Shown here: piece by piece, positions 1-64,000 of the stretch | Layout of the letters: each line of letters begins with the position of its first letter | Numbering within the stretch: the stretch's first letter is position 1 | Source: an uncultured Leptospirales bacterium | GTDB taxonomy: Bacteria > Spirochaetota > UBA4802 > UBA5550 | Direction: 5' to 3' | Length of the DNA stretch: 64,000 bases | NCBI GenBank assembly: GCA_964529415.1 | Contig: CAZGWD010000002.1 | Span: forward strand, 222,089-286,088 | The notes under the pieces: generated by a model | The model's input: only the letters and a program-made list of their open reading frames with translations | Told to the model about the DNA's origin: nothing | Database searches by the model: none | Made by a program: the position numbers and the translations under genes

Positions 1-319
1 TCTGCGAAAGAAATCTTGAATTATCAAGCAGACCAATTACAGCTTCAAGCTCTTTCTTCAAAGCTGAGATGTAATCTTTTACCTGTTCATTTCCAGGCAT
101 TGAGATTCTGTTGCATCCGCAATAGTGGCATAGCCTTTTACAGAAAGGAATATGAATATAAATGGAAATATTCTGCGGGCTTTTTGAATTGGATTCAACT
201 ATTGATCTCCTGAAATCTTCAGATGAAAAATCGCCTGTAAAATGATTTGCCGGCGGATAGCTTGTATATCGCGGTACAGGTGAATTGTATTTATCCAGGA
301 GATATCTGCTGATTTCCAT
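1..319 (-). CDS. hemN: Oxygen-independent coproporphyrinogen III oxidase (radical SAM), 5' part only. The gene runs off the window start.
   Basis: Minus-strand translation from the ATG at 317-319 gives MEISRYLLDKYNSPVPRYTSYPPANHF...IHIPFCKRLCHYCGC (CxxxCxxC radical-SAM motif). The start lies 1 nt after the hemE stop. It is absent from the ORF track because it has no in-window stop. Confidence 0.75.
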   Translation of the reverse strand, partial: MEISRYLLDKYNSPVPRYTSYPPANHFTGDFSSEDFRRSIVESNSKSPQNISIYIHIPFCKRLCHYCGCNRISMPGNEQVKDYISALKKELEAVIGLLDNSRFLSQ

Positions 320-320
320 T

Positions 321-1358
321 TTAACTTCTCATCCAGTCGGCAGACTTGATTTTTTCAACAAGATATTTTACATTTTCAAATTTATTTTCAGGATTAAGTC
401 CGTGTCCTGTATTGAATATCCAGTTATAATTCTCCCTGCCGAAGATAATAAATTTTTCAAGTTCAGAATCAATTATCCTGCGATCATCTGCAGAAAGAAT
501 TCTCATATCAAAATTACCCTGCAGACCAACTGCCGGATCAATAATTTTTCTTGCTTCAGAAATATTATACTGCCAGTCAACTGATACATAGTCCGTGATA
601 TCTTTATTGATTTTTGAAATTCCAAGGCCAAGGCCTTTCGGGAAAAATATTACAGGCACATTTTCCCTGCGTACAGCATTTGTAATTTTTTTTACATAAG
701 GAAGTATTGCAGAAAAATATAAATCAGAAGGAATAAGTCCTGCATGTGTATCAAAAAGCTGGAATGCATCAATCCCGCGCCTGGCCTGATTAACAGCATA
801 TTCAACTGACAGGTCTGTAATTTTCTCAAGAATGATCTCTGCTTTTTTTCTGTCGGTATATAGAAGGTTAACTGCTGCAGCAAAATCGTGTTTCTGGCTG
901 CTGCCCTCAACCATGTAACAGAAAGTTGTTAAAGGAGCACCGCAAAATCCGATTAATGCTGTTTCAGAAGGTTTCTGTTTTTTAATTATATCAATAGCTG
1001 TATAGATATGCTCAAGTGAGGAAGGATTCGGATTTAGATCATTCACTGAATCAGGCATATGCTTTAACGGATTGTCAAATACTGGACCTTTGTCTGTAAA
1101 GTTTAATTGCATTCCAAGACCTTCAGGAATTACAAGTATATCTGAAAACAAAATAGCAGCGTCAACACCGAGAGATCTTACTGGCTGGAGAGTCACCTCA
1201 GCTGTCAGTTCGGGCTCTGTCATCAGCTCCCTGAAAGAATATTTTTCGCGGAGTTTCAGATATTCAGGCAATACACGTCCTGCCTGACGCATAAACCATA
1301 CTGGCGGGCGTTCCCTTTTTAAACCTTTTACTGTATCGTTAAATAGATTATTTGTCAT
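321..1358 (-). CDS. hemE: Uroporphyrinogen decarboxylase
   Basis: PPVWFMRQAGRVLPEY signature; 345 aa. Confidence 0.9.
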   Translation of the reverse strand: MTNNLFNDTVKGLKRERPPVWFMRQAGRVLPEYLKLREKYSFRELMTEPELTAEVTLQPVRSLGVDAAILFSDILVIPEGLGMQLNFTDKGPVFDNPLKHMPDSVNDLNPNPSSLEHIYTAIDIIKKQKPSETALIGFCGAPLTTFCYMVEGSSQKHDFAAAVNLLYTDRKKAEIILEKITDLSVEYAVNQARRGIDAFQLFDTHAGLIPSDLYFSAILPYVKKITNAVRRENVPVIFFPKGLGLGISKINKDITDYVSVDWQYNISEARKIIDPAVGLQGNFDMRILSADDRRIIDSELEKFIIFGRENYNWIFNTGHGLNPENKFENVKYLVEKIKSADWMRS

Positions 1359-1380
1359 TTAGTTCCTGATTTTAGCCGTA

Positions 1381-2670
1381 TTATAATTCACGAAAAGCTT
1401 TCCTGGCAGATTCAATTGTCAGCTCGATATCTTCATCTGTATGCGCATTTGAAACAAAAGCAGCTTCAAACTGCGATGGCGCAAGATAAATTCCTGATTC
1501 AAGAGATAAACCGAAATATCTGGAATAGATATCCCTGTTTGATGTCATTGCTTCATCAAAAGAATTCACAGTCTGATTTCCGGTAAAAAACATAGTAAAC
1601 ATGGAGCCGATTTTGTTGATTACTGCCTTAATCCCGGATTCTTCAAGGCCTCTGGTTAAACCGGCACATAACTTTTCTGTTTTTATTTCGAGATTTTTAT
1701 ATATGTCCGGATTTTCATTCAGGGTTTTCAGCATAACAAGGCCCGCAGCCATTGCCAGAGGATTTCCTGACAGTGTTCCAGCCTGATAAACCGGACCCTT
1801 CGGAGCAAGCATTTCCATTATTTCCCTGCGTCCGCCGTAAGCGCCCACAGGAAGACCGCCTCCGATAATTTTGCCCAGAGTCGTCAGATCAGGTGTAACT
1901 CCGGAATACTGCTGAGCACCTCCTTTTGCCAGCCTGAATCCTGTGATTACTTCATCAAAGATGAGAAGCGAATTATGCTTTTTTGTTATATCACGGAGAC
2001 TCTGGAGAAATCCTTTTTCCGGCAGAACTACACCCATGTTGCCTGCAACAGGCTCAATGATTACTGCTGCTATTTCATCCGGGTATTCAGCAAAAAGAGA
2101 TTTTACAGATTCGATATTATTATAATCTGCAGTTAAAGTGTCATTTGCAACAGATGATGTTACTCCAGGGCTGTCAGGCAGGCCAAGTGTTATTGCACCT
2201 GAACCGGCTTTTATCAGAAAGCTGTCAGCATGCCCATGATAACATCCTGCAAATTTAATTAATTTTGCTCTCCCAGTAAATCCTCGCGCAAGCCTGATTG
2301 CACTCATGGTAGCTTCAGTGCCGGAATTGACCATCCTTACCATCTCAACAGACGGCACCATGGAAACAATCAGTTCTGCGATTCCGGTTTCAGCAGCAGT
2401 CGGTGCTCCATAGCTCGTTCCCTTTTCTGCAGCCCTGCATATTGCTTCAACAATAGGCTCATACGCATGACCGAGTATCATCGGTCCCCATGATCCCACG
2501 TAATCAATAAATTCATTTCCGTCTATATCATAAATGCGTGATTTTAAAGCATGGCTGATTACAAGAGGATTTCTTCCTACACTTTTAAAAGCGCGGACAG
2601 GGGAATTAACTCCTCCGGGAATCAGCTGCTCTGCCCTTTTAAATTCTTTTATGCTGTTTTCAATTTTCAT
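1381..2670 (-). CDS. hemL: Glutamate-1-semialdehyde 2,1-aminomutase
   Basis: Class III aminotransferase with DEVITGFR and the PLP-lysine region; 429 aa; sits in the hem operon. Confidence 0.9.
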
Positions 2671-2680
2671 TTTTTTTATT

Positions 2681-3658
2681 TTACCTGTTCAGAACAGATG
2701 CGATTTCCTTTGCAAAATATGTAATTATTATATCAGCCCCTGCTCTTTTAATAGAGATTGCGGTTTCCATCATTACTCTCTCTTCATCAATCCAGCCGTT
2801 TGCAGCAGCTGCCTTTATCATTGAATATTCTCCGCTTACATTATACGCAGCAACAGGAATATTGAATTCATTCTTTGCCCTGTATATTATATCAAGATAG
2901 CTCAATGCAGGCTTTATCATGATGATGTCTGCACCTTCATCCATGTCAAGAGCAATTTCCCGCATAGCCTCATCTGAATTTGCAGGATCCATCTGATAGC
3001 TTCTGCGGTCGCCGGACTTGGGCTCGGATCCTGCAGCTTCGCGGAAAGGCCCGTAAAAACCAGATGCATACTTTGCTGAATAAGACATTATCAGCGTTTT
3101 AGAAAAGCCGTTCTGATCAAGAGCAGACCTTATGCGCCCTACCCGTCCATCCATCATATCACTCGGTGCGATTACATCAGCTCCGGCACGTGTTAATGAT
3201 ACAGACTGCTTCGATAGAGTTTCAAGAGTTAAATCATTATCAACATCATTATCAACTATTGTGCCGCAATGGCCGTGAGTTGTATATTCGCAGTTGCATA
3301 CATCAGCAATGATTAATAAATTATCAGCAAATTCTTTTTTAATTGCCCTGATTGCCTGCTGCACAATTCCGTTATCATCACACGCAGCAAGCCCGTGCTC
3401 ATCCTTATGATCTGGAATGCCGAATAGCAGAATAGACCTCACCCCGCAATCAGTAATTTTCCTGCATTCTTCAAGAAGTAAATCAACGGAAAGCCTGCTG
3501 ACACCCGGCATTGAAGCAACTGGATCGCTGACTTTTTTCCCATGACAGACAAAAAGAGGCATGATCAGATCATTTACACTTAAAGAGGTTTCAGAAATCA
3601 TATTTCTGACAATAGGATTGGTTCGTAATCTTCTAAGCCTTGTTTCAGGAAACGCCAT
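2681..3658 (-). CDS. hemB: Porphobilinogen synthase (ALA dehydratase)
   Basis: [13 protein letters not shown] active-site region; 325 aa. Confidence 0.9.
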
Positions 3659-3686
3659 ATATTTTTCCTTTAAAAAATAAGTTATT

Positions 3687-4454
3687 TCAGTTCAAGCTGA
3701 AATATTTTTCTATTTCCATTGCAAATGACAGCCAGTCAGGTTTTGCCGGTACTATCAATGGAACAAGATTATTATCTATTGCTGCTTTTTCGGTTGTTCT
3801 GCCTATACAGGCTATGCGGAAATTCTTCTTGAGTTCATGCTGATCGCTTAATTCAATAAATCTCTCCAAAGCAGAAGGACTCATAAATGCCAGCATATCA
3901 TATTTGTCAGAAATAAGAAGTTTCATTATTTCCGGATCAGGATCTGCAGCAGGTGAAGTCTTATAAACATTAATTCGGGAAACATTTGAAAATCCAGAAA
4001 TACTTTCCTGAATTAAATCACCTGCCAGATCGCCAAGCACAAGTAAAACTTTATCATTTTCTTTTATATTATCATGCTGTAATTCTATTATAAAATCGCC
4101 TGAATCCCTGCCTTCAGATACGAAATATGGATGGAGCCCGCTCAATTCAAGTTCTTTTGCGGTTTTTTTGCCGAGAACTGCAATTTTCAATAAAGACAAT
4201 TCTTCGTATTCTATTTTCTGATCATCCAGCAATGACAGAAAATATTTAACCCCGTTTCTGCTTGTAAAAATCAGCCAGCCGAATGAACTGAGTTTTTTTA
4301 AAACAGAAAAAATAGAAGCATCAGGCTCAAGTGCTGAAATTTCAATCAATGGCATGTTATACACAGCTGCACCCTTATCAGCAAGATACGCTTCAAAGTC
4401 ATCATCACCGGATTTTGCCCTTGTTGAGATAATTATTTTTTTTTCCAGCCCCAT
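3687..4454 (-). CDS. hemD: Uroporphyrinogen-III synthase
   Basis: 255 aa HemD-like protein lying between hemC and hemB. Confidence 0.7.
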   Translation of the reverse strand: MGLEKKIIISTRAKSGDDDFEAYLADKGAAVYNMPLIEISALEPDASIFSVLKKLSSFGWLIFTSRNGVKYFLSLLDDQKIEYEELSLLKIAVLGKKTAKELELSGLHPYFVSEGRDSGDFIIELQHDNIKENDKVLLVLGDLAGDLIQESISGFSNVSRINVYKTSPAADPDPEIMKLLISDKYDMLAFMSPSALERFIELSDQHELKKNFRIACIGRTTEKAAIDNNLVPLIVPAKPDWLSFAMEIEKYFSLN

Positions 4455-4475
4455 ATAATCCAGGTTAACCTTGAT

Positions 4476-5405
4476 CTAACTTATTTTTATATTCATCGAA
4501 GCAGCAGCAGCAATTATTTCCCTGCCAAGCTCTCTCCCGAGAACTTCAGCATCGGTAATAGATGCTTTACCAGATGTATAATATGTTTTAAAGGTAAAAT
4601 GATTGCCAATCATTGCTGCAAGATTAATTTCATCACCTTTAATTGTAGAATAAGCAGCAAGAGGGAATTTACATCCGCCCCCGATAGTACGCATGAAACT
4701 GCGTTCTGCAATAGACGCATTTTCCGTTTCTTCATGATTTACTTTTCTGAGAATTTCAATTACATCTGCGTCATCACTCAGGCATTCAATTGCAATTATG
4801 CCCTGGCCTATTGCAGGAATATATGAATCCACAGGAAGATAAGCATTTTCAGGAAAAGTTTTATTCAGACGCTTCATGCCGGCTGCTGCAATAACAATAG
4901 CATCATATTCTTCTCCGGATAATTTCTTAAGCCTTGTGTCAACATTTCCCCGCAGATCTTTAAATCTTGCTTCTGGTTTTGATGATGCAAGCTGAACTAT
5001 CCGCCTGGGGCTTCCTGTTCCGATTATGCATTTGTCATCAAGTTCATCTAAAGTGCATCCTGTCCTGGTAAGCAGTATGTCTCTGGGATCTTCGCGTTTT
5101 GTAAATGAAGCAAGGATCAATCTATCCGGCTGAAAACCTGGAACATCCTTTAAGCTGTGAACAGCAAAATCAGCCTTGCCCTCAAGAATGGCATTTTCAA
5201 GCTCTTTAACAAAAACTCCGGTGCCTCCGAATTGTGTAAGAGGTTTATCAGTAACTTTATCTCCCTGTGTGCTGAATTTAACAATTTCAAAACTGCAATC
5301 AGGATTTTTTTCCTTTAACAATTCAACTGTCTGACAGGTCTGGGTATAGGCAAGAAGGCTTGGTCTGGTTGCAACTATATATTTTTTATCAGTGCTCATT
5401 ATCAA
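4476..5405 (-). CDS. hemC: Porphobilinogen deaminase (hydroxymethylbilane synthase)
   Basis: IVATRPSLLAYTQT N-terminus; 309 aa; overlaps the hemA stop by 17 nt. Confidence 0.9.
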   Translation of the reverse strand: MIMSTDKKYIVATRPSLLAYTQTCQTVELLKEKNPDCSFEIVKFSTQGDKVTDKPLTQFGGTGVFVKELENAILEGKADFAVHSLKDVPGFQPDRLILASFTKREDPRDILLTRTGCTLDELDDKCIIGTGSPRRIVQLASSKPEARFKDLRGNVDTRLKKLSGEEYDAIVIAAAGMKRLNKTFPENAYLPVDSYIPAIGQGIIAIECLSDDADVIEILRKVNHEETENASIAERSFMRTIGGGCKFPLAAYSTIKGDEINLAAMIGNHFTFKTYYTSGKASITDAEVLGRELGREIIAAAASMNIKIS

Positions 5406-6669
5406 TATCCAGGGATAATGTATCCTGCAATGTGCTGATAATTTTCAATAATTCATCTTTAGTTGTTGCACGCCGTATATTTTTCATTATCACCTTGATA
5501 ATTTTCCCCGCATAAGCATCAAGCATATCATTAACTGCTTCTGATTGAGATGATTCAAGGCTGTTATAGAAATCGCTGTAAGTGGAAATAGTTCTGTCTT
5601 TAATAACGCCAAGACCTTTTTTAATCTCCATCATTGCAGGAATTATTGATTGTTTTAAATACCATTCAAAATATTCTTCTGCCAGTTCGTTCACCAGTTG
5701 AGCCGCCTTCTCAACCTCTTCTGTTCTTTTATCGAGATTATCTTCAATGACTTTTTTAATATCATCAATAGAATATAGAATGCATCCGGACAAAGTTCCT
5801 ATCATTGGATCAATGTTTCGCGGTATTGATAGATCCACAAAATAACGCGTTTTCCCGTCATTGCTTTTAACCGATGATTCCATCAAATCCCGTTTTAAAA
5901 TATATTCTTCAGAGGTCGTAGAAACAACCACTACATCAAAATTATTAATCCGGTCGTATCTATCCTCGAATCTTTCAACGCTGCAGTCAAATTGTTCCGC
6001 AAGTGAAACTGCATTTTCGTTTGTACGGCTTGTAATGCTTATGGCGCAATCATGAAAATACGAAGAAAAATTTGCAGCAGCAAGCCTGGCCATTTTCCCT
6101 GAACCTACAATAAGCAGACTGAATTGATGGTCTTTGGGAAAATATTTACGGATTATATCAAGAGCAAGAGTTGCAACTGACAGGGAACCTTCGCCGATTT
6201 TTGTATCGCTGCGGACTTTTTTCCCTGACTGTATGGCAGTCTGAAAAATTTTATTCAGCATGCTGTTTGTTGCATTAAGTTCCTGAGCTTTTAAAAAAGC
6301 ATCCCGTATCTGTCCCTGTATCTGATATTCGCCCACTACCATTGAATCAAGACTTGCAGCTACATTTAGAAGGTGATATACAGCCTGATGGCAGCTTTTA
6401 AGATAAATTATCGGATTCAGCTCCGAAGTTGGAACTTTGTGGAATTCTTCAATGAAGGAAATTATGTCTGAAAAACCCGTATCTATATTTTCTACAGCCG
6501 AATAAACCTCAACTCTGTTGCAGGTTGATACAATAATGCTTCCTTTAATGCCGGGTTTTGAATTAAGCAGCCTGTATGCTTCGGGCAGAACATCTGAAGC
6601 AAAATGAAGTTTCTCTCTTTTTTCAACGGTAGCAGTTTTATAATTTGCCCCTACAACTATTAAATGCAT
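5389..6669 (-). CDS. hemA: Glutamyl-tRNA reductase
   Basis: VVGANYKTATVEKREKL N-terminal signature and an NAD-binding Rossmann fold; 426 aa. Confidence 0.9.
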   Translation of the reverse strand: MHLIVVGANYKTATVEKREKLHFASDVLPEAYRLLNSKPGIKGSIIVSTCNRVEVYSAVENIDTGFSDIISFIEEFHKVPTSELNPIIYLKSCHQAVYHLLNVAASLDSMVVGEYQIQGQIRDAFLKAQELNATNSMLNKIFQTAIQSGKKVRSDTKIGEGSLSVATLALDIIRKYFPKDHQFSLLIVGSGKMARLAAANFSSYFHDCAISITSRTNENAVSLAEQFDCSVERFEDRYDRINNFDVVVVSTTSEEYILKRDLMESSVKSNDGKTRYFVDLSIPRNIDPMIGTLSGCILYSIDDIKKVIEDNLDKRTEEVEKAAQLVNELAEEYFEWYLKQSIIPAMMEIKKGLGVIKDRTISTYSDFYNSLESSQSEAVNDMLDAYAGKIIKVIMKNIRRATTKDELLKIISTLQDTLSLDIDNEH

Positions 6670-6813
6670 TTTTCCCTTTATCTATTAAACAATTATAATT
6701 AATCCGGCATATTCAAGAAAAGAACATTATCAATTTTATAATCAGCCAGATCAAGTACAATTCTTTGCAATCACTAAAACTGACGGATCTCTTTAATAAT
6801 GTAGACAGGTTTA

Positions 6814-7512
6814 TTATATTTTTTCTTCCATTTGAAAACTCTTGATATCCAGAAACCAGTGTTTCCAGAAACCGTCTTTTAAAGCTGTTTCGCTTTCTGT
6901 AATTGCAATTTTTTTATTGAATAATGGGCCGTCATATACGAATGTATGAAACTCCCCTCCTTCGCCGCAAACACAAATATTTTTTTCAAGGAGATCTTTT
7001 ACAATATTACTATCTATTGTTTTACCGACAATTGATGAATCAAATAAACTTTCTTTAGCACTTACTATTGCAGTTTTAAAACCCAGATCCATAAATTCAT
7101 TAATCAGATCGAGAGTATCCTTGTTCCATAAAGACTCAATGGCCAATACTCCTGCGGCTTCACTGCATACGCGCTCAACCCAGTCTTTATGCTCATCAAG
7201 ATATATATCACCGAAAACAATTCCTTCTATATCATACTTATCTTTCAGTTCAATTACTGCGTTTTTAAACTCTTCTTCATATTTATCCATATCCTGCGGC
7301 ACATCTTTCAGCAGTATTGGAATGCCTATTGCCTCTGCCTGCATTTCAATCAGATCAATAGGTATGCCATGAAAGCAGCACCTTCCATATTCCCTTGATA
7401 CAAGATTAAGCAGCGAGACAACTTCATGCCCTTCCTGGATAGCCTTATAATATGCAAGGCAGCTGTCTTTACCGCCGCTCCATGAACATGCAACTCTCAT
7501 TTTATTCTCCAA
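6814..7512 (-). CDS. PP-loop ATPase of the MJ0570 / diphthine-ammonia-ligase-like family
   Basis: CSWSGGKDSCLAY PP-loop motif; 232 aa. Confidence 0.6.
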   Translation of the reverse strand: MENKMRVACSWSGGKDSCLAYYKAIQEGHEVVSLLNLVSREYGRCCFHGIPIDLIEMQAEAIGIPILLKDVPQDMDKYEEEFKNAVIELKDKYDIEGIVFGDIYLDEHKDWVERVCSEAAGVLAIESLWNKDTLDLINEFMDLGFKTAIVSAKESLFDSSIVGKTIDSNIVKDLLEKNICVCGEGGEFHTFVYDGPLFNKKIAITESETALKDGFWKHWFLDIKSFQMEEKI

Positions 7513-7970
7513 TTTTAAATTTTGTTTAAATCTTTCTAAAATATATTTCTTTGAATATAGCTTTTATAAAATCAAATATTTTATCAATTACGGAGCATTT
7601 CCTGAGACAGATTGCAGTTTTCAAGCACCAAAAAGCAACTATAAATCCTGACAAACTGTTTTATATCAGGAAATACTAAATGAATTCTGCATCAATACTT
7701 GCCGGAATACATCTTTTGTATATAGAATAAGGGGGATGTGCAGGATGAATTATTCCGCTTATACAAGCTGTACTGATTTTGTATAAAATCCTTCTTGTGA
7801 ATACTTTCTTAGTTAAATTAAATCATATCATACTGACGGAAAGCATGAAGCTGCTTACAGTTTGCTGTAACTTTGCTGCAAGTAGAGATAATTCAGATAT
7901 TAAACAACAACGAGGAGAATCCTTGTGAAGCCCAAGTACTGATCAAATCAGGACTTAGCTTTTAAAAATG

Positions 7971-8044
7971 CACGCCCGGCAGGAGTCGAACCTGCGACGC
8001 ACGGATTCGAAGTCCGACGCTCTATCCAACTGAGCTACGGGCGC
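7971..8044 (-). tRNA. tRNA-Arg, anticodon read as UCG
   Basis: Reverse complement GCGCCCGTAGCTCAGTTGGATAGAGCGTCGGACTTCGAATCCGTGCGTCGCAGGTTCGACTCCTGCCGGGCGTG folds as a cloverleaf with 7-bp acceptor, D-arm, anticodon loop CTTCGAA and T-loop TTCGACT. The 5' end resembles E. coli tRNA-Arg. Confidence 0.8.
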
Positions 8045-8076
8045 GTGCATGTTCCAAAAACTGCTCTTGGGTTTCA

Positions 8077-9054
8077 ATGTCAAGAAAAAATGAATTGATT
8101 CATAAACATTTAAATTTATTCATATCCATTATGAATAATACCAAATACTGGATAGCGTTAAGCGTAATAAAAGGAATAGGCCCTGCTGTTCTAAAAGAGG
8201 TATATTCCGGTTTAACGTCAAAAAAACTTACAATGGCTGATCTTTTTGATCTCAAAAAAATTGAGATAGAAGAGGAATTAAGCTTTAATGAAAAAATTGC
8301 TGATGCTGTAATTTCAGCAAAAGAAAAAATAACAAAAACAGAAGAAGACTATTTCAAAATTATTGACAGCGGAATTAATGTTATAACTTTCTTCTCAGAC
8401 TTATATCCGGTAAGACTTCACGAGCTGCTCGAAAACAGCATACCTCCATTTTTATATGCATACGGCAACAGTTCCCTTCTGTCGAAGAAAAGCATTGCAA
8501 TGCTTGGAGAAAAAAAAATCAGCGAGAAAGGCGAAGTAATTGCATACCTCGGAGCAAAGGATCTCGTGTCACACCATATACCTGTTATCGGCGGAATGGC
8601 AGGTGGTGCAGGCCTGATTGCACACAGGTCAGCACTCGAAAACGGAGGGGAAACTATAGCTGTTCTTCCATATGGAATAAACCACCTGATTGTGCCTAAA
8701 GTGATTTCCGACATTTCTGATTCCGAAAGGATTCTGTTCATATCGCCTTTTTATCCGACATTTGAGGCTGACCAGTACAGCGCATTTAAAAGAAATAAAA
8801 TCATTGCAGCTTTATCCTATGCAGTATTTATTGTTGAAGCTCCGGAAAGCGGAGGAATATTTGAAGCAGCCAAGTCAGCTCATTCGATCGGCGTTCCGCT
8901 TTTCACAGCAGAATATTCAGAATATCCGGCATCTGCTTCAGGAAATAAAAAAATACTCTCTGAGCTTGGCGGTCTTCCTGTCAGAGGAAGGCTTGTTAAT
9001 AATTCGCTTGCTCCGAATATGGATAAAATAATAGGATGCGCAAAATTCGGGTAG
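8077..9054 (+). CDS. dprA: DNA-processing protein DprA/Smf
   Basis: Rossmann-like DprA core GGMAGGAGLIAHRSALENGGETIAVLPYGIN; 325 aa. The true start may be the internal Met at ~8131. Confidence 0.75.
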   Translation: MSRKNELIHKHLNLFISIMNNTKYWIALSVIKGIGPAVLKEVYSGLTSKKLTMADLFDLKKIEIEEELSFNEKIADAVISAKEKITKTEEDYFKIIDSGINVITFFSDLYPVRLHELLENSIPPFLYAYGNSSLLSKKSIAMLGEKKISEKGEVIAYLGAKDLVSHHIPVIGGMAGGAGLIAHRSALENGGETIAVLPYGINHLIVPKVISDISDSERILFISPFYPTFEADQYSAFKRNKIIAALSYAVFIVEAPESGGIFEAAKSAHSIGVPLFTAEYSEYPASASGNKKILSELGGLPVRGRLVNNSLAPNMDKIIGCAKFG

Positions 9055-9057
9055 GAT

Positions 9058-10287
9058 ATGTCTGATAAAAAAAATAATAAAATTGAGATCGTCTCACCTG
9101 CGGGAAATCTGGAAAAACTGAAATTTGCAGTCAGATACGGAGCGGACGCAGTCTATTTCGGCGGCGACGGATTCAATCTCAGAATCAAGTCAGACAACTT
9201 CAGCATGGAAGACATTGCCGAGGGTGTGAAATTCTGCAGAGATAACAAGGTCCGATCAATATTTCTACTGAACTCTTTTCTTCACGAGAAGCAGATAAAT
9301 GAAGCAGGTGAATATATAAACGCTGTTAAAGATTTCGGTTTTGATGCAGTAATGGTTTCAGACCCCGGCATGATGATGCTTGCAAAAGAATCAGGCATTA
9401 AGTCCGATATCCATCTGTCAACCCAGATGTCAACCCTGAACCATCTCTCAATAAAATTCTGGACAGGAGCCGGAATCAAAAGGATTGTTCTTGCAAGGGA
9501 AACAACCCTTGACGAAATACGCATGATCCGCGAACACACTGATGCTGAAATTGAAATATTCGTACATGGAGCTCTTTGCATCGCCTACTCCGGCAGGTGT
9601 CTTCTTTCGAGATTCATGGCTGGCAGGGACGCGAACAACGGTGACTGTTCTCATCCATGCAGATGGGAATATTCACTTATAGAAAAGAAACGGCCTGACA
9701 GCTACATGGATATAATTGAACATGAATCAGGAACTGAAATTCTTTCATCTTTCGATCTTTGCTTGATCAGCAAGCTTGATGAGTATGTAAAAGCAGGAGT
9801 AAGCGCTTTTAAAATAGAAGGCAGAATGAAGTCAGTTTACTATACTGCAAATGTAACAAGAATTTACAAGCACGCACTTCAATGCACAGGAACTGATTCA
9901 TTCAAGGAAAATATCGGGTTCTGGAATCGCGAACTGGATCAGATCAGCCACAGGCCGTTCACAGACGACCTGTTCAATGAATTCGGTGATGCTGGTTTTG
10001 AAAAAATAAAGTATGTAAACAAATCAATGTTCATGGGATACAAAACAAGCATCGGAGAATCAGACAGAGTTGAAGTTAAAATCGGCAATCCGATCAGGAC
10101 AGGCGATGAGCTTGAAGCGATATTCCCCATTAAAGAAAAAGTTATAGACGGAAAATTCACCGTTCTCGAAATAATAAAACCGGACGGCACAAATGTGGAT
10201 ATGGCAAGGCCGGATGAAATATATACTATTAAATTTAACGGAGCTGTTGCAGATAATGCTATATTCAGAAAAACTTTAGACAAGTAA
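9058..10287 (+). CDS. Peptidase U32 family protein
   Basis: N-terminal KIEIVSPAGNLEKLKFAVRYGADAVYFGG, typical of U32 collagenase-like proteins; 409 aa. Confidence 0.75.
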   Translation: MSDKKNNKIEIVSPAGNLEKLKFAVRYGADAVYFGGDGFNLRIKSDNFSMEDIAEGVKFCRDNKVRSIFLLNSFLHEKQINEAGEYINAVKDFGFDAVMVSDPGMMMLAKESGIKSDIHLSTQMSTLNHLSIKFWTGAGIKRIVLARETTLDEIRMIREHTDAEIEIFVHGALCIAYSGRCLLSRFMAGRDANNGDCSHPCRWEYSLIEKKRPDSYMDIIEHESGTEILSSFDLCLISKLDEYVKAGVSAFKIEGRMKSVYYTANVTRIYKHALQCTGTDSFKENIGFWNRELDQISHRPFTDDLFNEFGDAGFEKIKYVNKSMFMGYKTSIGESDRVEVKIGNPIRTGDELEAIFPIKEKVIDGKFTVLEIIKPDGTNVDMARPDEIYTIKFNGAVADNAIFRKTLDK

Positions 10288-10362
10288 GGGAATATCTATT
10301 TATCATTTCATTGACATTCCCCAGTGTAAATAATATAAAAACAGAATACACTCCATCTTGAA

Positions 10363-10396
10363 TCCTCCCCATTGCCAAGGGGGAGACAGAGGGGGT
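10363..10396 (+). repeat. G-rich hairpin repeat (CCCC-ATTGCCAA-GGGGGAGACAGAGGGGGT) upstream of hisS
   Basis: Same family as 61457-61487 and 61851-61883, with an inverted copy at 61367-61407. Confidence 0.55.
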
Positions 10397-10416
10397 CTAA
10401 AAAAACGGAGAAATAA

Positions 10417-11676
10417 ATGATTACAAAGCCGCCGGGAATTGAAGATATTTTTCCAGACAGAATTGAAAAATGGAATCATATTATAAACTCAGCTCGAGAA
10501 GCCTTTGATCTGTACAACTTCAAAGAAATAATAATTCCAATTATGGAATTCACAGAAGTATTCGCGCGGGGCCTCGGCGGAGAAACAGATATTGTATCAA
10601 AAGAAATGTTTACCTTCGAGGACCGCGGCGGCAGAAGCCTCACTCTTCGTCCGGAAGGGACTGCATCTGCTGTGCGCGCCTATGTTGAAAACGGCGAATA
10701 CAACAGGCTTTCCATATGCAAATTTTTCTACTGCGGACCGATGTTCAGAGCGGAGAAACCCCAGAAAGGACGGCTCAGGCAGTTCAACCAGTTCGGTGCT
10801 GAAATTTTCGGAAGCTCCGACCCCTACCATGATTTTGAAATTATTTCAATGGTAGATTCAATTGCAAAAAAGCTTAACATTGCCGGATATGAACTTTTAC
10901 TAAACTCAATAGGCTGCCCTCAATGCAGGCCCGACTTCTTAACTAAATTGCAGAAATTCTATGCTGAAAAACTCCCTAAGCTGTGCGACGACTGCAAAAG
11001 AAGATATGACAAAAACATACTGCGCCTGCTTGACTGCAAAAATGAAAAATGTATTGAAATAAAAAAAGATGCTCCTGTAATAACAGATTACATCTGCAGC
11101 AAGTGTTCTGATCATCATGTTATGGTTAAAGCCTATATATCTGACGCGAAAATAGCATTCAGGGAGGATCCATTACTCGTTCGCGGTCTTGACTATTACT
11201 CAAGAACCACTTTTGAATTTGTGACAACAGACATAGGAGCGCAGAATGCTTTTGCAGCAGGAGGCAGATATGACAGCCTTGTTGAAACATTCGAAGGCAA
11301 ACCCACGCCTGCAGTTGGTTTTGCTGCAGGCATTGAAAGACTTTTCCTTATGATTGAAAAAAATGAAATTGTGCAGAAAGCTCTCGATGTATACGTTATT
11401 CACAGCGGAGGTGAAACTTTATCTGCTGCTGTAAAAATTGCAGGCGAATTAAGAGATAATCATATATCATCGGACATAGACCCGTCAGGAGCCAGCTTCA
11501 AATCGCAATTTAAAAAAGCCGACAGGGAAAAGGCAAGATTCTGTGCTATACTTGGCGAAGATGAATTTAAATCAGGCGATGTAACTGTAAAAAATATGGC
11601 TACAGGCGAACAGGAAAAATGCCCGCAGCTGGAATTAATAAACAGGATAAAATCAGGAATAAATCAGACGAGGTAA
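10417..11676 (+). CDS. hisS: Histidyl-tRNA synthetase carrying a cysteine-rich insertion
   Basis: LRPEGTASAVRAY motif 2 and FEFVTTD..AAGGRYD motif 3. Four CxxC pairs lie between the motifs. Confidence 0.9.
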   Translation: MITKPPGIEDIFPDRIEKWNHIINSAREAFDLYNFKEIIIPIMEFTEVFARGLGGETDIVSKEMFTFEDRGGRSLTLRPEGTASAVRAYVENGEYNRLSICKFFYCGPMFRAEKPQKGRLRQFNQFGAEIFGSSDPYHDFEIISMVDSIAKKLNIAGYELLLNSIGCPQCRPDFLTKLQKFYAEKLPKLCDDCKRRYDKNILRLLDCKNEKCIEIKKDAPVITDYICSKCSDHHVMVKAYISDAKIAFREDPLLVRGLDYYSRTTFEFVTTDIGAQNAFAAGGRYDSLVETFEGKPTPAVGFAAGIERLFLMIEKNEIVQKALDVYVIHSGGETLSAAVKIAGELRDNHISSDIDPSGASFKSQFKKADREKARFCAILGEDEFKSGDVTVKNMATGEQEKCPQLELINRIKSGINQTR

Positions 11677-11681
11677 TTATT

Positions 11682-12296
11682 ATGAGCATATCGATTCAAT
11701 GGAATGAAAGGAAACAAAACTTTTACAAATGGAGGGTAAATCTTGGTTTAGCTGAAAAAATTATCATATCAGCTGTGTTTGCAATTGCAGTTGCTGTATC
11801 AGCTCAGGTACGCATTCCTCTTCCATGGACACCGGTACCAATAACAACTCAGACCATAGCTGTATTTACAGGAGCTGTTTTACTCGGCAGATACTGGGGA
11901 GGAATCAGTTTTCTGATATATATTATTATGGGCATGGCAGGTCTGCCTGTTTTTGCCGGATTCAAATCCGGAGCTGCTGCACTGCTTGGACCCACCGGCG
12001 GATACCTGATTGGTTTTGCAATTGCCGCTTTCCTGATTGGTCATTTAACTGACAAATTTGCTGAAGCAAGAAAGCCTCTGAACCTGTTAATGATTATGCT
12101 TGTTTCAAATTTTACAATAGTTCATTTAATCGGATTGGTTCAATTATACTTCTGGATGGATATTGCAGTTGGAAAACATTTGGGATTAAAAGAACTTCTC
12201 CTTGCAGGCTCAATTCCTTTTATAGCGGGAGATATTGTAAAGATTATAATTTCTGCATTAGTTTCATCAACGCTGTCAGTACGAAAACAAATTTAA
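11682..12296 (+). CDS. bioY: Biotin transporter BioY (ECF S-component)
   Basis: PITTQTIAVFTGAVLLG...GLPVFAG...LGPTGGYLIGF. The track ORF starts at 11619 and overlaps hisS, so the likely start is the ATG at 11682. Confidence 0.8.
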   Translation: MSISIQWNERKQNFYKWRVNLGLAEKIIISAVFAIAVAVSAQVRIPLPWTPVPITTQTIAVFTGAVLLGRYWGGISFLIYIIMGMAGLPVFAGFKSGAAALLGPTGGYLIGFAIAAFLIGHLTDKFAEARKPLNLLMIMLVSNFTIVHLIGLVQLYFWMDIAVGKHLGLKELLLAGSIPFIAGDIVKIIISALVSSTLSVRKQI

Positions 12297-12336
12297 AAAC
12301 TTTTTATAAAATTAAAGTGTTTATATGTGTAAGTAA

Positions 12337-12441
12337 GGGAGATAAAAGAGATAGAAGAGATGATGGAGATAAAAAAATTTAAGAAGAATTTATATAAAAA
12401 AAATCATTCCCCCGATCTCCTCAATCCCCACATCCCCTGCT
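12337..12441. repeat. Second copy of the MITE-like purine-rich element, inverted relative to 23241-23372
   Basis: GGGAGATAAAAGAGATAGAAGAGATGATGGAGATAAAAAAA...CCCCCGATCTCCTCAATCCCCACATCCCCTGCT. Confidence 0.45.
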
Positions 12442-12458
12442 CTTACACTTATTAACTT

Positions 12459-13313
12459 ATGTTTAAAATTGCTTATTATAAGAAATCTATATTTGATTTC
12501 AAACAGAGGCATAACATGAAAAAAAATATACTTATAACAGGAGCAGCAAGCGGGCTCGGACAGGCAGCAGCTCTGGAATTTGCATCAAACGGAGATCATA
12601 TATTTGCCTGCGATGTAAATAAAAAAGGATTGGCTGTTATTTCATCGAATAAAAACATTACTGCAATTGAAATGGATGTAACTTCTCCAAAAAGCGTTTT
12701 ATCTGCATTAAAAAAAATCAGCTCCTCTGCAAAAGGCCTTGATGGAATAATTAATGTTGCAGGAATTTTCAAGGGAGGTTCACTTGTTGAAATTACTGAA
12801 GAACATTTTGAGCGGATGTTCAAAGTGAATGTATCCGGAACATACAGAGTAACGAAAACTTTCTTTCCGCTGCTGTTAAAAAATAAAGGTCGGATTGTAA
12901 ATATAAGTTCTGAAACAGGCAGACTAAGCGTTTGCTTCAATGGATTATATTCCATGACAAAATACTCAATCGAAGCATATTCAGATGCGCTCAGAAGAGA
13001 GCTCCAGCTTCTGGGCATGAAGGTCATTATTATTCAGCCGGGTCCGATTAAAACTCCACTTCTATCTAAAACTGTTGAATTGATGGGGAAATCAGAATTA
13101 TTCAGAAAACAGGTTGATATGATAGGCAAAGTTTCACAAAAAGAAGAATCGCGGGCAGTTTCTTCATCGAAAGCTGCAAAAATTATTGTTAAGGCTTTTT
13201 ACAGCAAAAATCCAAAGCCTCGTTACAGGGTTAATCAGCCCCTGGACAGGTACATTCTTTCATTTCTGCCTGCACGCTTAGTTGATTTTATATTCAAATT
13301 AGCCTTGAGATAA
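12459..13313 (+). CDS. Short-chain dehydrogenase/reductase
   Basis: ILITGAASGLGQAAALEF cofactor-binding motif and YSMTKYSIEAY catalytic region. The likely start is the Met at 12516. Confidence 0.8.
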   Translation: MFKIAYYKKSIFDFKQRHNMKKNILITGAASGLGQAAALEFASNGDHIFACDVNKKGLAVISSNKNITAIEMDVTSPKSVLSALKKISSSAKGLDGIINVAGIFKGGSLVEITEEHFERMFKVNVSGTYRVTKTFFPLLLKNKGRIVNISSETGRLSVCFNGLYSMTKYSIEAYSDALRRELQLLGMKVIIIQPGPIKTPLLSKTVELMGKSELFRKQVDMIGKVSQKEESRAVSSSKAAKIIVKAFYSKNPKPRYRVNQPLDRYILSFLPARLVDFIFKLALR

Positions 13314-13327
13314 ATAAATACAGTGAA

Positions 13328-13639
13328 TCATTTATTCTTTGTATAAATAACTTTCCCTGCCCTATCTATATGATCTTTTAAACTTTCATGAGCTATATGA
13401 AAAAAATCAACTATATCAAAATAATACGGCATTGGACTTTCCTCTTCAAGAATTGCATGCAGGCGTGATACTGTATCAAAAGTTACTTTATCACCATATA
13501 TTGCAATATCAACATCTGAACCTGGTTTGTTATTCCCTTTAGCTCTTGAACCAAAAATAGAAGCTTTTTCAATCTCAGAAAATTTCGAAAGAGATGAAAT
13601 GATATATTCAACATCATCAGGTCTTAATCCGAAACTCAT
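13328..13639 (-). CDS. Nucleotidyltransferase (MNT-type), antitoxin of a HEPN/MNT pair
   Basis: GSRAKGNNKPGSDVDIAI nucleotidyltransferase motif; 103 aa. Confidence 0.75.
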   Translation of the reverse strand: MSFGLRPDDVEYIISSLSKFSEIEKASIFGSRAKGNNKPGSDVDIAIYGDKVTFDTVSRLHAILEEESPMPYYFDIVDFFHIAHESLKDHIDRAGKVIYTKNK

Positions 13640-14034
13640 AATTCACTCTTCAATCTATCATGCAATGCAGTTATAATCTGATAAAATTTTTCACGGATAT
13701 TTTTTTCTGACAGATCCGCTATAGATTCATCATATGTATGAGCCATCAGGTTTCTTTTATCAAGTGCATCTATCCAGGTGTGACCGTCTTTAATCAGCTC
13801 CATCTCAAATGCAGACTGAATGACCTGACGGGGAGTATTAATAATAAACCCCTGATCTTCGAGATAATCTTTCGCTGTTTTCCACGCAAGTTCAAATGTA
13901 TATTCAAAGCACTGAATCAAACCCTGTTTTTCAAATTTATTTATAGCCGGCAGTTCGATAAATTCCTTTAGCTGGCTATAAGCTTTTGAGAAATTTTCAA
14001 ACCTCTGTTTCCATCTGATATCAATATCACTCAT
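13636..14034 (-). CDS. HEPN-domain protein (nucleotidyltransferase substrate-binding family), toxin partner
   Basis: C-terminal half of the track ORF. It starts at the internal MSDIDIRWKQRF Met (ATG at 14032-14034) and overlaps the MNT gene by 4 nt. The upstream part of the track ORF is antisense overlap with the thrC 3' end. Confidence 0.65.
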   Translation of the reverse strand: MSDIDIRWKQRFENFSKAYSQLKEFIELPAINKFEKQGLIQCFEYTFELAWKTAKDYLEDQGFIINTPRQVIQSAFEMELIKDGHTWIDALDKRNLMAHTYDESIADLSEKNIREKFYQIITALHDRLKSEL

Positions 14035-14044
14035 ACCAGAACCC

Positions 14045-15400
<1,356 letters not shown>

Positions 15401-16672
15401 TCAATCCTCAACCCGAATCAGCGTCACATCACCGGTAACAAATTCGAAATTTTTTATTTCATCAACAGCTTTCATCATTGCCTCTTCCTGGGCATTGTGA
15501 GTTACAATAATAAGAGGCACATATTTTCCTGATCCTGCTTTTTGTATTACAGAAGCAATCGATATGTTATTTTTCCCGAGAACACCTGAAACTTTTGACA
15601 ATATTCCGGGGCTGTCCTCTGTTTGAATTCTCATGTAATAATTTAAAAATCTGCTGCCTGGTTTCAGATACTGCGCAGGCTCAGGCAAAGAAAATTTTTC
15701 CTTTGCAGCTCCCTGATAAACAGCAGCCTGCATGACATCGCTCATAATCGCCGAAGCAGTAGGCCTTCCGCCTGCGCCCCTGCCGTAAAAAGTAACAGGC
15801 CCGGTCATATCGCAGTCATACATTACTGCATTAAATTCGTTTCTTACTGATGCGAGAGGATGCGTTAAAGGAATCATCGCAGGATGAACCCTGATATCAA
15901 TATTTCCGTCAATAATATTTGAAACACCAAGCAGCTTGATGATATACCCCATATCCTTTGCAAATGCGATATCAATCTCGCTGATGCGGGTAATTCCTTC
16001 TATTGAAATTGATTTGTAATCAACTCTCCTGCCGTATGCAAGCTGGGTCAGAATTGAAATTTTATGCCCTGCATCAAATCCCTCAATGTCGAAAGTAGGG
16101 TCAGCTTCTGCAAAGCCTTTTTCCTGGGCATCTTTAAGAGCAACTGCAAAAGGCAATCCATGATCCTGCATCTGGGAAAGAATATAATTTGTGGTTCCAT
16201 TTAGAATACCAATAACGGATTTCACATTATTCGCAACTAAACCTTTTGTAAGAGACAGGAGACATGGAATTCCTCCTGCTACGGATGCTTCGAATCCGAG
16301 ATAATTTCCTGTCTTATGCGCAGTCTCGAAAATTTCAGATCCGTCTTCTGCAAGCAGCTTCTTGTTGGCAGTAACAACTGCTTTACCTGAATTCAAAGCT
16401 GAAAGAATAATATTTTTTGCAGGGTTGATGCCGCCGATGAGCTCAACAATTACATCTATATCCGGGTCAGAAGTAACATCCTCCCATTTATCAGTTACTG
16501 CACAATCAGGTGCTGCCTTCTTTATGAGTTCAGAATTCACTTCGCAGATTTTTTTTATTAGAGGCCTGAAACCTGTTCTGCCGGCAATTATACCTCTGTT
16601 TTCCTTAATAACTTCGTACACTCCGCTGCCGACAGTGCCGAATCCTATCAGACCTATTTTTATATCTTTCAT
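15401..16672 (-). CDS. hom: Homoserine dehydrogenase
   Basis: KIGLIGFGTVGSGVYEVI N-terminus and a C-terminal ACT domain; 423 aa. Confidence 0.9.
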   Translation of the reverse strand: MKDIKIGLIGFGTVGSGVYEVIKENRGIIAGRTGFRPLIKKICEVNSELIKKAAPDCAVTDKWEDVTSDPDIDVIVELIGGINPAKNIILSALNSGKAVVTANKKLLAEDGSEIFETAHKTGNYLGFEASVAGGIPCLLSLTKGLVANNVKSVIGILNGTTNYILSQMQDHGLPFAVALKDAQEKGFAEADPTFDIEGFDAGHKISILTQLAYGRRVDYKSISIEGITRISEIDIAFAKDMGYIIKLLGVSNIIDGNIDIRVHPAMIPLTHPLASVRNEFNAVMYDCDMTGPVTFYGRGAGGRPTASAIMSDVMQAAVYQGAAKEKFSLPEPAQYLKPGSRFLNYYMRIQTEDSPGILSKVSGVLGKNNISIASVIQKAGSGKYVPLIIVTHNAQEEAMMKAVDEIKNFEFVTGDVTLIRVED

Positions 16673-16813
16673 AACAACCTCATTAAAAATTCACTTCCCT
16701 GAATTTTCATTTTCTCTATTTTTTTGTCAATAACTGTTTTTATTAGTGCTTGACAATTATACGATTATGCCTTTATAAAAACAGCAATAATAAAAAACAC
16801 GAGGTTATTTCAA

Positions 16814-17770
16814 ATGAAAAAAACAGCTATAATAATAATATTAATTTCCGTTTTTATGATTTCCGGATGCGGCAAGAAAAAAGAAGACACCACGATAAGA
16901 GCAGGAATGATAAACTTTGTCGTGGGTGAGGTTTATCTGGTCAGCAAGGAAAAGCATCCTGTACCGGCCAAACCAGGCAATGCTGTAATCAAGGGAATGA
17001 AAATTGTAACATACGACAATTCTTCAGCAGAAATTTACTTCGGCGAAAATGCAGTTAAAATACTCGGAAACTCAAGCGTGGAAATAATGGAACTTTTAGG
17101 CGATGCGGCAACAGGCGAAAAAACTGAATTTTTTGTGGAAAACGGCAAGGTCTTTTCAAAAATTTCAAAAAAACTCATGAAGGGGGATCAGTTCACAATT
17201 AAGACCCCTACTTCAACAGCCGGCGTAAGAGGAACGGATTTCATGGTTAACGAAAGCGAAGGCAAATCACAGGTATCATGTCTTGACGGAAAAGTTGAAG
17301 TATCAAATGCAACAACACCATCTGTTAAATCAGTTGAACTGAATGGAGGAGAGGAAGTTACAGTTGAACCCGGCAAGCCTCTTACTGTAAAAGCACTTTC
17401 GCAGAATAATAAAAAGATGATCGAAGACATAAAAAAAGATATAAAAAATATTCAGGACGATATCAGAAAGCAGTTTGAAAAACAGAGAGAGGAAATAAAG
17501 CAGTACGTTATAGATCAGAAAGAAAAAAACAAACAGATGCTTGAAGACCAGAAAGCTCTTGATAAAAAAAACATCGATGACCAGAAATCCGGCGACAGGG
17601 CAAATATAGATGCGATAAAAGGCTCATCTGACGCAGAAAAAACAAGGTCAAAAGAAGCAGTAAACAGACAAAAAGATGATCAGAAAAATCTATTAGAAGG
17701 CGTTAAGCCGGATATAAACAAACAGAGCGTAAAACCCGAAATCAAAAAATACAGTTCAGAAGTTAAATAG
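16814..17770 (+). CDS. Lipoprotein with a FecR-like domain and a Lys/Asp/Gln-rich coiled-coil tail
   Basis: Signal peptide plus Cys (ISGCGKK). The FecR-like segment reads IKTPTSTAGVRGTDFMV. Confidence 0.5.
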   Translation: MKKTAIIIILISVFMISGCGKKKEDTTIRAGMINFVVGEVYLVSKEKHPVPAKPGNAVIKGMKIVTYDNSSAEIYFGENAVKILGNSSVEIMELLGDAATGEKTEFFVENGKVFSKISKKLMKGDQFTIKTPTSTAGVRGTDFMVNESEGKSQVSCLDGKVEVSNATTPSVKSVELNGGEEVTVEPGKPLTVKALSQNNKKMIEDIKKDIKNIQDDIRKQFEKQREEIKQYVIDQKEKNKQMLEDQKALDKKNIDDQKSGDRANIDAIKGSSDAEKTRSKEAVNRQKDDQKNLLEGVKPDINKQSVKPEIKKYSSEVK

Positions 17771-18179
17771 CTGGATTAAGGCCGGCTTCGAGCCGGCTTC
17801 TTTGTATCGCAGATTTTATTGTAAGACTTAAATGATCCGGATGAACCGGTTTGATTAAATAGCCATAATGCGAAATCCCATCAGCAAGTTCCATCTGTTT
17901 TGTATTCGTATCTGAAGTTAAAAAAACCACTGGAAGCGCATTTTCTTTTCTGATTATATCTGCAGCCGTAATTCCATTCATGCTGCTGGACAGTCCTATA
18001 TCCATCAATATACAGTCCGGTTTATCTTCTTTTATGTTTTTTACAGCCTCCTCTCCGGTTGAATAAGAAGCACAAACTTCAAAACCGAGATTCTCGAGAA
18101 TTCGCCTCAGATACGCAACATAAACAAGCTCATCCTCTACAATTATTATTTTTTCAACAGACATTTCAATCGTTACCAT
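17763..18179 (-). CDS. Stand-alone response-regulator receiver (CheY-like)
   Basis: IIIVEDELVYVAYL...DCILMDIGL with a phospho-acceptor Asp; 138 aa and no output domain. Confidence 0.8.
   Translation of the reverse strand: MVTIEMSVEKIIIVEDELVYVAYLRRILENLGFEVCASYSTGEEAVKNIKEDKPDCILMDIGLSSSMNGITAADIIRKENALPVVFLTSDTNTKQMELADGISHYGYLIKPVHPDHLSLTIKSAIQRSRLEAGLNPAI
17782..17806 (+). terminator. Candidate intrinsic terminator for the 16814-17770 gene
   Basis: GCCGGC-TTCGA-GCCGGC hairpin followed by TTCTTTGT, located 12 nt after the stop. The hairpin lies inside the 3' end of the convergent receiver gene. Confidence 0.4.
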
Positions 18180-18514
18180 ATATAAAATACAGCAACCAAC
18201 CTTCCTTTAAATCTGACCAGGTTAATAAAAATTTAAATATATCACTAATATAAAAATAAATCATGATGAATTACAATATACATCTTAATTTGAAATAAAA
18301 CAAAAAAAAACACTGAAAAAAATAATTTTTTAGAAAGTGTAAAATCATAAAATAAATCAATAAAATATATATGAAAAAACAGCCTGAAAATACCGAAAAT
18401 ATAAATAAGAAAAGTATGATTAAAAAACTTTTAAATACTGCACATTGATAAATTGATAAGGGCTATTCTTCTTTTAAAAATAAATAAAAAATAAATATTC
18501 AACCGGAAATAATC

Positions 18515-20071
18515 ATGTCAGATAAATATAAAATTATAATTTCATCCATACTTCTTTCTGCAATTTCAGTTATACTATACCTTTCATTCAGGGCTGATAC
18601 AATTGAAAATGAATATACTGCAAACCTGACAAAAATTTATGCGAGCATCAATAATTCTTACATTAAAATTGAACCTGAAATTTCCAAATCAAAGGAAAAT
18701 GCCTCTCTGAGGGAATTCTTTGAAAAATCGATAAAATCATATCCTGAAATTGCGCTTATTGCTCTGGCAGACGAAGGAGGTACAATTCTTCTTGCATCAA
18801 AAAACGATAAATACATCAAAACAGCAGAGTTGTTTGATTCGATATTAAATGATTTTTCTGAAAAGAAAATACTAATTGACAGGAATAAAAGATTCGCTGT
18901 AAAATACTACGAACAGGGACCTGAGAAAAAGAAAGAACAGATAAAATTTTACATATACACATTATACGGAACAAGATCATCCCTGCTTGCGGTTTTTCCC
19001 TATGATCCGAATTTCAATTTGATTTTAAAAATTGCCATTGAGGTTCTCCTTGTAATTGCTTTATGCGTAATGCTTATATCCGCCTTTCATATCCTTACCA
19101 GAAAAAATAAAAAGCAGAATGATCAGGGCATAGTGAATGCTATAAATAAAAAAAATTCAAATGAAATAAATATAACAAAATCTGTTATCACAGACGAGCC
19201 GGAAGTTAATCTCCCTATAAATATGGCTTCATCAGCTTCCTATGATGCCCTGAATCAGCATGTTTTTGATCTATTCAAAACGATATATAAAAAATTTACA
19301 CCGGTAAGCATATCCCTTCATCTGAAAAACACAAATGATGCGATGAATAAAGCCTATGAATTACGCGGAAAATCATTTCTCAAAATTGAATCCTCCAACT
19401 ATGATCCGATAGAAGTGAGCAGTTCTATTGCTGAAGAATTAAAAAACAGCTCATACATAATACTCGATTCAGGAAAAAAAATAATGCTGCCGGTTATAAA
19501 TGACAGATCGATTATCGGAATACTCGGAGTTGTATCTGATTCGCAATTAAGCAGTTCGGTTATCAATGAAATTAAAGAAAGCATTCAGGCTGTTATAAAA
19601 CCGCTTGCAGAATTTATTTCCATAAGTTCAGGAATGATCGACCGCGAAAGCGGACTCTACAGTAAAACATTTTTCAACATGAGGCTTACCGAATTGATAT
19701 CAGCAAAAAAAGCTGAAGATAAGAATTTCACTCTCATGATAATTAAACTATTCAGCAGAAATGACATGCCGGACAATAAAAACATTTCCACTGCTTTTAA
19801 ACTGCTGTCCCCTGCAATAATGGAGATCCTCCCTGCCGGTTCACAGCTATTTGGTTATGGTGAATATATCACAGTTCTCTCTAATTCGCCGGATTATGAA
19901 TTTTCTTCAAAAACAGAAACACTATTAAAAACACTTGCAAGATACAGAATAAAAATTTCAAGAGACAAACAGCTGCCGGTTTACCCTGCTTTTTCATTAA
20001 TTTCCTCTATTAATATGGAAAATCCCTCTTTAATGCTTGAAACAGCCTTAAAAAAAATAAGCGAAGATTGA
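18515..20071 (+). CDS. Membrane protein with a degenerate GGDEF-like C-terminal domain
   Basis: Two TM segments, then IDRESGLYSKTFFNMRL...TLMIIKLF, which resembles a GGDEF fold. GYGEY replaces the GGDEF motif. Confidence 0.45.
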   Translation: MSDKYKIIISSILLSAISVILYLSFRADTIENEYTANLTKIYASINNSYIKIEPEISKSKENASLREFFEKSIKSYPEIALIALADEGGTILLASKNDKYIKTAELFDSILNDFSEKKILIDRNKRFAVKYYEQGPEKKKEQIKFYIYTLYGTRSSLLAVFPYDPNFNLILKIAIEVLLVIALCVMLISAFHILTRKNKKQNDQGIVNAINKKNSNEINITKSVITDEPEVNLPINMASSASYDALNQHVFDLFKTIYKKFTPVSISLHLKNTNDAMNKAYELRGKSFLKIESSNYDPIEVSSSIAEELKNSSYIILDSGKKIMLPVINDRSIIGILGVVSDSQLSSSVINEIKESIQAVIKPLAEFISISSGMIDRESGLYSKTFFNMRLTELISAKKAEDKNFTLMIIKLFSRNDMPDNKNISTAFKLLSPAIMEILPAGSQLFGYGEYITVLSNSPDYEFSSKTETLLKTLARYRIKISRDKQLPVYPAFSLISSINMENPSLMLETALKKISED

Positions 20072-20211
20072 TTCTTTTATTTTTTTTTGATTGATTTTAC
20101 AATTGCCCTGTGTATAATTCAACCAGGATTGAATTATTATGCAGTATAATAATTCAGTTCAAATAAAAATATCCAATTGGTTTCAAATTTTATAAAATAT
20201 GAGGAACTATT

Positions 20212-20760
20212 ATGGCAAAAGCAACTTCATTGATCAAAGCCTATACAACAGAGACCATACCTCCGGATGGCGGTTTTATAATTACTGGAATCTTTGAAGA
20301 AGGTACGGCTTATTCCATATATGAAATTACTGCTTACAGAAACGTAAAAGATATTTTCAGAACAACAGACGGACTGATTTTCAAAACAGATGGCAACAGG
20401 ACACATATTCTTGTGGAACCTGCATCATTTTCGCAAAAGCATACTGAGCCTGTAAATAGAGAAGCCGGAAGATCAATTCCATACAGATTTAATGAAATGA
20501 ATATCCTTACCGGCAAAAAACAGGAAAAAGTAATGATCCCGAAAGAACCGGTTTTCCTTTATTCATCATTTACAATACTTGAAAAGAAGAGGGACTATTT
20601 TGCATTTATTTTTCATCCAACCGAAGATGTTTATATTGCAATGAAAAAATTCATTGCAGACAGCCTGTTCAACGACTGCAATATATCCAAACCGGATACT
20701 GTGGAAATTTCCAAAGCTGTTCTCGATACAATAAAAAAATTCACGGTCTTCCGCGGTTAA
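20212..20760 (+). CDS. Hypothetical protein
   Basis: 182-aa ORF packed 2 nt upstream of corC, apparently in the same operon. Confidence 0.4.
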   Translation: MAKATSLIKAYTTETIPPDGGFIITGIFEEGTAYSIYEITAYRNVKDIFRTTDGLIFKTDGNRTHILVEPASFSQKHTEPVNREAGRSIPYRFNEMNILTGKKQEKVMIPKEPVFLYSSFTILEKKRDYFAFIFHPTEDVYIAMKKFIADSLFNDCNISKPDTVEISKAVLDTIKKFTVFRG

Positions 20761-20762
20761 TT

Positions 20763-21596
20763 ATGTCATCAGACAAAGGAGACCCTGGCAGTCCGTCTAA
20801 AATCATAGACAGGCTGGGTTCAATCATCAACAACCGCTTCAAAAAAAAACACGGAAAATATTTCGATCTGCGCGAGCTTGAAAAACTCGACGTTCCCCGC
20901 ATGGAAATGATCCGCGGTATTCTGGAATTATCGGAAAAAAATGCGCGCGATATCATGATACCAAGAGTGGATATTGCTGCTATTGATTCAAATACAGAAC
21001 TAAAACCTCTTGTAAAACTTATATTCGAGGCCGGGCATTCCAGAGTACCTGTATACGTTGATACAATAGACAATATATCCGGAATTCTTTATGCAAAAGA
21101 TCTGCTTAAACTTATAATAGACATGCCGAAAAAATTCAGCCTTAAAAAAATACTGCACACTCCCTACTTTGTTCCTGAAACAATGCCTCTTGCAGAGCTG
21201 ATGCTTGAATTTCAAAAAAGAAAACTGCATCAGGCTATTGTTGTTGATGAATACGGAGGCGTAAGCGGGCTCGTAACTCTTGAAGATATTCTCGAGGAAA
21301 TTGTCGGTGAAATAAATGATGAGTTTGATGAAGTGGAACTTCCTGAGATAGAAAAAACAGGAAAGAACATATATGAAGTTGACCCGCGGCTGACTATTTC
21401 AGATTTTAATGAAGCAACAGGATTCAATATTCCCACAGATAATTTTGATACTATCGGCGGTTTTGTTCTTGATCTTTTCGGTAAAATACCGAACAAAGAT
21501 GATTCAGTCCGGCATGAAAAACTTACATTCAGAATTATAGAAATAAAAGGAACAGTAATAAACAGAATTACTGTTACAATTTCAAAAACAAAATAA
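20763..21596 (+). CDS. corC: CBS-pair / CorC_HlyC transporter-associated domain protein (CorC family)
   Basis: DIMIPRVDIAAI...SRVPVY CBS pair followed by the C-terminal transporter-associated domain. Confidence 0.8.
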   Translation: MSSDKGDPGSPSKIIDRLGSIINNRFKKKHGKYFDLRELEKLDVPRMEMIRGILELSEKNARDIMIPRVDIAAIDSNTELKPLVKLIFEAGHSRVPVYVDTIDNISGILYAKDLLKLIIDMPKKFSLKKILHTPYFVPETMPLAELMLEFQKRKLHQAIVVDEYGGVSGLVTLEDILEEIVGEINDEFDEVELPEIEKTGKNIYEVDPRLTISDFNEATGFNIPTDNFDTIGGFVLDLFGKIPNKDDSVRHEKLTFRIIEIKGTVINRITVTISKTK

Positions 21597-21600
21597 CAAG

Positions 21601-22332
21601 ATGCCCATTTTAAAAACAGATTCCATAATACTTTCAATTTCACAGTCAGGTGAAGGAGACATAACAGCAAAAGCCCTTACATCGGAATCAGGAAAAAGAA
21701 TTTTCGTTTTCAAGGGGTTAAAAAAAAGCAGAAAACGCCCGCAGATAGAACCAGGCTTGAGAGTTGAAATAATTTATTATTACGATCCCAAAAAAAATTA
21801 TCACATTGTTAAAGAATTCTCCATAATCTCAAAAATAGATACAATAAGAAAAGACCTCGATTCCATTTATCATATGATGTATATACTTGAAAGCGCCGAC
21901 AAGACAACAGCCTTTGATGAAAAAATACAGGGATTATTCACTCTTGTTTCATCCGGAATTGAGACGCTCGGTACAGACAAAAAACCGGAATTAATCACGG
22001 CCTTTTACACAGTAAGGCTGTTAAAGATTTTAGGGATACTTCACGACTTCAGAATCTGCACCATTTGCGGAAAAGAACTTGAATCTTTTTCATTAAGCAG
22101 GAAATCAAACGGCCCTATATGCAGGCAGTGTTCTGATCCCGGAGAAAAAGCATACGGGGAAACAGAAAAAAAATTTATACTGCTGTCTGTATCCAAAAAA
22201 TTCAGGGATATCAAAATCCCGCTGGAGCTCGCTGAATCGATAAAAGTGCTTCACGGCGATCTTGTATTGTATCTGGAATCATATTGCGGCATGAGCATAA
22301 AATGCGGAAAATTAATCTGCAGGGATCTTTAA
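21601..22332 (+). CDS. recO: DNA repair protein RecO
   Basis: N-terminal OB-fold (LKTDSIILSISQSGEGD) and a C4 zinc finger CTICG...CRQC; 243 aa. Confidence 0.7.
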   Translation: MPILKTDSIILSISQSGEGDITAKALTSESGKRIFVFKGLKKSRKRPQIEPGLRVEIIYYYDPKKNYHIVKEFSIISKIDTIRKDLDSIYHMMYILESADKTTAFDEKIQGLFTLVSSGIETLGTDKKPELITAFYTVRLLKILGILHDFRICTICGKELESFSLSRKSNGPICRQCSDPGEKAYGETEKKFILLSVSKKFRDIKIPLELAESIKVLHGDLVLYLESYCGMSIKCGKLICRDL

Positions 22333-23138
22333 ACTTCTTCAATCTTTATTACTATAGCAGTTGAATTATCAGAACCTCCCCTTTTTATAGAAGCTGAAAT
22401 AATTTCACCGGCTATTTTTTCAGTATCATCATTAAAAGAAAAAAAATGGCCCAGCTCTTCAGCAGTTATCCCGCCTGTTACTCCATCAGTACAGATTATA
22501 ATTATATCACCTGCCTTAATATCGGCTTTAACTAAATCAGACTCAAGCACCTCATTTATACCTGCAGCCCTTGTTATAACAGCTCTATGCGGATGAGTGA
22601 AAGATTCCCTCTCTGTAATTTTGCCTGAGTCTATTAAAACCTGCACATATGAATGATCTTTTGTGATCTGGCCGATATTCCCGTTCCTGTAAATATAGGC
22701 TCTGCTGTCCCCTGCCCAGCCTGCATATAATTTCCTGCCGCATAAAACTGCAGCTACAATCGTAGTTCCCATTCCTGTTTTTTTTATATCGGATCTGCTT
22801 TCTTCGAGAATCTTAAAGTTTGCTGAATTCATTGAATCTTCAATTGCCCTGAAAATTTCATCTTCACCCGTTTCGCAGACCAGCCTATTTTCAAGAAATT
22901 CAATAATCTCATTAACTGCAATTCTGCTCGCAACTTCACCGGCAAGATGGCCCCCCATGCCGTCTGCTATTACAAATAAACCTTTTTCAGGTTGTACACC
23001 GAAGAAATCCTGGTTAACACTTCTAACCGGTCCGATATCTGTTTTTACTGAATATTTGAATTTCATATTTGAATTATTCCCCGTGATTACAACATAATGA
23101 ATATTTATATAATTTTCAAGTTGATGATTAAAAATCAA
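22329..23138 (-). CDS. PP2C-family Ser/Thr protein phosphatase
   Basis: RSVNQDFFGV...ADGMGGHLAGEVAS...GGSDN motifs; 269 aa. Confidence 0.85.
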   Translation of the reverse strand: MIFNHQLENYINIHYVVITGNNSNMKFKYSVKTDIGPVRSVNQDFFGVQPEKGLFVIADGMGGHLAGEVASRIAVNEIIEFLENRLVCETGEDEIFRAIEDSMNSANFKILEESRSDIKKTGMGTTIVAAVLCGRKLYAGWAGDSRAYIYRNGNIGQITKDHSYVQVLIDSGKITERESFTHPHRAVITRAAGINEVLESDLVKADIKAGDIIIICTDGVTGGITAEELGHFFSFNDDTEKIAGEIISASIKRGGSDNSTAIVIKIEEV

Positions 23139-23240
23139 TATAAAAAAATAGTTGATTAAATGAGCATGGATAATTCTTATTTAATAAAAGTTCCCCAACC
23201 CCAAGGCATATTTTATCTGTATCTTTATATAATAAAAGAT

Positions 23241-23372
23241 TCAGGGGATAGGGAGATAAAAAAGGAGAGATGGCAGGATATTTATTTTTTTTAAATTATA
23301 TCATTTATTATCATTGAATTTATTAGAATAACTTAAAAAATTATCTCCTTATCTCTTCCATCTCCATATCTC
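23241..23372. repeat. MITE-like purine-rich element with imperfect terminal inverted repeats
   Basis: GGGGATAGGGAGATAAAAAAGGAGAGATGG ... AT-rich core ... ATCTCCTTATCTCTTCCATCTCCATATCTC. A related copy lies in inverted orientation at 12337-12441. Confidence 0.5.
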
Positions 23373-23499
23373 ACGTTCTCACGAGGAGGTTGGTGTCAAT
23401 GCAGGCACAGGAAGTGCCGATTGCGTTGACCTTATCTTACACATAAATTGCAGGTAGAAGAAAAATCAGGGGAGAGAAATAAAGCAAAAAAGAGGAAAT

Positions 23500-24795
23500 A
23501 TGATAGAACGATATTCCAGAAAAGAGATTTCAAAAATTTGGGATCTTGAAAATAAATTTAAAATATGGCTCGATATTGAAATAGCAGCGTGCGAAGCCCA
23601 GGCTGAAAAAGGGATCATCCCGAAAGAAAGCCTTAAAACCATTAAGGAGAAAGCCTCCTTTGATCTGAAACGCATTGAAACTATTGAAAACGAAGTGCAT
23701 CACGATGTAATTGCTTTTCTGACATCTGTTGCAGAGTTTGTAGGGCCGGACAGCAGATATATTCATTACGGTTTAACATCAAGCGATATAGGTGATACAG
23801 CTCTCAGCGTGCAGATGGTACAGGCAGGAAATATCATTCTTAAAGATATTGAGAGGCTGATTGATGTTCTGAAGAAAAAGGCAATTGAATACAGAAACAC
23901 ACCATGCATGGGAAGATCGCACGGTGTTCACGCCGAACCTACAACGTTCGGCATCAAGATGCTTCTGTATTTCGAGGAATTCAAAAGAAACAGGGAGCGT
24001 GTTGCAAGAGCCATAGAGAATATTTCTTTCGGCAAGTTTTCCGGAGCTGTTGGAACATTCAGCAACATATCGCCGGATATTGAAAAAACCGTTTGCGACA
24101 AACTGGGACTGAAGCCGGATCCGATATCAACCCAGGTAATACAGAGAGACAGGCACGCTGAGTACATGTCAGCTCTCGCAATTACTGCAGGAAGCCTTGA
24201 TCAGCTTGCAACAGAAATACGCCATCTCCAGAGAACAGAAGTGCGCGAAGCTGAAGAGCCGTTCCAGAAGGGACAGAAGGGTTCTTCTGCAATGCCTCAT
24301 AAAAGGAATCCGATTCTCTGCGAACGTGTAACCGGAATGTCGCGCGTGATAAAATCGAACATGATCACAGCTCTTGAGAACATAACGCTCTGGCATGAGA
24401 GAGATATATCTCACTCGTCTTCAGAAAGAATTATCCTACCAGATTCGACAATAGCGCTCGATTACATACTCGATAAAATGGTTTTCATAATTGACAAGCT
24501 TCATGTTTATCCTGATAGAATGATGAAAAACATTAATTTAACCGGCGGCCTGTATTTCTCACAGACACTCCTATTGAAGCTTGTTGAAAAAGGAATGTCG
24601 CGCGAGGACTCATACAAAATTGTTCAGGATACTGCAATGAATGTCTGGGCTGGTGACGGCACTCTCGAGGAGCTTTGCAGAAAAAATAAAGCTGTAACTG
24701 ATATACTTTCAGATGCTGATTTTAAGTTTATATTCGATCTTAACAGGTATCTGGAGCATATCGGGGAGCTTTTCAGGAAGACCGGAGTGGAATAG
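23500..24795 (+). CDS. purB: Adenylosuccinate lyase
   Basis: MIERYSRKEISKIW N-terminus and the fumarate-lyase signature SSAMPHKRNP; 431 aa. Confidence 0.9.
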   Translation: MIERYSRKEISKIWDLENKFKIWLDIEIAACEAQAEKGIIPKESLKTIKEKASFDLKRIETIENEVHHDVIAFLTSVAEFVGPDSRYIHYGLTSSDIGDTALSVQMVQAGNIILKDIERLIDVLKKKAIEYRNTPCMGRSHGVHAEPTTFGIKMLLYFEEFKRNRERVARAIENISFGKFSGAVGTFSNISPDIEKTVCDKLGLKPDPISTQVIQRDRHAEYMSALAITAGSLDQLATEIRHLQRTEVREAEEPFQKGQKGSSAMPHKRNPILCERVTGMSRVIKSNMITALENITLWHERDISHSSSERIILPDSTIALDYILDKMVFIIDKLHVYPDRMMKNINLTGGLYFSQTLLLKLVEKGMSREDSYKIVQDTAMNVWAGDGTLEELCRKNKAVTDILSDADFKFIFDLNRYLEHIGELFRKTGVE

Positions 24796-24830
24796 TATTT
24801 TTTTTGCAATGGATCTTTCTTTTTTTTACA

Positions 24831-24935
24831 GGAAAGTCCGTAATAAAATCAGAATGCTTTTCACACAACCATGTAACCAATAAGGTATAATTCAGTTTCC
24901 CGGAAGTTAAAAGCAGCTATAATTTTTGACTTTCC
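24831..24935 (+). repeat. Copy A of a ~105-nt intergenic element (GGAAAGTCCG ... AAAGCAGCTATAATTTTTGACTTTCC)
   Basis: The termini GGAAAGTC and GACTTTCC are inverted repeats. The internal box is shared with copies at 26999-27088 and 53189-53294. Confidence 0.6.
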
Positions 24936-25148
24936 TTTTGAGAACAGACAATATTATTTTTTTCTTTTATCACAGTCTTTGATGGAAAGATAAAAATAAA
25001 TGCTTCACTGCTGCAAACATGACACTCCTATTTATTATTAATTTATTCAAATTCAGAAATAGATATTTTATTATTTTTATAAAAAAATACTCGAATAATA
25101 AAATCCGGTATGATAAAGTTCCTGAATCTTTAATAGAGAAAAGATGAG

Positions 25149-26978
25149 GTGAAAATGAAAATTATACTATTTCTTCTGATGATAATAGCTGCCGCATCGA
25201 AACCGCTGCTGTCCCAGCCTGTAATCATTTCCGATTCTGCTGAAAATTACAGTTTATGGGACCACGTATATATATTTGTAGATAAACAAGGGGATTTTCC
25301 CCTGGAAAAACTGATTAATGCTGATTGGGTTAAAAATGACAGAAAAATGATCCAGTTCGGAATATCAGGCAATACATACTGGTTTAAATTTACAGTAAAT
25401 AACAGGCTTTCAAAAAATCTGAAATTCTATCTCGACACTAATGATACACAGACGGAAATTCTTGAACTGTATCAGTATGATAAAAACGGCATGAAACTGC
25501 TCCAGAAAGCAGGAAGATATCACCCTGAATCATTCAGAAACTGGAACAGGCCCGAAATTATAATTACTCCGCCATCCGGTGAAACTGTTTACTTCCTCAA
25601 AGCGCAAAGCAGTTCTTATATTACATTTGACCTTATTTTGAGAACGCCGATTGACTTTTATAAAAGCATTGCGCGGTCTGCCATTTTTTACGGCGCGTAT
25701 TTTTCAATTTTAATAGTAATGATTTTATACAACCTGCTGCTTTTTTTCGGACTCAGAAGCAGAACTTATGCACTTTATGTTCTGTATCTGTTAGCTATTT
25801 TCGGACAGATGTTTTTCGGGGAAGGTTTCGGGGTGCTTTTTCTGAATGAGGGATACAGGTCAGTATATTCGGTAATGGTATTAAATACAGCTCTGCTGTT
25901 CATGTCTTCTTTTTTTGATAACAGGAAAAAAAATCCCGTTCTTTATAAAATCACATATATTCTGATTGCGGTTACAACACTTTACGGAGCGGTATCATTT
26001 TTTATACAGCCACATAGAATTGACTTTTTCATCACCGGCAGCATAGTTTCGCCTGCTGCTTTTATATTCGTTATAGTAAACTGCATAATTGCGCTGCGGC
26101 AGGGCAATCCGTCAGCAAAATATTTCATTATCGGCTGGTTCGGTCTTATGTTTTTCAGCAGCCTGTATCTGGGTGTTACATCGGAAATACTGCCTGCAAA
26201 TTTTCTGACACTTAACGGCCTGGCAATTGGTACTGTTTTCGAAACTGTAATACTGTCCCTTGCGCTTGCACAGCAGGTGAATACTTCCAGAAAGGAAAAA
26301 GAGGAAGCAGACAGGAAAAGCATTGATCATAAAAACAGGATTATTGCATCAATATCACGTTTTGTTCCAATGCAGTTTGTAAGCTTCCTTGGCAAAGAAA
26401 GCATCATTGACATCAAGCTCGGAGACCAGGTTCACAAGGAAATGACTATTCTTTTCTCGGACATCAGGTCTTTTACAAGTCTTTCTGAACATCAGACTCC
26501 GCAGGAGACTATAGATTTTTTAAATTCATATTTCATGAGCATTGGGCCACTCATAAGAAAAAACAACGGCTTTATCGATAAATACATTGGTGATGCGATC
26601 ATGGCTTTATTTCCCAATAAAGTAGACGATGCAATAATGGCTGCAGTCAACATGATTGAGCAGCTGCATGAGTACAACAAGATCAGAGAATTAACCGGCC
26701 AGGAGCAGATTAATATCGGCATAGGTATTCATACAGGTAATCTCATGCTTGGAACAATCGGCGAGTCAAGCAGGATTGAGGCAACAGTAATTTCTGATGC
26801 AGTAAATACTGCATCGAGGCTTGAACATCTGAATAAAAAATTAAACACCAAGATACTCATTTCAAAGGAAAGCCTGGAAAAATCCGATCGCCGTTCAGAA
26901 TTTAATACAAGAAAGATCGGTCGGGTTGCAATAAGGGGAAAGGAAGATCATTTGGTTGTTTATGAAATATTAACTTGA
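25149..26978 (+). CDS. 7TMR-DISM receptor fused to a class III adenylate/guanylate cyclase
   Basis: Signal peptide, 7TMR-DISMED2-like ectodomain (GNTYWFKFTVNN), 7 TM segments, and a cyclase domain FSDIRSFTSLSE...GDAIMALF. Confidence 0.8.
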   Translation: MKMKIILFLLMIIAAASKPLLSQPVIISDSAENYSLWDHVYIFVDKQGDFPLEKLINADWVKNDRKMIQFGISGNTYWFKFTVNNRLSKNLKFYLDTNDTQTEILELYQYDKNGMKLLQKAGRYHPESFRNWNRPEIIITPPSGETVYFLKAQSSSYITFDLILRTPIDFYKSIARSAIFYGAYFSILIVMILYNLLLFFGLRSRTYALYVLYLLAIFGQMFFGEGFGVLFLNEGYRSVYSVMVLNTALLFMSSFFDNRKKNPVLYKITYILIAVTTLYGAVSFFIQPHRIDFFITGSIVSPAAFIFVIVNCIIALRQGNPSAKYFIIGWFGLMFFSSLYLGVTSEILPANFLTLNGLAIGTVFETVILSLALAQQVNTSRKEKEEADRKSIDHKNRIIASISRFVPMQFVSFLGKESIIDIKLGDQVHKEMTILFSDIRSFTSLSEHQTPQETIDFLNSYFMSIGPLIRKNNGFIDKYIGDAIMALFPNKVDDAIMAAVNMIEQLHEYNKIRELTGQEQINIGIGIHTGNLMLGTIGESSRIEATVISDAVNTASRLEHLNKKLNTKILISKESLEKSDRRSEFNTRKIGRVAIRGKEDHLVVYEILT

Positions 26979-26998
26979 GGTAATCTTTTTACTCATTT

Positions 26999-27088
26999 TA
27001 GAAAAGTCCGATAAAAAACAGAAAGCTTTGCCAAGCCGCATAGCGATTTAAGTTATAAGCTGAAAGCAGCTATAATTCTTAACATCCC
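26999..27088 (+). repeat. Copy B (degenerate) of the ~105-nt intergenic element
   Basis: AGAAAAGTCCGATAAAAAACAG ... GAAAGCAGCTATAATTCTTAACATCC. The right terminus is partly deleted. Confidence 0.5.
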
Positions 27089-27216
27089 CTCTTCTATCAG
27101 CTGGATAAAAATTATATTTTATACTTATTAAAATAATTTGAAAAAAGCACTACAGTAACACCTCTCATTTTTTTAAAATTTCTAAAAAAAAATCCAATTT
27201 TAATTGACAAATTTTC

Positions 27217-27252
27217 TATATACTACCAAATAGATCTTATTGGTAGTATATA
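27217..27252. promoter_or_regulatory. Perfect 13-bp inverted repeat with a 10-bp spacer, a candidate operator upstream of the sulfur-carrier operon
   Basis: TATATACTACCAA-atagatctta-TTGGTAGTATATA lies ~100 nt upstream of the 27354 start, adjacent to a TTGACA hexamer at 27205. Confidence 0.5.
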
Positions 27253-27353
27253 TTTTACTTTAATTCAATATGAATTATACGCTCTATTCTATAATTATAT
27301 GAATATGATAATTTTTTCTATGTTAATATGATCAAAAACAAACTGGAGGAATC

Positions 27354-27566
27354 ATGAAAATAACACTAAACGGGGAATCAAAAAGTATAGATAAGCCATA
27401 CAAATCTCTTCTGCACTTGTTAAAAGAAAGCGATGTGCAGAACCCTGATCTGGTTTCCGTTCAGCTAAACGGCCAATTTGTTGAAAAGTCATTATTTGAA
27501 TCAACAAATATCAAAGAAAATGATGAAATTGACTTTTTATACTTTATGGGCGGGGGTGCTTCATGA
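27354..27566 (+). CDS. ThiS/MoaD-fold sulfur-carrier protein (HcyS/CysO-like) with a C-terminal extension beyond Gly-Gly
   Basis: 70-aa beta-grasp-sized protein ending ...FMGGGAS. It is translationally coupled to the sulfhydrylase and sits in an operon with an E1 and a JAMM protease. Confidence 0.7.
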   Translation: MKITLNGESKSIDKPYKSLLHLLKESDVQNPDLVSVQLNGQFVEKSLFESTNIKENDEIDFLYFMGGGAS

Positions 27567-28795
27567 ACGGATTTACCACCAGGGCTGTTCACGGGTTTTC
27601 TCTGAAAAAAGATCCTCATGGCTCGCTTAGGATGCCGGTGTATGACAATGCTGCTTTTGAAATCGGCAGCTCAAGAGACCTTGAACTTGCCTTTGCCGGT
27701 AAAAAAGCAGCTCACGCCTATTCCCGGATAACCAACCCGACAGTAGAAGACTTTGAACAGAGGGTCCGGATTCTCACAGGCGCATTTGGTGTAATTGCTG
27801 TTTCCTCAGGCATGGCAGCAATAACAAATACTATAATGACACTTGCCCAAAAAGGCTCAAATATTGTTACTTCGCGATTCCTTTTCGGTCATTCCATTTC
27901 GCTTTTTGAAACTACTCTTAAACGCTGGGGCCTTGAAACCCGTTATGTTGATATGCTTGATCTTTCTGCAGTTAAAAATGCAATAGATGATAAAACAAGC
28001 CTCATATTTCTTGAAGTTATAACCAATCCGCAGCTGGAAATAGCAGATTTAAAAGCCATATCATCTGCTGCATCTGATAGAAATATACCTGTGGTACTTG
28101 ACGGCACTCTCACAACTCCTTACATGATCCGTTCCAAAGACTTTGGCATTGCAGTTGAAATAATTTCCAGCACAAAGTACATGTCCGGAGGCGCAACTTC
28201 AGTTGGCGGCCTGATAATAGACAATGGAATTTTCAACTGGAGTAAATCTCCGCTTCTTGCAGATGATGCTGTACGAGTCGGTCCTGGTTCTCTCATCATG
28301 AGGCTGCGGCGCGAGGTTTACCGCAATTTCGGCGCCTGCCTCTCTCCGCATAATGCATGGCTGCAGGCACTGGGTCTCGAAACAATGGCTCTCCGGATAG
28401 AACGAAGCTGCAAAAACGCCCTTGCCCTTGCAGTATTTCTAAAGGGCCATACTAAGATAAAAAGCGTCAATTATCCCGGTCTGCCGGATTCCCCATTTCA
28501 TGAAATTGCTCAGCGCCAATTCAACAATCTCTTCGGAGGAATTTTGACATTTGAACTCGAGGGCAAGAATGAAAGTTTTCAATTGATGGATTCGCTCCAG
28601 CTGATAAAACGCGCTACAAATTTAAACGATAACAAATCACTGATAATCCATCCGGCTTCAACCATTTTTGCTGATAATACGATTGAGGAAAAAGCAGGAA
28701 TGAAGGTGAGTGAAGGACTAATCCGGCTATCTGCAGGAATTGAAGACATTGATGATATAATAAACGACCTTAAACAGGGACTGGAAAAATTATGA
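27563..28795 (+). CDS. metY: O-acetylhomoserine/O-acetylserine sulfhydrylase (MetY-type, Cys/Met-metabolism PLP enzyme)
   Basis: TRAVHGF...RITNPTVEDFEQRV...SSGMAAI and the PLP-lysine region SSTKYMSGG; 410 aa. Confidence 0.8.
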   Translation: MNGFTTRAVHGFSLKKDPHGSLRMPVYDNAAFEIGSSRDLELAFAGKKAAHAYSRITNPTVEDFEQRVRILTGAFGVIAVSSGMAAITNTIMTLAQKGSNIVTSRFLFGHSISLFETTLKRWGLETRYVDMLDLSAVKNAIDDKTSLIFLEVITNPQLEIADLKAISSAASDRNIPVVLDGTLTTPYMIRSKDFGIAVEIISSTKYMSGGATSVGGLIIDNGIFNWSKSPLLADDAVRVGPGSLIMRLRREVYRNFGACLSPHNAWLQALGLETMALRIERSCKNALALAVFLKGHTKIKSVNYPGLPDSPFHEIAQRQFNNLFGGILTFELEGKNESFQLMDSLQLIKRATNLNDNKSLIIHPASTIFADNTIEEKAGMKVSEGLIRLSAGIEDIDDIINDLKQGLEKL

Positions 28796-29607
28796 GAGAA
28801 TTTACAGAAGATCAGCTTGAAAGATACAGCCGCCACATTTTATTGAAAGATGTTGGAGTTGAAGGACAGGAACGCATCATGAATTCCAAGGTGCTTATTA
28901 TAGGAGCCGGCGGACTCGGAGCTCCTGCAGCCCTTTATCTTGCAGCAGCCGGCGTCGGCACTATTGGAATAGCTGACGGGGATGATGTTGATCTTTCCAA
29001 TCTTCAGCGCCAGATAATTCATTTTACTGAAGATGTCGGCACGTCAAAGGCAAATTCCGCTGAAAATAAAATACGCGCATTAAATCCGGATGTAACAGTA
29101 AAAACCTACCATGAATTTGTGATGGCCCGCAATATCCGCGGCCTGATTCATGGGTATGATTTTATTATAGACGGTACTGACAATTTCGCAACAAAATTCC
29201 TTATCAATGACGCCTGTGTAATGGAAAATATTCCATACTCTCATGGCGGTATATTGAAATTCACCGGCCAGACCATGACAGTTATACCTCACGCTTCTGC
29301 CTGCTATAGATGCGTTTTCCAGGCTCCGCCTCCCAAAAATGCAGTACCTACCTGTTCACAGGCCGGAGTTCTTGGAGCAATAGCAGGAATGCTTGGAACC
29401 ATACAGGCTGCTGAAGCGCTGAAATACGTGGCAAAAATAGGCAAACCTCTTACAGATTCGCTTTTAACATTTGATGCACTGGGCATGGATTTCAGAAAAG
29501 TTCCGTTACGCAAAAGGGATAATTGTCAAATTTGCGGATCTTCTCCGACAATTTTCCAACTTGCAGACGAAGAACAGGCTGCCTGCGATCTTAAAACCAA
29601 AGCATAA
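28792..29607 (+). CDS. ThiF/MoeB/HcyF-type E1-like adenylyltransferase (no rhodanese domain)
   Basis: LIIGAGGLGAPAALYLAAAGVG nucleotide-binding motif and CxxC zinc motifs (CYRC, CQIC); 271 aa. Confidence 0.85.
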   Translation: MREFTEDQLERYSRHILLKDVGVEGQERIMNSKVLIIGAGGLGAPAALYLAAAGVGTIGIADGDDVDLSNLQRQIIHFTEDVGTSKANSAENKIRALNPDVTVKTYHEFVMARNIRGLIHGYDFIIDGTDNFATKFLINDACVMENIPYSHGGILKFTGQTMTVIPHASACYRCVFQAPPPKNAVPTCSQAGVLGAIAGMLGTIQAAEALKYVAKIGKPLTDSLLTFDALGMDFRKVPLRKRDNCQICGSSPTIFQLADEEQAACDLKTKA

Positions 29608-29617
29608 GGAGAATGAC

Positions 29618-30025
29618 ATGCTGCGAATAGCTAAAACAGTAATAGACGGAATGATATCGCACTCAAAAAAAGATGCACCAATAGAGGCTTGCGGTTATTG
29701 CGCTGAGTCAAGCGGCATAATTGATGCCTGGTTTCCCCTGACCAATACAGACGGCTCTCACGAGCATTTTTCGCTTGATCCGGCAGAGCAGTTTGTCTGC
29801 ATAAAAAAAATCAGGTCTCAGGGCAGGAGGCTTGCTGCTGTTTATCACAGCCATCCTGAAACTCCATCCCGGCCTTCTGCAGAAGATATAGCCCTTGCAG
29901 CAGATCCTGACATTAGCTATGTGATCGTTTCACTTGCAAACAATGAATCAACTGTTAAGTCATTCAAGATACGGAACAGCATTGCTGTTGAGGAATCGAT
30001 TGAGATAACAGGAGATATCAGATGA
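29618..30025 (+). CDS. JAMM/MPN+ metalloprotease (Mec+/HcyD-like)
   Basis: E..(ACG)...HSHPETPSRPSAEDI JAMM motif. The start was set to the ATG at 29618, which follows an AGGAG and the ThiF stop. The track ORF's upstream part overlaps thiF. Confidence 0.8.
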   Translation: MLRIAKTVIDGMISHSKKDAPIEACGYCAESSGIIDAWFPLTNTDGSHEHFSLDPAEQFVCIKKIRSQGRRLAAVYHSHPETPSRPSAEDIALAADPDISYVIVSLANNESTVKSFKIRNSIAVEESIEITGDIR

Positions 30026-32355
30026 CATCATACGAAATTCCAGTCACCCTTGCAGGTGAAATCAACGATCTTGAAAAATATATTGAGGCATTTGCCAGCA
30101 ATAAAATATCAGACACTGAACTTAAAGCAAGACGGGTTCCTTTCGGGATATACGAGCAGAGAACAAAAGGAACATATATGATGCGGGTCAGATGTTCAGC
30201 AGGGATTATTACACCTGGTCAGCTTTTACGCGTATCAGAGCTTTCCAAGAAGTTCACACCTGGAATTCTTCATATTAGCACCAGGCAGGAAATCCAGATT
30301 CATGACGTAAAGCTGAATGATATTGTTTCTATTTTAAATGAATTATTACGTGCCGGATTATCAACCAGAGGCGGCGGAGGAAACACTGTCCGCAATATTA
30401 CTGCATCATGGGATTCAGGCATTTCCAAAAACGAGGTTTTCGATGTTCATCCCTACGCAGTCGCTCTTACAACTAAATTGACAGCATTGCCGAATTCATG
30501 GCTGATGCCGCGAAAATTCAAGATCGCTTTTTCAAACAATCCGGATGATACAGCATTTGCAACTGTTACAGATGTTGGATTCATTGCAGCTGAAAAAAAC
30601 GGCGTGCACGGATTCAGGGTATATGTAGCTGGAGGACTCGGCAGAATGCCTGAAAGAGGCCATCTGCTTCATGACTTTATTCCTGCAGGCGAATTTTTTG
30701 CTGTAGCTGAATCAGTAAAGCGCCTCTTTTCTATTTACGGTAACAGAAAAAATAAACATAGCGCCAGATTAAGATTTCTCTGGAAAACTCTTGGACGCGA
30801 AAAATTTACAGAAAAATACAACGAAATCAGGACTGACCTGCAAAAAAATGAAATCACATCTCTTCCGGTGATTCCAATTAAAAATGAATCCGTCAGGCAT
30901 ACAGCAGCAGTTTCCGGATCTGTATTATCATCTGAATTTGATTTCTGGAAAAAATATTATGTATATGAACAAAAACAGGCAGGCGCAGTTTCAGTTAAAA
31001 TCCCGATTCAATCCGGCATGATAAGCGCAGACAAAATGATTTTACTTGCAAAACACATTGAAGAGTATGGCGAGAATACAATCCGGTTTACATTAGACCA
31101 GAACATTACTCTTCGCAATATTCCTGAAGCGAATTTAGAATCTCTCTTTTCAGTTATAAAAAAAATCACCGGTCTTGCTGTCAAGGCTCCCTTTTTTGGA
31201 AATGCCGTTGCCTGTGCAGGAGCAAGCACCTGCCAGCTCGGTATCTGTTTATCGCGCGGTGCTCTCAATGCAGTATATGACCGTCTGCTATCATCAGATA
31301 TTGCAGCGGATACTCTTGCAGGGATAAAGCTTAATATTTCAGGATGCCCAAATTCCTGCGGCCAGCATCAGATTTCAGATATAGGATTCTTCGGCAAAGC
31401 ATCACGCATGGGAGAGCATTCTTATCCTGCATATTCTATTGTTGCCGGTTCCAGAATTTCAGCTGACAAGACTGTGCTTGCAGAAAAAATAGATGAAATA
31501 AGCGCTCATGACCTGCCGGTATTTCTGGAGGATATCTTCAGGGAGTATGAAAAGAGCGCAGCAAATTATAATTCATTCACAGATTATATTGAAGCGGAAG
31601 GAAAAGATGCTATAAAAAAAACAGCCGGTTCATACAGGCCTATACCGGATTTTGCTGAAAATAAAAATTACTATTTCGACTGGGGATCGGAAACAAAATT
31701 CTCCGTTACAGGACGGGGAACCGGCGAATGCGCTTCAGGTGTTTTTGATATTATCGATATAGACAGGAAGCATATGGAATCCCTTGAAAAGTCAATAGAA
31801 TCATCCCCGACAGAAGATTCCGTTTATGCGCTTGTTCTGGCTGCTTCAAGAATGCTTCTTGTGACCAGAGGCATTGACACTTCATCTGAAAATGAAATAT
31901 TCTCTGAGTTTAAAAAGCAGTTTATAGAATCCGGTCTGGTTGGAATTCATTATTCTGAAATTATAGATAAAGCAGCCAGCAATGACAGGAGCGGTCTGTT
32001 TGCTGCCAGAAATTCAGTTTTATCTCTCTCTCAGGATATGAATAAATTATATGCAACACTTGATGACTCATTGCAGTTCCATACCGCACATGCATTAAAA
32101 ACAGAATCCCTGGAAAACAGGAATCCGCCTGTTCCGGATCAGACTAAGGATCTTAGAGGCGTTGCCTGCCCTATGAATTTTGTTAAAACCAAAATAGCTT
32201 TATCCTCAATGAAATCCGGAGAACTGCTCGAGGTACTTCTTGATAACGGAGCGCCGATAGAAAATGTTCCAAAATCCGTGGAACTTGAGGGTCATAAAAT
32301 AGCGGCGCAGGAACCAAAAGACGGATTCTGGTCTGTTCTGATCAGGAAGGCCTGA
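30022..32355 (+). CDS. Ferredoxin-type sulfite/nitrite reductase (siroheme-[4Fe-4S]) fused to a C-terminal TusA-like sulfur-relay domain
   Basis: Nitrite/sulfite-reductase half-domains and the cluster-ligand Cys motifs CAGASTCQLGIC and GCPNSCGQH. The C-terminus reads LRGVACPMNFVKTKI...GELLEVLLDNGAPIENVP (TusA/SirA-like, conserved Cys). An uncharacterised ~150-aa segment lies between them; 777 aa overall. Confidence 0.75.
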   Translation: MTSYEIPVTLAGEINDLEKYIEAFASNKISDTELKARRVPFGIYEQRTKGTYMMRVRCSAGIITPGQLLRVSELSKKFTPGILHISTRQEIQIHDVKLNDIVSILNELLRAGLSTRGGGGNTVRNITASWDSGISKNEVFDVHPYAVALTTKLTALPNSWLMPRKFKIAFSNNPDDTAFATVTDVGFIAAEKNGVHGFRVYVAGGLGRMPERGHLLHDFIPAGEFFAVAESVKRLFSIYGNRKNKHSARLRFLWKTLGREKFTEKYNEIRTDLQKNEITSLPVIPIKNESVRHTAAVSGSVLSSEFDFWKKYYVYEQKQAGAVSVKIPIQSGMISADKMILLAKHIEEYGENTIRFTLDQNITLRNIPEANLESLFSVIKKITGLAVKAPFFGNAVACAGASTCQLGICLSRGALNAVYDRLLSSDIAADTLAGIKLNISGCPNSCGQHQISDIGFFGKASRMGEHSYPAYSIVAGSRISADKTVLAEKIDEISAHDLPVFLEDIFREYEKSAANYNSFTDYIEAEGKDAIKKTAGSYRPIPDFAENKNYYFDWGSETKFSVTGRGTGECASGVFDIIDIDRKHMESLEKSIESSPTEDSVYALVLAASRMLLVTRGIDTSSENEIFSEFKKQFIESGLVGIHYSEIIDKAASNDRSGLFAARNSVLSLSQDMNKLYATLDDSLQFHTAHALKTESLENRNPPVPDQTKDLRGVACPMNFVKTKIALSSMKSGELLEVLLDNGAPIENVPKSVELEGHKIAAQEPKDGFWSVLIRKA

Positions 32356-32357
32356 CC

Positions 32358-32588
32358 ATGAAGGAAAAGCATTATCGAAGTATTGTCAAAGGATTTTCAT
32401 ACCGGATATTCGGGACAATGGCAACTATAAGCATTTCATATGCAGCAACAGGAAATTCCGGAACAGCCCTTTCAATCGGATTAGCTGATGTGGCAGTAAA
32501 GGTTGCCATCTATTACTTTCATGAACGTGCATGGAATAAAATTCCACTCGGAAAAATAAAAGCGAAACAGGATGATTATCAAATATAG
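32358..32588 (+). CDS. DUF2061-family small membrane protein
   Basis: 76 aa, KGFSYRIFGTMATISISYAATGN; I recall this family as often adjacent to cysH. Confidence 0.55.
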   Translation: MKEKHYRSIVKGFSYRIFGTMATISISYAATGNSGTALSIGLADVAVKVAIYYFHERAWNKIPLGKIKAKQDDYQI

Positions 32589-32597
32589 AGGTGTACC

Positions 32598-33311
32598 ATG
32601 ACTGCAGAAATAGAAAAATATAAAGAGGAAGTAAGGAATCTGAATGCAGAGGCAATAATTGCCTGGGCTCTGGACACATTCGGGCAATCCAGACTGGTTC
32701 TTGCCTCAAGCATGAGTGCCGAGGACCAGTTGCTGACGCATCTGCTTCTATCCTACAACAATCAATCACGGATATTTACCCTTGATACCGGAAGGCTTTT
32801 TCAGGAGACTTATGATACCATGCAAAAAACCATAGAACGCTATAATTTCTGTTACGAAATTTATGCACCTGAAAACAGTGCTGTTGAATCCCTTGTTGCT
32901 GTACACGGTCCGAATCTGTTTTATAAAAACGTTGAGCTTAGAAAAAAATGCTGTACTGCAAGAAAGACGATCCCCCTGCAACGTGTTCTTAAAACTGCGG
33001 ATGCATGGATTTGCGGACTACGAAGGGACCAGGCTGTAACACGGGATTACATAGAACCGGTTGAGTTTGACCATGAGAATAAACTATTCAAAATAAATCC
33101 ACTTTACAATTGGTCTGAACAGATGGTTTGGGATTCTGTTAAAAGTCTCAGCATCCCCTATAATCCCCTGCAGGATAACGGGTTCCGCAGCATTGGTTGC
33201 GCTCCATGCACACGGGCAATTGGCAGGAATGATGATGTCCGTTCAGGAAGATGGTGGTGGGAAGATCCGGAACACAAGGAGTGCGGATTGCACGCCAAAC
33301 CAAAAACGTAA
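32598..33311 (+). CDS. cysH: Adenylyl-sulfate (APS) reductase, thioredoxin-dependent, Fe-S type
   Basis: PAPS/APS-reductase fold with the cluster cysteines KKCC and CAPC plus the catalytic ECGLH motif; 237 aa. Confidence 0.85.
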   Translation: MTAEIEKYKEEVRNLNAEAIIAWALDTFGQSRLVLASSMSAEDQLLTHLLLSYNNQSRIFTLDTGRLFQETYDTMQKTIERYNFCYEIYAPENSAVESLVAVHGPNLFYKNVELRKKCCTARKTIPLQRVLKTADAWICGLRRDQAVTRDYIEPVEFDHENKLFKINPLYNWSEQMVWDSVKSLSIPYNPLQDNGFRSIGCAPCTRAIGRNDDVRSGRWWWEDPEHKECGLHAKPKT

Positions 33312-33349
33312 ATCACGGATTATAAAGAAATTAAAATTTAAACAGAGAT

Positions 33350-34243
33350 ATGGAAACTAAAATGGATAACTTAGAAAAACTTGAATCAAAAAGCATTTAT
33401 ATTCTACGGGAAGCATACAGGGAATTTAAAAACCTATGCATGCTCTGGTCTATAGGCAAGGACAGCACAGTTCTGTTATGGCTTGCGAGAAAAGCTTTTT
33501 TTGGACATGTGCCGCTGCCGCTTGTGCATATTGACACACATTTTAAAATTCCCGAGATGATTGAATACCGCGACAGGCTCGCACTCGACTGGAATCTTAA
33601 CATGGTTTACGGAGAAAACAGCGAGGCGCTGAAAAACAAACTTACTTTTCCGGATAAAAACGCAGACCGCCTTACCTGCTGCAAGAATCTAAAGAGCGAG
33701 GCTCTCAAGCATACTCTTTCAGGAGACTGGCCCAGATACAGGATGGATCATGCAAAGCGCGAATATGTGCCTGATTCAAACAGGGAACCATATACCGGAG
33801 TAATAGTGGGTGTCCGGGCTGATGAGGAAGGAAGCCGTTCAAAGGAGAGGTACTTTTCTCCGCGCGACAGGGAGAATGAATGGAATGTCGGCGATCAGCC
33901 TCCGGAGCTATGGAATCAGTTTAAAACTGATTTTGCGCCAGGCACGCACCTTCGCATACACCCCCTTCTTGACTGGACCGAACTAAACATATGGGAGTAT
34001 ATCGAAAGGGAAAAGATCCCTACAGTATCTTTATATTACGATCAGGGGACTGGCAAACGGTACAGATCACTCGGTTGCTACCCATGCACAAATTCAGTTG
34101 AGTCCGGCGCAAAAAATGCTGCGGATATAATTCTGGAGCTGAAAAGCGGAAAATTTGCAAACATAGCAGAACGTTCAGGCCGAGCACAGGATAAAGAAGA
34201 TGGCGGCGGATTGGAAGCACTCAGAAAAGAAGGATACATGTAA
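33350..34243 (+). CDS. cysD: Sulfate adenylyltransferase subunit 2
   Basis: PP-loop [18 protein letters not shown]; 297 aa. Confidence 0.9.
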
Positions 34244-34342
34244 ATTAAATTTAACAGCAGGCAGATGTGATGATTAACAATACCGATGAATCTTTTTAAT
34301 CATTAATCATCAGCCAAATTATTGCAGATAGAGGAAAATACA

Positions 34343-36130
34343 ATGCGTGAACAGATGAATATAGTAGTAGTAGGACATGTTGACCACGGCAAAAGCACTG
34401 TTATAGGAAGACTACTCGCTGATACCGGCTCGCTTCCTGAAGGAAAACTTGAGCAGGTAAAGCAGACCTGCGAGCGGAATGCACGGCCGTTTGAATATGC
34501 TTTTCTTCTCGATGCCCTTAAGGATGAACAGTCCCAGGGTATAACAATTGACACAGCAAGATGCTTTTTTAAATCCGCAACGCGCGATTACATTATCATA
34601 GATGCCCCAGGGCATGTGGAATTTCTTAAAAACATGATCAGCGGAGCTGCCCGCGCTGAAGCTGCGCTTCTTGTTATAGACGCTAACGAAGGAATCCAGG
34701 AAAATTCAAAACGCCACGGTTATCTTTTGTCCATGCTTGGCATTAAGCAGATTGCAGTGCTTGTAAATAAAATGGATCTTGTCGGCTACAGCAAAAAAGT
34801 TTTTGAATCAGTATGCGGGGAATATGATCTGTTTCTTTCAAAACTTGGATTGCGTCCGGCTGCCTATATACCAATAAGCGCGCGCGATGGCGAAAATCTG
34901 ACAAATGCTGCTGCTGCAATGAAATGGTATAGCGGCAATACAGTTCTTGGCCACATTGATAATTTCACCAGACAGGATGATATCTCTCACAAGCCGTTCA
35001 GATTTCCGGTGCAGGATGTTTACAAATTTACTGAAGCCCTTGACGACCGCCGCATAATTGCAGGTACAGTTGAAACCGGAACAATATCTGTTAATGATAA
35101 AGTCATCTTTCACCCATCCGGTAAAAGATCAGAGATTGTATCGATTGAAGGATTCAATGTGCCGACGCAAACATCTGCCGGTCCGGGTGCAGCAACAGGC
35201 TTTACAATCAAAGATGAGCTGTATCTCCAAAGGGGTGAAGTAATGTGCAGAATTGATGATGAACAGCCTGCAGTCTATTCCCGTTTCAGGGCAAATGTAT
35301 TCTGGATGGGGAACTCACCTATGGTCAAGGGAATAAAATATAAACTTAAAATCGCGACAGCGCGGGTATCAGTCCGGCTTGTTAATATTATTTCAAGCAT
35401 AGATGCAACCGACCTGAGCACATCTTCCGGCAAGCAGCAGATAGACAGGCATGATGTTGCTGAATGCATTTTCGAAACTACAAGGCCGATCGCCTTTGAT
35501 AATATCTCAAACATACAATCCATGGGCAGATTTGTAATAGTCGACAACTATGATATTGCCGGAGGAGGAATCATCACTAATAGCGAAAGCAGCGATGAAG
35601 CGCTTTTTTCAGAACAGATAAAAAAAAGGGAACAGGAGTGGGACAAGGGTTTTGTTACAATCAATGACAGGGAAAACATGTTCAAGCATAAAGCCAAATT
35701 CATTGTTCTTACAGGAACCAAACGCAGCAATGATATTGCCAAACATCTCGAGCGAACGTTATTCAGCAAAAACCATATCTCCTATTACCTGAGCCTTGCA
35801 AATCTGGAAGGCGGTCTTGACAGCGATGTTGTTGATGAGCAGGACAAACGGGATGAGAGGATCCGCCGTCTTGGAGAGCTTGCCCGTATTTTAACGGATG
35901 CAGGAACAATTTTCATTACAGCCATCACTGATGCAAATTCATATGATCTGGATATTTTATCAAGGCTGACATCTCCAAATGAGTTCCTGCATGTTTCTCT
36001 CGGCAGAGAGGTTGAATCAAGCAATGTCAATCACCTTTCACTCGATGAGGACTCCCCTGCTGAACAGCTGACCGGGGCCATTCTTCAGAGTCTGGCCATG
36101 CAGGAAATCATACCCGAGTATTCGATATGA
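34343..36130 (+). CDS. cysN: Sulfate adenylyltransferase subunit 1 (GTPase) with a C-terminal degenerate APS-kinase-like domain
   Basis: [10 protein letters not shown]1 motif, DAPGH and NKMD. The C-terminal ~150 aa resemble APS kinase ([25 protein letters not shown]) but lack the GxxGxGKS P-loop (LTGTKRSND). The start is the ATG at 34343, after GAGGAAAA. Confidence 0.85.
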
Positions 36131-37287
36131 AATCATTTATGCCAGTATGCCTCAATGTCGCAGATTCACGTATTGTGATAATCGGCGGCGGCAAAGTAGC
36201 CCTGCAGAAACTGCAGACAATAATATTATTTTCAGATAAAATTTCTGTATACGCCGGTACTATTCTTGATGAAATTAAAGAACTCAATGTAAGCTGCCAT
36301 GAAAAAGAATACGCTTCTGAATACATTGAAGATGCAATGCTCGTATATGCCTGTACTGACAATGCAGCTTTAAATAGAAGGATTCTTGATGATTGCCGCA
36401 AAACAGGGACTCCCGCCAATATTGCTGATGCGCCGGAACTTTGTGATTTTATATCTCCGGCACTTTTTAAAAAAGGAAACATGAGTGTGGCAGTAAGCTC
36501 CAACGGTGAAGATGCAAAAAAATCTGTAGCGTGGAGGAACATGTTAAGGAGATTTCTAAGCGGCGTTTTACAAAAAGAATCTATTGCTCTGAATTCAGCA
36601 GGAAAAGTGTGGCTTGTCGGAGCCGGGCCTGGTGATCCCGATCTTCTAACAATTAAGGCAGATAAAATCCTCTCCATGGCTGATGTCATTTATTTTGATG
36701 ATCTCCTTGATGACTCCTTTCAAAAACGTTATTCAGCGGAATTTGTGTATGTCGGAAAACGAAAAGGCAGCAACTGCATAACCCAGGAGGAAATCAGCGA
36801 ACAGCTTTATCAGGCTTCAAAATCAGGAAAAATAGTTGTGAGACTCAAGGGAGGAGATCCGCTGATCTTCTCCAGAGGCGGAGAGGAGCTTGATTATCTG
36901 CAGAGCCGGGGAGTTAAAGTTGAGGTTGTCCCGGGAATAAGCGCGTTTCAGGCAGCAGCTGCATCCCAGAAAATACCTCTCTCCCACAGGGGCATATCCA
37001 GAACAATTGGTATTGCATCCGGCCACTATGCCAAAGACGATGATATCCCGGCACTTGCAGCTGACACTGCTGTTTATTATATGGCTTCAACCAAACTAAA
37101 GGAGCTGCAGGCATCTCTTCTGCGCGGAGGAAGAAGCCCTGAAATTCCGGTTGCCCTTATAAGAAATGCAAGCCTCCCTGATGAACAGGTCTGCAGAACT
37201 ACTTTAAAAGATATGGCAGATATAACCATGGCCTCGCCTCTTATAATAATTATAGGGAATTCTGCAAATAATGCCGGTTTTTCCTGA
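36127..37287 (+). CDS. cysG: Siroheme synthase (precorrin-2 dehydrogenase/sirohydrochlorin ferrochelatase N-domain plus uroporphyrinogen-III C-methyltransferase C-domain)
   Basis: N-terminal [14 protein letters not shown] Rossmann fold; C-terminal [22 protein letters not shown] signature; 386 aa. Confidence 0.85.
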
Positions 37288-37457
37288 AAAAGATCTATTT
37301 AAAACAACAGGAAAACAATCTTCCTATTTAAAAAGTTATTGACTATGATCAGATTTTAAATATATTATTAATTAAGGTTGTTTTTTAAATAAATAAATTT
37401 TTTAATTATTTTAAACTTTTCAAATGAAGAATCGGGTTTTACCGATGAATATATTTA

Positions 37458-38198
37458 ATGGAGAAGATTATGAAAAAAATACTATTCTTCTTTTTATTAT
37501 ACAGCGCTCTTTTTACTTTTAATACAGCCTATGCTGAAATCAGGGTTGTAATGGTTAAAGGCGAGGCTGCATTAAAAATAGGCCGCAACTGGGCTCCTCT
37601 TGCCATCGGGCAGGTATTATATGAAGGATCAGTCATAAGTACCGGAGCAAATTCATATATCAAACTGAAAATAGATGCTCATGATATGACAATTAAACCT
37701 CTTACTACAATTAAGATTTTTAAAAACCAGACCACCTATGGAAAAAACCTTACAAATATCGGACTAAAATACGGCGGTGTATCAGCCAAAGTTAATAAAA
37801 TGGGCACGCTTAAAACAAATTTTAATATAGCAACTCCTGTAGCAACTTCTTCTGTAAGGGGTACTGAAAAGGAAATCAGCTACGGCTCCTCAACAGGCAT
37901 GAAGGTTAATGTCATTGAAAGCATAGTGCGGGTTCACAACAAATCTGGCGTGGACCGCAGTGCTCAGTCTAACAGCGGTTTTTCACAGAAAGCCGGCTCT
38001 CCGCGGCCAGACAGCCCTGCATCAAACACTAAAGCCAAAGCTCTTGCCAGGATTGCTCCGGATGGTCTTTCAAATGAAGAGGTCGAATCTGCAAATAATT
38101 CAACAGACAGCAATCCAAAAGATATTCAGGAACAGATGGATTCGCTTTTCATGGGAAAAGGATCAACAAAAATTAAATTCAATCTTGTTTGGCCGTAA
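37458..38198 (+). CDS. Secreted FecR-like domain protein
   Basis: Signal peptide plus ...IATPVATSSVRGTEK, similar to the 16814 protein. It lies upstream of the CHASE2 cyclase. Confidence 0.5.
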   Translation: MEKIMKKILFFFLLYSALFTFNTAYAEIRVVMVKGEAALKIGRNWAPLAIGQVLYEGSVISTGANSYIKLKIDAHDMTIKPLTTIKIFKNQTTYGKNLTNIGLKYGGVSAKVNKMGTLKTNFNIATPVATSSVRGTEKEISYGSSTGMKVNVIESIVRVHNKSGVDRSAQSNSGFSQKAGSPRPDSPASNTKAKALARIAPDGLSNEEVESANNSTDSNPKDIQEQMDSLFMGKGSTKIKFNLVWP

Positions 38199-38223
38199 AA
38201 TCCGAATCAGGGGCTGAAATAAA

Positions 38224-38712
38224 ATGAACAGAAAAATTCGTTACTTGATTATCAGCAGTATAGTTTTTTTCAGCAGTGTGATGCTCCTTGCGCAACCCTT
38301 CTCCGGTGTAGCTTTCATTAATGACTTATCTGAAAAAGAATTTGCAACTGTCAGTGATGCAGCTGCATTCACAGTCATGATAACCGGCAACGCACCTGGC
38401 GACTATAATTACAATATTTTAATTCTGAAAAAAATCGGGCTGCCTGTTGAAAAACTGACGAATCCGAAAAAAACTCTTACACGCAGCGACGTGGCGCGTC
38501 TCATTGCAAAACTTCTGAATCTTGATGACTCACTGATGTACCTGATTACAAGATCAGGCACATATGCTGTAACTGCATGCAAGGCTGCAGGAATTATCAC
38601 TGGCGCAGGCGGAGCAGACATGCCTGTATCAGGCGGCGAGCTGATTGATATAATGAATGCTGCAGCACACTTTCTTGAAGCTAAAGCAAACCAGGCTTCG
38701 GCAAAAAGGTAA
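38224..38712 (+). CDS. Hypothetical secreted protein
   Basis: 162-aa ORF with an N-terminal signal sequence. Confidence 0.4.
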   Translation: MNRKIRYLIISSIVFFSSVMLLAQPFSGVAFINDLSEKEFATVSDAAAFTVMITGNAPGDYNYNILILKKIGLPVEKLTNPKKTLTRSDVARLIAKLLNLDDSLMYLITRSGTYAVTACKAAGIITGAGGADMPVSGGELIDIMNAAAHFLEAKANQASAKR

Positions 38713-38715
38713 AAA

Positions 38716-40089
38716 ATGAAAATATCAATAAGGAAAATAATTTTAATAATAACCCTGATAATATGCGGAGTAAACCTATATGCTCAAACCGGTCCTATCG
38801 ACAGAAGCGAAGAGGCTTTTTATCCGGATTTTTATAAGGATGAGGATATAAAATCCGCAGCTGTCAGGCATGATGTCCCGCATTTTACATGGGGAGGCTG
38901 GCTCACTCCTGCATTTATTGATATAAGAGAAAACAGTAAAGTTCTCTCGATTCCGTCTCTGACAGTTCGATTGTGGGGAAATTTTTCCCTGCAGCGGAAT
39001 ATATTTTTTTATCTCAGGTTAAAGGATACATTCTCGGTTTCCGCGGTGAATACACTTTTGCCAGGCACAGTTCCGGACAATTCCCGGTTTGAAAGATCTT
39101 CATATATTGCTGAAAAGGGAATTGTATCAAATGTGACTGAGATTGCGGACCTGGCTTATGTCTCTGCAACAACAGAGGATAAAAAAGCTGCAATTCAGTT
39201 CGGAAGAAAGTTTTTTATTCTTGGAACAGGCCTTATTTTAAACAGCAGGGGCGACGGCATTGATGTGAATATTTACACAAAAGCAATTGATATTGAGCTG
39301 CTATCATTTTACACAGGGCTGATACCTGCTGCTTCAAACCCCTATAACCTCACAAGCCGGGATTTATCTCTTGGGTCTGCACGCGCATTTGCCGGTCTCC
39401 GTTTAAGCAAAGATATTGAAAGCCACAATCTGTATACGATTGTTCTGGGACAGTATGATTATGCACCATCCGATCAGTTTCATACTCTGCATGCAGGGCT
39501 GGGCGTAAAAGGCGTTTTCCTGGGCTCTCTGGAATATCAGGGTGAATTTTTTTACCAGTATGGAATGAAAACAGTAAACGGAGTATTGAATAATTTTAAT
39601 GCAATCAGCGCATTGGCAAATATAAATTATTATTTCAGAGTTATGCTAAAGCCTGCAATACTTTTTCAGTATGCATATGGATCAGGAACAAAACCGAACA
39701 GCGCAATTGTGAACGGGTTTGATTATTTTGGATTATATAACGGAGGCACGGCGCTTCGTCCGAAACTGAACAATATTCACATACTTCGCGCTGGTGCTTC
39801 ATTCGTTCCTACTGACACGATTCCGGTTAAACAGTTAAACAGGCTGACCTTAATGGCCAAGTACAGCTTTTACATGAAAGACAACCTCGACACTGATGCG
39901 GGCGGGGGAATCGGTGCAACTGTCGGCAAAATTCCTATAGGCCATGGATTGGATTTTTCCATGACCTGGATTATTTTTCAGGATCTCTCATTCTTTACAA
40001 GTTTCGGACTTTTCTTTCCTGGAGATGCAATGCCTTCAACTGAATCAAACAGAAGCTCTTTCATTGCAGCATTGAATTTCGCTTTTTAA
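38716..40089 (+). CDS. Hypothetical outer-membrane (beta-barrel-like) protein
   Basis: Signal peptide, alternating amphipathic segments, C-terminal ...LNFAF. Confidence 0.4.
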   Translation: MKISIRKIILIITLIICGVNLYAQTGPIDRSEEAFYPDFYKDEDIKSAAVRHDVPHFTWGGWLTPAFIDIRENSKVLSIPSLTVRLWGNFSLQRNIFFYLRLKDTFSVSAVNTLLPGTVPDNSRFERSSYIAEKGIVSNVTEIADLAYVSATTEDKKAAIQFGRKFFILGTGLILNSRGDGIDVNIYTKAIDIELLSFYTGLIPAASNPYNLTSRDLSLGSARAFAGLRLSKDIESHNLYTIVLGQYDYAPSDQFHTLHAGLGVKGVFLGSLEYQGEFFYQYGMKTVNGVLNNFNAISALANINYYFRVMLKPAILFQYAYGSGTKPNSAIVNGFDYFGLYNGGTALRPKLNNIHILRAGASFVPTDTIPVKQLNRLTLMAKYSFYMKDNLDTDAGGGIGATVGKIPIGHGLDFSMTWIIFQDLSFFTSFGLFFPGDAMPSTESNRSSFIAALNFAF

Positions 40090-40122
40090 TTTTATTATCT
40101 TTTATGATTTAAATAACAAATT

Positions 40123-42723
40123 ATGGTGGCGGCAATGAATCAATTCATACAGGATCTGCTAAAAAAAATCAAAATGAACCGTTTTTTTAATCCTGCAATT
40201 GCCATTGTCTGCTTAATTTTAGTTCTTTTATTCAGCTTCACAAGTCCCTACTCCATTCTGAAATTGACTCTGTACAATATCAATTTCCGGTTAAAGCCTG
40301 CAACTCCCCAGCTGAATTTTTTAACGCTTATTGACATTGACGATTTAAGCCTCAACAGCATGGGCCAGTTTCCATGGCCGAGACATTATTATGCTCAGGG
40401 AGTTGACACGCTTGTTGAAGCCGGCATCAGACAGACTATATTTGATATTCAGTTCATGGATAATTCAGAACCATCTGTTAACCGTGATTTATATAAAAAA
40501 CTTTTTGATAAAACTTCTGAAAGAGAAACCGTCAGCCGCGATGATCTGAAAGGAGTCCTCATTGATAATGACAAAGTCCTTTCTGCATCGATTAAAAAAG
40601 CCAAAGGTGCAATAATTCCATATTCATTCAGCCATGCAAAAATTCCGGATCTTATAACTGATAAAAAAATAAAGGCTGAAAGGGATAAGGCGCATCAATA
40701 CTTCCTCGCCAAAGCATCAATCCCGGTTCCGAAAGACAGGATCAGGGAATTTGAAAGTCTTGCTGACAGAACAAGACTTCAGCTTGCGCATCCGATTCCG
40801 TCTGTAATCAACAGCGCTGAACTATTCGGCTATGTTGATGCTGACACAGATGACGACGGTGTACGCAGAGATATCCGGCTCGCAAGAGTGTTCGAAGGGA
40901 ATATTTATTTCAATATGGGACTTGTGATGGTTATGAATCTGTGCGATGTGAATATGGAATCTGTTGAAATTTATCCCGGCAAAAACATCATTTTAAAAAA
41001 TGCCATAGATCCCCGGACATATACAAAATCAGACATTGTTATCCCGATAGACGCTAAAGGCAAGATGCTAATCAACTGGTCTGCAAAAGAATATATGTCT
41101 GATTTTAATCATATACCATTTTTTGCCCTATTCGAATACCCGCGCGTGAGAGACATTGCATACGAAATATTTGACGCCATGGAATCTAAAAGCGGAAACA
41201 ATGAACGAACAGGGCTTTCCACAGAACATCACTCCCTGACCAGCGAACTTGCTCAAATTACAGACAAGACCCGGAAATACGATAAATATATTAAAATCAG
41301 AAAAATCGAAAACCGGCTGACTGAAATTGAAACAGGCTTCATGAATGAACTGAAAAAGAACACTGAGCTTCTGAACCGATTTGCATCCGATACAGGACGA
41401 AAACCCGAGGACCTGCTTACAGCCATGAAGATAACAGTTGAAACCGAGAAACTAAAGGGGCATTCATGCATCATCAGCATGACAGCAACATCATCTAATG
41501 ACTTCAGTCTTACGCCTTTGTCGTCTCATTATATGATGCCCGGCAAATATCCGAATATAGTAAATACAATTCTCCAGGGAAAATTCATTCACAGAGTTCC
41601 GGAATATCTGAATATTATATTGATGCTGCTCATTGCTGTCGGCGCCGGGTTCATAATACCAAAATTCAGCTCAAAAGCCGGTGTTTTTACATTTGTCGGT
41701 ACATTGATCGGAGTAAATGTTCTGATCATGCTTTCGTTTATTTTTGGAAACATCTGGTTTGATCAGCTGGGAATTTCTCTTGCTGTGCTACTGCCTTCGC
41801 TTTCATTAATAGGTATAAAATTTATCGGAGAGGAAACAGAGAAACGTTTTATCAAGTCAGTGTTTTCAAGATACCTCTCGCCGGATGTAATCAATGAGAT
41901 CATAAAAGATCCTGAAAAGCTTGCTCTTGGAGGCGAAGAGAGCGATATTACAATTTTCTTTTCAGACATAGCCGGATTCACGTCAATTTCGGAAAAACTT
42001 AATCCAACTCAGCTTGTTACTCTTCTAAACGAATATCTTACAGAGATGACTGATATAATTCTTTTAAATAAAGGCACCATTGACAAGTATGAGGGTGATG
42101 CAATTATCGCGTTTTTTGGTGCGCCTTTTCACTATGAAGATCATGCCGTGAAATGCTGTCTTGCGTCTATTGACATGCAAAACAGAATCAGAGAACTGAG
42201 CAAAATCCGCCGCTCCCGGGGACAAAGCGAGTTTTTCACCCGCATGGGAATAAACACAGGGCGTGCTGTAGTTGGAAACATGGGATCACGCACCAGACAG
42301 GATTACACCATGATCGGTGATGCAGTTAATCTTGCGGCAAGGCTTGAAGGTGTCAACAAGGTCTATAAAACCGCTGCCATGATAAGCGAGGCAACTTACG
42401 AAAAAGCAAAAGACCATGTTGAAGTCCGCAAGCTTGACACTATCCGCGTTGTCGGAAAAAATGAACCGATAGTTATATACGAACTTCTTGAGAGAAAGGG
42501 AAAGCTCGATGATCAAACCCGTGATTTGCTTGATAAATACTACAAGGGACTTGATTCCTTCAATGACCGCGACTGGAAAGGAGCGCAGAAACATTTCAGG
42601 GATGCGCTGAAGATTAAACCTGAAGACGGTCCAAGCAATCTCTATGTTGAAAGATGCACTGAGTTTCTGAAACAGCCTCCTTCAAAAAACTGGGACGGCG
42701 TGTATAAGATGAAGAGTAAGTGA
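40123..42723 (+). CDS. CHASE2 sensor fused to a class III adenylate/guanylate cyclase with a TPR-like tail
   Basis: N-terminal TM, CHASE2 periplasmic region (GYVDADTDDDGVRRDIRL), three TM segments, and a cyclase domain ITIFFSDIAGFTSISE...GDAIIAFFG; 866 aa. Confidence 0.8.
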   Translation: MVAAMNQFIQDLLKKIKMNRFFNPAIAIVCLILVLLFSFTSPYSILKLTLYNINFRLKPATPQLNFLTLIDIDDLSLNSMGQFPWPRHYYAQGVDTLVEAGIRQTIFDIQFMDNSEPSVNRDLYKKLFDKTSERETVSRDDLKGVLIDNDKVLSASIKKAKGAIIPYSFSHAKIPDLITDKKIKAERDKAHQYFLAKASIPVPKDRIREFESLADRTRLQLAHPIPSVINSAELFGYVDADTDDDGVRRDIRLARVFEGNIYFNMGLVMVMNLCDVNMESVEIYPGKNIILKNAIDPRTYTKSDIVIPIDAKGKMLINWSAKEYMSDFNHIPFFALFEYPRVRDIAYEIFDAMESKSGNNERTGLSTEHHSLTSELAQITDKTRKYDKYIKIRKIENRLTEIETGFMNELKKNTELLNRFASDTGRKPEDLLTAMKITVETEKLKGHSCIISMTATSSNDFSLTPLSSHYMMPGKYPNIVNTILQGKFIHRVPEYLNIILMLLIAVGAGFIIPKFSSKAGVFTFVGTLIGVNVLIMLSFIFGNIWFDQLGISLAVLLPSLSLIGIKFIGEETEKRFIKSVFSRYLSPDVINEIIKDPEKLALGGEESDITIFFSDIAGFTSISEKLNPTQLVTLLNEYLTEMTDIILLNKGTIDKYEGDAIIAFFGAPFHYEDHAVKCCLASIDMQNRIRELSKIRRSRGQSEFFTRMGINTGRAVVGNMGSRTRQDYTMIGDAVNLAARLEGVNKVYKTAAMISEATYEKAKDHVEVRKLDTIRVVGKNEPIVIYELLERKGKLDDQTRDLLDKYYKGLDSFNDRDWKGAQKHFRDALKIKPEDGPSNLYVERCTEFLKQPPSKNWDGVYKMKSK

Positions 42724-42832
42724 TTTTGCTTTGTGAAACAGATTTAATCATCTTATTTAAAAAAATATTTTGAGAATTTATTAAAAAATAATTACATTTC
42801 TTATTGTAATTATTAAACTATTAACTCAAAGT

Positions 42833-43582
42833 TCAGGGAGCAACCTGGGATAAATAATCGCTTTGTGCGCTTTCTCCATAAGTTGTTACAACACTCACTT
42901 TATAATAATAAGTTTTCCCTGATTGAAGCCCGGTATCAGATACATAGCTTGTAGAAAAAGGAGATGTTTGTACCAAGGAAAACTGTCCATTTGGTGCATC
43001 AGATCTATAGATTCGCACTGACCCTGAATTTACATAAGCCGGGTATCCTGTTCCCTGCTGCCAATAAACACCAAGAACCCCTGGTCCTAACATATTATAC
43101 AGAAGCGTAATAAATGTCATTGGAACCATATTGATATTGATATTTACTAAATCTCCCGGGCTTAAATCAACCAATGTTTTTCCACCCCAGTTTTTAGCTA
43201 CCTGGCCTCCAGAGACAGCTGAACTAACTATAGAAAATTTTCTCTGAGTACCTGCTGGAACCTGTATGGTGTATGATATTGTTGTTGGAGAAGAGTAACT
43301 GAAGGGAATATCAGCAGTAATATTATCCATTCCCTGGCCGCTTACTGTTAATGAGATTTTTGTTGTTCCAGAAACCCATGCTGTAATTGCGTAAGCTTTC
43401 TCTGAAAACAGCAATAAAAATCTATCTATTAATGGAAATTGTTTCATTTCCTGTTTAAACCCTATGCTTGAAGAATCGATATTCAATGTTACAGTAGCTG
43501 TATTATTATCAGAATTGCAAGAAGCAAAGAGTAAAATAAATGCAAGACCTAAAGTTAAGGTAGTATATTTAAAAGGTTTCAT
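42833..43582 (-). CDS. Lipoprotein with a fibronectin-III-like C-terminal domain
   Basis: LFASCNSD lipobox and C-terminal ...GKTYYYKVSVVTTYGES. Confidence 0.4.
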   Translation of the reverse strand: MKPFKYTTLTLGLAFILLFASCNSDNNTATVTLNIDSSSIGFKQEMKQFPLIDRFLLLFSEKAYAITAWVSGTTKISLTVSGQGMDNITADIPFSYSSPTTISYTIQVPAGTQRKFSIVSSAVSGGQVAKNWGGKTLVDLSPGDLVNININMVPMTFITLLYNMLGPGVLGVYWQQGTGYPAYVNSGSVRIYRSDAPNGQFSLVQTSPFSTSYVSDTGLQSGKTYYYKVSVVTTYGESAQSDYLSQVAP

Positions 43583-43648
43583 TTTGAATCCTCCAGAAAA
43601 TTAAATATTTTAAAGACAATAAACTAAATTTCTTCTTTTGATTAGTTT

Positions 43649-44734
43649 TTATAACTTTTTTATAATATACTCTAATCCGTATTTAAAATCAATCTTTTTC
43701 CATTCATGAGCCAGAATTATTAATGAAAAAAGTGTTAAAGATATTGCTAAAATTGTAAAATTACTGTCAAACACCTTATAAAAACCAAGAAGCATGCTCA
43801 TTTCTTCAAATATCATGATATGAACTACAAAAACAGTAAAGGAGATTCTTCCGAGATTTGAAACGGGCTGGAACAAATTGATCATTTTATTATTAAAATA
43901 GTAAAACATATTAATCAGTAATATAGATAGACCGGATAATACAAGAATTGCCGGAGGCATAGGCGGGAAAAAATATGGAAGAGTTACAAAGAACCTATAG
44001 AAAGGACCATAAGTTGCAAAGGCATAGCCTGACTTGTACATAATGCCGAGAGCCAGACCAAGAATAATTAATAATAAGCCTGTGATACCCTGCAATTTCC
44101 TGTTGGCTGACAAATGTATTTTTGCAGAAAACATACCAAGAGCAAAAATACCAATCCAGGGAAATACCGGAAAATGCCCGTTTATAAAAATTAATCGCAT
44201 CACATCAAATAGATTTCCTGCATTAGAAAGGAAAAAGTCATCTAAAATTAGAGGGGAATTGACTGCTCCTTGTAAAAAACCGGCTATAATCAATGTTGCA
44301 AAATAAAATGAAATTAACATTGCTGATCCTAATTTGTTCAGCAATGGAAAAAGTATAAGTGAAAATCCTATCAGGTTGAGTACAAACCATGATGCAGGCT
44401 TGAACCAGTGAAATGCTGATAAATTAAGGAGATATCCAGCTATAATGAGTATTATACCCCTTTTAATTATGACTGAGTATTGTCGTGATTTGTTAAATTG
44501 AAGGACTGCACCGAATCCAGAAAGGGATATAAATACAGGCGCAGCAAGAAGTCCCGAAAGATACATCCATCCAAGAATAAAGGATTTTTGAAAAAGTACA
44601 TCCTGTGAAATTACAGGTTCGTTCCATAGCCATGCGATAAGATGCTGAGTAATCATTAAAATTACAGCCAATCCGCGGAGTGCATCAATCGATTGGAGCC
44701 GGTCCGAAATTTTTATATTTATACTTAAATCCAT
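43649..44734 (-). CDS. Polytopic membrane protein, acyltransferase-3/DUF1624-like
   Basis: N-terminal SIDALRGLAVILMITQHL and ~10 predicted TM helices. Confidence 0.45.
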   Translation of the reverse strand: MDLSINIKISDRLQSIDALRGLAVILMITQHLIAWLWNEPVISQDVLFQKSFILGWMYLSGLLAAPVFISLSGFGAVLQFNKSRQYSVIIKRGIILIIAGYLLNLSAFHWFKPASWFVLNLIGFSLILFPLLNKLGSAMLISFYFATLIIAGFLQGAVNSPLILDDFFLSNAGNLFDVMRLIFINGHFPVFPWIGIFALGMFSAKIHLSANRKLQGITGLLLIILGLALGIMYKSGYAFATYGPFYRFFVTLPYFFPPMPPAILVLSGLSILLINMFYYFNNKMINLFQPVSNLGRISFTVFVVHIMIFEEMSMLLGFYKVFDSNFTILAISLTLFSLIILAHEWKKIDFKYGLEYIIKKL

Positions 44735-44985
44735 TTAAACGGGTTATCTTCCTAAAATAATAGCTTGTATTTTAATGATTAAAGTTTTAATTAGCATTTT
44801 ACATTCTTGAACAGTTTGTCAATAATTATAGTTGCATTTAACTACCAAAAAGCATCAGAATGTCTCTTGAAACGAAGAAACATAATAAAATATTTTTATA
44901 CTTAACAAATTACACAATGAATATAAAGCAGATTCTTAATGAACTTTTTTCCCTATACTGTTTTTACAGGATAATTTTTATTTAG

Positions 44986-46128
44986 ATGAAAAAAACAATA
45001 ATAATATTTTTAATATCTCTTTCGTTTTTAAATCTCCTGTTTCCGGCTGATCTAAAGGAAGAAAAAAACGAACAACTGATATTTGCAATAACAACACTTT
45101 CATCAATAAATCTGCAAAGCGGAATTGGAGAGAAATTTTCAGATTCCATAAGAACACGGCTCCAAATGGAAAAGTCATTTATGGTTGATGAGGCAATCCT
45201 ACAGCCGGAAAAAGAATTCATCACAGAGTGTTCTAATGGAAAGTGTCCGCAGTCCTTCCTGGATCAATACAGAGGTAAAATTGTAATCATCGGGAGCATC
45301 ACAAGGATAATATACAAGATCGGAGAAAAGCCTATAAGTAAATACGCAATAGAAGATCTGATGGATGAGAAATTTATTCTTTCAATGCAGGTGGTTGATA
45401 CCCGCACCGGTAAAATAGATCTCAGCATTAAAAAGGAATTTGCAGCAGCAGCCCTTCTGGATGCCGAAGCCGGAAAAATCAGCAATGAAATCAGAGACTA
45501 TTACTTTAAAGCTCCAGTAAAACCTGTTATAAAAGCAAAGGAAGAAGAAAAAATTAAGTCAAAGGAAGTAGAAAAGAATATTGAAAAGAAGTCTGAGAAG
45601 AAAAGCGAGCGTATATTTGCTGTCAGCGGTATCGGCATTGCTCCTGCTTTTATCATACCATTGGAAAAATTTGCCAGGATGTCTGATTTTGGTTTTGGCG
45701 GAGAAGTTGAGGTTTTTTTCAGTTTTTTAAAATATAGAAATATTTATTTAAATCTGGGGTTGGAATTTTACGGACTTAATCCGACACGGGATAATATTAA
45801 AAGCGACTGGATTCTCTCCCCTCGGATTTCGGCAGGATATATTTTTACAATCGCAGGGAATTTTTTCATTACTCCCTATATGCAGGCAGGATATATTTTT
45901 CAGTTTGTAAATGGAGACATCAATGCTGCTCCTGGAAGTGCTTCGTTTAATTACAAGAATGAAATATTTTACAATCCTTCATTCGGAATAGGAGCTGAAA
46001 TCGGATACCGGATCAACAGCCGGATTCAGCTGTATCTGAGTCCATCATACCATTTTTTTATAGAACAGAATTCTGTTTTTCATTTTATGAAAATCAATAT
46101 TGGAATAAGGATGAATTGGGAGCCATGA
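44986..46128 (+). CDS. Hypothetical secreted/outer-membrane protein
   Basis: Signal peptide, a Lys/Glu-rich linker, and a C-terminal region rich in aromatic/Gly beta-strand-like segments. Confidence 0.35.
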   Translation: MKKTIIIFLISLSFLNLLFPADLKEEKNEQLIFAITTLSSINLQSGIGEKFSDSIRTRLQMEKSFMVDEAILQPEKEFITECSNGKCPQSFLDQYRGKIVIIGSITRIIYKIGEKPISKYAIEDLMDEKFILSMQVVDTRTGKIDLSIKKEFAAAALLDAEAGKISNEIRDYYFKAPVKPVIKAKEEEKIKSKEVEKNIEKKSEKKSERIFAVSGIGIAPAFIIPLEKFARMSDFGFGGEVEVFFSFLKYRNIYLNLGLEFYGLNPTRDNIKSDWILSPRISAGYIFTIAGNFFITPYMQAGYIFQFVNGDINAAPGSASFNYKNEIFYNPSFGIGAEIGYRINSRIQLYLSPSYHFFIEQNSVFHFMKINIGIRMNWEP

Positions 46129-46718
46129 AAAAATCACGAAAGATTGTTGTTGATAAAAAATTTCAGATAGGCCTTGCTGCCTCAGTAACCGCATTATCCG
46201 CTCTGACCTTTTCAATTGTGATTCTTATCATTGCAGTCACATCTATGGATAACAGCCGTAAGCTTGATGTGGTTGCGCATAACCAGCAGAGTCTTTCCGG
46301 AAACCAGGAGGAAATATTCAAAACCCTGATTTCCTTTTCACAAATGAAAGATCTGACCAGAATTCGTATTCACGCCCAGACTATAGATAAAGATATAAAA
46401 ATAAACAGAGCACAGTTTTCTGAAAACACTAAGATTATGCTCGAGATCAACAGGAACAATAAAATATTAATCCTGATTCTGATTATCTTTGTAACGGTCC
46501 AGTCTGTTTTTCTTTTTTATCTGCTGATAAAGAGGTCTCACAGAATATCAGGACCAGTATTTCTCCTGAACCGTTATATCAGCGAGCTTAAAAAAGGGAA
46601 GTTCCCTGAAATAAGGCCCCTTCGCACCAGGGATGACTTCAAGGATCTTTTTGATAATTTCAGAGAAATGGTTGATTATTTCAAGAAAAAGCGGAGAACC
46701 GTATCCAAAAAAGACTGA
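46116..46718 (+). CDS. Hypothetical membrane protein
   Basis: 200 aa with two TM segments; overlaps the upstream gene by 13 nt. Confidence 0.35.
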   Translation: MGAMKKSRKIVVDKKFQIGLAASVTALSALTFSIVILIIAVTSMDNSRKLDVVAHNQQSLSGNQEEIFKTLISFSQMKDLTRIRIHAQTIDKDIKINRAQFSENTKIMLEINRNNKILILILIIFVTVQSVFLFYLLIKRSHRISGPVFLLNRYISELKKGKFPEIRPLRTRDDFKDLFDNFREMVDYFKKKRRTVSKKD

Positions 46719-46851
46719 TTACATTGAATATTTATAAAATTATTTTTTTATTAATTTTAATTAAAAATGTTTGTTGAAAAAAATCAAATTGTAATTATTA
46801 ATGCATAACTGAAATACAATTTAAATTTTTATTTGAAATGGAGTACTAATA

Positions 46852-48345
46852 ATGAAAATTAATAAACTTAATATAATGCTGTTTCTTATTATACTTTCAA
46901 TTTTTTCATGTTCGAAAATTCCTGACAATTTTACAAGCGAATGGGAATCAGCATCAATAATTTCACCCGCTGGAACAATTTTAATTGATAATAATAAATA
47001 TTATACATCTGCATCCAGCGTTACAATAACCAATATAGTTTCTGACGCTGATCAGATGCAGTTCAGCAATGATGGAACAACCTGGAGCGTATGGGAGACA
47101 TATTCTCCATCCAAGTCATGGTCTCTTGAAAGCGGGCACGGACAAAAAACTGTTTACGGGCAGTTCAGGAAGACAGGTGGAGGTATTACCCTACTTACTG
47201 ATACAATAGTACCGTTAAATAAAGAAAAAATTATTTCAAGCGATGGTGTAGAGTATGATAATTTCGGAGGAGGAAACTGGGGATTCACCACAAATGTATT
47301 AGCTTTATCAAATGATGGAAATACTCTGTTCGTTGGATGTTTTATTAAAAATAAAGTTTATATCTATAAAAAAAATTCCAGCGGCACATGGATTGAAACA
47401 AAAATCCTGTCGCCGGATGCGGCTCGCTACTTGCATTTTGGTCAATCCCTGGCATGCTCAGATGATGCTTCAACACTTGTAATAGGCGCCTTAGGCGGAC
47501 CTATAGGTGCAATTTTTATTTATACATGGGATGGTACAACGTATAATCCGGTTAAGACAATAGAGTATGTCAGCAATCATGACTTTGGAGTAAATGTCTC
47601 AATTTCTGATAATGGGAATAAAATTCTTGTGGGAGCATGGCATTCAGATTCAGCCTTTTTGTATGAAAAAGCAGGCAGTGACTGGAATATGACTAAACAG
47701 TTTGTTCCGTCTGATGGATTAACAGGAGGTATATATGGTGTTGGCGTAAAAATTGCCGGAGATGGAAATACCATAGTAATAGGCGCGCCAACTCAGAATG
47801 GAAATATTGGATCTGTATATATATATAAATGGAATGGAATTGCCTGGAGCTTCCTGTTGAAAAAGACTTCCCCTTATGCAACTCCGGACCTTTTTGGACG
47901 GCATATAGACATCACAACAAACGGCGAAAGAATAATTGTTGGATTAAGATCATGGACTAATGGAAGTGCAGTTCAAGGAGCGGCATTCTTATATGATTGG
48001 GATGGTATAACATATAATTTATCACATACTTTTCAGGCCTCAGACAACATTACCGGAGCAGATGATAAATTCGGTTATTGCGTATCAATGAGTTCAGATG
48101 GAAATATTATAGCGATCAGCGCTCCTGGGACCTCTTATATTGGCAATGGTAAATCATATATATACAGGTTCAATGGATCTGGATGGAATGAAGAATATAT
48201 AATTAATGAATATATTGGAGTGAATGAATATATTTACGGTAATTTAATTTTTATTTCAGGAGATGGATCAACTATTGCAGTAGGTACACCAAGAGATATT
48301 GTGAATACAAATATAGCTCAGGGATCAGTTTATCTCTATTACTGA
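46852..48345 (+). CDS. Secreted FG-GAP-like repeat (beta-propeller) protein
   Basis: Repeated FGxSVxxSxDGNTxVxGA....GxVYxY modules occurring seven or more times. Confidence 0.5.
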   Translation: MKINKLNIMLFLIILSIFSCSKIPDNFTSEWESASIISPAGTILIDNNKYYTSASSVTITNIVSDADQMQFSNDGTTWSVWETYSPSKSWSLESGHGQKTVYGQFRKTGGGITLLTDTIVPLNKEKIISSDGVEYDNFGGGNWGFTTNVLALSNDGNTLFVGCFIKNKVYIYKKNSSGTWIETKILSPDAARYLHFGQSLACSDDASTLVIGALGGPIGAIFIYTWDGTTYNPVKTIEYVSNHDFGVNVSISDNGNKILVGAWHSDSAFLYEKAGSDWNMTKQFVPSDGLTGGIYGVGVKIAGDGNTIVIGAPTQNGNIGSVYIYKWNGIAWSFLLKKTSPYATPDLFGRHIDITTNGERIIVGLRSWTNGSAVQGAAFLYDWDGITYNLSHTFQASDNITGADDKFGYCVSMSSDGNIIAISAPGTSYIGNGKSYIYRFNGSGWNEEYIINEYIGVNEYIYGNLIFISGDGSTIAVGTPRDIVNTNIAQGSVYLYY

Positions 48346-48432
48346 TATTAACTATATAATCTGTTTTTCTTCCTAAATAATCAATAAAGACTTTTATTGA
48401 TTATTTTAAATATACATACAAATAAAAAATTG

Positions 48433-49425
48433 TCAATTTAACTTCAAACCTTTTAACAGCACTCCAATCTCTCCGACAAACTCAAGACCGGCATTCCTCC
48501 CTGTTCCTGAAAATATCAATTCCCTGCCCTTGGAGTTTTTTCTATAAAACTTTATTTCAATTTTTGAAGAAAGCGACTCATTTACTCTTGATACCATTTC
48601 TCCCTTTTCAGGTGCTGGCAGTTCTACTCCCTCAGTCCTTTCAGCTTTTATTTCCAGATATGATTCCTTATTTTCAACAAATATATCTATATAATCATCA
48701 TTTACTAAAAGTTTTTCTACTCTGGAGCCATTATATGTTGTAAATTTATGAAGCTTTCCTCTGAGAAGAAACCCAAATATGTATCCGGTAAAATATCTCC
48801 CCAACCACGGTATTTTTGCTATTGATCCGAATAATGAAACTCCAGGTTCATTAAAATGATTTGTCTGCATCCAGATCCAGGCCTGCGGCATGGAAATACC
48901 CCAGTCTTTTTCAATATAGCCCTTCCCTTCTTTTAAATCAGTCTTTTCTCCGTTTAATTCAATAAATCCGTTTATCTTATTATCAAAACTGATATTTGCA
49001 TGGTAGCATTCCATGAAAGGCACAAACCTGTACCATCCCATAACACCTGGTGAAAAAACTGAAACAGGCCACGGTATAATATTGCTCATATTAATATCAG
49101 CAATAATCTTATTGGCTCCGTCATCCAGATCAAGTTTAAGCTGTTCAGTGCTGAAAAAGTTTTTCCCGATTTTTATCTCAAACTTTTTTGCGTTCGCCCG
49201 ATATTCATTTACAGAGTATCTAAAGTAGGTCATTTTATGGTTCCGGGCATCAAAGACCATGACAAAGGCATGGCTTTTTGTGCTGTCTTTAGAAAGGGAT
49301 ATCCCGGCTATAACAGCCAGGGCTTTTTTCTCGTTCTTATCCACCATTTTGAAATACCAGCCTTCGAAGTAATCTCTGGTTTTTCCTATTCCCTGAAAGG
49401 CTGCTGGTGTGTAAATATTAGACAA
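48433..49425 (-). CDS. Hypothetical protein, possibly tocopherol-cyclase-like
   Basis: YFEGWYFKMVD and IEKDWG segments are reminiscent of that family; the link is weak. Confidence 0.3.
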   Translation of the reverse strand: MSNIYTPAAFQGIGKTRDYFEGWYFKMVDKNEKKALAVIAGISLSKDSTKSHAFVMVFDARNHKMTYFRYSVNEYRANAKKFEIKIGKNFFSTEQLKLDLDDGANKIIADINMSNIIPWPVSVFSPGVMGWYRFVPFMECYHANISFDNKINGFIELNGEKTDLKEGKGYIEKDWGISMPQAWIWMQTNHFNEPGVSLFGSIAKIPWLGRYFTGYIFGFLLRGKLHKFTTYNGSRVEKLLVNDDYIDIFVENKESYLEIKAERTEGVELPAPEKGEMVSRVNESLSSKIEIKFYRKNSKGRELIFSGTGRNAGLEFVGEIGVLLKGLKLN

Positions 49426-49710
49426 TAATTACTCCTCTTAAAAAACTATGATTTTTCAAATATATTTATATTTATAAAATTTCTTAAAAGTATTTTTTTA
49501 TTTATTTTCAAGTGAAGACCGTTCTTAAAATAGAATGTTACCCGCTGCTTAACATGATACATACATCAGCATGCCGGAATTAAAAAAGCAACTATAATTC
49601 ATTAAAAATTTTTCTGCCGGAAGCAGGAGATAATAAATTTTCAATTTAGATCATGTAATAAAAAAAGATTGCATTTTGAAAAAATATATTCATAATGATA
49701 AATAATCATT

Positions 49711-52182
49711 ATGAATATATTAAAATTAATACTAACTGTTTTAACAGGAGTTTTAATTCTTTCAGCCTGCGCCAATAATGCAGGCAAAGAACGCCTGAGC
49801 TATGCTGTTAACGGATTTCTTGATCTTTCAGGACGGGACCTGAAAAATGGCGACACAATCAGACTCGATGGCGAATGGGAATTCTACTGGAACCGGCTGC
49901 TGACACCTGATGATTTTTCATCTGCCGAACCTCCTGAGAAAACCGGAAACATCACCATACCATCATACTGGAACGGATATAATACCGGCATAGGAACTGC
50001 TGGAGGAGAAGGATTCGCCACATACAGACTTAAAGTGAAAATTAAAGACGGAGGAAGACTTTATGCTTTAAGAATAAAACACATGTTCACTGCATACAGG
50101 TTATGGGTAAATAATAAAATTGTGGCTGCAAATGGAACAGTCGGCAGGGACAGAAAATCAATGGAACCGCAGTTTCTTCCCCTCGTAGCTGTTTTTAATC
50201 CTCAATCCGATGAATTTCAGATTATAATCCAGATTTCTAATTTTTATCATGCAAACGGCGGCTTCTGGGATTCAATTTCTCTTGGAGATGATGAAACTAT
50301 CAGGTTCGGGCAGATACAGTCTCTGTTTTTTGAAATTTTTTTATTTGGCGTCCTTATTATAATGTGCATCTATTATATGGCTATTTTTATTCTGAGACGC
50401 CAGGACCATACATATTTATTTTTCAGTCTGTTGTGTTTTATAATTGCACTGAGAATACCATTTGTAGGAGAACGCTTTTTCATTTATTTTTTCCCGTGGC
50501 TGGACTGGGAGTTCTCTGAAAAAATCGCTTTTCTTACAGCTAATTTCGGAATCGTAATCGGAAATCTTTTTCTTTACTGGCTCCTGAAAAAGGATTATTC
50601 AAGGCTGATAATAAAAATCAGCACCGGATTTGGAATCACATACAGCCTTTTTGTTATTTTAAGTTTTTCGCGGTATTACTGGTACTCGCTGTATTTATTA
50701 TATGCAATTTTTCTGATATGGCTGTTTTACGATTTCTTCATAATAATAAAAGCTTCGATAAAAAAAAGAGAAGGCGCTGCATTTCTTATAACAGGTATAG
50801 CCTTTATATTTGCAGCTGTTGTTCTTGAAATCCTCTATCAGCTCCGGATAATAAATATCGGTCATGTGGCGCCATTCGGTTTATTTATTTTTATTATTAT
50901 GCAGGCGCTTATGCTGTCTTACAGGTATTCATTGTCATTTGAGAGGGTGGAAATGTTATCCCGTGAAAAAGCCGCTCTTTTTACAAGCGCCATTCAGATT
51001 ATTTCCTCATTGATTCTTGACAGCTCCACCAGGCTTTATGAAAAAACCCAGAATGTTACGAGAATATCAGTAATGCTTGCGCAAAAACTCGGTTATGATA
51101 TAGAAAAGATCGAGGAGATCAACATAGCATCGCTGCTTCACGACATCGGGATGATCGGGCTTCAGAATATTACTTCTGAATGGAGCGGAAAACCAAGCAA
51201 CGATGAAAAGCGGATGATCGAAAATCATCCAAGACGAAGCATTTATATCATCAGAAATCTCAGAGAGCTGGATGGCGTTAAAACCATCATTGAACAGCAC
51301 CACGAGTCGTATGATGGAAGCGGATTCCCAGCCGGTCTCAAAGGTGCACAGATTAACAAAGGCGCATCTATTATCAGGATTGCGGATGATTTTTTTACTA
51401 TGCTTGCCATTCCGGACTACCAGGATATTGACAGGAAAGAAAAAATAATCCGGTACATAAATGAACAGAAAGGACGCATTTATCCGCCTGATGTTGCTGA
51501 TGCTTTTATATCTCTCATAAATGATGAAAATCTGCTTTACGAAGCTCATAGAGACGATATCTCATCAAGCGAAGAAAACGGCACGCTGACATGGAGAATG
51601 CCGAGCGCCCTTCACCTGGAAAGCTTAATGATTGCACGCGTAATGGACAAACTTAAAGAGCTGACTGATATTGATGAGGCCTCCATAAATTCTTTTGAAT
51701 TCAGCATAGGAGAAGTGGTGCGTAATGCTGTAATTCACGGAAATAAATATAATATAAACAAGTTTGTAACTGTGAGGCTCAGGGTGGGTGATAATCTTTC
51801 AATGAGCAATGGATATAAAAAAGTTGAGATATCTGTTATTGATGAAGGTGAAGGCATGGACTTCAATGTTTACACCCACTTCAAACAGCTGAGATCGGAT
51901 TTCAGCAGCGCAATTAAGTATATCAGGGAACAGAGAGATATAATAACTGATGCAGAAAGAAAAAGCTCTTTCACGAAAATAATCAAAAATTTTGAAGAAT
52001 TCCAGCTTAAATACTTCTTTGATTTCAATAAATTCATGCAGAGAAAAGGGGCTTACCTTTCAGGCGGTTTAGGGCTTCTTTATGTGCTGCGGACATTTGA
52101 CAATGTAGAATTCAGGAAAATTACAGATGAACACAGGGTATGCGGCATGGAAATAATTATGGAAAAAAACATCAGCTATTAA
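49711..52182 (+). CDS. 7TMR-DISM receptor fused to an HD-GYP phosphodiesterase and a C-terminal RsbW-like HATPase (Ser kinase) domain
   Basis: 7TMR-DISMED2 ectodomain and 7 TM segments. HD-GYP reads LLHDIGMIGL...HHESYDGSGFPAGLKG. HATPase_c reads EVVRNAVIHGN...ISVIDEGEGMD...SGGLGLLYV. 823 aa. Confidence 0.75.
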   Translation: MNILKLILTVLTGVLILSACANNAGKERLSYAVNGFLDLSGRDLKNGDTIRLDGEWEFYWNRLLTPDDFSSAEPPEKTGNITIPSYWNGYNTGIGTAGGEGFATYRLKVKIKDGGRLYALRIKHMFTAYRLWVNNKIVAANGTVGRDRKSMEPQFLPLVAVFNPQSDEFQIIIQISNFYHANGGFWDSISLGDDETIRFGQIQSLFFEIFLFGVLIIMCIYYMAIFILRRQDHTYLFFSLLCFIIALRIPFVGERFFIYFFPWLDWEFSEKIAFLTANFGIVIGNLFLYWLLKKDYSRLIIKISTGFGITYSLFVILSFSRYYWYSLYLLYAIFLIWLFYDFFIIIKASIKKREGAAFLITGIAFIFAAVVLEILYQLRIINIGHVAPFGLFIFIIMQALMLSYRYSLSFERVEMLSREKAALFTSAIQIISSLILDSSTRLYEKTQNVTRISVMLAQKLGYDIEKIEEINIASLLHDIGMIGLQNITSEWSGKPSNDEKRMIENHPRRSIYIIRNLRELDGVKTIIEQHHESYDGSGFPAGLKGAQINKGASIIRIADDFFTMLAIPDYQDIDRKEKIIRYINEQKGRIYPPDVADAFISLINDENLLYEAHRDDISSSEENGTLTWRMPSALHLESLMIARVMDKLKELTDIDEASINSFEFSIGEVVRNAVIHGNKYNINKFVTVRLRVGDNLSMSNGYKKVEISVIDEGEGMDFNVYTHFKQLRSDFSSAIKYIREQRDIITDAERKSSFTKIIKNFEEFQLKYFFDFNKFMQRKGAYLSGGLGLLYVLRTFDNVEFRKITDEHRVCGMEIIMEKNISY

Positions 52183-53161
52183 TAATACTGAAAATTAATT
52201 CTGTAGATTCTCTTGGCATAAGATAGAGTTTAAGCTGTTCAGTTAATTCAGGCAGTGCCAGATATTTTGCTGTTGATATAATTACTGGTTCAAATGAACC
52301 ATCTTCCTTAATTGAATAAATACCGCCCGAGCTGGTATAAAACATTATTTTTTTATTTTTTCCGATTACCTCATCGCCTCTGCCCAATGCAATAATTTTC
52401 TCTCCAATTCTGATATCTCTAAAAAAAGTATATGTCAGGGCTACAGTAATACCGCCCTGGCCTGATAAAAATAATCCGCCCCATCCCATGATTTCATCTA
52501 TCAGGGCTAACGGAGCAACCGGGTGTACTGTTTCTTCATTTTTAAACCAGAAAAAATTATTATCATCTTCTCTGTCAAGTCCTGCCAGTGAATAAACAAT
52601 TTTTTCATCTGAATTGTTTAATAATTTAAACTCTCTTTTCAAACCAGGATACTTTCTATCATATCCGCAGACAAGACAGTCTTTATAGCGCGGCAAGGTC
52701 ATGTTTTCATTATTGCGTACAATGCATTGGGATATATGTTGTTCATTAAAAAATCCCGGTGTATATTGTTCATTACATTTATAGTATACTTTTGCTGCAA
52801 TATAAGGATGCTGATTGCCTGCAACAGATATTGAACCGGATGCTCCATATTCTTCAGGAGAAACTTTTAACAGGACTGAATCTCCTATCTGAACCTTTGC
52901 TCCTCCAAGATGAAAATCAATTTTTTTCGGGAAGATCCCGGAATTATTTTCCGGATAATTATCAAGGCCTGATATCAGTTCTATAATTGCACCCATGCCG
53001 AAACCGCCGTGCGGCAATCCAATCCATCCTTGAGTTCTTCCATCCATTATGAATTCTGTATAGAGTTCTTTTGTGTTGTCGTCTTTTTTAAAACCTCTGA
53101 TTAAAAATCCGTCTTCAGAACAGCCTATGCAATGGTTGTGATTCTTTATTTTATATTTCAT
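52172..53161 (-). CDS. Hypothetical protein with two CxxC pairs
   Basis: 329 aa; CIGC near the N-terminus and CLVCG mid-protein; no confident family assignment. Confidence 0.35.
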   Translation of the reverse strand: MKYKIKNHNHCIGCSEDGFLIRGFKKDDNTKELYTEFIMDGRTQGWIGLPHGGFGMGAIIELISGLDNYPENNSGIFPKKIDFHLGGAKVQIGDSVLLKVSPEEYGASGSISVAGNQHPYIAAKVYYKCNEQYTPGFFNEQHISQCIVRNNENMTLPRYKDCLVCGYDRKYPGLKREFKLLNNSDEKIVYSLAGLDREDDNNFFWFKNEETVHPVAPLALIDEIMGWGGLFLSGQGGITVALTYTFFRDIRIGEKIIALGRGDEVIGKNKKIMFYTSSGGIYSIKEDGSFEPVIISTAKYLALPELTEQLKLYLMPRESTELIFSIINS

Positions 53162-53188
53162 TTTATTTCCAAAATTATTTTTTTATAA

Positions 53189-53294
53189 GGAAAAGTCCGT
53201 TATATAATTAAAAAATCTCTTAAGCAGCCCTGCTTTTATTGAGACAGATTTATAATTTACTAAAGATAAAAGCAACTATAATTCTTGACTTTCC
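53189..53294 (+). repeat. Copy C of the ~105-nt intergenic element (GGAAAAGTCCG ... AAAGCAACTATAATTCTTGACTTTCCG)
   Basis: Nine-bp inverted termini. It lies in the divergent promoter region between the 52172-53161 gene and 53340. Confidence 0.6.
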
Positions 53295-53339
53295 GTACGC
53301 GTATTGAAAATATTAATTACATTTTACTGAGGTTAAGAG

Positions 53340-55217
53340 ATGAAAAGCAATGCCGCAGCTCTGATATTTTTTTTATGCTCAATTATATTTCAGATTAATG
53401 GATTGAATCACCTCCAAGCTGATCCTGCTGTAATTGTAGACGGATCGCCTTCTGAGTGGGGGTCTCTTGACGCTGAGCAATTTATAAAACCTGCAAGTGC
53501 CTCAACCGGAATTCAGATTGCATCGCTATCTGTACACAGGAAGGGTGAATTTTTCTTTTTTCTCATGACGTTTCAAGACAGCATAGATACAAATCCCAAA
53601 TTAAGGTATTTCATAAACTTCAATACAGATGATAACAACATAAGCGACTTCCAGGCTGCTGTCTCTCACGGCACAAAAGGTGATACAAGCAGGTTTAAAA
53701 AAGACTGGTCTACTTATGATTTCAAAACAATGGACACAGCGCCCGGATTCAAGTCGGCCATGGGGAGTGCTGTGGAATTCCAGATTCCGGTATCCATGTT
53801 TAAAGGACGAAACGCTTTTGGTTTTACAGCAGGTGTATGGGACACTTCAAAGGCAATTGCCCTTGATTCATTCAGGGGGTATTATACTAAACTGAAAATA
53901 CACTATACCCTTACTGTTCTCGACCCTGGAAAACATCTCGTAAAAATAGATGCAAAATTTACCGGTTTTCCGGATGAATATATCAACCTGCATTTTCCGC
54001 CTAATTATCCGCAGGCTGGAGAGATCACAGTCAAAGATTTAAAAGCCGCCGGCTCTGACAGAGTGAAGCTGGATATATCCCGAAAGAAAAGTACATACTT
54101 AATCAAAACCGGAAAATCTGCCAAAGAATTTTCACTCAGCTATATGCTGGCGATGAACATGTACCATGACTCACCTGTACGCGGACCTGCAGGATATTTA
54201 TGTAAAAGCTACATGCTCACAAGCACATGCTGGAGTCTCATCTCGCCCGTAACCGAAGAAGCGCGCGAGTACCGGCTCACTTTGAATCTTCCTGAAGGCT
54301 GGGTGCCGGTTGTGCCGTGGAAAAAGTCAGGAGCAGAATTTATAGAAACTGACACGTCTCTGTTCAGACAGACGACATTCGGAGCGGGGCTGTTTGATAT
54401 ACAGAAAAAATGGATTGCAGGCACTGAAGTGACTGTTGCGGTTGATTCGCATTTCGATGAAAAGTTCCGTAATGAGCTGTTTAAAAATTCTTTCATGTCG
54501 TTCGCGTTCATCAAGTCTATATTCAACGCACAGGGGCCTGCAGCGCACCTGTCAATATTCGCCAAGCCGGAGGGAGAAAACGAATGGCAGTCTTTCAACG
54601 AGAACGGACTCAGCCAGGGGGAAGCAGTCAATGATATGAACAGCGCAGTGTACCAGTTTACACACAGGGTCTTTCATTCATTCAACGCGTTTTATCCGGC
54701 AGGCATGGATATTGAACCTACATGGTTTCTTGAAGGTGTCAACGAATACTATTGTGCGCTCGCCAAAATTAAAGCCGGTACAGAGGCTCCGCTTCATTCG
54801 CTATCTGATTTTTATTTCAATGAATATATTAAAAAGCGAGCAAAACTTGACGCACCGCTTATTGGGAACACCCGCTTTCCTGCTGACTGGGAAAAAGAAA
54901 ATTTTCTCGCATACAAAAAAGGGGCTCTTGCAGCGCTTCTTCTTGATATTGAGATCAGGCGCCTGTCAGACCATAAGGCCTCTTTGAATGATCTGATCTC
55001 CGCTATATACAAAACACACGGCCAGTTCAAAGGAATAAAAGTTACAGATGAGATTATTGAAAAAACCGCTTCCATGGTCACAGGCAAGGATATGAAACCA
55101 TTTTTCAATAAGTATATCTACACTGACACAAAGTACGACATGGTCAAGCTATTCAGTGATGACAACAGCAACGGGATATGCAATGCAGCTGAAGAAATCA
55201 TACTGCATTTAAAGTAA
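53340..55217 (+). CDS. Secreted protein with a zinc-peptidase-like C-terminal half, possibly non-catalytic
   Basis: Signal peptide; the C-terminal region FTHRVFHSFNAFY....EGVNEYY resembles an M1/M61-type HExxH...E arrangement but with HRxxH; 625 aa. Confidence 0.4.
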   Translation: MKSNAAALIFFLCSIIFQINGLNHLQADPAVIVDGSPSEWGSLDAEQFIKPASASTGIQIASLSVHRKGEFFFFLMTFQDSIDTNPKLRYFINFNTDDNNISDFQAAVSHGTKGDTSRFKKDWSTYDFKTMDTAPGFKSAMGSAVEFQIPVSMFKGRNAFGFTAGVWDTSKAIALDSFRGYYTKLKIHYTLTVLDPGKHLVKIDAKFTGFPDEYINLHFPPNYPQAGEITVKDLKAAGSDRVKLDISRKKSTYLIKTGKSAKEFSLSYMLAMNMYHDSPVRGPAGYLCKSYMLTSTCWSLISPVTEEAREYRLTLNLPEGWVPVVPWKKSGAEFIETDTSLFRQTTFGAGLFDIQKKWIAGTEVTVAVDSHFDEKFRNELFKNSFMSFAFIKSIFNAQGPAAHLSIFAKPEGENEWQSFNENGLSQGEAVNDMNSAVYQFTHRVFHSFNAFYPAGMDIEPTWFLEGVNEYYCALAKIKAGTEAPLHSLSDFYFNEYIKKRAKLDAPLIGNTRFPADWEKENFLAYKKGALAALLLDIEIRRLSDHKASLNDLISAIYKTHGQFKGIKVTDEIIEKTASMVTGKDMKPFFNKYIYTDTKYDMVKLFSDDNSNGICNAAEEIILHLK

Positions 55218-55229
55218 ACTGAAAGTCTT

Positions 55230-57191
55230 TCACACAATATCGATGATGATCAGTGTAAAATCATCATCGAAAGCTTTGAAAGAATTCCATTCGCTTAAAG
55301 CATTGTATATTAATTCTATTGTTTCATTTATAGAAAGATTTCTATTCTTCATAAAAAAAGCATTCAGCCTTTCCTGCCCGAATATCTCTCTCCTTTCGTT
55401 ATGAACTTCAACCAGACCATCTGTATAGAGAATTATTCTGTCACCTGAATCTATATTAAACTCAAAAATTTCCAGATCTATATCAGGCTTGAATCCAATA
55501 ATCATTCCACGGGGTTTGTATTGATGCATTTCCGCTTCACTGTTTTTACAGGATATATGAAGCAGCAGTTCATGACCGGCCCTTGCGAATTTCGCTTTTT
55601 TTTCCAATGCGCTGATATAACAATATCCTGCTGTCAGAAAATTGCCTTCCATCTTGTCAAAGAGATACCTGTTCAAGCCCTTAATAAACAGATCCGGATT
55701 TGCATATACTGGAGCGAGTGTACTGAATAAAATTTTAACCATTGAAGCTATCAAAGAGGCAGGTATTCCATGACCGGAAACATCAGCAATGAGTACTCCA
55801 ATCTTATCCTGTTCAGGAAAATGAAAATTATAGAAATCACCGCTTATATCATCTGCCGGGATATATTTTACTCCTATGCCGAACGCGCTGGATTCAGGAA
55901 GTATTTCTGGAACATTAGCGAGCTGAATTTTTCTTGCTATGGAAATTTCATTTTCAAGTCGTGCCAGCCGTTTACCCTCTTCCATCTTTTCCAGCAGAAT
56001 AATATTCAGCTGCTCAGAAGTATTCAGATTATAAATAAACCTGTTTACGAGCTGAAGTCCAATAAGGATCAACATGAAAGGAACTCCAATAGGATAAAGC
56101 GGAACGCCTCCTTCAAATAAATGAAGGCTGAATACAAGAATATCATATATACCAAAAATAAAAACAGGGAGAAGCGTTAAAAAAAGCATACGCCCTTTCT
56201 TATTTCCGGAAATGAGCTGGCGTATGGAAACAATGACAATATCCACTATATATATAGGAATAAGCAGCAGAAAAATATTTCTCCAGAGAATAATATAATA
56301 ACGGTCCTGAGACAATGACATAAGTAATGCAAAGGTAACCGGCAGAAAAAGATATATCACTATTCTTTTCCATTTAACACCGACATCTAAATAACTTCTG
56401 AAAAAGAAAGCAAGAAAAGGTGGAAAAAAAATAAGACCTATTGCGCATATTTTAAAAATTGTATTGGAAGACAAGGGAAGATATGGATAGAGATTTTCAA
56501 CAAACTGAAGAATCGTCATATCAGAGAGTAAAAAGGTCGCACTTGCGTAATATAAATACACGATCTCCTTTTTTCTTTTCAGATATATTGTTATGAATAA
56601 TAGAGAAAAACTCATTAGGAGAATCCATAAAGCATGTATGAATTCTATCTGTATAAAATTTTTATACATGAATTCAAAGTTGCCGCTTTCTTCATCAATG
56701 ATCCTAATCGGCGATATGAACCAGAGTTCAGCATTAAAATAATTGATTATATCTATACTGTTTTCTCCATGGATTAAGAATTCAGAATGTAATGGATAAT
56801 TGCGGAACTTGGACCATCCTGATTTGAAGTCAGGCGGGAATTTGCCGGTATTCCCGATTTTTTTCCCATTGATATAGACTATATCAGTGTTCATTATCTC
56901 TCCGGCCTGAAAGACCAGATTTTCCGAGGATGTGTTATTTATCTTTACTGTTTTTCTATATAGTATATATCCACTTGAAATATTATTTTTTTCAGCAATT
57001 ATTTCGAATAGTCTTCTATTGGGCAGTTGCACTGATTCCCATAAGGTATTTTCTGCAGGGGGGTAATCCTTTTCAGAATTTATCAGACAGTATTTCCATG
57101 TACCGGACAAATCGATTTCCGTACCGGCAAACGCTTCGCTTGCGGCTATTAAAGAAATCATTATGAATAATGTGATATATTTGAGCCGCAT
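55230..57191 (-). CDS. 7TMR-DISM receptor fused to a PP2C/SpoIIE-type phosphatase (RsbU-like)
   Basis: Signal peptide, 7TMR-DISMED2 ectodomain (IDLSGTWKYCL), 7 TM segments, and a C-terminal SpoIIE/PPM domain GVLIADVSGHGIPASLIASMVK...LYTDGLVE; 653 aa. Confidence 0.8.
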   Translation of the reverse strand: MRLKYITLFIMISLIAASEAFAGTEIDLSGTWKYCLINSEKDYPPAENTLWESVQLPNRRLFEIIAEKNNISSGYILYRKTVKINNTSSENLVFQAGEIMNTDIVYINGKKIGNTGKFPPDFKSGWSKFRNYPLHSEFLIHGENSIDIINYFNAELWFISPIRIIDEESGNFEFMYKNFIQIEFIHALWILLMSFSLLFITIYLKRKKEIVYLYYASATFLLSDMTILQFVENLYPYLPLSSNTIFKICAIGLIFFPPFLAFFFRSYLDVGVKWKRIVIYLFLPVTFALLMSLSQDRYYIILWRNIFLLLIPIYIVDIVIVSIRQLISGNKKGRMLFLTLLPVFIFGIYDILVFSLHLFEGGVPLYPIGVPFMLILIGLQLVNRFIYNLNTSEQLNIILLEKMEEGKRLARLENEISIARKIQLANVPEILPESSAFGIGVKYIPADDISGDFYNFHFPEQDKIGVLIADVSGHGIPASLIASMVKILFSTLAPVYANPDLFIKGLNRYLFDKMEGNFLTAGYCYISALEKKAKFARAGHELLLHISCKNSEAEMHQYKPRGMIIGFKPDIDLEIFEFNIDSGDRIILYTDGLVEVHNERREIFGQERLNAFFMKNRNLSINETIELIYNALSEWNSFKAFDDDFTLIIIDIV

Positions 57192-57395
57192 AAATTATTA
57201 AATTTCCTGTTTGTTATATGATCATTATAGAATGTTTGTTGAAGAATTGCAATTTATTTTTTATTAACCGGTGGCTGGTTCGATTCCGCTTACCAGCTGA
57301 TAACCCCTGTGTCAGCAGCAATTTTTCAGCTTTTAAAATTAGCCCCTATTTCAAAATTTCACGCAAAAAACCTTCTCTGACTGGATCATATTTAC

Positions 57396-57641
57396 ATGAA
57401 TTATAAAACTTTCTGCATAGAAACCTTCGGCTGCAAGATGAATAAAAACGATTCAGAGCTGATCTCCGCTATATACAAAACACACGGCCAGTTCAAAGGA
57501 ATAGAAGTTACATATGAGATTATTGAAAAAACCGCTTCCTTGGTCACGGGCAATGATATGAAACCATTTTTCAATAATTATATCTACTCGGACACAAGGT
57601 ACGACATGAATGTTTATCAAGTTTTGTTATTGAAATATTAG
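57396..57641 (+). pseudogene. Chimeric ORF fusing a diverged copy of the miaB promoter/5' end to a copy of the 3' end of the 53340-55217 gene
   Basis: The first 24 aa (MNYKTFCIETFGCKMNKNDSELIS) parallel the MiaB N-terminus at 58864. The next ~50 aa are ~93% nt-identical to 54995-55160. The junction lies in the shared CTGATCTC. Confidence 0.6.
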
Positions 57642-57702
57642 GGATGCTTTTTTTAATTATACAGACATTCTAAAACTATAAAAAATTCAGGCGGGAAATG
57701 AC

Positions 57703-58686
57703 ATGAAACGCGGTTTGAACTTATTTTCGTATTTACTATTAATTTCAGGTATTTTATTTCTGGGCAGTCTAAATTCAATTTTGAAAGCTGAAGCTGTATT
57801 TATGAATGATGGCTCAATTATTGAATGTAAAGTCATAAGGGACACTGATAAAGCAATTACAATTCAACCGAATACCGGACAGGCCAGGGTAATTCATAGA
57901 AAGGACCTCATTCGTGTACTATATAGTGACGATTTCAGGAATAAAGTATTTATTTACAAGCTTGATGACAGGCTTGTTGAAGGCTATATTGTATATGAAG
58001 ACAGGGATAACTATACGATAAGAGAAGATCTTTCATCTCCAATTGAGCTTACAATTGCAAAAAACAAAGTAAATTTCATTTCAAAGAAAAAAGTTGTTCC
58101 GACTATTATAGAAAAAAAGGCTGAAGCAGAGAAAGGAGTTGAGGTCGAGGAAAGCAAACGTCTTTTTGGAATAGACTGGGGGCTGGGAATCGGGTTTCCT
58201 ATTTATTTCAAAAAATATATTTTATCTGATGAGACTGGTGCAAATACTTACAATGCTACTGCAGGAATATTAAGTTTATTGGGGATTAAAATACATACTT
58301 TTTTTGATTTCAGATTCAATATACTCAGCTGGTTAAGCGCAGGGGCGGAAATAGGAATTAATCTTTTCCCGAATGTAGCAAATTTAGCTGGCGGAGATTA
58401 TGTATATGCAGTATATCCTGTTTTTAATCTTGATATACCATTAAGAGGATTTTTAAGATTCGGGAAAAAAAACTACTACGGACAGCTTTTCGGAGGATAT
58501 TACCTTGGTGTTTTACCAATAGTATCAATGGGGTCTAACATCTATTATGAGAGAGGAGGAGAATTGGGAACCAGGATTAATTTATGGGGATTTTTCCTCG
58601 AATTTTCATTTGTTTTTGCAAATACGGAAGCTAACAGTTATGACCATGCAAGATTTGCTCTTGGTTATACCGGAAGAATATTTTAA
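57703..58686 (+). CDS. Hypothetical outer-membrane beta-barrel-like protein
   Basis: Signal peptide, alternating beta-strand-like segments, C-terminal aromatic residue (...TGRIF). Confidence 0.4.
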   Translation: MKRGLNLFSYLLLISGILFLGSLNSILKAEAVFMNDGSIIECKVIRDTDKAITIQPNTGQARVIHRKDLIRVLYSDDFRNKVFIYKLDDRLVEGYIVYEDRDNYTIREDLSSPIELTIAKNKVNFISKKKVVPTIIEKKAEAEKGVEVEESKRLFGIDWGLGIGFPIYFKKYILSDETGANTYNATAGILSLLGIKIHTFFDFRFNILSWLSAGAEIGINLFPNVANLAGGDYVYAVYPVFNLDIPLRGFLRFGKKNYYGQLFGGYYLGVLPIVSMGSNIYYERGGELGTRINLWGFFLEFSFVFANTEANSYDHARFALGYTGRIF

Positions 58687-58863
58687 TCAGTAAGTTGTTA
58701 TATTAAATCAAAATAAACCGCCTTAATCCAGGGCGGTTTATTTATTTGTTTTTTATTTATAGCTATTTTCGATATAAAAACAAAAAGTTTATCATAACGT
58801 CCCCTATTCCTCACGAATATAAAAATTTCTTGTAAAAAACCTTCCCGAAGTGAAACTTGCAAT

Positions 58864-60183
58864 ATGAAATATAAAACCTTCTACATTGAAACATTCGGCT
58901 GCCAGATGAATAAAAACGATTCCGAGCTGATCTCTCTATCCATGCTGGAACACGGATTTACTGAAACATCAGTGGAAGAGGATGCAGACATTATAATTTT
59001 CAACGGATGCTCGGTAAGGGAAAACGCGGAGTCGCGTGCTGTTTCAAGAATCCGGTCAGTTAAGAACAGAAAAGAAAAGATTGTCGTGGCAGCAGGCTGC
59101 ACAGCCCAGAGGATCGGGAAAGAAATCATTGAAAAGAAAAAAGCGACAATTGTAGTTGGACCTTATCAGGCACCGGAAGCAGGAAAAATAATTTCTGATT
59201 ATATAGCAAAACGCAATTCACCGAAAATATACCTCTCCCAGGATAAAAAAGATTTTCAGGGAAGATTAAATTCCGGTATTGCGGAACATAGAAGGGAACA
59301 TCCCTGGCATGCGTGGGTTACGATAACGCACGGCTGCGGGAACAACTGTACATACTGTATTGTACCTGAAGTAAGAGGAAATCTCATTTCTTTCCCGTCT
59401 TCTGAAATCATTGAATTTATAAAAACCTTAACAGGAACAGGGGTAAGGGAAATTACCCTGCTCGGGCAGAATGTAAATCAGTACGGCCAGGACCTGAATG
59501 ATATTACATTTAACAGCCTGCTTGAAAAATGCACGCGAATTGACAGCATTGAGAGAATTCATTTCATGACTTCACATCCCAGAGATTTCAGTGCTGACAT
59601 TATAGACACCATTGCAGGAAATGAAAAAATTTCAAAATCAATTCATCTTCCGCTGCAGAGCGGCTCAAATAAAATTCTCGCTGCGATGAACAGAGGGTAT
59701 ACCATTGAAAAATATATTGAGATAACAGATATACTGAAAAAGAAAATAAATGATTATTCCATTACAACTGATTTCATAGTAGGATTTCCAGGCGAGACCG
59801 ACAGAGATTTCAGAGACACGATAGATGCAGTTAAAAAAATTCAGTTCCACGATGCGTTTATGTTTGCCTATTCGCCGAGAAGCGGAACACCCGCTGCAGC
59901 GCTTAAAGAAACACTGACCAAAGAACAAAAACAGGAAAGACTCGGCGAGCTCATTGACATACAGAGAGTGATATCACATGAAAAGCTCGTAAGCAGAATC
60001 GGCCGCATAGATGAGGCAACAGCAGAAAGAGCAAGCAGACGCTCTCCGGGAAAACTCATGGGGAAAACAAATCTTAATCACCCTGTTATATTCGAGGGAG
60101 TTGAGAGCGATATCGGGAAAAACCTGAAAATAAAAATCAACGGCGTTAAGGGCTCATCTCTTCAGGGGAGCAAAGTCCCTTGA
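58864..60183 (+). CDS. miaB: tRNA-2-methylthio-N6-dimethylallyladenosine synthase (MiaB-family radical-SAM methylthiotransferase)
   Basis: FYIETFGCQMNKNDSE N-terminal MTTase domain, radical-SAM CGNNCTYC, and a C-terminal TRAM domain; 439 aa. Confidence 0.8.
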   Translation: MKYKTFYIETFGCQMNKNDSELISLSMLEHGFTETSVEEDADIIIFNGCSVRENAESRAVSRIRSVKNRKEKIVVAAGCTAQRIGKEIIEKKKATIVVGPYQAPEAGKIISDYIAKRNSPKIYLSQDKKDFQGRLNSGIAEHRREHPWHAWVTITHGCGNNCTYCIVPEVRGNLISFPSSEIIEFIKTLTGTGVREITLLGQNVNQYGQDLNDITFNSLLEKCTRIDSIERIHFMTSHPRDFSADIIDTIAGNEKISKSIHLPLQSGSNKILAAMNRGYTIEKYIEITDILKKKINDYSITTDFIVGFPGETDRDFRDTIDAVKKIQFHDAFMFAYSPRSGTPAAALKETLTKEQKQERLGELIDIQRVISHEKLVSRIGRIDEATAERASRRSPGKLMGKTNLNHPVIFEGVESDIGKNLKIKINGVKGSSLQGSKVP

Positions 60184-60205
60184 AAAGCACAGCTGCGCAA
60201 AAGCA

Positions 60206-61327
60206 ATGAAACCAATTATAAAAAAAATATTAATTCTGATATTATCATTTACTGTTACCGCTTCCGCAAAAGACAAACCGGATATGGAATTATTTAATAA
60301 AATAAAAAGCTCTACAGATAAAAGGGAAACAGCTGAAAATCTTTCAGCCCGGTTTTTAAAAAATTTTCCTGACAGCGTTTATGTTCCGGACGTTAAAATG
60401 ATCCTGGCTGATATCGACCCTCACCCTTCTTCTGCAGTTAAAAAATACAGGGCTGTAATTGATAAATACAAAAACTACAGTAAAAAGGATACTGCATATT
60501 TAAAAATTTCAGAGATACTGCATATTCAATCCAGATGGGATGAGCTTTTAAAAATATCATCAGAGGCATTAAGAAAATTTCCTCAAAGCGGATACACTGT
60601 CAGCTTCAGGGTTTTTTCTGTTTTGTCTCTTCTCAATTCAGGAAGGTTCGATGAAGCAGACAGGGCATGCAGAATTTTAAATAACGAAAATCACGGGTAT
60701 GAAGATTTAGCCTCGTCTCTGATTATAATGTCTTACATAATTAAAAATGAAACCGGCCATTCAAAGGAATATTTTTCGCTATTATCGGAACTTGCAGCAG
60801 GGTTCAGCTCATCAACGAACCATCCTGTAATACTGTATCTCCTTGCCGATTATTATGAATCGAGGAAAAACTACAATAAGGCTTACAGCGCGTATTCCGA
60901 TATTATTGGACTTTATCCAAAGTCTCCTGAAGCATCCATATCCTCAGAAAGAATAAAAAAAATTCAGAAATTTAACCCGAAAAAAACAGCGTACCTTCCG
61001 GAAAATAATTATAAAGAAGATTCAACTTCAATAGACATTAAGCCCGAGAATGAAATTGACAATTCAGATCCTGAAACATATTATTCTGTATCTGTCGGAA
61101 GTTTTTTTGATAAAAAAGAAACTCTGGAAATAAAAAAAATTACCGACAAAATTGGCGACTCGGTAACAGTTAAAGTAAAAAACGGATATATTATTTATCT
61201 TGGAAGATACTCCACACAGGATGAGGTCATTACAGCCAAGATCCGTCTTGCCGAGGAATACGGAATTAATGGAAACATAGTTCGCGTATCCGGCGGCAAA
61301 GATAAACGATATATATACGGAGAATGA
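60206..61327 (+). CDS. TPR-like repeat protein with a C-terminal SPOR (peptidoglycan-binding) domain
   Basis: Signal peptide, helical-repeat body, and C-terminal YSVSVGSF...YIIYLGRYSTQDEV... Confidence 0.55.
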   Translation: MKPIIKKILILILSFTVTASAKDKPDMELFNKIKSSTDKRETAENLSARFLKNFPDSVYVPDVKMILADIDPHPSSAVKKYRAVIDKYKNYSKKDTAYLKISEILHIQSRWDELLKISSEALRKFPQSGYTVSFRVFSVLSLLNSGRFDEADRACRILNNENHGYEDLASSLIIMSYIIKNETGHSKEYFSLLSELAAGFSSSTNHPVILYLLADYYESRKNYNKAYSAYSDIIGLYPKSPEASISSERIKKIQKFNPKKTAYLPENNYKEDSTSIDIKPENEIDNSDPETYYSVSVGSFFDKKETLEIKKITDKIGDSVTVKVKNGYIIYLGRYSTQDEVITAKIRLAEEYGINGNIVRVSGGKDKRYIYGE

Positions 61328-61366
61328 AAATTATTTACTTGATAAAAGAATCGACCGAAGGAAAAT

Positions 61367-61407
61367 ACCCCCTCTACCCTGCGGGCATCTCCCCCTTGGT
61401 AAGAGGG
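61367..61407 (-). repeat. G-rich hairpin repeat, inverted copy with an 11-nt insertion
   Basis: The reverse complement CCCTCTTACCAAGGGGGAGATGCCCGCAGGGTAGAGGGGGT aligns to the family consensus. Confidence 0.5.
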
Positions 61408-61441
61408 AGAATCAACTTAATACAGAATTAATTGATTAATT

Positions 61442-61900
61442 TTGCTCGAAAACACTTTCCCCCTTACCAAGGGGGATGAAAGGGGGTTTTTGGTGACTCT
61501 AGTTTACAATAGAAAGACCGAAAAAGAAAAACGTAGAATTTTAAGAAATGACATGACAATTGCAGAAAATACTATCTGGCTGGAATTAAAGGAAAAAAAA
61601 TTTAATGGAATAAAGTTCAGAAGGCAATTCAGTATAGGCCCATATATTGCAGATTTTTATTCACCAAAAATGAAACTTGTAATTGAAATAGACGGCAGTT
61701 CACATTCTGAAATTGATGCTATAGAATATGATGAAGTAAGAAATAAATATATTGAGTCATTAGGAATAACAATCATCCGTTTCAAAAATTATGATGTTAT
61801 GAATAACATGGAAACAGTACTTGATATATTAAAACAAAAGATTCAAAGTCTCCCCCCTTACCAAGGGGGGACGGAAGGGGGGTATGACAATAGATTCTAA
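61442..61900 (+). CDS. DUF559 endonuclease-like protein (Vsr/restriction-endonuclease-like fold)
   Basis: RRILRNDMTIAENTIWLELK...FRRQFSIGPYIADFY...LVIEIDGSSH...IIRFKNYDV. The likely real start is the GTG at 61493, after an AAGGGGGT SD supplied by the flanking repeat. Both ends of the track ORF are translated from G-rich repeat copies. Confidence 0.7.
   Translation: MLENTFPLTKGDERGFLVTLVYNRKTEKEKRRILRNDMTIAENTIWLELKEKKFNGIKFRRQFSIGPYIADFYSPKMKLVIEIDGSSHSEIDAIEYDEVRNKYIESLGITIIRFKNYDVMNNMETVLDILKQKIQSLPPYQGGTEGGYDNRF
61457..61487 (+). repeat. G-rich hairpin repeat (TTCCCCCTTACCAAGGGGGATGAAAGGGGGT). It supplies the SD for the DUF559 gene.
   Basis: Direct repeat of 61851-61883. Confidence 0.6.
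61851..61883 (+). repeat. G-rich hairpin repeat (TCCCCCCTTACCAAGGGGGGACGGAAGGGGGGT). It supplies the SD for mutS.
   Basis: Direct repeat of 61457-61487, ending 1 nt before the mutS ATG. Confidence 0.6.
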
Positions 61901-64000
61901 AATGACACCGATGATGAAACAGTACTTTGAGATTAAAAAGAATCATCAGAGCGAAATACTGTTTTTCAGAATGGGCGACTTCTACGAAATGTTTTTTGAG
62001 GATGCTGTAATTGCATCCAAGATACTCGACATTGCGTTAACGTCGCGTCAGAATGATGTTCCCATGTGCGGAATTCCATATCATGCTGCAGAAAGCTATC
62101 TTGTGAGACTCATCAAGGCCGGAAAGCGCGTTGCTATCTGCGAGCAGCTTGAAACCGTTCCTACAACCGGAACTATTGTAAGAAGAGAAGTTGTAAGGAT
62201 AATCACACCCGGCACTGTTGTTGAATCAAACATGCTCCAGGGAGATGACAATAATTTTCTTGCATCAATTATAATTACTGCAGATGAAATCGGCCTTGCG
62301 TTTGTTGACATATCAACCGGGGATTTTTTCATCATATCCGGCAAAAAATCCATTGATGTTTTCCGCGGGGAAATATCGCGCTTCAACCCGGGTGAAGCAG
62401 TTCTGCATACCGACTCCCCTGATGAGGATATTTTCATAGAATATATTAAACTGAAAAATATTCCAATATACAGAATCAACGACTGGCTATACGACAGAAA
62501 TTATATGGAAAAAGTTATTCTCGGAGCATACGGGATTAATAATATAAAAGGCCTTGGCCTTACGAGCGATATTGAAATTGTTACTGCAGGAGCTGCTCTT
62601 CAGTATCTCATTGAAACGCAGAAAAAAACACTAAGCCATATCAAATATCCGAAAAAAATTTCAACTGCAGACAGGATGATCCTTGATGATGCAGCCATAA
62701 GCAGCCTTGAGATTACATCAAACCAGCAGGATGGATCCAGAAACAGAACGATTTTTTCCATTCTCAATAAAACGAAAACACCAATGGGAAGACGCGCTCT
62801 TGAACGGAACCTGCTCGAGCCTCTTTTAAATCAGAATGAAATTGAAAAAAGGCTCGAACTTGTGCAGTATTTTTTTGAGTTCCACAGTTTTACCGGACAG
62901 ATTCAGGAAAGATTAGACGGCATCTATGATCTGGAAAGACTCATATCCAGATTCACAATCAACAAGCCTATGCCGAGAAATTTTATAGCATTGAAAAATT
63001 CCATTAATGAATCTCTCAAAATAAAACAGCTCCTGTTAAACCAGCCAGTTGATAATCTTCATTTAATTGCAGAAAAAATTCCGGATATCAGCAGCCTTGC
63101 TGAATATATTGAAAAAGCTGTGGATGATGATCCGGCAATCAGCCCGGAAAACGGCAGGGTTATAAGAGCCGGTTTTAATCCTGATCTTGACAGACTCTAT
63201 GAATTAAAGGAAAACGCAAATGCCTGGATTTTAAAATATCAGGAAACTGAAAAAATACGCCTGAACATCCCCACACTTAAAGTTAAATACAATAAAATAA
63301 TCGGATATTATATTGAGATCACTAAAGCCCAGAGCGCGGGAATTCCGGCTGACTACTACAGAAAACAGACTCTGCTCGGAGCTGAAAGATATACAACAGA
63401 TAAGCTCAGGGAATTTGAAACTGATGTTCTGTCATCATCGGAAAAAATCATATCTCTTGAAAAAAAAGAAATAGAAAATATCCGCATTGAAATTCTGAAA
63501 AACAGGGAAGCGCTTCAGCTTGCCGCATCTGGTGTAGCTGAAACCGACTTCCTATGCTCGCTTGCATCATCAGCAATAGAAAATAAATTCATACGCCCTG
63601 TTTTTACAAATGACGGATCAACCAGAATTACAGACGGACGCCACCCTGTTGTAGAAAAATATTATACTAAAGAAATATTTATTCCAAACGACATTTACTT
63701 TGATTCAGAAAAAAGCCTCATTAAAATTATCACAGGTCCGAACATGTCCGGCAAATCAACCTATATCAGAATGGCTGCTGTAATTCAGCTCATGGCGCAG
63801 GTTGGTTCATTTGTTCCGGCATCATCAGCTGAAATTTCAATTGTGGACAGAATATTCACCAGGATAGGCGCATCAGACAATATCTCCAGAGGTGAATCAA
63901 CTTTTCTTGTTGAGATGAATGAGACAGCAGGCATACTTAACGGAGCAACTGATAGAAGCCTTATAATCATGGACGAGATCGGCAGAGGCACAAGCACGTA
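61884..64000 (+). CDS. mutS: DNA mismatch repair protein MutS, N-terminal ~700 aa; the gene continues past the window end
   Basis: MTIDSKMTPMMKQYFEIKKNHQSEILFFRMGDFYEMF N-terminus. The open frame runs to position 64000 through ...GPNMSGKSTY...IMDEIGRGTST (Walker A/B). It is absent from the ORF track because there is no in-window stop. Confidence 0.9.
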   Translation, partial: MTIDSKMTPMMKQYFEIKKNHQSEILFFRMGDFYEMFFEDAVIASKILDIALTSRQNDVPMCGIPYHAAESYLVRLIKAGKRVAICEQLETVPTTGTIVRREVVRIITPGTVVESNMLQGDDNNFLASIIITADEIGLAFVDISTGDFFIISGKKSIDVFRGEISRFNPGEAVLHTDSPDEDIFIEYIKLKNIPIYRINDWLYDRNYMEKVILGAYGINNIKGLGLTSDIEIVTAGAALQYLIETQKKTLSHIKYPKKISTADRMILDDAAISSLEITSNQQDGSRNRTIFSILNKTKTPMGRRALERNLLEPLLNQNEIEKRLELVQYFFEFHSFTGQIQERLDGIYDLERLISRFTINKPMPRNFIALKNSINESLKIKQLLLNQPVDNLHLIAEKIPDISSLAEYIEKAVDDDPAISPENGRVIRAGFNPDLDRLYELKENANAWILKYQETEKIRLNIPTLKVKYNKIIGYYIEITKAQSAGIPADYYRKQTLLGAERYTTDKLREFETDVLSSSEKIISLEKKEIENIRIEILKNREALQLAASGVAETDFLCSLASSAIENKFIRPVFTNDGSTRITDGRHPVVEKYYTKEIFIPNDIYFDSEKSLIKIITGPNMSGKSTYIRMAAVIQLMAQVGSFVPASSAEISIVDRIFTRIGASDNISRGESTFLVEMNETAGILNGATDRSLIIMDEIGRGTST

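Follow-up and report, generated by a model that had tools for sequence, protein, structure and literature searches.

A lineage-specific family of intergenic DNA modules with promoter-like features in an uncultured spirochaete

Introduction

What kind of element recurs upstream of unrelated genes in an uncultured member of the Spirochaetota? The question is raised by an intergenic sequence at positions 24831–24935 of a 64,000-nucleotide, AT-rich (38% GC) stretch of its DNA, which we refer to throughout as the window. A sequence-only reading of this DNA had described a family of ~105-nt structured elements with complementary ends, and offered two explanations: a promoter-carrying MITE, or a small RNA or attenuator closed by a terminal stem. 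Here we delimit the family, describe its anatomy, genomic setting and distribution among related strains, and weigh these explanations against two others, namely that the elements are reused promoter modules or sites of recombination.

Results

A profile search using nhmmer identified six full-length copies of an intergenic repeat in the window, each ~150 nt long, five on the + strand and one on the − strand. These are copy 1, the index copy (24816–24965, +), copy 2 (26986–27120, +), copy 3 (53176–53325, +), copy 4 (49497–49641, +), copy 5 (7542–7688, +) and copy 6 (44931–44783, −). Every copy is recovered by leave-one-out searches (E values of 1.1e-14, 1.2e-5, 3.9e-12, 2.1e-5, 3.4e-13 and 2.7e-6, respectively), spanning 1e-14 to 2e-5, while unrelated sequence scores 0.007 or worse, so we take the family to be real and distinct from a generic AT-rich consensus. 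A central box, AAAGCArCTATAATT, occurs eight times in the window when up to two mismatches are allowed, against 0.95 expected, and eight occurrences were reached in none of 100 shuffles. A weak nhmmer match at 58747–58802 (+, E 0.007–0.07), covering the 5′ half only and lying upstream of a radical-SAM/TRAM gene (start 58864), is a possible partial copy and a candidate member. Separate profiles of the 5′ and 3′ halves gave no significant independent half copies, and no conserved small ORF was found inside the elements.

Four further copies were found in assemblies of relatives, two in L028 and one each in L029 and L011, giving ten known copies whose alignment is colinear across ~150 nt. Paralogous copies are 42–63% identical, the similarity being uneven and concentrated in conserved blocks; the best pair, copies 1 and 3, reaches 78.6% over 56 nt, most pairs fall far lower, and no near-identical paralogs are present among the copies compared. 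The three near-full copies reported earlier (24831–24935, 26999–27088 and 53189–53294) are present, complete with the 5′ GGAAA(A)GTCCG and the box, and all six window copies are intergenic, as had been stated. The earlier count of three was nevertheless too low: the two places at which the box was thought to stand alone (7631–7648 and 49583–49600) are full-length members, with boxes at 7632–7646 and 49585–49599, and the − strand copy, with its box at 44824–44838, had been missed. Similarly, homology over the proposed ~105 nt is confirmed, but the ends lie ~15 nt further 5′, in a T-rich tract, and ~30 nt further 3′.

The possibility that there is no true family, and that the similarity is simply this organism's generic AT-rich promoter consensus, has in its favour that the sequences are AT-rich and that TATAAT and TTGAC are generic hexamers. 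We give it almost no credence, as the copies align colinearly across ~150 nt and give leave-one-out E values as low as 1e-14, the box has invariant, non-generic G and C positions and far exceeds its expected frequency, and none of the other promoter regions in the window (10311, 16750, 37339 and 20091) matches the profile. The leave-one-out searches therefore refute the generic-consensus reading, and the similarity did not collapse on alignment.

The window also holds a second, unrelated type of intergenic repeat, at 12319–12456 and 23237–23370, with shorter hairpins at 10365–10385 and 61365–61412. These are long imperfect inverted repeats rich in GGGAGA/TCTCCC (e.g. AGATTCAGGGGATAGGGAGATAA with TTATCTCCTTATCTCTTCCATCT, ~80–110 nt apart) and are located downstream or upstream of several core genes. 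A nominally intergenic region, 61901–62095, reads as the N-terminus of MutS (MTPMMKQYFEIKKNHQ...), and a relative has MutS at this place; mutS probably begins near 61903 (+) and extends beyond the window, in which case the − strand ORF at 62096–62479 would be spurious.

Read from 5′ to 3′, the ten-copy alignment consists of a T-rich tract, GGAAAAGTCCG, an A-rich block (TAAAATCAGAA), a variable middle in which GAGACAGAT and CCGGAAGT are often present (in some copies), the box, TTGAC(T/A), a spacer of 15–19 nt (usually 17–18 nt) and a −10-like hexamer. This last hexamer forms a conserved alignment column (AATATT, TATTAT, GATAAT, AATACT, TAAAAT) past the 3′ end originally reported, and TTGAC(T/A), originally taken as the 3′ terminus, aligns as the −35 hexamer. 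The box lies directly upstream of TTGAC and contains a second possible −10 (CTATAAT); this linear 15-mer is the most conserved part of the element, far better kept than the hexamers. In copy 1, the 5′ block GGAAAGTCCG (24832–24841, +), which is common to copies 2 and 3, one L028 copy (L028a) and the L011 copy and degenerate elsewhere, is followed by the invariant box AAAGCAGCTATAATT (24910–24924, +), which contains CTATAAT and ends 1 nt before TTGACT.

A consensus promoter scanner calls the σ70-like arrangement TTGACT-18-AATATT in copy 1 (24926–24955, +) and again in copy 3 (53285–53314, following a box at 53269–53283). The corresponding hexamers are TTAACA-19-GATAAA in copy 2 (box 27063–27077), CTGACA-18-AATACT in copy 5 (box AAAGCAACTATAAAT, 7632–7646) and TTGACA-15-TAAAAT in copy 6 (box AATGCAACTATAATT, 44838–44824, −), while in copy 4 (box 49585–49599) TTGAC is absent and the only candidate promoter is based on TATAAT. 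The L029 copy has the closest match, TTGACA-17-TATTAT, at 11 of 12 consensus positions. Overall, a hexamer scan places matches to 8–11 of 12 consensus positions, with spacings of 15–19 nt, at the same aligned position in nine of the ten copies; as a consensus match, and in that sense only, the family shows the σ70-type arrangement of −35 and −10 hexamers 16–18 nt apart and facing a gene. Other operons of the window are preceded by canonical TTGACA-17/18-TATAAA promoters (10–11 of 12 positions, at 10311, 16750, 37339 and 20091), so this type of motif appears to be in use in the organism.

The choice of promoter within the module is less clear-cut. Potential −35 partners upstream of the CTATAAT in the box are weak (3 of 6 positions), and each module would contain two overlapping candidate promoters of about equal consensus score, both matching ~9 of 12 positions, a level that is common in AT-rich intergenic DNA and of which shuffles give 1–4 matches per region. 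In the L028 copy downstream of purB the box reads AAAGCAATTTTAATT, with TATAAT changed to TTTAAT and TTGAC kept, and in the L029 copy it reads ACATCAAGAATAAAT, with TATAAT changed to AATAAA and TTGACA-17-TATTAT intact. As TTGAC is kept in these purB-locus copies where TATAAT is lost, it is at least as good a candidate for a promoter element, as a −35. The earlier suggestion that the embedded TATAAT and TTGACT hexamers mark a promoter is accordingly upheld as regards σ70-like hexamers, promoter position and orientation towards a gene, but weakened by the loss of the internal TATAAT in the two relatives. By eye, a σ54-type −24/−12 reading of CCGGAA...GCA fails on inconsistent spacing and a GG that is missing in half of the copies, and ECF-type, IHF, CodY and CRP/FNR-type motifs have no consistent match.

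The copies occupy the upstream regions of genes that are, by Pfam, mutually unrelated. Copy 1 begins 21 nt after the purB stop codon and ends 184 nt before a 7TMR-DISM adenylate/guanylate cyclase gene (start 25149); copy 2 begins 7 nt after the stop of that cyclase and lies upstream of a ThiS/sulfate-assimilation operon (ThiS start 27354). Copy 3 lies in the divergent gap that separates a 329-aa gene (−, start 53161) from a 625-aa gene (+, start 53340) whose product has no Pfam match, copy 4 is upstream of a 7TMR-DISM HD-GYP gene (start 49711) and copy 6 faces an acyltransferase-3/HGSNAT gene (start 44734). The next + strand gene after copy 5 is dprA (8077), beyond a − strand tRNA-Arg. Thus five of the six window copies, and nine of ten overall, face the start of an adjacent gene, the exception being copy 5, which has no clear target. 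Copies are present in four of the window's eight divergent gaps, in two tandem gaps and in none of the convergent ones, orientation statistics which draw on only ~4 independent copies in a tandem context. It had been claimed that every copy lies 50–270 nt upstream of a + strand gene; this does not apply to copy 5, which lies 429 nt from dprA with the − strand tRNA-Arg in between, or to copy 6, which faces a − strand gene.

Two further features were noted in the sulfur-assimilation region. At 27200–27260, ~100–150 nt upstream of ThiS, a TTGACA is followed by a hairpin (CTACCAAATAGATCTTATTGGTAG) that is conserved in L028 and has no Rfam match; it could be a proximal promoter or leader of the sulfur operon. 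Within the cluster, a 242-nt gap (32356–32597) is coding-like in composition and may hold a small ORF below the 80-aa cut-off.

Copies of the family were found only in the genus of the window, that is, in the window itself, L011 (GCA_964392365.1), L028 (ENA) and L029 (JGI), which have purB DNA identities to the window of 90%, 93% and 84%, respectively. Relatives L030–L034, at 73–77% protein identity and 46–52% GC, have no copies. A scan of GTDB species genomes with the exact pattern AAGTCCG-N45-75-box returned 10 matches, and one of metagenome contigs with the exact pattern box + TTRAC returned 16; in both sets only the pattern itself fitted the family profile, and we therefore regard these matches as chance. 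A blastn search of plasmids and phages gave no match.

Comparison of strains at the purB locus shows the setting in which the element is found. All four genomes have a family copy downstream of purB, placed before three different genes: the window and L028 have the cyclase, L029 has an unrelated gene and L011 has a 138-aa ORF, with an additional ORF preceding the element in L011. Phylogenetic footprinting of the window against L028 gives 84% identity for the element and 80% for the rest of the intergenic region; the element is no better conserved than the surrounding intergenic DNA, and this comparison therefore gives no evidence of purifying selection on the box. Copy 2 is orthologous to L028 10704–10784 in its 3′ half (87.7% over 65 nt) but not in its 5′ half, and one end of a 4.6 kb indel between the window and L028 falls within the copy.

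More broadly, the region downstream of purB (window 24796–37457, L011 11297–15522, L028 3962–11017) is a hot spot of variation in gene content among strains with 98–99% identical PurB. At this locus L011 lacks both the cyclase and the whole 10 kb ThiS/sulfite-reductase/CysNC/CysG cluster that the window has, and L028 has 4.6 kb of extra genes here, encoding an alpha/beta hydrolase, an NADase_transloc protein, an esterase and an SH3 protein.

A contiguous, syntenic stretch of 49 kb in GCA_964392365.1 (L036, L011 and L037) contains a single family copy. Five of the window copies (24816, 26986, 44931, 49497 and 53176) lie in or beside segments that are absent or replaced in that genome, and the variable segments do not stand out in GC content. 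At copy 6, the acyltransferase gene of the relative follows a tocopherol-cyclase-like gene after 80 nt, in the fashion of an operon; in the window the two genes are parted by a 3.6 kb strain-specific segment, which carries an OMP beta-barrel-like gene, a 200-aa ORF and an FG-GAP repeat protein gene, with copy 6 immediately ahead of the acyltransferase gene and facing it. In the window, TCTTCCTAAA(A)TAAT is confined to two sites (44747–44762 and 48368–48382), one at each edge of this segment; the relative has it once, at the empty site (L036 ~11048–11059), where the right flank is otherwise unconserved. The arrangement resembles an insertion or deletion associated with a ~14-nt direct repeat.

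Alternative gene sets also occupy the locus at window 49426–55229, which encodes the HD-GYP protein, the 329-aa ORF and the 625-aa protein, and at L036 7032–10000, which encodes a DUF4468 protein and a 7TMR-DISM SpoIIE phosphatase. A 68%-identical homologue of the 625-aa protein, P0122, has a weak match to Peptidase_M61_N. Beside the tRNA-Arg gene (window 7842–8044; L037 8574–9990), GCA_964392365.1 carries an island with a phage-type integrase, an HTH protein, an HNH nuclease, a reverse transcriptase and an HsdM methylase; the two genomes remain highly similar across ~130 nt 3′ of the tRNA gene (7842–7969), which is therefore probably the attachment region.

Discussion

We consider it slightly better than an even bet that the elements are a lineage-specific family of homologous DNA modules of ~150 bp, each combining a promoter with upstream regulatory sequence and placed before unrelated, mostly accessory genes, a case of what has been termed promoter reuse. 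RNA polymerase with the housekeeping sigma factor would initiate transcription of the adjacent gene from the module, TTGACn serving as the −35 and the downstream hexamer as the −10; alternatively, or in addition, CTATAAT in the box may be the −10 of an overlapping upstream promoter. The box, at about −37 to −52 and ending beside the −35, is probably a sequence-specific protein contact, either an activator or repressor site or a contact for sigma or alpha, because it is conserved far better than the hexamers. In favour of this promoter-module interpretation are the colinear homology of the ten copies, their intergenic position and orientation towards gene starts, the aligned −35 and −10-like hexamers, the lack of conserved RNA structure, the copies that precede three different genes downstream of purB in four genomes and, most tellingly among the strain comparisons, copy 6, which faces an acyltransferase gene parted from its neighbour by the 3.6 kb segment. 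Against it count the unusual length, for a simple promoter, of the ~95 nt conserved upstream of the −35, the altered box in two related copies (L028 and L029) and the lack of an obvious downstream target for copy 5, together with the commonness of ~9 of 12 consensus matches, the similar identity of element and surrounding DNA in L028, and the few tandem-context copies behind the orientation statistics.

The elements could instead act as RNA, in the form of a cis-regulatory riboswitch or attenuator or a small RNA whose termini close a stem. Like 5′ leaders, the copies lie upstream of genes, the termini are able to pair in three window copies, and copy 1 (24829–24937) gives a weak full-length match to the Rfam family RAGATH-21 (23.3 bits, E 0.029 in a 211-nt search). 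Covariation and folding do not bear this out, however. RNAalifold yields no consensus base pair for either strand; in the proposed closing stem GGAAAGTC/GACTTTCC, 53.9% of cells are paired, a value matched by 379 of 500 column shuffles, and one pair shows a double change against 2.6 expected, so that the compensatory changes looked for in the terminal stem amount to fewer than in shuffles, with no covariation. The z-scores of single-sequence folds range from −0.1 to −2.1, the element is not followed by a terminator and the strongest conservation is a linear 15-mer, not stems. No copy matches any Rfam family at gathering score (at that threshold the window yields tRNA-Arg only), and RAGATH-21, with a gathering score of 70.3, is matched by one of the five copies tested permissively (copies 1–4 and 6); we judge this match to be chance, and a literature search on RAGATH-21 found nothing. 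An RNA function, including the small RNA or attenuator proposed from the sequence, is therefore very unlikely.

Two further readings concern transposition and recombination. A MITE resembling Correia or ERIC elements, mobilised through terminal inverted repeats and carrying an outward-facing promoter, would fit a dispersed, non-coding, AT-rich family of 100–150 bp upstream of unrelated genes and associated with strain-variable segments, as well as the direct repeat of 14–15 nt that flanks the 3.6 kb segment bordered by copy 6. Copy 1 even has a 9-bp terminal inverted repeat, matched by only 7 of 300 shuffles, but it is the only copy whose end complementarity beats shuffles: the reverse-complementary termini described as a family feature are perfect in copy 1, bulged in copy 3 (53189) and absent or at chance level elsewhere, that is, in 8–9 of the ten copies. 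The low, blockwise identity of the paralogs and the lack of near-identical pairs also argue against a MITE, as do the absence of copies from convergent gaps and from the inside of genes, and from outside the lineage in the exact-pattern GTDB and metagenome scans and the blastn search of plasmids and phages. By eye, no target-site duplication is seen at the element ends, the sole flanking direct repeat bracketing the 3.6 kb segment, and a Pfam scan of window proteins found no transposase, integrase, invertase or recombinase domains. We thus rate the MITE proposal of the sequence-only reading as quite unlikely, and transposition of this kind as an unlikely route for the spread of the modules. 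The second reading, in which the elements are recombination sites or hot spots that mark the junctions of accessory cassettes, whether as targets of site-specific recombination or as dispersed homology driving gene gain and loss, with promoter features secondary, is unlikely too, though slightly less so. It draws on the five of six window copies in or beside segments missing from a relative with 98% identity in purB, which itself has one copy in 49 kb, on the chimeric appearance of copy 2, and on the three gene contents found with the copy downstream of purB in four genomes. On the other hand, the window has no recombinase gene, the other indel boundaries fall at gene ends and not at defined positions of the element, the element lacks attC-like features, and the sample is of only 4–5 junctions; moreover, the association with variable segments may be passive, as promoter regions tolerate insertions anyway.

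Two related candidates were rejected. An integron attC site would have an R″/R′ core pair (RYYYAAC ... GTTRRRY), which is not seen by eye at the element ends, and no integrase is present among the window proteins scanned with Pfam. An invertible promoter (inverton) is not consistent with inverted repeats in only one or two copies, the absence of an invertase from the window and the co-orientation of orthologous copies in the window and L028.

Returning to promoter modules, we infer that duplication or recombination brought them to unrelated genes, along with strain-variable gene segments or beside them. A more elaborate scheme of cassette exchange in this Spirochaetota genus, in which accessory genes (signalling enzymes, envelope proteins and the sulfur operon) would move as units bounded by the elements, with the elements acting both as portable promoters and as substrates for recombination and the box being read by a dedicated protein, seems to us decidedly improbable. 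If the elements are reused promoter modules, they show accessory genes of an uncultured spirochaete lineage gaining a common expression signal, and the 15-nt box would define a regulon that includes cyclic-nucleotide signalling genes. The family also offers a simple sequence marker for the flexible regions of these genomes. It is a real and lineage-specific repeat of an ordinary kind, not a new class of element, and has no bearing on a long-standing open question.

Among known systems, RAGATH-21 (RF03097) resembles the family in that one copy aligns over the full model, sharing the unpaired CCnUAAUA, GGAnGUU, AAAAGC and AAUU, but several model pairs are non-canonical in that copy and the repeat family has no conserved structure. 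Promoters with an UP element or upstream activator site are similar in having a conserved A/T-rich stretch directly upstream of TTGAC, at about −37 to −52. The invariant G and C positions of the box and its lack of dyad symmetry set it apart from both the UP-element consensus and a CRP/FNR-type palindrome. The Correia elements of Neisseria, ERIC and other promoter-bearing MITEs are likewise intergenic repeats of 100–150 bp able to give their neighbours −35 and −10 hexamers. Such MITEs have long terminal inverted repeats, target duplications, insertions in both orientations and high identity between copies, whereas the family described here has neither family-wide inverted repeats nor recent copies. 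The closest concept is that of putative mobile promoters, reportedly described by Matus-Garcia, Nijveen and van Passel in 2012 and the subject of a commentary (PMC3575422). These are homologous non-coding sequences directly upstream of non-homologous genes in one genome, not tied to any known mobile element and with an unknown mode of spread (PMC3575422), and related non-coding segments here likewise precede unrelated genes. The threshold of at least 80% identity over at least 50 nt used for putative mobile promoters (PMC3575422) is narrowly missed by our best pair. Compared with them (PMC3575422), the present family is, to judge from the divergence of its copies, older and more diverged, with one 15-nt box that is nearly invariant.

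Follow-up and report, generated by a model that had tools for sequence, protein, structure and literature searches.

A ten-gene array with a probable protein-thiocarboxylate route from sulfate to homocysteine in an uncultured Leptospirales bacterium

The thiocarboxylate-dependent methionine pathway of Wolinella succinogenes (HcyS/MetY/HcyF/HcyD) was reportedly characterised in 2011 by Krishnamoorthy and Begley in JACS, and the structure of its MetY (3RI6) is attributed to Tran et al. (2011). This operon type had been predicted and catalogued in 2006, in an entry that lists Wolinella (PMC1779556, Table 1, row 4e). There, the E1 enzyme always lacks a rhodanese domain, a SirA protein is always present, and sulfate ABC transporters and an active APS kinase are frequent members (PMC1779556). 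A cysteine pathway with CysO, CysM, Mec+ and MoeZ operates in Mycobacterium tuberculosis (Burns et al. 2005, as cited in PMC6225789), and a Streptomyces route with MetO, MetM, Mec and MoeZ starts from O-phosphohomoserine (Hasebe et al. 2024, as summarised in the GapMind 2026 preprint, 10.1101/2024.10.14.618325).

We analysed a 64-kb stretch of DNA (the window) from an uncultured Leptospirales bacterium, in which an earlier note had described four coupled genes of the Wolinella kind, followed directly on the same strand by genes of sulfate reduction. All four ORFs were recovered at the coordinates below, and the downstream genes were identified as a sulfite reductase (SiR), DUF2061, CysH, CysD, CysN and CysG. 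The features are as follows.

27216..27253, plus strand: inverted repeat, candidate operator, CTATATACTACCAA-N10-TTGGTAGTATATAT, within the 375-bp region 5' of the operon
27354-27566, plus strand: carrier gene, 70 aa, ThiS fold
27563-28795, plus strand: metY, 410 aa, MetY-type PLP sulfhydrylase
28792-29607, plus strand: E1 gene, 271 aa, rhodanese-less ThiF/MoeB
29618-30025, plus strand: JAMM gene, 135 aa, JAMM/MPN+ zinc metalloprotease
30022..31641, plus strand: catalytic part of the sulfite reductase, residues 1-540 (NIR_SIR 2.1e-39, NIR_SIR_ferr 2.7e-31)
31720..32055, plus strand: HEPN-like four-helix bundle between reductase and TusA, SiR residues ~567-678
32143..32352, plus strand: TusA/SirA sulfur-transfer domain at the SiR C-terminus, residues 708-777, active-site Cys716 (ACPMN)
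32358..32588, plus strand: DUF2061, small predicted membrane protein, 76 aa (Pfam DUF2061 4.2e-20)
32598..33311, plus strand: CysH, APS-reductase type (PRK02090, 251 bits)
33350..34243, plus strand: CysD, sulfate adenylyltransferase small subunit (NF003587, 344.9 bits)
34343..36130, plus strand: CysN GTPase subunit with C-terminal APS-kinase-like domain (PRK05506, 427 bits)
36127..37287, plus strand: CysG-like siroheme synthase, last gene of the array (TP_methylase 1.9e-50, NAD_binding_7 5.3e-27, PRK10637 326.8 bits)

The ten genes form a tight plus-strand array in the order carrier, MetY, E1, JAMM, SiR-TusA, DUF2061, CysH, CysD, CysN and CysG, ending at 37287. Reading the junctions in the sequence revealed ATGA overlaps between carrier and metY (4 nt), metY and E1, JAMM and SiR, and also cysN and cysG, while E1 and JAMM are separated by a 10-nt gap; the claimed coupling of the first four genes thus holds. 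No strong internal terminator was found in the array, and from gene spacing alone we infer its co-transcription. The carrier gene has a GGAGG ribosome-binding site 6 nt 5' of its ATG. For the JAMM gene, the likely start is ATG 29618, preceded by an AAGGAG ribosome-binding site and also picked by a gene caller on an identical contig; a 184-aa ORF from TTG 29471 was considered less likely. Upstream, the 14-nt arms of the inverted repeat differ by one mismatch. The repeat is not retained in front of the carrier genes of related loci, and its link with the operon is uncertain. An Rfam search of the 375-bp upstream region returned no riboswitch, methionine- and SAM-responsive classes included, and no other family, so that nothing there ties regulation to methionine.

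Profile searches, which the earlier note had proposed, supported all four of its assignments: the 70-aa beta-grasp carrier matched Pfam ThiS (E 6e-10; TIGR01683 with 54.9 bits against a cut-off of 37.45), the Cys/Met-family PLP sulfhydrylase Cys_Met_Meta_PP (PF01053, E 3.9e-107), the E1 ThiF (E 1.5e-82) and the JAMM protease Prok-JAB (E 1.5e-18). These E-values, together with an identical gene order in dozens of unrelated genomes, exclude chance. The sulfhydrylase is a fold-type I PLP enzyme, and its PLP-binding Lys205 (SSTKY) is invariant in alignment A1. Among solved structures, its top match was the W. succinogenes MetY 3RI6 (E 8.9e-142, 475.8 bits, 53% identity), followed by an ordinary MetY with 279.5 bits. 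By its sequence, the enzyme belongs to the thiocarboxylate-dependent (Wolinella) O-acetylhomoserine sulfhydrylase subfamily. The proposed match to the HcyS/HcyD/HcyF/MetY system was borne out by this score, the intact motifs and the conserved gene order. Both loci combine the same four families, residues past the Gly-Gly of the carrier, a rhodanese-less E1, an intact JAMM motif and a setting of sulfate-assimilation and SirA/TusA genes. The differences are that the host is uncultured, that the carrier tail is Ala-Ser in place of the single Ala of Wolinella, and possibly also that the HEPN-like domain joins TusA to the sulfite reductase here.

With the operon type catalogued in 2006, the composition agrees component for component, except that no sulfate transporter is present in this operon and that the APS-kinase-like domain of CysN is degenerate: direct reading revealed the loss of the P-loop, and Pfam APS_kinase matched with 33.5 bits over profile positions 4-82 of 152. 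CysH carries the motifs CC118-119, CAPC201-204 and ECGLH and scored 235.1 bits against TIGR02055 (APS_reductase), whose cut-off is 235.3.

The note had also drawn an analogy to the mycobacterial CysO/CysM/MoeZ system, which shares the carrier thiocarboxylate, a PLP enzyme forming a carrier-amino-acid adduct and release by a JAMM hydrolase. This analogy fails on two defining features: the mycobacterial PLP enzyme is a PALP-family CysM of fold-type II that acts with O-phosphoserine, and the E1 has a C-terminal rhodanese domain, whereas the locus studied here has a fold-type I MetY, a rhodanese-less E1 and a TusA instead. Membership in the mycobacterial type was rejected, the PLP enzyme giving no PALP match and the E1 no rhodanese match in the Pfam search. 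The Streptomyces route, as far as the preprint summarises it, likewise yields homocysteine from a carrier thiocarboxylate with a JAMM-type hydrolase involved, but its MetM is a threonine-synthase homologue, whereas MetY adjoins the carrier here. The note's thrC-hom pair was indeed found on the minus strand at 14045-16672, ~11-13 kb upstream of the four-gene module. The thrC-like gene (14045-15391) lies beside hom with no carrier adjacent and passes the ThrC equivalog TIGR00260 (209 bits, cut-off 167.1); as this is the sole ThrC-like gene and lies ~12 kb off, membership in the Streptomyces type was rejected as well.

Scored against NCBIfam equivalogs, MetY remained under every cut-off, so that its substrate (O-acetyl-, O-succinyl- or O-phosphohomoserine, or O-acetylserine) is not fixed by sequence. 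The top model was TIGR01326, 'O-acetylhomoserine aminocarboxypropyltransferase/cysteine synthase' (378.6 bits, under its cut-off). This bifunctional model would be compatible with a module that makes cysteine, or both cysteine and homocysteine, if the MetY-type enzyme took O-acetylserine or O-phosphoserine as a functional analogue of CysO/CysM/Mec+; so would the fact that the window revealed neither cysK nor cysM nor cysE, while the sulfate-reduction pathway is encoded in full by the operon. The window covers 64 kb of genome, however, and cysK may lie elsewhere. Moreover, as a fold-type I enzyme (PF01053), the MetY stands outside the PALP family of CysM, the E1 lacks the rhodanese domain of MoeZ, and no other characterised enzyme comes nearly as close to this MetY as that of Wolinella, which forms homocysteine. 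We thus regard cysteine formation as quite improbable and expect homocysteine, not cysteine, as the product.

The carrier belongs to the ThiS/MoaD beta-grasp family, with 2K5P/3CWI as top solved structure (49 bits, same FLYFMGGG motif). Its C-terminus reads FLYFMGGG-AS, i.e., Gly67-Gly68 followed by a two-residue Ala-Ser tail, and 65 of the 66 unfused carriers adjoining this MetY subfamily show the same kind of end (FLYFMGGG/GG plus 1-5 extra residues). Such a predicted Gly-Gly-plus-tail end calls for a JAMM protease. The JAMM protein matched the solved structure 2KKS with 98.7 bits, and its motif is complete (E23 and H77-S-H79-x7-S87-x2-D90); across 65 homologues, the conservation of its catalytic residues is 95% or more. 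The E1 displays GAGGLG (38-43), SNLQRQ, DGTDN and the Zn-binding pairs CYRC (171-174) and CQIC (245-248), all conserved in 67 sequences, besides a crossover-loop Cys188 and an invariant Cys265 in the C-terminal tail; the tail motif EQxxC[DE]L occurred in 64 of 64 sequences having a C-terminus. Against the MoeZ model NF005902, only profile positions 14-272 of 392 were covered (294 bits, cut-off 647).

Carrier and E1 could also be read as a thiamin (ThiS/ThiF) or molybdopterin (MoaD/MoeB) pair that merely neighbours sulfur genes, given that the carrier passes TIGR01683, that the E1 scores above the cut-off of the MoeB subfamily model NF004281 (269.9 versus 266 bits) and that E. coli ThiF (1ZFN) is its top solved structure (202 bits). 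Genuine ThiS and MoaD, however, terminate exactly at Gly-Gly, while the carrier has the Ala-Ser tail and an adjacent JAMM gene. JAB genes are absent from thiamin and molybdenum cofactor operons (PMC1779556), no thiG, thiH, thiO or moaE was present among the window ORFs scanned, and the 4-nt overlap with metY and the pairing conserved across phyla also speak against this reading, which we consider highly improbable. Because the TIGR01683 equivalog cut-off is passed, carriers of this kind are routinely annotated 'ThiS'. Even less probable, and in our view barely credible, is a ubiquitin-like conjugation or anti-phage system (SAMP/UbaA-, Bil- or CBASS Cap2/Cap3-like), in which JAMM would release the carrier from target proteins to which it had been conjugated. 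It is true that the SAMP-activating UbaA model matched the E1 (320 bits) and the desampylase model matched the JAMM (65 bits), each under its cut-off, and that the E1 core matched PADLOC E1-E2 models. Yet these PADLOC matches reached at most 65 bits over ~120 residues of the Rossmann core only, PADLOC returned nothing for the carrier and just a marginal match for the JAMM (19 bits), an E2 is lacking both as a domain and as a gene, and the conserved partners (MetY, TusA, SiR) are metabolic.

A genome scan for MetY relatives (E <= 1e-3) yielded at least 594 stretches encoding one, a count that may include ordinary MetY. We surveyed the neighbourhoods in the best 80 species genomes among the matches listed, covering more than 12 named groups. 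Of these 80 genomes, 68 had the carrier immediately 5' of MetY, 72 had the E1 immediately 3' of it, and 69 had the JAMM downstream; the comparative genomics suggested in the note thus revealed a gene order kept across phyla. Among the matches listed, the nearest MetY relatives were named Chitinivibrionales, Chitinispirillales or Fibrobacterota. Lys205 of MetY, the GxGGxG motif, both CxxC pairs and the loop Cys of E1, the E...HxHx7Sx2D motif of JAMM and the Cys-Pro of TusA were all conserved to at least 95%. Carrier, MetY, E1, JAMM and TusA form a five-gene core with a wide distribution and tight conservation. DUF2061 was found in 12 of the 80 loci, either right after SiR/TusA or beside CysH-CysD genes. 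The gene cluster is common across many anaerobic bacterial phyla, and the locus is an ordinary addition to a known system. The note's description of this behaviour as rare is contradicted by these counts, and also by the history of the system, which is not rare because the operon type was predicted in 2006 and reportedly characterised in 2011.

The same survey bears on the sulfur donor. Wolinella MetY uses the carrier-protein thiocarboxylate, and the MetY family overall uses bisulfide (PMC8191291). The latter, together with the few subfamily members that have no adjacent carrier (e.g., loci L007, L016, L023, L025 and L074), would be compatible with a MetY that mainly uses free sulfide, with carrier, E1 and JAMM as an auxiliary scavenging or protective branch (very low sulfide, oxidative protection). 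A dispensable carrier is hard to reconcile, however, with its position 5' of MetY in most of the loci surveyed and its occasional fusion to the MetY N-terminus (two loci and protein P0050), and the subfamily is clearly apart from ordinary MetY (476 versus 279 bits). Such a branch therefore appears distinctly unlikely.

The sulfite reductase was classified from its sequence as NirA-type, ferredoxin-dependent-like and assimilatory. It carries the siroheme/[4Fe-4S] cysteines in CAGASTC (398-404) and CPNSC (442-446) and scored up to 146 bits against solved nitrite and sulfite reductases. An invariant Glu569-Cys570 marks the start of the HEPN-like bundle, and the SiR-HEPN-TusA fusion recurs in a Helicobacter sp. 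fragment (P0216). TusA is a conserved fifth component overlooked in the earlier note. It was present in at least 56 of 59 related loci with enough sequence (~95%), 3' of the JAMM gene, also where the sulfite reductase is absent, suggesting that TusA, not the reductase, is the obligatory fifth component.

Taken together, the ten genes very probably constitute a sulfate-to-homocysteine operon around a protein-thiocarboxylate carrier, orthologous to W. succinogenes HcyS/MetY/HcyF/HcyD. From the observed gene content, order, coupling, subfamily assignment and catalytic-motif conservation, a pathway can be proposed whose chemistry is transferred throughout by homology, following what Krishnamoorthy and Begley reportedly described in 2011. 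CysD and CysN would make APS, which the APS-type CysH would convert to sulfite, and the siroheme sulfite reductase would reduce the latter, with siroheme supplied by CysG. The JAMM protease would remove Ala69-Ser70 of the carrier, exposing Gly-Gly-COOH, and the rhodanese-less E1 with ATP would adenylate this carboxylate. Displacement of AMP by reduced sulfur, from bisulfide or, more speculatively, from the persulfide of the fused TusA, would give carrier-COSH. MetY would then add the thiocarboxylate to the PLP-bound vinylglycine intermediate formed from O-acetylhomoserine, an S-to-N acyl shift would lead to the carrier-homocysteine amide, and JAMM would cleave the amide to homocysteine and regenerated carrier. 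Neither a homoserine O-acyltransferase (metX/metA) nor a methionine synthase was found within the window, so that the window shows neither the source of the substrate nor the last step.

The note predicts fixation of sulfide in protein-bound instead of free form, which goes beyond what can be read from these genes; free bisulfide was reportedly the sulfur source in the Wolinella work in vitro. As a tentative and rather unlikely extension, SiR may not release free sulfide at all: its conserved C-terminal extension, with the invariant Cys570 and TusA Cys716, might accept siroheme-site sulfur in the form of a persulfide or trisulfide bound to the protein and pass it to the carrier acyl-adenylate on E1, where the invariant Cys188 and Cys265 would resolve an acyl-disulfide, so that sulfur would be channelled from sulfite to homocysteine wholly on proteins. 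DsrC takes up sulfur in this way for the dissimilatory DsrAB.

The genes of such loci are routinely mislabelled ThiS, MoeB/ThiF, 'PLP-dependent transferase' or 'M67 peptidase', and this homocysteine route is consequently missed when metabolism is reconstructed from Fibrobacterota-like MAGs and those of many other anaerobes. As of 2017, neither KEGG nor MetaCyc included the pathway (PMC5764234). New biochemistry may remain in TusA, the HEPN-like linker and the invariant cysteines on reductase and E1, a part of the system relevant to the form in which assimilatory sulfite reduction hands over its sulfur, as sulfide or as sulfane sulfur bound to protein. The wide distribution and tight conservation of the five-gene core make this route one of the major ways of bringing sulfur into methionine, and no exotic one.

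Six-frame ORF calling with Pfam and NCBIfam bore out the four plus-strand genes at 27354-30025 that the earlier note had read as a thiocarboxylate sulfur-carrier module, and profile HMM searches matched all four families (ThiS, Cys_Met_Meta_PP, ThiF and Prok-JAB). As that note had also described, the genes are tightly coupled: ATGA overlaps join carrier to MetY, MetY to E1 and JAMM to the sulfite reductase (SiR), and a gap of 10 nt separates E1 from JAMM. The sulfate-assimilation genes SiR, CysH, CysD, CysN and CysG follow on the same strand through 37287, and the thrC-hom pair named in that note was found as well.

Features of the sulfur operon and its surroundings (window positions)
14045-16672, minus strand: threonine synthase and homoserine dehydrogenase with ACT domain
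27216-27253: nearly perfect inverted repeat CTATATACTACCAA-N10-TTGGTAGTATATAT in the AT-rich promoter region, about 100-140 nt upstream of the carrier start codon
27354-27566, plus strand: carrier, 70 aa (six-frame ORF; Pfam ThiS, E 6e-10)
27563-28795, plus strand: MetY, 410 aa (Pfam Cys_Met_Meta_PP, E 3.9e-107)
28792-29607, plus strand: E1, 271 aa, without rhodanese domain (Pfam ThiF, E 1.5e-82)
29618-30025, plus strand: JAMM protease, 135 aa (Prok-JAB, E 1.5e-18)
30022-32355, plus strand: NirA-type sulfite reductase with C-terminal TusA domain, 777 aa (Pfam/NCBIfam)
32358-32588, plus strand: DUF2061 predicted membrane protein, 76 aa, between SiR and cysH
32598-33311, plus strand: CysH (Pfam/NCBIfam)
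33350-34243, plus strand: CysD (Pfam/NCBIfam)
about 34343-36130, plus strand: CysN with C-terminal APS-kinase-like domain (Pfam/NCBIfam)
36127-37287, plus strand: CysG (Pfam/NCBIfam)

The most probable start codon of the JAMM gene is the ATG at 29618, with AAGGAG as its ribosome-binding site and a product of 135 aa; a gene call made independently on an identical contig picked the same start. A promoter/terminator consensus scan of 26800-37700 gave nothing decisive: no convincing internal terminator was found, and a weak hairpin 3′ of cysG was the sole terminator-like signal.

The subfamily assignment rests mainly on MetY. Its match to 3RI6, the O-acetylhomoserine sulfhydrylase of Wolinella succinogenes, reached 475.8 bits (E 8.9e-142, 53% identity over 407 residues), whereas the solved structures of ordinary MetY (8sf5, 7kb0) scored about 279 bits. 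The Wolinella enzyme is atypical in taking its sulfur from a carrier protein that bears a thiocarboxylate at its C-terminus (PMC8191291). Among solved structures, the carrier best matched 2K5P/3CWI (49 bits), the C-terminus FLYFMGGG being common to both, and it scored 54.9 bits against TIGR01683 (cut-off 37.45; NCBIfam). The top match of the JAMM protein was 2KKS (98.7 bits), and that of E1 was E. coli ThiF (202 bits), with an aligned region that takes in the crossover-loop cysteine. Direct reading located Gly67-Gly68 followed by Ala-Ser at the carrier C-terminus; the catalytic Lys205 of MetY in SSTKY; GAGGLG (38-43), SNLQRQ, DGTDN, CYRC (171-174), CQIC (245-248) and Cys188 in E1; and Glu23 and H77-x-H79-x7-S87-x2-D90 in JAMM. 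The siroheme/[4Fe-4S] cysteines of the reductase lie in CAGASTC and CPNSC, and its TusA cysteine is Cys716. In homologue alignments, all catalytic residues were conserved to at least 95%. The locus fits every sequence-testable defining feature of the Wolinella-type system (HcyS/MetY/HcyF/HcyD), and the subfamily score, the motifs and the synteny together support the module proposed in the earlier note.

Sequence models suggested that carrier and E1 might instead form a thiamin or molybdopterin sulfur-carrier pair. Four features contradict this reading: the carrier ends in Ala-Ser, a JAMM gene is present, carrier and metY overlap by 4 nt, and synteny is conserved. Thiamin and MoCo operons, moreover, lack JAB genes (PMC1779556). 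The mycobacterial-type cysteine route, to which the earlier note had drawn an analogy, fails because the PLP fold is the wrong one and E1 lacks the rhodanese domain. Likewise, the Streptomyces MetO/MetM route fails, as the synthase encoded here is MetY. The thrC-like gene was considered as a disguised MetM, but its score exceeds the cut-off of the ThrC equivalog model and no carrier gene lies beside it; this reading was rejected. A ubiquitin-like conjugation or defence system was rejected, since no E2 accompanies the E1 and PADLOC returned generic E1-core matches only.

In a protein search, MetY homologues ran into the thousands; the closest of those with a name belong to Chitinivibrionales, Chitinispirillales and Fibrobacter (62-69% identity), with others from KSB1, Latescibacter, Desulfobacterota and Terriglobales. 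An identical MetY protein is encoded in two Logan assemblies and on a 291-kb NCBI contig. When one genome per species was scanned, at least 594 stretches encoded a relative of this MetY at E <= 1e-3, a number that may include ordinary MetY. Six-frame ORFs of the best 80 of these loci (51-64% identity) were searched with the window proteins. Their record names cover Fibrobacterota, Desulfobacterota, Acidobacteriota, Chlorobi, Omnitrophota, Planctomycetota, Spirochaetota, Calditrichota, Elusimicrobia, SAR324, Verrucomicrobia, Bacteroidetes and others. Across these best 80 loci the gene order is kept: the gene immediately before MetY encodes the carrier in 68, the one immediately after it encodes E1 in 72, and JAMM comes next in 69. 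The complete order of the window through CysN also occurs in Fibrobacterota, one Lambdaproteobacteria MAG and one SAR324 MAG. All but one of 66 unfused carriers in this set (65/66) share the C-terminal motif [DE]FLYFMGGG, followed by 1-5 variable residues. TusA, encoded either separately or as part of SiR, comes 3′ of the JAMM gene in 56 or more of the 59 loci with enough sequence (54 scored and two read-through cases), and SiR itself was present in only 35/80. DUF2061, whose gene begins 2 nt past the reductase stop codon in the window, was found in 12/80 loci, either directly after SiR/TusA or otherwise beside cysH-cysD. In seven loci (L041, L050, L059, L067, L075, L076 and L077; several Omnitrophota, Planctomycetota, Spirochaetales and related loci), a protein of about 290 aa encoded between the JAMM gene and a free-standing TusA gene replaces the full-length reductase. 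It matched sulfite reductase weakly (43-67 bits) and may represent a small sulfite-reductase-like protein.

Carrier and MetY are sometimes fused (carrier N-terminal; FMGGG-linker-MetY), as observed in L062 (9788-11221) and L073 (9773-11230), loci of an Omnitrophota and a Spirochaetota MAG, and in the metagenomic protein P0050 (477 aa). With the carrier fused to the MetY N-terminus, its release would have to depend on cleavage by the JAMM protease. Free sulfide is an unlikely main substrate of MetY, since such a role is hard to reconcile with these fusions and with the carrier gene lying next to metY almost everywhere.

By homology, a carrier-bound route to homocysteine is predicted from the genes present, their coupling, the subfamilies to which they belong and the conservation of their motifs. 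Sulfate would be reduced via APS and sulfite; the carrier would be trimmed by the JAMM protease, adenylated by E1 and converted to the thiocarboxylate; MetY would couple the latter to O-acetylhomoserine; and the same JAMM protease would free homocysteine. This order of chemical steps is reportedly that described for Wolinella by Krishnamoorthy & Begley in 2011. Secondary sources point to Krishnamoorthy & Begley 2011 for exactly this pathway. CysH carries the APS-reductase cluster motif CC...CxxC, and the APS-kinase-like domain of CysN (35699-36130) matches only half of the Pfam profile and has lost the P-loop where GLSGSGKST is expected. The route thus most likely proceeds via APS, not PAPS, and both features suggest that the CysN domain is kinase-dead and perhaps regulatory. 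By homology, such an APS-kinase-like domain was also detected in 15 related loci. Among the scanned window ORFs of at least 120 aa, none encoded metX/metA, metE/metH, cysK/cysE or a sulfate transporter. A complete early tetrapyrrole operon is located at 321-6669 on the minus strand (glutamyl-tRNA reductase, porphobilinogen deaminase, uroporphyrinogen-III synthase, ALA dehydratase, HemL-like class-III aminotransferase and uroporphyrinogen decarboxylase); from about 20 kb away, it would provide the CysG of the sulfur operon with uroporphyrinogen III.

The inverted repeat at 27216-27253 looks like an operator and is an unexplained local feature. As a conserved operator it was rejected: seven Fibrobacterota relatives do not conserve it, only 3 of the loci tested carry its half-site TTGGTAG upstream of the carrier gene, and no regulator gene adjoins it. 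An Rfam gathering scan of the whole window revealed no riboswitch or leader RNA 5′ of the operon and only a tRNA (7971-8044); an E-value scan of 26950-27400 gave only a chance snoRNA match (E 0.63). Large sensors flank the operon, namely a 7TMR-DISM adenylate/guanylate cyclase, a CHASE2 cyclase and a 7TMR-DISM HD-domain protein (25149-26978, 40123-42723 and 49711-52182), and FecR-like and alginate-export-like outer-membrane proteins are encoded directly downstream (37458-40089). No tie between these flanking genes and the sulfur operon was evident.

Beyond its second CxxC, E1 has a tail that is absent from E. coli ThiF. It bears the motif EQxxC[DE]L, and its Cys265 (AACDL, residues 263-267, 29578-29592) was present in 64/64 homologues with a C-terminus. 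This residue could act as a mobile sulfur-relay or resolving cysteine in place of the MoeZ/Uba4 rhodanese domain. The C-terminal 257 residues of the reductase, modelled from a 43-sequence alignment (mean pLDDT 84.7), contain invariant Glu569-Cys570 and TusA Cys716-Pro717. SirA has been proposed to stand in for the missing rhodanese domain (Iyer et al., PMC1779556), and a 2026 paper claims zero-valent sulfur as the product of assimilatory sulfite reductases (PMC13188885). Together with the invariant cysteines, these proposals permit, without demonstrating it, a relay in which protein-bound persulfide passes from the reductase to the carrier via the TusA, HEPN-like and E1-tail cysteines, a reading that we regard as improbable.

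The rarity claimed in the earlier note found no support in the comparison of loci. The operon type reportedly received biochemical characterisation in 2011. It had already appeared in the 2006 listing by Iyer, Burroughs & Aravind (PMC1779556). The system is therefore known and widespread, and is found here in a lineage where it was previously unstudied; the modest upside would lie in the cysteine relay.

Follow-up and report, generated by a model that had tools for sequence, protein, structure and literature searches.

A three-module sulfite reductase-TusA protein in a predicted protein-thiocarboxylate methionine operon of an uncultured Leptospirales bacterium

Introduction

The protein-thiocarboxylate pathway of methionine synthesis in Wolinella succinogenes has been reconstituted (Krishnamoorthy & Begley 2011, as cited in PMC5764234 and PMC6225789). 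For operons of this kind, a comparative study describes an E1 enzyme that is always without a rhodanese domain and a SirA/TusA protein that is always present, which was predicted to act like the missing rhodanese (Iyer, Burroughs & Aravind 2006, PMC1779556). Here, we describe a related operon in a stretch of 64,000 nucleotides (hereafter the window) from contig CAZGWD010000002.1 of assembly GCA_964529415.1, an uncultured Leptospirales bacterium, in which a sulfite reductase (SiR) core, a middle domain and a TusA domain are joined in a single protein. To our knowledge, the formation of a carrier thiocarboxylate and its use by MetY are biochemically known only for W. succinogenes.

Results

Operon around the SiR-TusA gene

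The SiR-TusA gene lies in a tightly packed operon that runs from a ThiS-like carrier through MetY, E1, JAB, SiR-TusA, DUF2061, CysH, CysD and CysN to siroheme synthase (Table 1), with stop and start codons overlapping at the ThiS/MetY, MetY/E1 and JAB/SiR junctions. An Rfam scan upstream of the operon revealed no riboswitch. The carrier ends in FMGGGAS, a Gly-Gly capped by extra residues, and its orthologues end in FMGGG followed by one to three variable residues. Among PDB entries, MetY matched the O-acetylhomoserine sulfhydrylase (OAHS) of W. succinogenes (3ri6) best, with an E-value of 8.9e-142 and 476 bits against 279 bits for the next entry. The top PDB matches of the E1 were E. coli ThiF and MoeB, and the Pfam search identified ThiF as its sole domain, with no rhodanese. 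All seven cysteines of the E1, including C188 in a loop and C265 in the tail, are conserved across 70 orthologues. The JAB gene likely starts at the ATG at 29618 rather than at the TTG at 29471. DUF2061 occurs in 28 of 80 related loci and also in the Wolinella cluster. The CC...CxxC and ECGLH motifs of CysH indicate an Fe-S APS-reductase type, and the C-terminus of CysN consists of an APS-kinase-like domain with a degenerate P-loop.

Table 1 Features of the operon, with positions in the window.
Feature	Position	Strand	Evidence and remarks
ThiS-like sulfur carrier (HcyS-like), 70 aa	27354..27566	+	Pfam ThiS, E 6e-10
O-acetylhomoserine sulfhydrylase MetY, thiocarboxylate-using type	27563..28795	+	Pfam Cys_Met_Meta_PP, E 3.9e-107
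ThiF/MoeB-type E1 adenylyltransferase (HcyF-like), 271 aa	28792..29607	+	Pfam ThiF, E 1.5e-82
JAB/MPN metalloprotease (HcyD-like), ~135 aa	29618..30025	+	Prok-JAB, E 1.5e-18; PDB 2kks, E 2.4e-27
Sulfite-reductase core, residues 1-540	30022..31641	+	Two NIR_SIR_ferr/NIR_SIR repeats; ligands C398, C404, C442, C446
Orphan middle domain, residues 541-700	31642..32121	+	Without Pfam or PDB relative
TusA/SirA-superfamily domain, residues 707-777 and stop codon	32140..32355	+	Pfam TusA, E 1e-21
DUF2061 small membrane protein	32358..32588	+	Pfam, E 4.2e-20; conserved operon member
CysH, APS/PAPS reductase	32598..33311	+	Pfam PAPS_reduct, E 4.6e-43
CysD, ATP sulfurylase small subunit	33350..34243	+	PAPS_reduct, E 2.3e-35; position conserved across related loci
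CysN GTPase subunit	34322..36130	+	GTP_EFTU, E 6.4e-44; APS_kinase partial, E 5.3e-8
Siroheme synthase, supplies the SiR cofactor	36127..37287	+	Pfam NAD_binding_7 and TP_methylase

Sulfite-reductase core

The ORF at 30022..32355 (+) has an ATG start and encodes a 777-aa protein consisting of the SiR core, the middle domain and the TusA domain. A preliminary description made from the sequence alone had already pointed out this ORF, its two SiR cysteine motifs, a middle segment of no obvious family, a TusA-like end with a conserved Cys in a CPxP variant and the lack of a rhodanese in the neighbouring E1, and all of these hold in the present analysis. The extra length, which it put at ~200 aa, is ~235 aa, and its suggestions that the C-terminus be modelled as a TusA fold and that relatives be surveyed for the fusion both gave positive results, as detailed below.

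The 777-aa protein contains two stretches each of the Pfam families NIR_SIR_ferr (E 2.7e-31) and NIR_SIR (E 2.1e-39), and both families exceed their gathering scores (134.9 bits versus 27 for one, 107.6 bits versus 24 for the other). The ligands of the siroheme-[4Fe-4S] centre form the pattern C-x5-C ... C-x3-C, with C398 and C404 in CAGASTC and C442 and C446 in CPNSC, and are invariant across 91 homologues. The AF2 model of the core has a pLDDT of 89.5, and its top fold match is Mtb NirA (1zj8; E 1.6e-32, TM (target) 0.77), with plant NiR and maize SiR similar. In the SiR-TusA clade, the loop at the active site (RGGGGNTVRN) is invariant and unusually rich in Gly. Solved relatives comprise 536-591 aa, and since the core accounts for ~540 aa, the protein is ~235 aa longer than a plain ferredoxin-type SiR/NiR. 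The NCBIfam equivalog cut-offs of SiR/NiR families were not reached (229 bits versus 523-594 bits). Sulfite rather than nitrite is the predicted substrate, given the neighbouring CysH, CysDN and siroheme synthase genes and the orthology with Wolinella Sir.

TusA domain

Residues 708-776 matched Pfam TusA (PF01206) over profile positions 2-70 of 70, scoring 76.9 bits (gathering score, 28.6). The predicted domain superimposes on E. coli TusA (3lvj_C) with a TM-score of 0.87 and an rmsd of 1.7 Å over 74 columns, and the DSSP order of strands and helices in residues 707-775 corresponds to a two-layer α/β arrangement (b-a-b-a-b-b) in which the Cys opens helix 1. This residue, Cys716 (codon 32167-32169), is located in ACPMNF, a CP-x-N rather than a CP-x-P motif, and is invariant in all 233 sequences compared. 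In sequence searches of the PDB, the domain matched 1jdq and 3lvj. YedF and TM0983 matched it with better scores than E. coli TusA did, its match to YeeD/TsuB was weak, and it missed the NCBIfam equivalog cut-offs for YedF (41.2 of 79 bits), TusA (20.9 of 78) and YeeD (19.2 of 147.5). Judged by these scores, the domain is a member of the superfamily and no orthologue of E. coli TusA, YedF or YeeD. NCBI names such enzymes only 'sulfurtransferase TusA family protein'.

Orphan middle domain

The ~150-aa middle domain begins with a Gly-rich loop (GRGxGEC[SA]xG) that bears Cys570 (codon 31729-31731) and continues as an all-α bundle with helices spanning residues 572-678. A disordered linker, residues 689-700, precedes the TusA domain; with a length of ~12-30 residues, it has a pLDDT of 39 in the AF2 model versus confidently modelled flanking domains. 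Cys570 is invariant in 260 of 260 homologues, and the family comprises 439 representatives. No Pfam family matched residues 541-700 even at E <= 10, and a profile of the domain found only chance-level matches among PDB sequences (adenosylhomocysteinase, E 0.16). Fold searches gave weak, non-significant matches to HEPN-like folds (E > 0.4); this assignment was dropped, as the Rx4-6H motif is also absent and the conserved stretch, R610-MLLV-T-R-G, contains no His. Five apparently stand-alone proteins composed of the middle and TusA domains (P0246, P0188, P0221, P0183 and P0176) were not relied on as evidence for an independent module. The contig of P0246 is full of fragmented genes, which makes frameshifts likely, and the starts of P0183 and P0176 fall inside the preceding SiR helix.

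Spread and variants of the fusion

Relatives of the SiR-TusA protein are encoded in 484 species genomes, the closest genome matches being only ~51% identical to it. Among the best 80 genome loci, all 80 encode the core, the middle domain and TusA together, and JAB (75), ThiF (72), ThiS (59) and MetY (58) accompany them in a mostly conserved order. Judged from this distribution, the fusion is ancient and common. Several variants were observed. Triple JAB-SiR-TusA fusions account for ~20 of the top 120 matches and were verified for P0240. Rarely, a rhodanese domain takes the place of TusA in a full-length protein, as in P0226, whose rhodanese is 50-60% identical to those fused to ThiF/MoeB E1s and keeps the CRTGRRS active site; the P0226 gene does not adjoin ThiS/E1 genes. 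P0164 appears to end after the middle domain without TusA and may be real. P0192, a candidate of the same type, was rejected as its gene is cut by the contig end.

Orthology with Wolinella Sir

The 3RI6 chain sequence was rebuilt from a printed alignment and used to trace its genomic locus, where the encoded protein is 100% identical to the reconstructable residues of the chain. This locus has the order DUF2061-CysH-CysD-CysN-ThiS-ThiF-JAB-Sir-siroheme synthase. Its Sir comprises 764 aa with NIR_SIR and TusA domains and shares 41% identity with the window protein over the three modules from end to end, and the Wolinella-type HcyS ends in FMGGGA, in agreement with the published HcyS-Ala. By these comparisons, the window gene is the orthologue of the sir gene of the W. 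succinogenes HcyS/HcyF/HcyD/MetY system. The preliminary description had also held that such a coupling of sulfite reduction to thiocarboxylate formation was not documented in model systems. This claim has to be given up: the Sir of the Wolinella cluster has the identical architecture of core, middle and TusA domains, and the rhodanese-like action of SirA/TusA had been predicted by Iyer et al. 2006 (PMC1779556). In the literature searched, nothing specific turned up on a SiR-TusA fusion or on an association of HEPN with sulfite reductase.

Discussion

The SiR-TusA fusion is real, widespread and not new, and the gene contributes little by itself, since its orthologue belongs to a pathway that has already been characterised. 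What goes beyond the preliminary description is the invariant, previously unremarked second Cys in a domain without a described family, the rare exchange of TusA for a rhodanese of the E1 type and the fusion of JAB to SiR-TusA. The extension itself is universal in the clade. The survey thereby sharpens the question of how six-electron-reduced sulfur ends up in protein thiocarboxylates when neither a rhodanese nor a cysteine desulfurase takes part. Whether sulfide is channelled matters for sulfide toxicity, for anaerobic methionine synthesis and for annotation.

By homology and genomic context, CysD/N and CysH would make sulfite, the siroheme-[4Fe-4S] core would reduce it, the JAB protease would free the Gly-Gly of the carrier from its cap (...GGGAS), and the rhodanese-less E1 would adenylate the carrier; MetY would then use the carrier thiocarboxylate with O-acetylhomoserine, and JAB would free homocysteine. 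Within this scheme, the protein is probably a dedicated assimilatory SiR of the thiocarboxylate homocysteine/methionine pathway, the C-terminal extension of which would take up the reduced sulfur before it can simply escape and pass it to the E1-bound acyl-adenylate of the carrier. A direct hand-off from the tethered TusA to the rhodanese-less E1/carrier pair is plausible, and strong comparative evidence is consistent with it: linkage to ThiS, ThiF and JAB is near-obligate, the TusA Cys is invariant, JAB is fused to SiR-TusA in some relatives, and an E1-type rhodanese replaces TusA in rare variants. The invariant Cys pair, the triple fusions, the rhodanese swap and the disordered linker suggest that the role of the extension is chemical, not passive. 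TusA on its linker would be a swinging persulfide carrier (through Cys716) that replaces the C-terminal rhodanese of MoeZ-type E1s, and the middle domain would add Cys570 on its flexible Gly-rich loop.

Against such a relay stands the chemistry of its parts, as SiR yields sulfide (S2-) but the usual cargo of TusA and rhodanese is sulfane sulfur (S0). The most economical solution would be a redox-neutral cycle of Cys570 and Cys716, in which siroheme HS- opens a Cys570-Cys716 disulfide to yield TusA-Cys716-SSH, the persulfide attacks carrier-CO-AMP to form an acyl disulfide, and Cys570 (or an E1 Cys) resolves the latter into carrier-COSH and restores the disulfide. This cycle resolves the mismatch on paper only. 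Two variants also weigh against the relay: the rhodanese form P0226, whose gene has no ThiS/E1 genes beside it, and P0164, which apparently stops after the middle domain. The bolder proposition, that SiRs of this clade never free sulfide and that Cys570 and Cys716 take up sulfur at or near the siroheme and relay it as a protein persulfide to the carrier acyl-adenylate on E1, seems to us unlikely; if true, it would be the assimilatory counterpart of DsrAB-DsrC, with the path from sulfite to homocysteine fully protein-bound.

The redox mismatch speaks for another account, in which the core frees HS- that attacks the carrier acyl-adenylate on the E1 non-enzymatically and the middle and TusA domains are a docking element or scaffold that holds SiR near the E1/carrier/JAB complex, or else serve another sink (Fe-S, Moco or tRNA thiolation) or act as a product sensor. 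Related E1/carrier pairs form thiocarboxylates in a sulfide-dependent manner in vitro, in line with this account. In the 2011 reconstitution, Sir-made bisulfide reportedly attacks the HcyS acyl-adenylate, which counts for free sulfide and against channelling and implies that the carrier domain may be dispensable in vitro. However, two absolutely conserved cysteines in proteins otherwise ~45% identical are hard to reconcile with a pure scaffold. The exchange of TusA for a catalytic rhodanese retaining CRTGRRS also speaks against this account, which as a whole appears rather improbable.

Two further models were considered. Sulfur might enter as sulfane sulfur, with the TusA or rhodanese domain loading Cys716, in a rhodanese- or YeeD/TsuB-like manner, with the outer sulfur atom of thiosulfate (or of another persulfide donor) and releasing sulfite, which the fused reductase would consume while the persulfide goes to the E1/carrier pair; both sulfur atoms would thus be assimilated. 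Such a route requires no oxidant and accounts for the tethering of a sulfite-producing sulfurtransferase to a sulfite reductase. Also in its favour are the replacement of TusA by rhodanese, the classical thiosulfate sulfurtransferase, in variants and the scores of the domain, which are better for YedF and TM0983 than for E. coli TusA and include a weak YeeD/TsuB match. We nevertheless consider it very unlikely: the operon encodes complete sulfate activation (CysDN, CysH) and no thiosulfate transporter, and the fate of SiR-made sulfide and the role of the middle-domain Cys are left unexplained. Alternatively, Cys570, Cys716 or both could enter the active-site channel and capture partially reduced sulfur at the siroheme, as in an assimilatory analogue of DsrAB-DsrC, so that a protein persulfide or trisulfide (a four-electron reduction) rather than free sulfide would be the product. 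The mismatch between S2- and S0 would then be solved directly, and two invariant cysteines, borne by a flexible Gly-rich loop and by a tethered domain, respectively, together with the clade-invariant Gly-rich RGGGGNTVRN loop, would suit such a capture. Yet the core is of the canonical monomeric assimilatory type, nearest to Mtb NirA and plant NiR/SiR, and searches of the 777-aa protein for DsrC/TusE in Pfam and NCBIfam found no match, the matches to DsrA/B being weak and confined to the core. The likeness to DsrAB-DsrC would be a functional analogy only, and we hold this model to be highly doubtful.

The protein and its operon resemble several known systems. The core shares the two-repeat fold, the four cluster cysteines and the conserved Arg/Lys of the anion pocket with Mtb NirA/SirA (1zj8), plant NiR, maize SiR and E. 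coli CysI, but differs from the ferredoxin-dependent SiR/NiR enzymes and CysI in its C-terminal extension of ~235 aa and its Gly-rich RGGGGNTVRN loop. The fold and the position of the catalytic Cys are common to the window TusA domain and E. coli TusA, YedF, TM0983 and YeeD (TsuB), although the former is part of an 86-kDa enzyme and has CP-x-N, whereas proteins of the E. coli TusA type are stand-alone, of 9 kDa, and have CP-x-P. In the E1-rhodanese fusions MoeZ/MoeBR (for example, CysO/MoeZ of M. tuberculosis) and Uba4/MOCS3, a persulfide-carrier domain is likewise tethered beside the thiocarboxylate step; there, it is a rhodanese on the adenylating enzyme and the presumed sulfur source is a cysteine desulfurase, whereas in the window it is a TusA fused to SiR and the presumed source is sulfite reduction. 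The window fits operon class 4e (ThiS/MoaD, JAB, E1, SirA and sulfate-assimilation genes) as set out in the sections of Iyer et al. 2006 on these operons, with sulfite reductase, OAH sulfhydrylase, PAPS reductase and ATP sulfurylase linked in both; those sections list SirA as a component and make no mention of the middle domain or its Cys (PMC1779556). The closest counterpart is the Wolinella Hcy/MetY/Sir system, which has the same gene set and the same three-module Sir with both Cys motifs kept; its ThiS-like carrier is likewise capped and its E1 likewise lacks a rhodanese, and JAB, DUF2061 and, after Sir, siroheme synthase are encoded too. The two differ in lineage, in gene order (in Wolinella, MetY is oriented divergently and the cluster opens with the sulfate-activation genes), in the carrier cap, which is AS in the window and A in Wolinella, and in the degenerate APS-kinase-like tail of CysN, which is a feature of the window.

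Domain architecture of the SiR-TusA protein

The SiR-TusA open reading frame opens with an ATG start and runs for 777 codons. Pfam assigns two copies each of NIR_SIR_ferr and NIR_SIR to residues ~44–540 and a full-length TusA domain to residues 708–776 (E = 1e-21; 76.9 bits, the gathering score being 28.6), while residues 541–700 have no Pfam match even at E ≤ 10. Against NCBIfam, the protein falls short of every model's cut-off (at best 229 bits where 523 are needed), and the middle region is covered by no model. The siroheme-[4Fe-4S] ligands Cys398 and Cys404 (CAGASTC) and Cys442 and Cys446 (CPNSC), together with the TusA cysteine Cys716 within ACPMNF, do not vary across 91 aligned homologues sharing only 45–52% identity. 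A further near-invariant cysteine, Cys409, lies five residues past the cluster ligand Cys404. Because the reading frame, the Pfam assignments, the cysteines and the composition of the neighbouring E1 all agree with it, the preliminary description of a reductase with a middle segment of no obvious family, a TusA-like C-terminus and an adjacent E1 lacking rhodanese was correct throughout.

An AlphaFold2 model built from the 91-sequence alignment was confident (mean pLDDT 89.5, pTM 0.82). Its core matched Mycobacterium tuberculosis NirA (1zj8, E = 1.6e-32), plant nitrite reductases and maize sulfite reductase in the PDB. The C-terminal domain superimposed on Escherichia coli TusA (3lvj_C) with a TM-score of 0.87 and an r.m.s.d. 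of 1.7 Å, which bears out the proposed TusA fold. The active-site loop TRGGGGNTVRN (residues 115–125) is invariant in the clade, has a pLDDT below 50 and is far richer in glycine than the counterpart anion-binding loop of plant nitrite reductase and E. coli SiRHP.

An orphan middle domain with an invariant cysteine

In the model, the middle segment opens with a lower-confidence Gly-rich loop (residues ~555–571) that leads into an all-helical bundle (572–678), which a disordered linker (689–700, pLDDT ~39) joins to the TusA domain. A separate model of residues 536–700 (pLDDT 84) gave no significant match in a PDB search; the top fold matches were consistently helical bundles of the HEPN or nucleotidyltransferase C-terminal type (E = 0.46–1.4, TM 0.34–0.55), and the HEPN Rx4-6H motif is absent from the sequence. 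A middle-domain profile found nothing among PDB sequences.

A 19-sequence profile of residues 541–700 matched only 439 proteins among 1.84 billion representatives (E ≤ 1e-3), nearly always at ~540–700 in proteins of 760–816 aa. Among the 179 matches with a complete N-terminus, 172 have the core, middle and TusA modules, one carries rhodanese after the middle domain, and six end after it, at least one of these truncated by a contig end. Without exception, the middle-domain cysteine is kept (260 of 260 sequences), as is that of TusA (233 of 233). Apparent stand-alone middle-TusA proteins were set aside as unreliable, one lying on a frameshift-ridden contig and others beginning within the preceding helix. 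Literature searches found no description of this orphan domain and its invariant cysteine.

Distribution in relatives

All 120 best matches in a collection of 5.8 billion proteins combine SiR and TusA over 98–100% of the query, and ~20 of them bear an extra N-terminal JAB domain. This JAB-SiR-middle-TusA architecture was confirmed by hmmscan in P0240, a related collection protein; P0009, P0014 and P0240 are such fusions of 866–960 aa. Relatives of the same pathway also include ThiS-MetY fusions (P0308 and P0361, 478–482 aa), and the two kinds of fusion, read as Rosetta-stone proteins, hint that the whole pathway may work as one complex.

With each species represented by a single genome, relatives turned up in 484 genomes. 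The best 80 come from more than 15 phyla, the isolate Telmatobacter bradus DSM 23630 being among them. When the window operon proteins were compared with these 80 loci by tblastn, core, middle and TusA modules were each present in all 80. JAB was found in 75, ThiF in 72, ThiS in 59, MetY in 58, CysH in 36, CysD in 33, DUF2061 and CysG in 28 each, and CysN in 25. The prevailing order is ThiS-MetY-ThiF-JAB-SiR, and carriers in related loci end in FMGGG plus 1–3 variable residues. The best species-genome matches to the window SiR, among them an uncultured Leptospira sp. and Fibrobacterota, Planctomycetota and Calditrichota MAGs, are only ~51% identical; a single ENA metagenome protein, P0001, is 93% identical. 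The source organism has no close representative among the species genomes.

Operon organization

The SiR-TusA gene lies within a compact operon in which the stop codon of one gene overlaps the start codon of the next at ThiS/MetY, MetY/E1 and JAB/SiR. An Rfam search upstream of the operon detected no riboswitch.

Features of the sulfur operon and its surroundings in the window
Feature	Coordinates	Strand	Remarks
Cyclase, 7TMR-DISM type	25149–26978	+	membrane-sensor adenylate/guanylate cyclase
Gene 1, ThiS-like carrier		+	C-terminus ...FMGGGAS
Gene 2, MetY		+	
Gene 3, E1	28792–29607	+	271 aa, ThiF domain only (Pfam), no rhodanese
Gene 4, JAB protease	probable start 29618	+	
Gene 5, SiR-TusA	30022–32355	+	
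SiR loop 115–125	30364–30396	+	
Gene 6, DUF2061 membrane protein	32358–32588	+	76 aa
Gene 7, CysH	32598–33311	+	CC...CxxC and ECGLH motifs, Fe-S APS-reductase type
Gene 8, CysD		+	
Gene 9, CysN	34322–36130	+	APS-kinase-like C-terminal domain (Pfam partial match)
Gene 10, siroheme synthase		+	
Antisense ORF	36108–36689	−	193 aa, within siroheme synthase gene
Cyclase, CHASE2 type	40123–42723	+	membrane-sensor adenylate/guanylate cyclase

Sulfate reduction in the window probably proceeds via APS and not PAPS. The P-loop of the APS-kinase-like domain of CysN looks degenerate. The DUF2061 protein follows SiR-TusA directly on the 3' side, and the same family heads the Wolinella operon. The antisense ORF is probably not a gene. 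The two cyclase genes flank the operon, and the stretch between it and the CHASE2-type cyclase holds a FecR-like gene and a gene for an alginate-export-like porin.

All seven E1 cysteines are conserved across 70 orthologues, namely two CxxC zinc pairs, Cys142, Cys188 (equivalent to ThiF Cys184) and Cys265 in the C-terminal tail, which is found in 67 of the 70 and could be a persulfide acceptor.

A rhodanese domain in place of TusA

In the related protein P0226 (791 aa), the position of TusA is taken by a rhodanese domain (Pfam, E = 2.3e-11; active site CRTGRRS). A middle-rhodanese query returned only two more such clusters, P0389 and the shorter P0253, followed by ~85 ThiF/MoeB-rhodanese E1 enzymes whose rhodanese domains are 45–60% identical. 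Given the architecture of P0226 and this identity, a rhodanese of exactly the type that loads sulfur-carrier proteins when fused to an E1 can stand in for the carrier domain at the C-terminus of the reductase. Among the comparative evidence, this speaks most strongly for the TusA domain doing the job of a rhodanese. The swap is rare, and the P0226 gene has no adjoining E1 or carrier gene. A description of TusA/rhodanese interchange was not found in literature searches. The 304-aa Roseivirga protein P0397 joins the siroheme-synthase N-terminal domains NAD_binding_7 and Sirohm_synth_M to the same E1-type rhodanese domain, and is a further connection of sulfur-carrier domains with siroheme and sulfite reduction.

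Possible routes of sulfur transfer

By homology, the operon enzymes would activate sulfate and reduce it to sulfite, the SiR core would perform the siroheme-dependent reduction, JAB would trim the carrier, E1 would adenylate it and MetY would use its thiocarboxylate. On the favoured reading, the TusA domain on its flexible tether would then act as a shuttle, taking sulfur from the reductase and passing it to the acyl-adenylate of the carrier, with Cys570 on the Gly-rich loop as its putative partner. The product of SiR is S2−, whereas TusA normally carries S0, and a Cys570–Cys716 disulfide cycle would therefore be the simplest balanced scheme. The disulfide would be opened by HS− to give Cys716-SSH, this persulfide would react with carrier-CO-AMP to form an acyl disulfide, and resolution by Cys570 or an E1 cysteine would close the cycle.

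Alternatively, SiR may release free sulfide, with the middle-TusA extension acting as a scaffold; the sulfane sulfur of thiosulfate may enter in a rhodanese-like manner, the core consuming the sulfite released; or a partially reduced intermediate may be captured in a DsrC-like way. Literature searches found no experimental test of the extension, and we consider a fully protein-bound sulfur relay in the SiR-TusA clade unlikely.

Correspondence to the Wolinella pathway

On sequence grounds, we identify the operon as the protein-thiocarboxylate-dependent homocysteine pathway known from Wolinella succinogenes (Krishnamoorthy & Begley 2011, as cited in PMC5764234 and PMC6225789). The proposed hand-off of sulfur from TusA to the E1/carrier pair is a sound idea but was anticipated, since passages of Iyer, Burroughs & Aravind 2006 (PMC1779556) already define the operon class, with Wolinella and Geobacter among the examples, and conclude that the ThiS-like protein receives the sulfur of sulfate or sulfite. 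According to that study, E1 proteins of this operon class never carry rhodanese, a SirA/TusA protein invariably accompanies them, and its predicted role is that of a rhodanese.

The window MetY matched PDB entry 3ri6, the W. succinogenes enzyme (PMC11568248), with E = 8.9e-142 and 476 bits, all other solved sulfhydrylases and lyases scoring 279 bits or less. The 3RI6 chain sequence was rebuilt from the printed alignment and matched in the protein collection, and the locus was fetched. The protein obtained, P0269, is identical to the reconstructed residues, and its locus reads DUF2061-CysH-CysD-CysN-ThiS(69 aa)-ThiF(272)-JAB(130)-Sir(764 aa)-siroheme synthase, with MetY divergent from these genes.

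The Sir of this locus contains two NIR_SIR copies and TusA, and aligns end to end with the window protein at 41% identity; the motifs GRGVGECSAG of the middle domain and GVACPMNFVKTK of TusA both lie within the alignment. As the alignment covers all modules, the same fusion already exists in a model system, and the view that such coupling was undocumented there does not hold. The carrier of the Wolinella locus ends in ...FMGGGA and that of the window in ...FMGGGAS; we take the former to be 'HcyS-Ala', from which HcyD is reported to take off the terminal Ala.

Follow-up and report, generated by a model that had tools for sequence, protein, structure and literature searches.

Partner switches in which a PP2C phosphatase, an RsbW-like kinase and a STAS-type protein are tied to a c-di-GMP enzyme have been described in SiaABCD of P. 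aeruginosa and in HsbR-HsbA-HsbD, where they control a diguanylate cyclase (PMC7647112, PMC8457831, PMC5085249). Each component of these switches is a separate protein, all are encoded in a single operon, and their target, a GGDEF cyclase, is activated by the unphosphorylated STAS-like protein. Conceptually related are RmdB, a phosphodiesterase within a sigma/anti-sigma circuit (PMC13232838), and RsiG, an anti-sigma factor controlled by c-di-GMP (PMC7005675); these link c-di-GMP turnover or binding to sigma/anti-sigma control through unrelated domains (EAL/GGDEF and a coiled-coil anti-sigma factor, respectively) and have no GHKL kinase. Among HD-GYP proteins, activity of PmGH is abolished in the mutants H189A, K225A, D183A and D308A and is not abolished in Y285A, R314A and K317A, the effect of Y285A being slight; RpfG is an active phosphodiesterase despite having Phe at the H189 position (PMC4159591).

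RsbW and SpoIIAB themselves (HATPase_c_2) are 140-aa stand-alone dimers. The 7TMR-DISM receptors, reportedly described by Anantharaman and Aravind in 2003, join an ectodomain and a 7TM module to a variable output (kinase, cyclase, GGDEF or PP2C).

Here we analyse a 64-kb window (the whole stretch of DNA under study) of an uncultured, Leptospira-like spirochaete, encoding two receptors, gene A and gene B, which an earlier note had proposed to form a split partner-switching module. Both open reading frames exist as described there. Like 7TMR-DISM receptors, gene A consists of ectodomain, 7TM module and cytoplasmic output. Unlike SiaABCD and HsbR-HsbA-HsbD, its predicted kinase domain forms one polypeptide with a phosphodiesterase-type domain, with no STAS or PP2C gene in the operon. 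In our preferred reading, to which we give a probability of roughly 50%, gene A acts in a partner-switching network as a sensor kinase, with an HD-GYP domain that couples c-di-GMP to the kinase.

Domain organization of gene A

The features of gene A are as follows.

49711..52182, + strand: gene A, 823-aa receptor ending in an HD-GYP plus RsbW-like cassette (ORF, Pfam domains, relatives)
49711..49770, + strand: signal peptide with lipobox, …LILSAC (translation)
49780..50319, + strand: ectodomain, galactose-binding-like β-sandwich, residues 24-203 (AlphaFold, Foldseek)
50326..50925, + strand: 7TMR-DISM seven-helix membrane module, residues 206-405 (PF07695, 84.4 bits, E=1.3e-23)
51001..51510, + strand: divergent HD-GYP domain, residues 431-600 (PF13487, HD_5, 89.8 bits, match to residues 431-589)
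51298-51330, + strand: HHESYDGSGFP motif of the HD-GYP domain
51511..51591, + strand: fixed-length linker from the HD-GYP to the RsbW-like domain, residues 601-627 (alignments)
51592..52179, + strand: RsbW/SpoIIAB-type GHKL domain, residues 628-823 (Pfam, profile against PDB, AlphaFold and Foldseek)
51712-51744, + strand: N-box EVVRNAVIHGN
51862..52065, + strand: helical hairpin of ~68 aa, inserted between the G1 and G2 boxes where the ATP lid lies (AlphaFold model)

Full-length relatives of gene A (n=14) share 40-100% identity, and the lipobox Cys20 is nearly invariant, with at least 90% of the family keeping it. The AlphaFold model of the ectodomain (pLDDT 85, pTM 0.85) finds its top Foldseek matches in the N-terminal sugar-binding domains of GH2 β-glucuronidases/β-galactosidases (E≈4e-9), and we assign it from this model as a GH2-N-type galactose-binding-like β-sandwich. 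Pfam detects the 7TMR-DISMED2 ectodomain previously proposed for genes A and B in neither; gene A differs in this from 7TMR-DISM receptors as known. Relatives of the gene A sensor bear varied outputs (kinase, cyclase, GGDEF and PP2C). The linker between the two output domains carries a conserved Y..x(D/E)DI motif and has a mean pairwise identity of 31%.

Recurrence of the HD-GYP plus RsbW-like cassette

A profile of the gene A C-terminal domain was searched against 1.84 billion representatives, of which 21 clusters match the entire domain at E<1e-30. Of the clusters scanned, 20 are long enough to reveal what lies directly upstream, and in all 20 it is HD_5. The fusion had been called an unusual combination; it is indeed rare, but its recurrence as a conserved cassette shows that it is not unique. 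The inputs are of at least six kinds (7TMR-DISM, HAMP, dCache-HAMP, GAF, REC and MASE6), and some cassettes end giant Ser/Thr-kinase-NTPase-TPR-GAF proteins. All source-named members are from Spirochaetota, and single genomes can hold several paralogues with differing sensors.

The HD-GYP domain

The HD-GYP domain of gene A matches PmGH (4mcw, E=2e-17) and PA4781 (4r8z) in the PDB. In common with PmGH, PA4781 and RpfG, it has the HD_5/HD fold, the HD dyad (residues 477-478), ENHP, HHExxDGxG(Y/F)P and an equivalent of D305 (D559). Unlike these proteins, cassette HD-GYP domains are internal rather than C-terminal, have no conserved first His, and carry a family-specific SSxR(L/V)YE motif where DxETGxH would stand; the alignment of this first metal-binding segment is ambiguous, with three registers possible. 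In a site-by-site comparison using PmGH numbering, gene A has Met481 for K225 and Phe562 for D308. Nearly all cassette members share these changes (K225 to Met, Leu or Ile; D308 to Val, Ile or Phe), and K317 is replaced by Gln in 21 of 21 clusters. The earlier note was right in placing an HD-GYP domain with GFP here, but it made too much of GFP, which is also present in PA4781 (deposited as a cyclic di-GMP phosphodiesterase); moreover, replacing Tyr285 by Ala hardly affects PmGH. The telling substitutions are at other positions of the domain.

Gene A might be mainly a signal-regulated c-di-GMP phosphodiesterase, its GHKL domain serving as an ATP-sensing or dimerising appendix with no protein substrate. 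Such a role would fit the retained HD, ENHP, HHE, G(F)P and D559 residues, the GFP of PA4781, the activity of RpfG in spite of its altered H189 site, and the fact that receptors of this kind normally have HD-GYP as their output (bioRxiv 10.1101/2021.11.05.467447). The domain may well be active, since RpfG functions with Phe at H189 and the nearly invariant Glu444 of gene A could be a stand-in metal ligand. Against this role, the K225 and D308 sites are altered in nearly all members, and the corresponding Ala mutants of PmGH are as severe as loss of a metal ligand. HD or HH residues have also gone in 7 of the 21 clusters, yet these seven have perfect kinase motifs, and every one of the nearest relatives of the C-terminal domain is a protein kinase or an anti-sigma factor. 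We consider a mainly phosphodiesterase role unlikely.

The RsbW/SpoIIAB-type domain

The claim of an RsbW-type HATPase in gene A falls slightly short by Pfam (HATPase_c_2, 26.4 bits against a cut-off of 27.4) and is borne out by other evidence. The gene A orthologues do match HATPase_c_2; among PDB entries, the C-terminal family profile hits RsbW (6m36, E=2.8e-4) as well as SpoIIAB; and the best structural matches of the AlphaFold model are SpoIIAB (E=7e-7) and RsbW (6m37, TM 0.86). Because these lines agree, we regard the assignment as a real RsbW/SpoIIAB-type kinase domain, predicted from sequence and model, as sound despite the sub-threshold score.

The domain shares its fold with RsbW/SpoIIAB (Foldseek TM 0.78-0.87, normalised to target), as well as an N-terminal strand-helix with a "PS" motif and intact N, G1 (DEGEGMD) and G2 (GGLGL) boxes. 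All 21 clusters have the E, R, N and HGN residues of the N-box together with the G1 Asp, and 19 of them keep the whole G1 box. With kinase motifs kept in the seven clusters that have lost HD or HH residues, selection acts on the kinase domain, not on HD-GYP catalysis, and the strongest constraint within the cassette falls on the ATP-binding domain.

Unlike RsbW/SpoIIAB, the gene A domain is fused C-terminally behind HD-GYP in a membrane receptor and has the ~68-aa lid insertion, modelled as two helices (model residues 109-135 and 139-159). Matches to ordinary RsbW-size proteins are confined to profile positions ~20-110, and the insertion is specific to the cassette.

Gene B and genomic context

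The features on the far side of gene A are as follows.

52172..55217: two intervening genes, 52172-53161 on the - strand and 53340-55217 on the + strand (ORFs)
55230..57191, - strand: gene B, 653-aa sensor phosphatase with signal peptide, ectodomain, 7TM and SpoIIE/PP2C domains (ORF, Pfam, translation)
55236..55811, - strand: SpoIIE/PP2C catalytic domain, residues 461-652 (PF07228, 135 bits)
56049..56618, - strand: 7TM module, residues 192-381 (PF07695, 25.2 bits, under the cut-off of 29)

The SpoIIE/PP2C assignment of gene B agrees with the earlier note, as do the 7TMR-DISM cyclase at 25149 (7TMR-DISMED2, 7TMR-DISM_7TM and cyclase) and the CHASE2-cyclase at 40123. The phosphatase looks catalytically intact, with the metal-binding Asp motifs GDFYN, ADVSGHG, YTDG and DDDF. 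The sensor halves of genes A and B are distant homologues that align colinearly by BLASTP (over 337 aa at 22% identity, E=1e-5).

Genes A and B could form a dedicated kinase-phosphatase pair that reads one periplasmic signal with one type of sensor and acts on one shared STAS or novel target encoded at a distance. Gene B lies 3 kb from gene A with its PP2C motifs intact and a homologous sensor, and cassette genes in three other contexts (L137, at 0.2 kb, L095 and L007) also adjoin sensor-SpoIIE genes, at 0.2-3 kb with the window included. However, the two genes are convergent and in separate transcription units, their sensors share only 22% identity, and the two unrelated genes between them have no Pfam family match above threshold. 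The adjacency is missing in the closest orthologues, with no SpoIIE gene within 4 kb in the 82% orthologue (L001) or in those at 75, 63 and 62% (L138, L003 and L139). The gene A sensor is more like those of proteins from other organisms (36-41% identity) than like that of gene B; the phosphatases beside the L137, L007 and L095 cassettes resemble them only in HAMP and do not have the same sensor; and SpoIIE genes abound in these genomes (L137 has four within 10 kb). A specific A-B module is thus quite unlikely.

The window contains no STAS domain by tblastn, jackhmmer or a 46-sequence STAS HMM at E<=10, as had been noted, and no second RsbW-like domain. Among relatives, the cassette gene has a STAS gene 1.1-1.5 kb upstream in L001 and in clade-2 synteny, a likeness to RsbW/SpoIIAB systems, although these STAS genes are not mutual orthologues; there is none within 10 kb of the L003, L138 and L139 orthologues. 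Of 14 contexts of cassette genes, 6 have a STAS or SpoIIE gene no more than 4 kb away, where 2.5 would be expected (P≈0.03); the excess is weak, and the test was post hoc, with a background estimated from 133 kb only. This enrichment makes a partner-switching role for the cassette plausible but unproven; that part of the earlier proposal survives without the dedicated pair.

Gene A could also be a membrane-tethered anti-sigma factor whose RsbW-like domain holds an alternative sigma factor at the membrane, with sigma release set by a periplasmic signal and by c-di-GMP on the degenerate HD-GYP domain. The top structural matches of the C-terminal domain are SpoIIAB-sigma F and SpoIIAB-SpoIIAA complexes, and RsiG and RmdB provide precedents. 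Unlike RsbW/SpoIIAB systems, however, the gene A domain has neither a sigma factor nor a STAS gene in its operon. The Pfam-annotated neighbours listed for the cassette genes include no sigma-factor gene, none turned up in the window ORFs scanned, and the lid insertion could change the partner surface. We regard this reading as quite unlikely.

Proposed mechanism

In the preferred reading of gene A as a sensor kinase, it would be a one-component membrane receptor in which the lipid-anchored ectodomain and the 7TMR-DISM helix bundle relay a periplasmic signal to the cassette. The RsbW-like domain would phosphorylate, and/or bind in an ATP-dependent manner, a single-domain STAS protein encoded elsewhere in the genome. 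Sensor-SpoIIE phosphatases, numerous in these organisms, would reverse its action, with gene B as one candidate. The HD-GYP domain may still bind metal and c-di-GMP, because six or seven of eight metal ligands are retained; given the missing K225, D308 and first His, a role in linking c-di-GMP, through binding or slow hydrolysis, to the kinase is more likely than one as a bulk phosphodiesterase.

We found no HD-GYP plus HATPase_c_2 output in the literature searched, and the cassette is apparently undescribed so far. Recurring behind different sensors, the HD-GYP plus RsbW-like ending is a conserved module that serves spirochaete signalling proteins as output, and neither a one-off fusion nor one half of a local gene pair.

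Sensor domains of gene A and gene B

Gene A and gene B lie convergently in the window (G+C ~38%), with two unrelated ORFs between them.

49711-52182 (+): gene A, 823 aa
52172-53161 (-): ORF with no above-threshold family match; convergent 11-nt overlap with the gene A stop codon
53340-55217 (+): ORF with no above-threshold family match; weak Peptidase_M61_N match (E=0.003)
55230-57191 (-): gene B, 653 aa, with signal peptide, ectodomain, 7TM and SpoIIE/PP2C domain

A gene neighboring this region carries a Leptospira-specific NCBIfam domain, and an 82% orthologue of gene A is found in an "uncultured Leptospirales" MAG. Together with the base composition, these point to an uncultured, Leptospira-like spirochaete as the source of the window.

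The gene A product begins with a signal peptide ending in a lipobox Cys, which is nearly invariant across the family. The AlphaFold model of its 180-aa ectodomain (pLDDT 85) is closest in fold to the N-terminal sugar-binding β-sandwich of GH2 glucuronidases/galactosidases, which is of the galactose-binding type. The earlier note on this DNA had assigned 7TMR-DISMED2 ectodomains to both A and B, but neither has a Pfam match to that family at E<=0.01, and the gene A fold is the GH2-N-like β-sandwich. Broadly, this shares its fold class with the 7TMR-DISMED1/2 ectodomain. The 7TMR-DISM_7TM module scores 84.4 bits in gene A, 110 bits in the cyclase at 25149, and 25.2 bits in gene B, against a cut-off of 29. 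Gene A is thus a 7TMR-DISM receptor by its 7TM module, though not by a DISMED2 ectodomain.

Domain searches did confirm two other genes named in the earlier note, a DISMED2-DISM-cyclase at 25149 and a CHASE2-cyclase at 40123. A second phosphatase in the window, which that note had not included, is a stand-alone PP2C_2-type Ser/Thr phosphatase (22329-23138, -; 269 aa), 2 kb upstream of the DISMED2/7TMR-DISM adenylate cyclase (25149-26978).

Distribution of the HD-GYP/RsbW-like cassette

The output half of gene A, an HD-GYP (HD_5) domain followed by an RsbW-like (HATPase_c_2) domain, recurs as a unit. A profile of the C-terminal domain, searched against 1.84 billion representative proteins, matched over the whole domain in 21 clusters at E<1e-30. 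The next matches, over 20 orders of magnitude weaker, were ordinary RsbW-size proteins (110-160 aa), which align to the first half of the profile only. Five fragments were all that a third database search (profile A3) contributed. Clustered at 90% identity, the full-length relatives of gene A make up ~14 clusters, all from metagenomic Spirochaetota; taxonomy for the cassette as a whole comes from a few named MAG records, all Spirochaetota.

Outside gene A's own family, HD_5 lies immediately upstream of HATPase_c_2 in 17 of the 18 clusters scanned with Pfam; the remaining one, P0245, is only a fragment (261 aa, on a 930-bp contig). The linker joining the two domains does not vary in length and contains conserved motifs. 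Upstream of HD_5, the inputs are 7TMR-DISM, HAMP, dCache_1-HAMP, GAF, REC or REC-GAF, and MASE6, and a further type comprises proteins of ~1,700 aa with Pkinase, AAA_16, TPR and GAF domains before HD_5. Several cassette genes with different sensors may share one MAG. The cassette behaves as a standard output module.

HD-GYP domains are typically C-terminal according to the survey of HD-GYP architectures by Galperin and Chou (bioRxiv 10.1101/2021.11.05.467447), in which HATPase, RsbW, anti-sigma and 7TMR go unmentioned. The cassette is not listed in two surveys of c-di-GMP proteins in Leptospira, and the only paper in which a full-text search found HD-GYP alongside HATPase_c_2 is unrelated. The output cassette is rare, conserved in Spirochaetota and, apparently, undescribed.

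Two loci carry more than one copy. On contig L136 (2535-9281), two cassette genes with dCache_1-HAMP and REC-GAF inputs lie tail to tail, directly followed by an EAL-CBS-GGDEF gene and then hybrid histidine kinases. On contig Ga0116178_10000095, a cassette gene and its STAS neighbor occur twice in an apparently perfect inverted duplication, which may be a genuine palindrome or may stem from misassembly.

120-2657 (-), 4129-4602 (-), 6115-6588 (+), 8060-10597 (+): inverted duplication (L085/L087)

The RsbW/SpoIIAB-like domain

The C-terminal domain of gene A scores 26.4 bits against Pfam PF13581 (HATPase_c_2), below the cut-off of 27.4. Its orthologues have precomputed PF13581 matches, and other cassette members score 28-42 bits. 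When the family profile was compared with the PDB, RsbW was the best match and SpoIIAB was also among the best. The AlphaFold model of the domain (pLDDT 79) gave as top Foldseek PDB matches SpoIIAB (E=7e-7), UsfX and RsbW 6m37 (TMt 0.86, rmsd 2.6). Together, the orthologue matches, profile comparison and predicted fold make the RsbW/SpoIIAB assignment secure despite the sub-threshold Pfam score. A histidine kinase was also considered and rejected: no HisKA/DHp domain was detected in gene A, the CA domains of CheA, MprB and CckA gave far poorer Foldseek scores, and both fold and profile favor RsbW/SpoIIAB.

The GHKL ATP-binding motifs are present as an N-box (EVVRNAVIHGN), G1 (DEGEGMD) and G2 (GGLGL), with a two-helix insertion of ~68 residues between G1 and G2. 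N-box residues E668, R671, N672, H676, G677 and N678, as well as the Asp and first Gly of G1, are invariant in all 21 clusters, and the G1 box is intact in 19. By motif and modeled fold, gene A is a member of the RsbW/SpoIIAB family, and its predicted activity is phosphorylation of a STAS antagonist and/or binding of a sigma factor. The second of these would make gene A a membrane-tethered, c-di-GMP-controlled anti-sigma factor, which we consider quite improbable.

A few relatives, P0014 (693 aa) and the genes on L096/L097 (4810-6831, 7206-9539), break off shortly past the N-box or G1 box and have neither lid nor G2, which might reflect truncation, a frameshift or pseudogene status.

A divergent HD-GYP domain

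The HD_5/HD-GYP domain of gene A scores 89.8 bits, and among solved structures it is most closely related to PmGH and PA4781. Its HD dyad lies at residues 477-478 and its HD-GYP motif reads HHESYDGSGFP. We compared it with the full PmGH residue set, that is, E185, H189, H221, D222, H250, H276, H277 and D305, plus D183, K225 and D308. Gene A has no His in residues 431-454, Met481 at the K225 position and Phe562 at the D308 position, while the six remaining ligands are present. By Pfam and motif, then, this is an HD-GYP domain, but one that lacks the full catalytic and metal-binding residue set.

These substitutions extend across the cassette family. In place of the PmGH segment D183-x-E185-T-G-x-H189, the 21 clusters have a family-specific motif, SSxR(L/V/I)(Y/H)E, in which no His is conserved. 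At the K225 position, which is the HDIGK lysine, 19/21 clusters have Met, Leu or Ile, the D308 position is hydrophobic in 17/21, and the K317 position is Gln in all. HD dyad residues are lost in seven clusters, five of which also lack the second His of HH; P0242 is one member without the HD His. H189 can be aligned in three registers, opposite N448, K445 or E444 (the last by eye, via relative P0129), and because of this ambiguity in the first metal-binding segment we claim only that no His is conserved there.

The earlier note had emphasized GFP in place of GYP, which turns out to be the least informative of the substitutions: in PmGH, Y285A, like R314A and K317A, has little effect, whereas Ala mutants of H189, K225, D183 and D308 abolish activity (PMC4159591). 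PA4781 (4r8z), deposited as a cyclic di-GMP phosphodiesterase, also carries GFP, and within the cassette family the change is restricted to the window's own subclade.

With six or seven of eight metal ligands kept in gene A, binding of metal and nucleotide is plausible, and efficient c-di-GMP hydrolysis is doubtful. Gene A might nonetheless be a genuine phosphodiesterase whose ATP-binding tail is regulatory, as RpfG is active with Phe at the H189 position (PMC4159591) and the nearly invariant Glu444 could serve as a replacement metal ligand; given that K225 and D308 are both substituted and that Ala mutants of both are inactive in PmGH (PMC4159591), we regard this as rather unlikely. In a possible, still tentative, reading, the cassette would be a c-di-GMP effector of a new kind: the HD-GYP domain, impaired in catalysis, would detect c-di-GMP (or a related cyclic dinucleotide) and thereby gate the RsbW-type kinase or anti-sigma domain to which it is fused, so that second messenger and external signal would be integrated into STAS phosphorylation. 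In a more exotic variant, the kinase would phosphorylate the conserved Ser pair of SSxR(L/V)YE, which stands in place of the acidic metal-binding loop, and thereby toggle the metal site.

Gene B and the genomic context of the cassette

Gene B encodes a well-preserved phosphatase domain. Its SpoIIE domain (PF07228) scores 135 bits over the full-length profile, and the metal-binding Asp motifs GDFYN, ADVSGHG, YTDG and DDDF are all kept. The earlier note's RsbU-like phosphatase behind the same type of sensor therefore stands as to the SpoIIE domain, and less well as to the sensor, which is colinear with that of gene A and homologous (E=1e-5) but only 22% identical, with a sub-threshold 7TM match.

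That note had further proposed that A and B form a split partner-switching module. The two genes are 3.1 kb apart, and gene B would in principle oppose what gene A is predicted to do, but their adjacency is not conserved. No SpoIIE gene lies within 4 kb of the 82% orthologue (L001) or of the 75, 63 and 62% orthologues (L138, L003 and L139), and the latter three contexts are syntenic with one another. Three genomic contexts were seen in the window's subclade, none common to its members. The genes are in separate transcription units, and the gene A sensor is nearer to sensors of other organisms (36-41% identity) than to that of gene B. Pairs of kinase and phosphatase with matched sensors do not recur elsewhere: the L137 pair aligns at HAMP regions only (E=0.001), and those of L007 and L095 have no similarity. 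A dedicated A-B module is thus unlikely. A scan of 49300-57700 for promoters and terminators found 32 promoter-like sites against 28 expected and was uninformative for promoters.

As the earlier note had stated, the window contains no STAS substrate: neither a STAS domain nor a second RsbW-like domain was found in the 64 kb, and no sigma factor, GGDEF, EAL or PilZ domain was found among the scanned ORFs of >=150 aa. With no STAS in the window, unconserved adjacency and separate transcription, the locus is not a complete RsbU-RsbV-RsbW-type module.

Partner-switching genes do recur near cassette genes in other genomes. In L001 the cassette gene is preceded at 1.1 kb by a STAS gene (8541-8888), a STAS gene also occurs 1.2-1.5 kb upstream in a synteny kept across five contigs of clade 2, a clade of cassette relatives, and L009 has a cNMP-binding-STAS fusion 4.2 kb upstream. 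Orthology of the L001 and clade-2 STAS genes, which would have pointed to a cognate pair, was rejected, as each is absent from the other's BLASTP matches at E<=1e-3. Genes for sensor-SpoIIE proteins lie 0.2 (L137, divergent), 1.6 (L095) and 1.8 kb (L007) from the cassette gene. Overall, a STAS or SpoIIE gene is found within 4 kb in 6/14 independent contexts, against 2.5 expected at the background rate of these loci's own outer flanks (P≈0.03, in a post hoc test on SpoIIE-rich genomes). This enrichment is suggestive only. What the earlier note observed is largely borne out, and its partner-switching reading holds in part at this network level but finds no support for A and B as a specific pair.

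The density of sensor phosphatases in these genomes is illustrated by L137, where four SpoIIE-domain genes (HAMP-, CBS- and PAS-linked; 2867-9767 and 16254-18044) are found no more than 10 kb from a single cassette gene, the closest being the divergent gene ~0.2 kb away. FecR-domain genes also occur near cassette orthologues, divergently ~240 bp upstream in L138 (370-1365, -) and ~2.5 kb upstream in L003 (6462-7421, -), and the window has two (16814-17770 and 37458-38198). In Leptospira, a FecR-like protein regulates an ECF sigma factor (PMC13118517).

Other features of the window

A direct repeat of 71 nt (90% identity), accompanied by a 28-nt repeat upstream, copies the promoter-proximal region and first ~24 codons of a radical-SAM gene, and the duplicated 5' end starts an 81-aa ORF. 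The 1.47 kb between the copies holds a Lepto_7_Nterm-like gene; the arrangement resembles the outcome of an insertion in which the 5' end of the target gene was duplicated. Two further clusters are ordinary housekeeping.

57348-57466 and 58817-58934: direct repeat
57396-57641: 81-aa ORF
57703-58686: Lepto_7_Nterm-like gene
58864-60183: MiaB/RimO-like radical-SAM gene
321-6669 (-): heme biosynthesis operon (hemA/C/D/B/L/E-like)
27563-37287 (+): sulfate-assimilation/siroheme cluster

Proposed role and significance

We propose, with a probability of about 0.5, that gene A is the sensor kinase of a partner-switching network, opposed by sensor-SpoIIE phosphatases and tied to c-di-GMP, with domain anatomy, fold, conservation and genomic contexts as the observations and each of these activities as a prediction. 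Signaling would start from a periplasmic ligand, possibly a glycan by fold analogy, and reach the cassette via the 7TM bundle. The cassette's RsbW-like domain would then phosphorylate or bind a STAS protein encoded elsewhere, an effect that phosphatases such as gene B may counteract at the level of the network. Through the divergent HD-GYP domain, which is more probably a sensor or slow hydrolase than a bulk phosphodiesterase, this output would be linked to c-di-GMP.

In function, SiaABCD and HsbR-HsbA-HsbD come closest: there, a diguanylate cyclase is controlled by a PP2C phosphatase together with an RsbW-like kinase and a STAS-type protein (PMC7647112, PMC8457831, PMC5085249). The Streptomyces RsiG and RmdB circuits likewise join c-di-GMP to sigma/anti-sigma control (PMC7005675, PMC13232838). 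A SiaABCD-like operon (PP2C, RsbW-like kinase, STAS-like, GGDEF) is absent from the window. Whereas the SiaABCD operon includes its GGDEF cyclase target, the c-di-GMP domain of gene A is an HD-GYP fused to the kinase, and all four known systems use separate proteins, with no kinase-c-di-GMP-domain fusion, in contrast to the covalent fusion of the cassette.

All known cassette members come from uncultured Spirochaetota, which limits practical impact. The combination of an invariant kinase with a decaying hydrolase leads to a testable prediction, that the HD-GYP domain would be a regulatory nucleotide sensor of a serine kinase. Partner switching and c-di-GMP signaling are two major bacterial decision systems, and the covalent joining of a phosphodiesterase-type domain to an RsbW-type kinase, behind at least six sensor types, suggests that some spirochaetes wire the two together directly.
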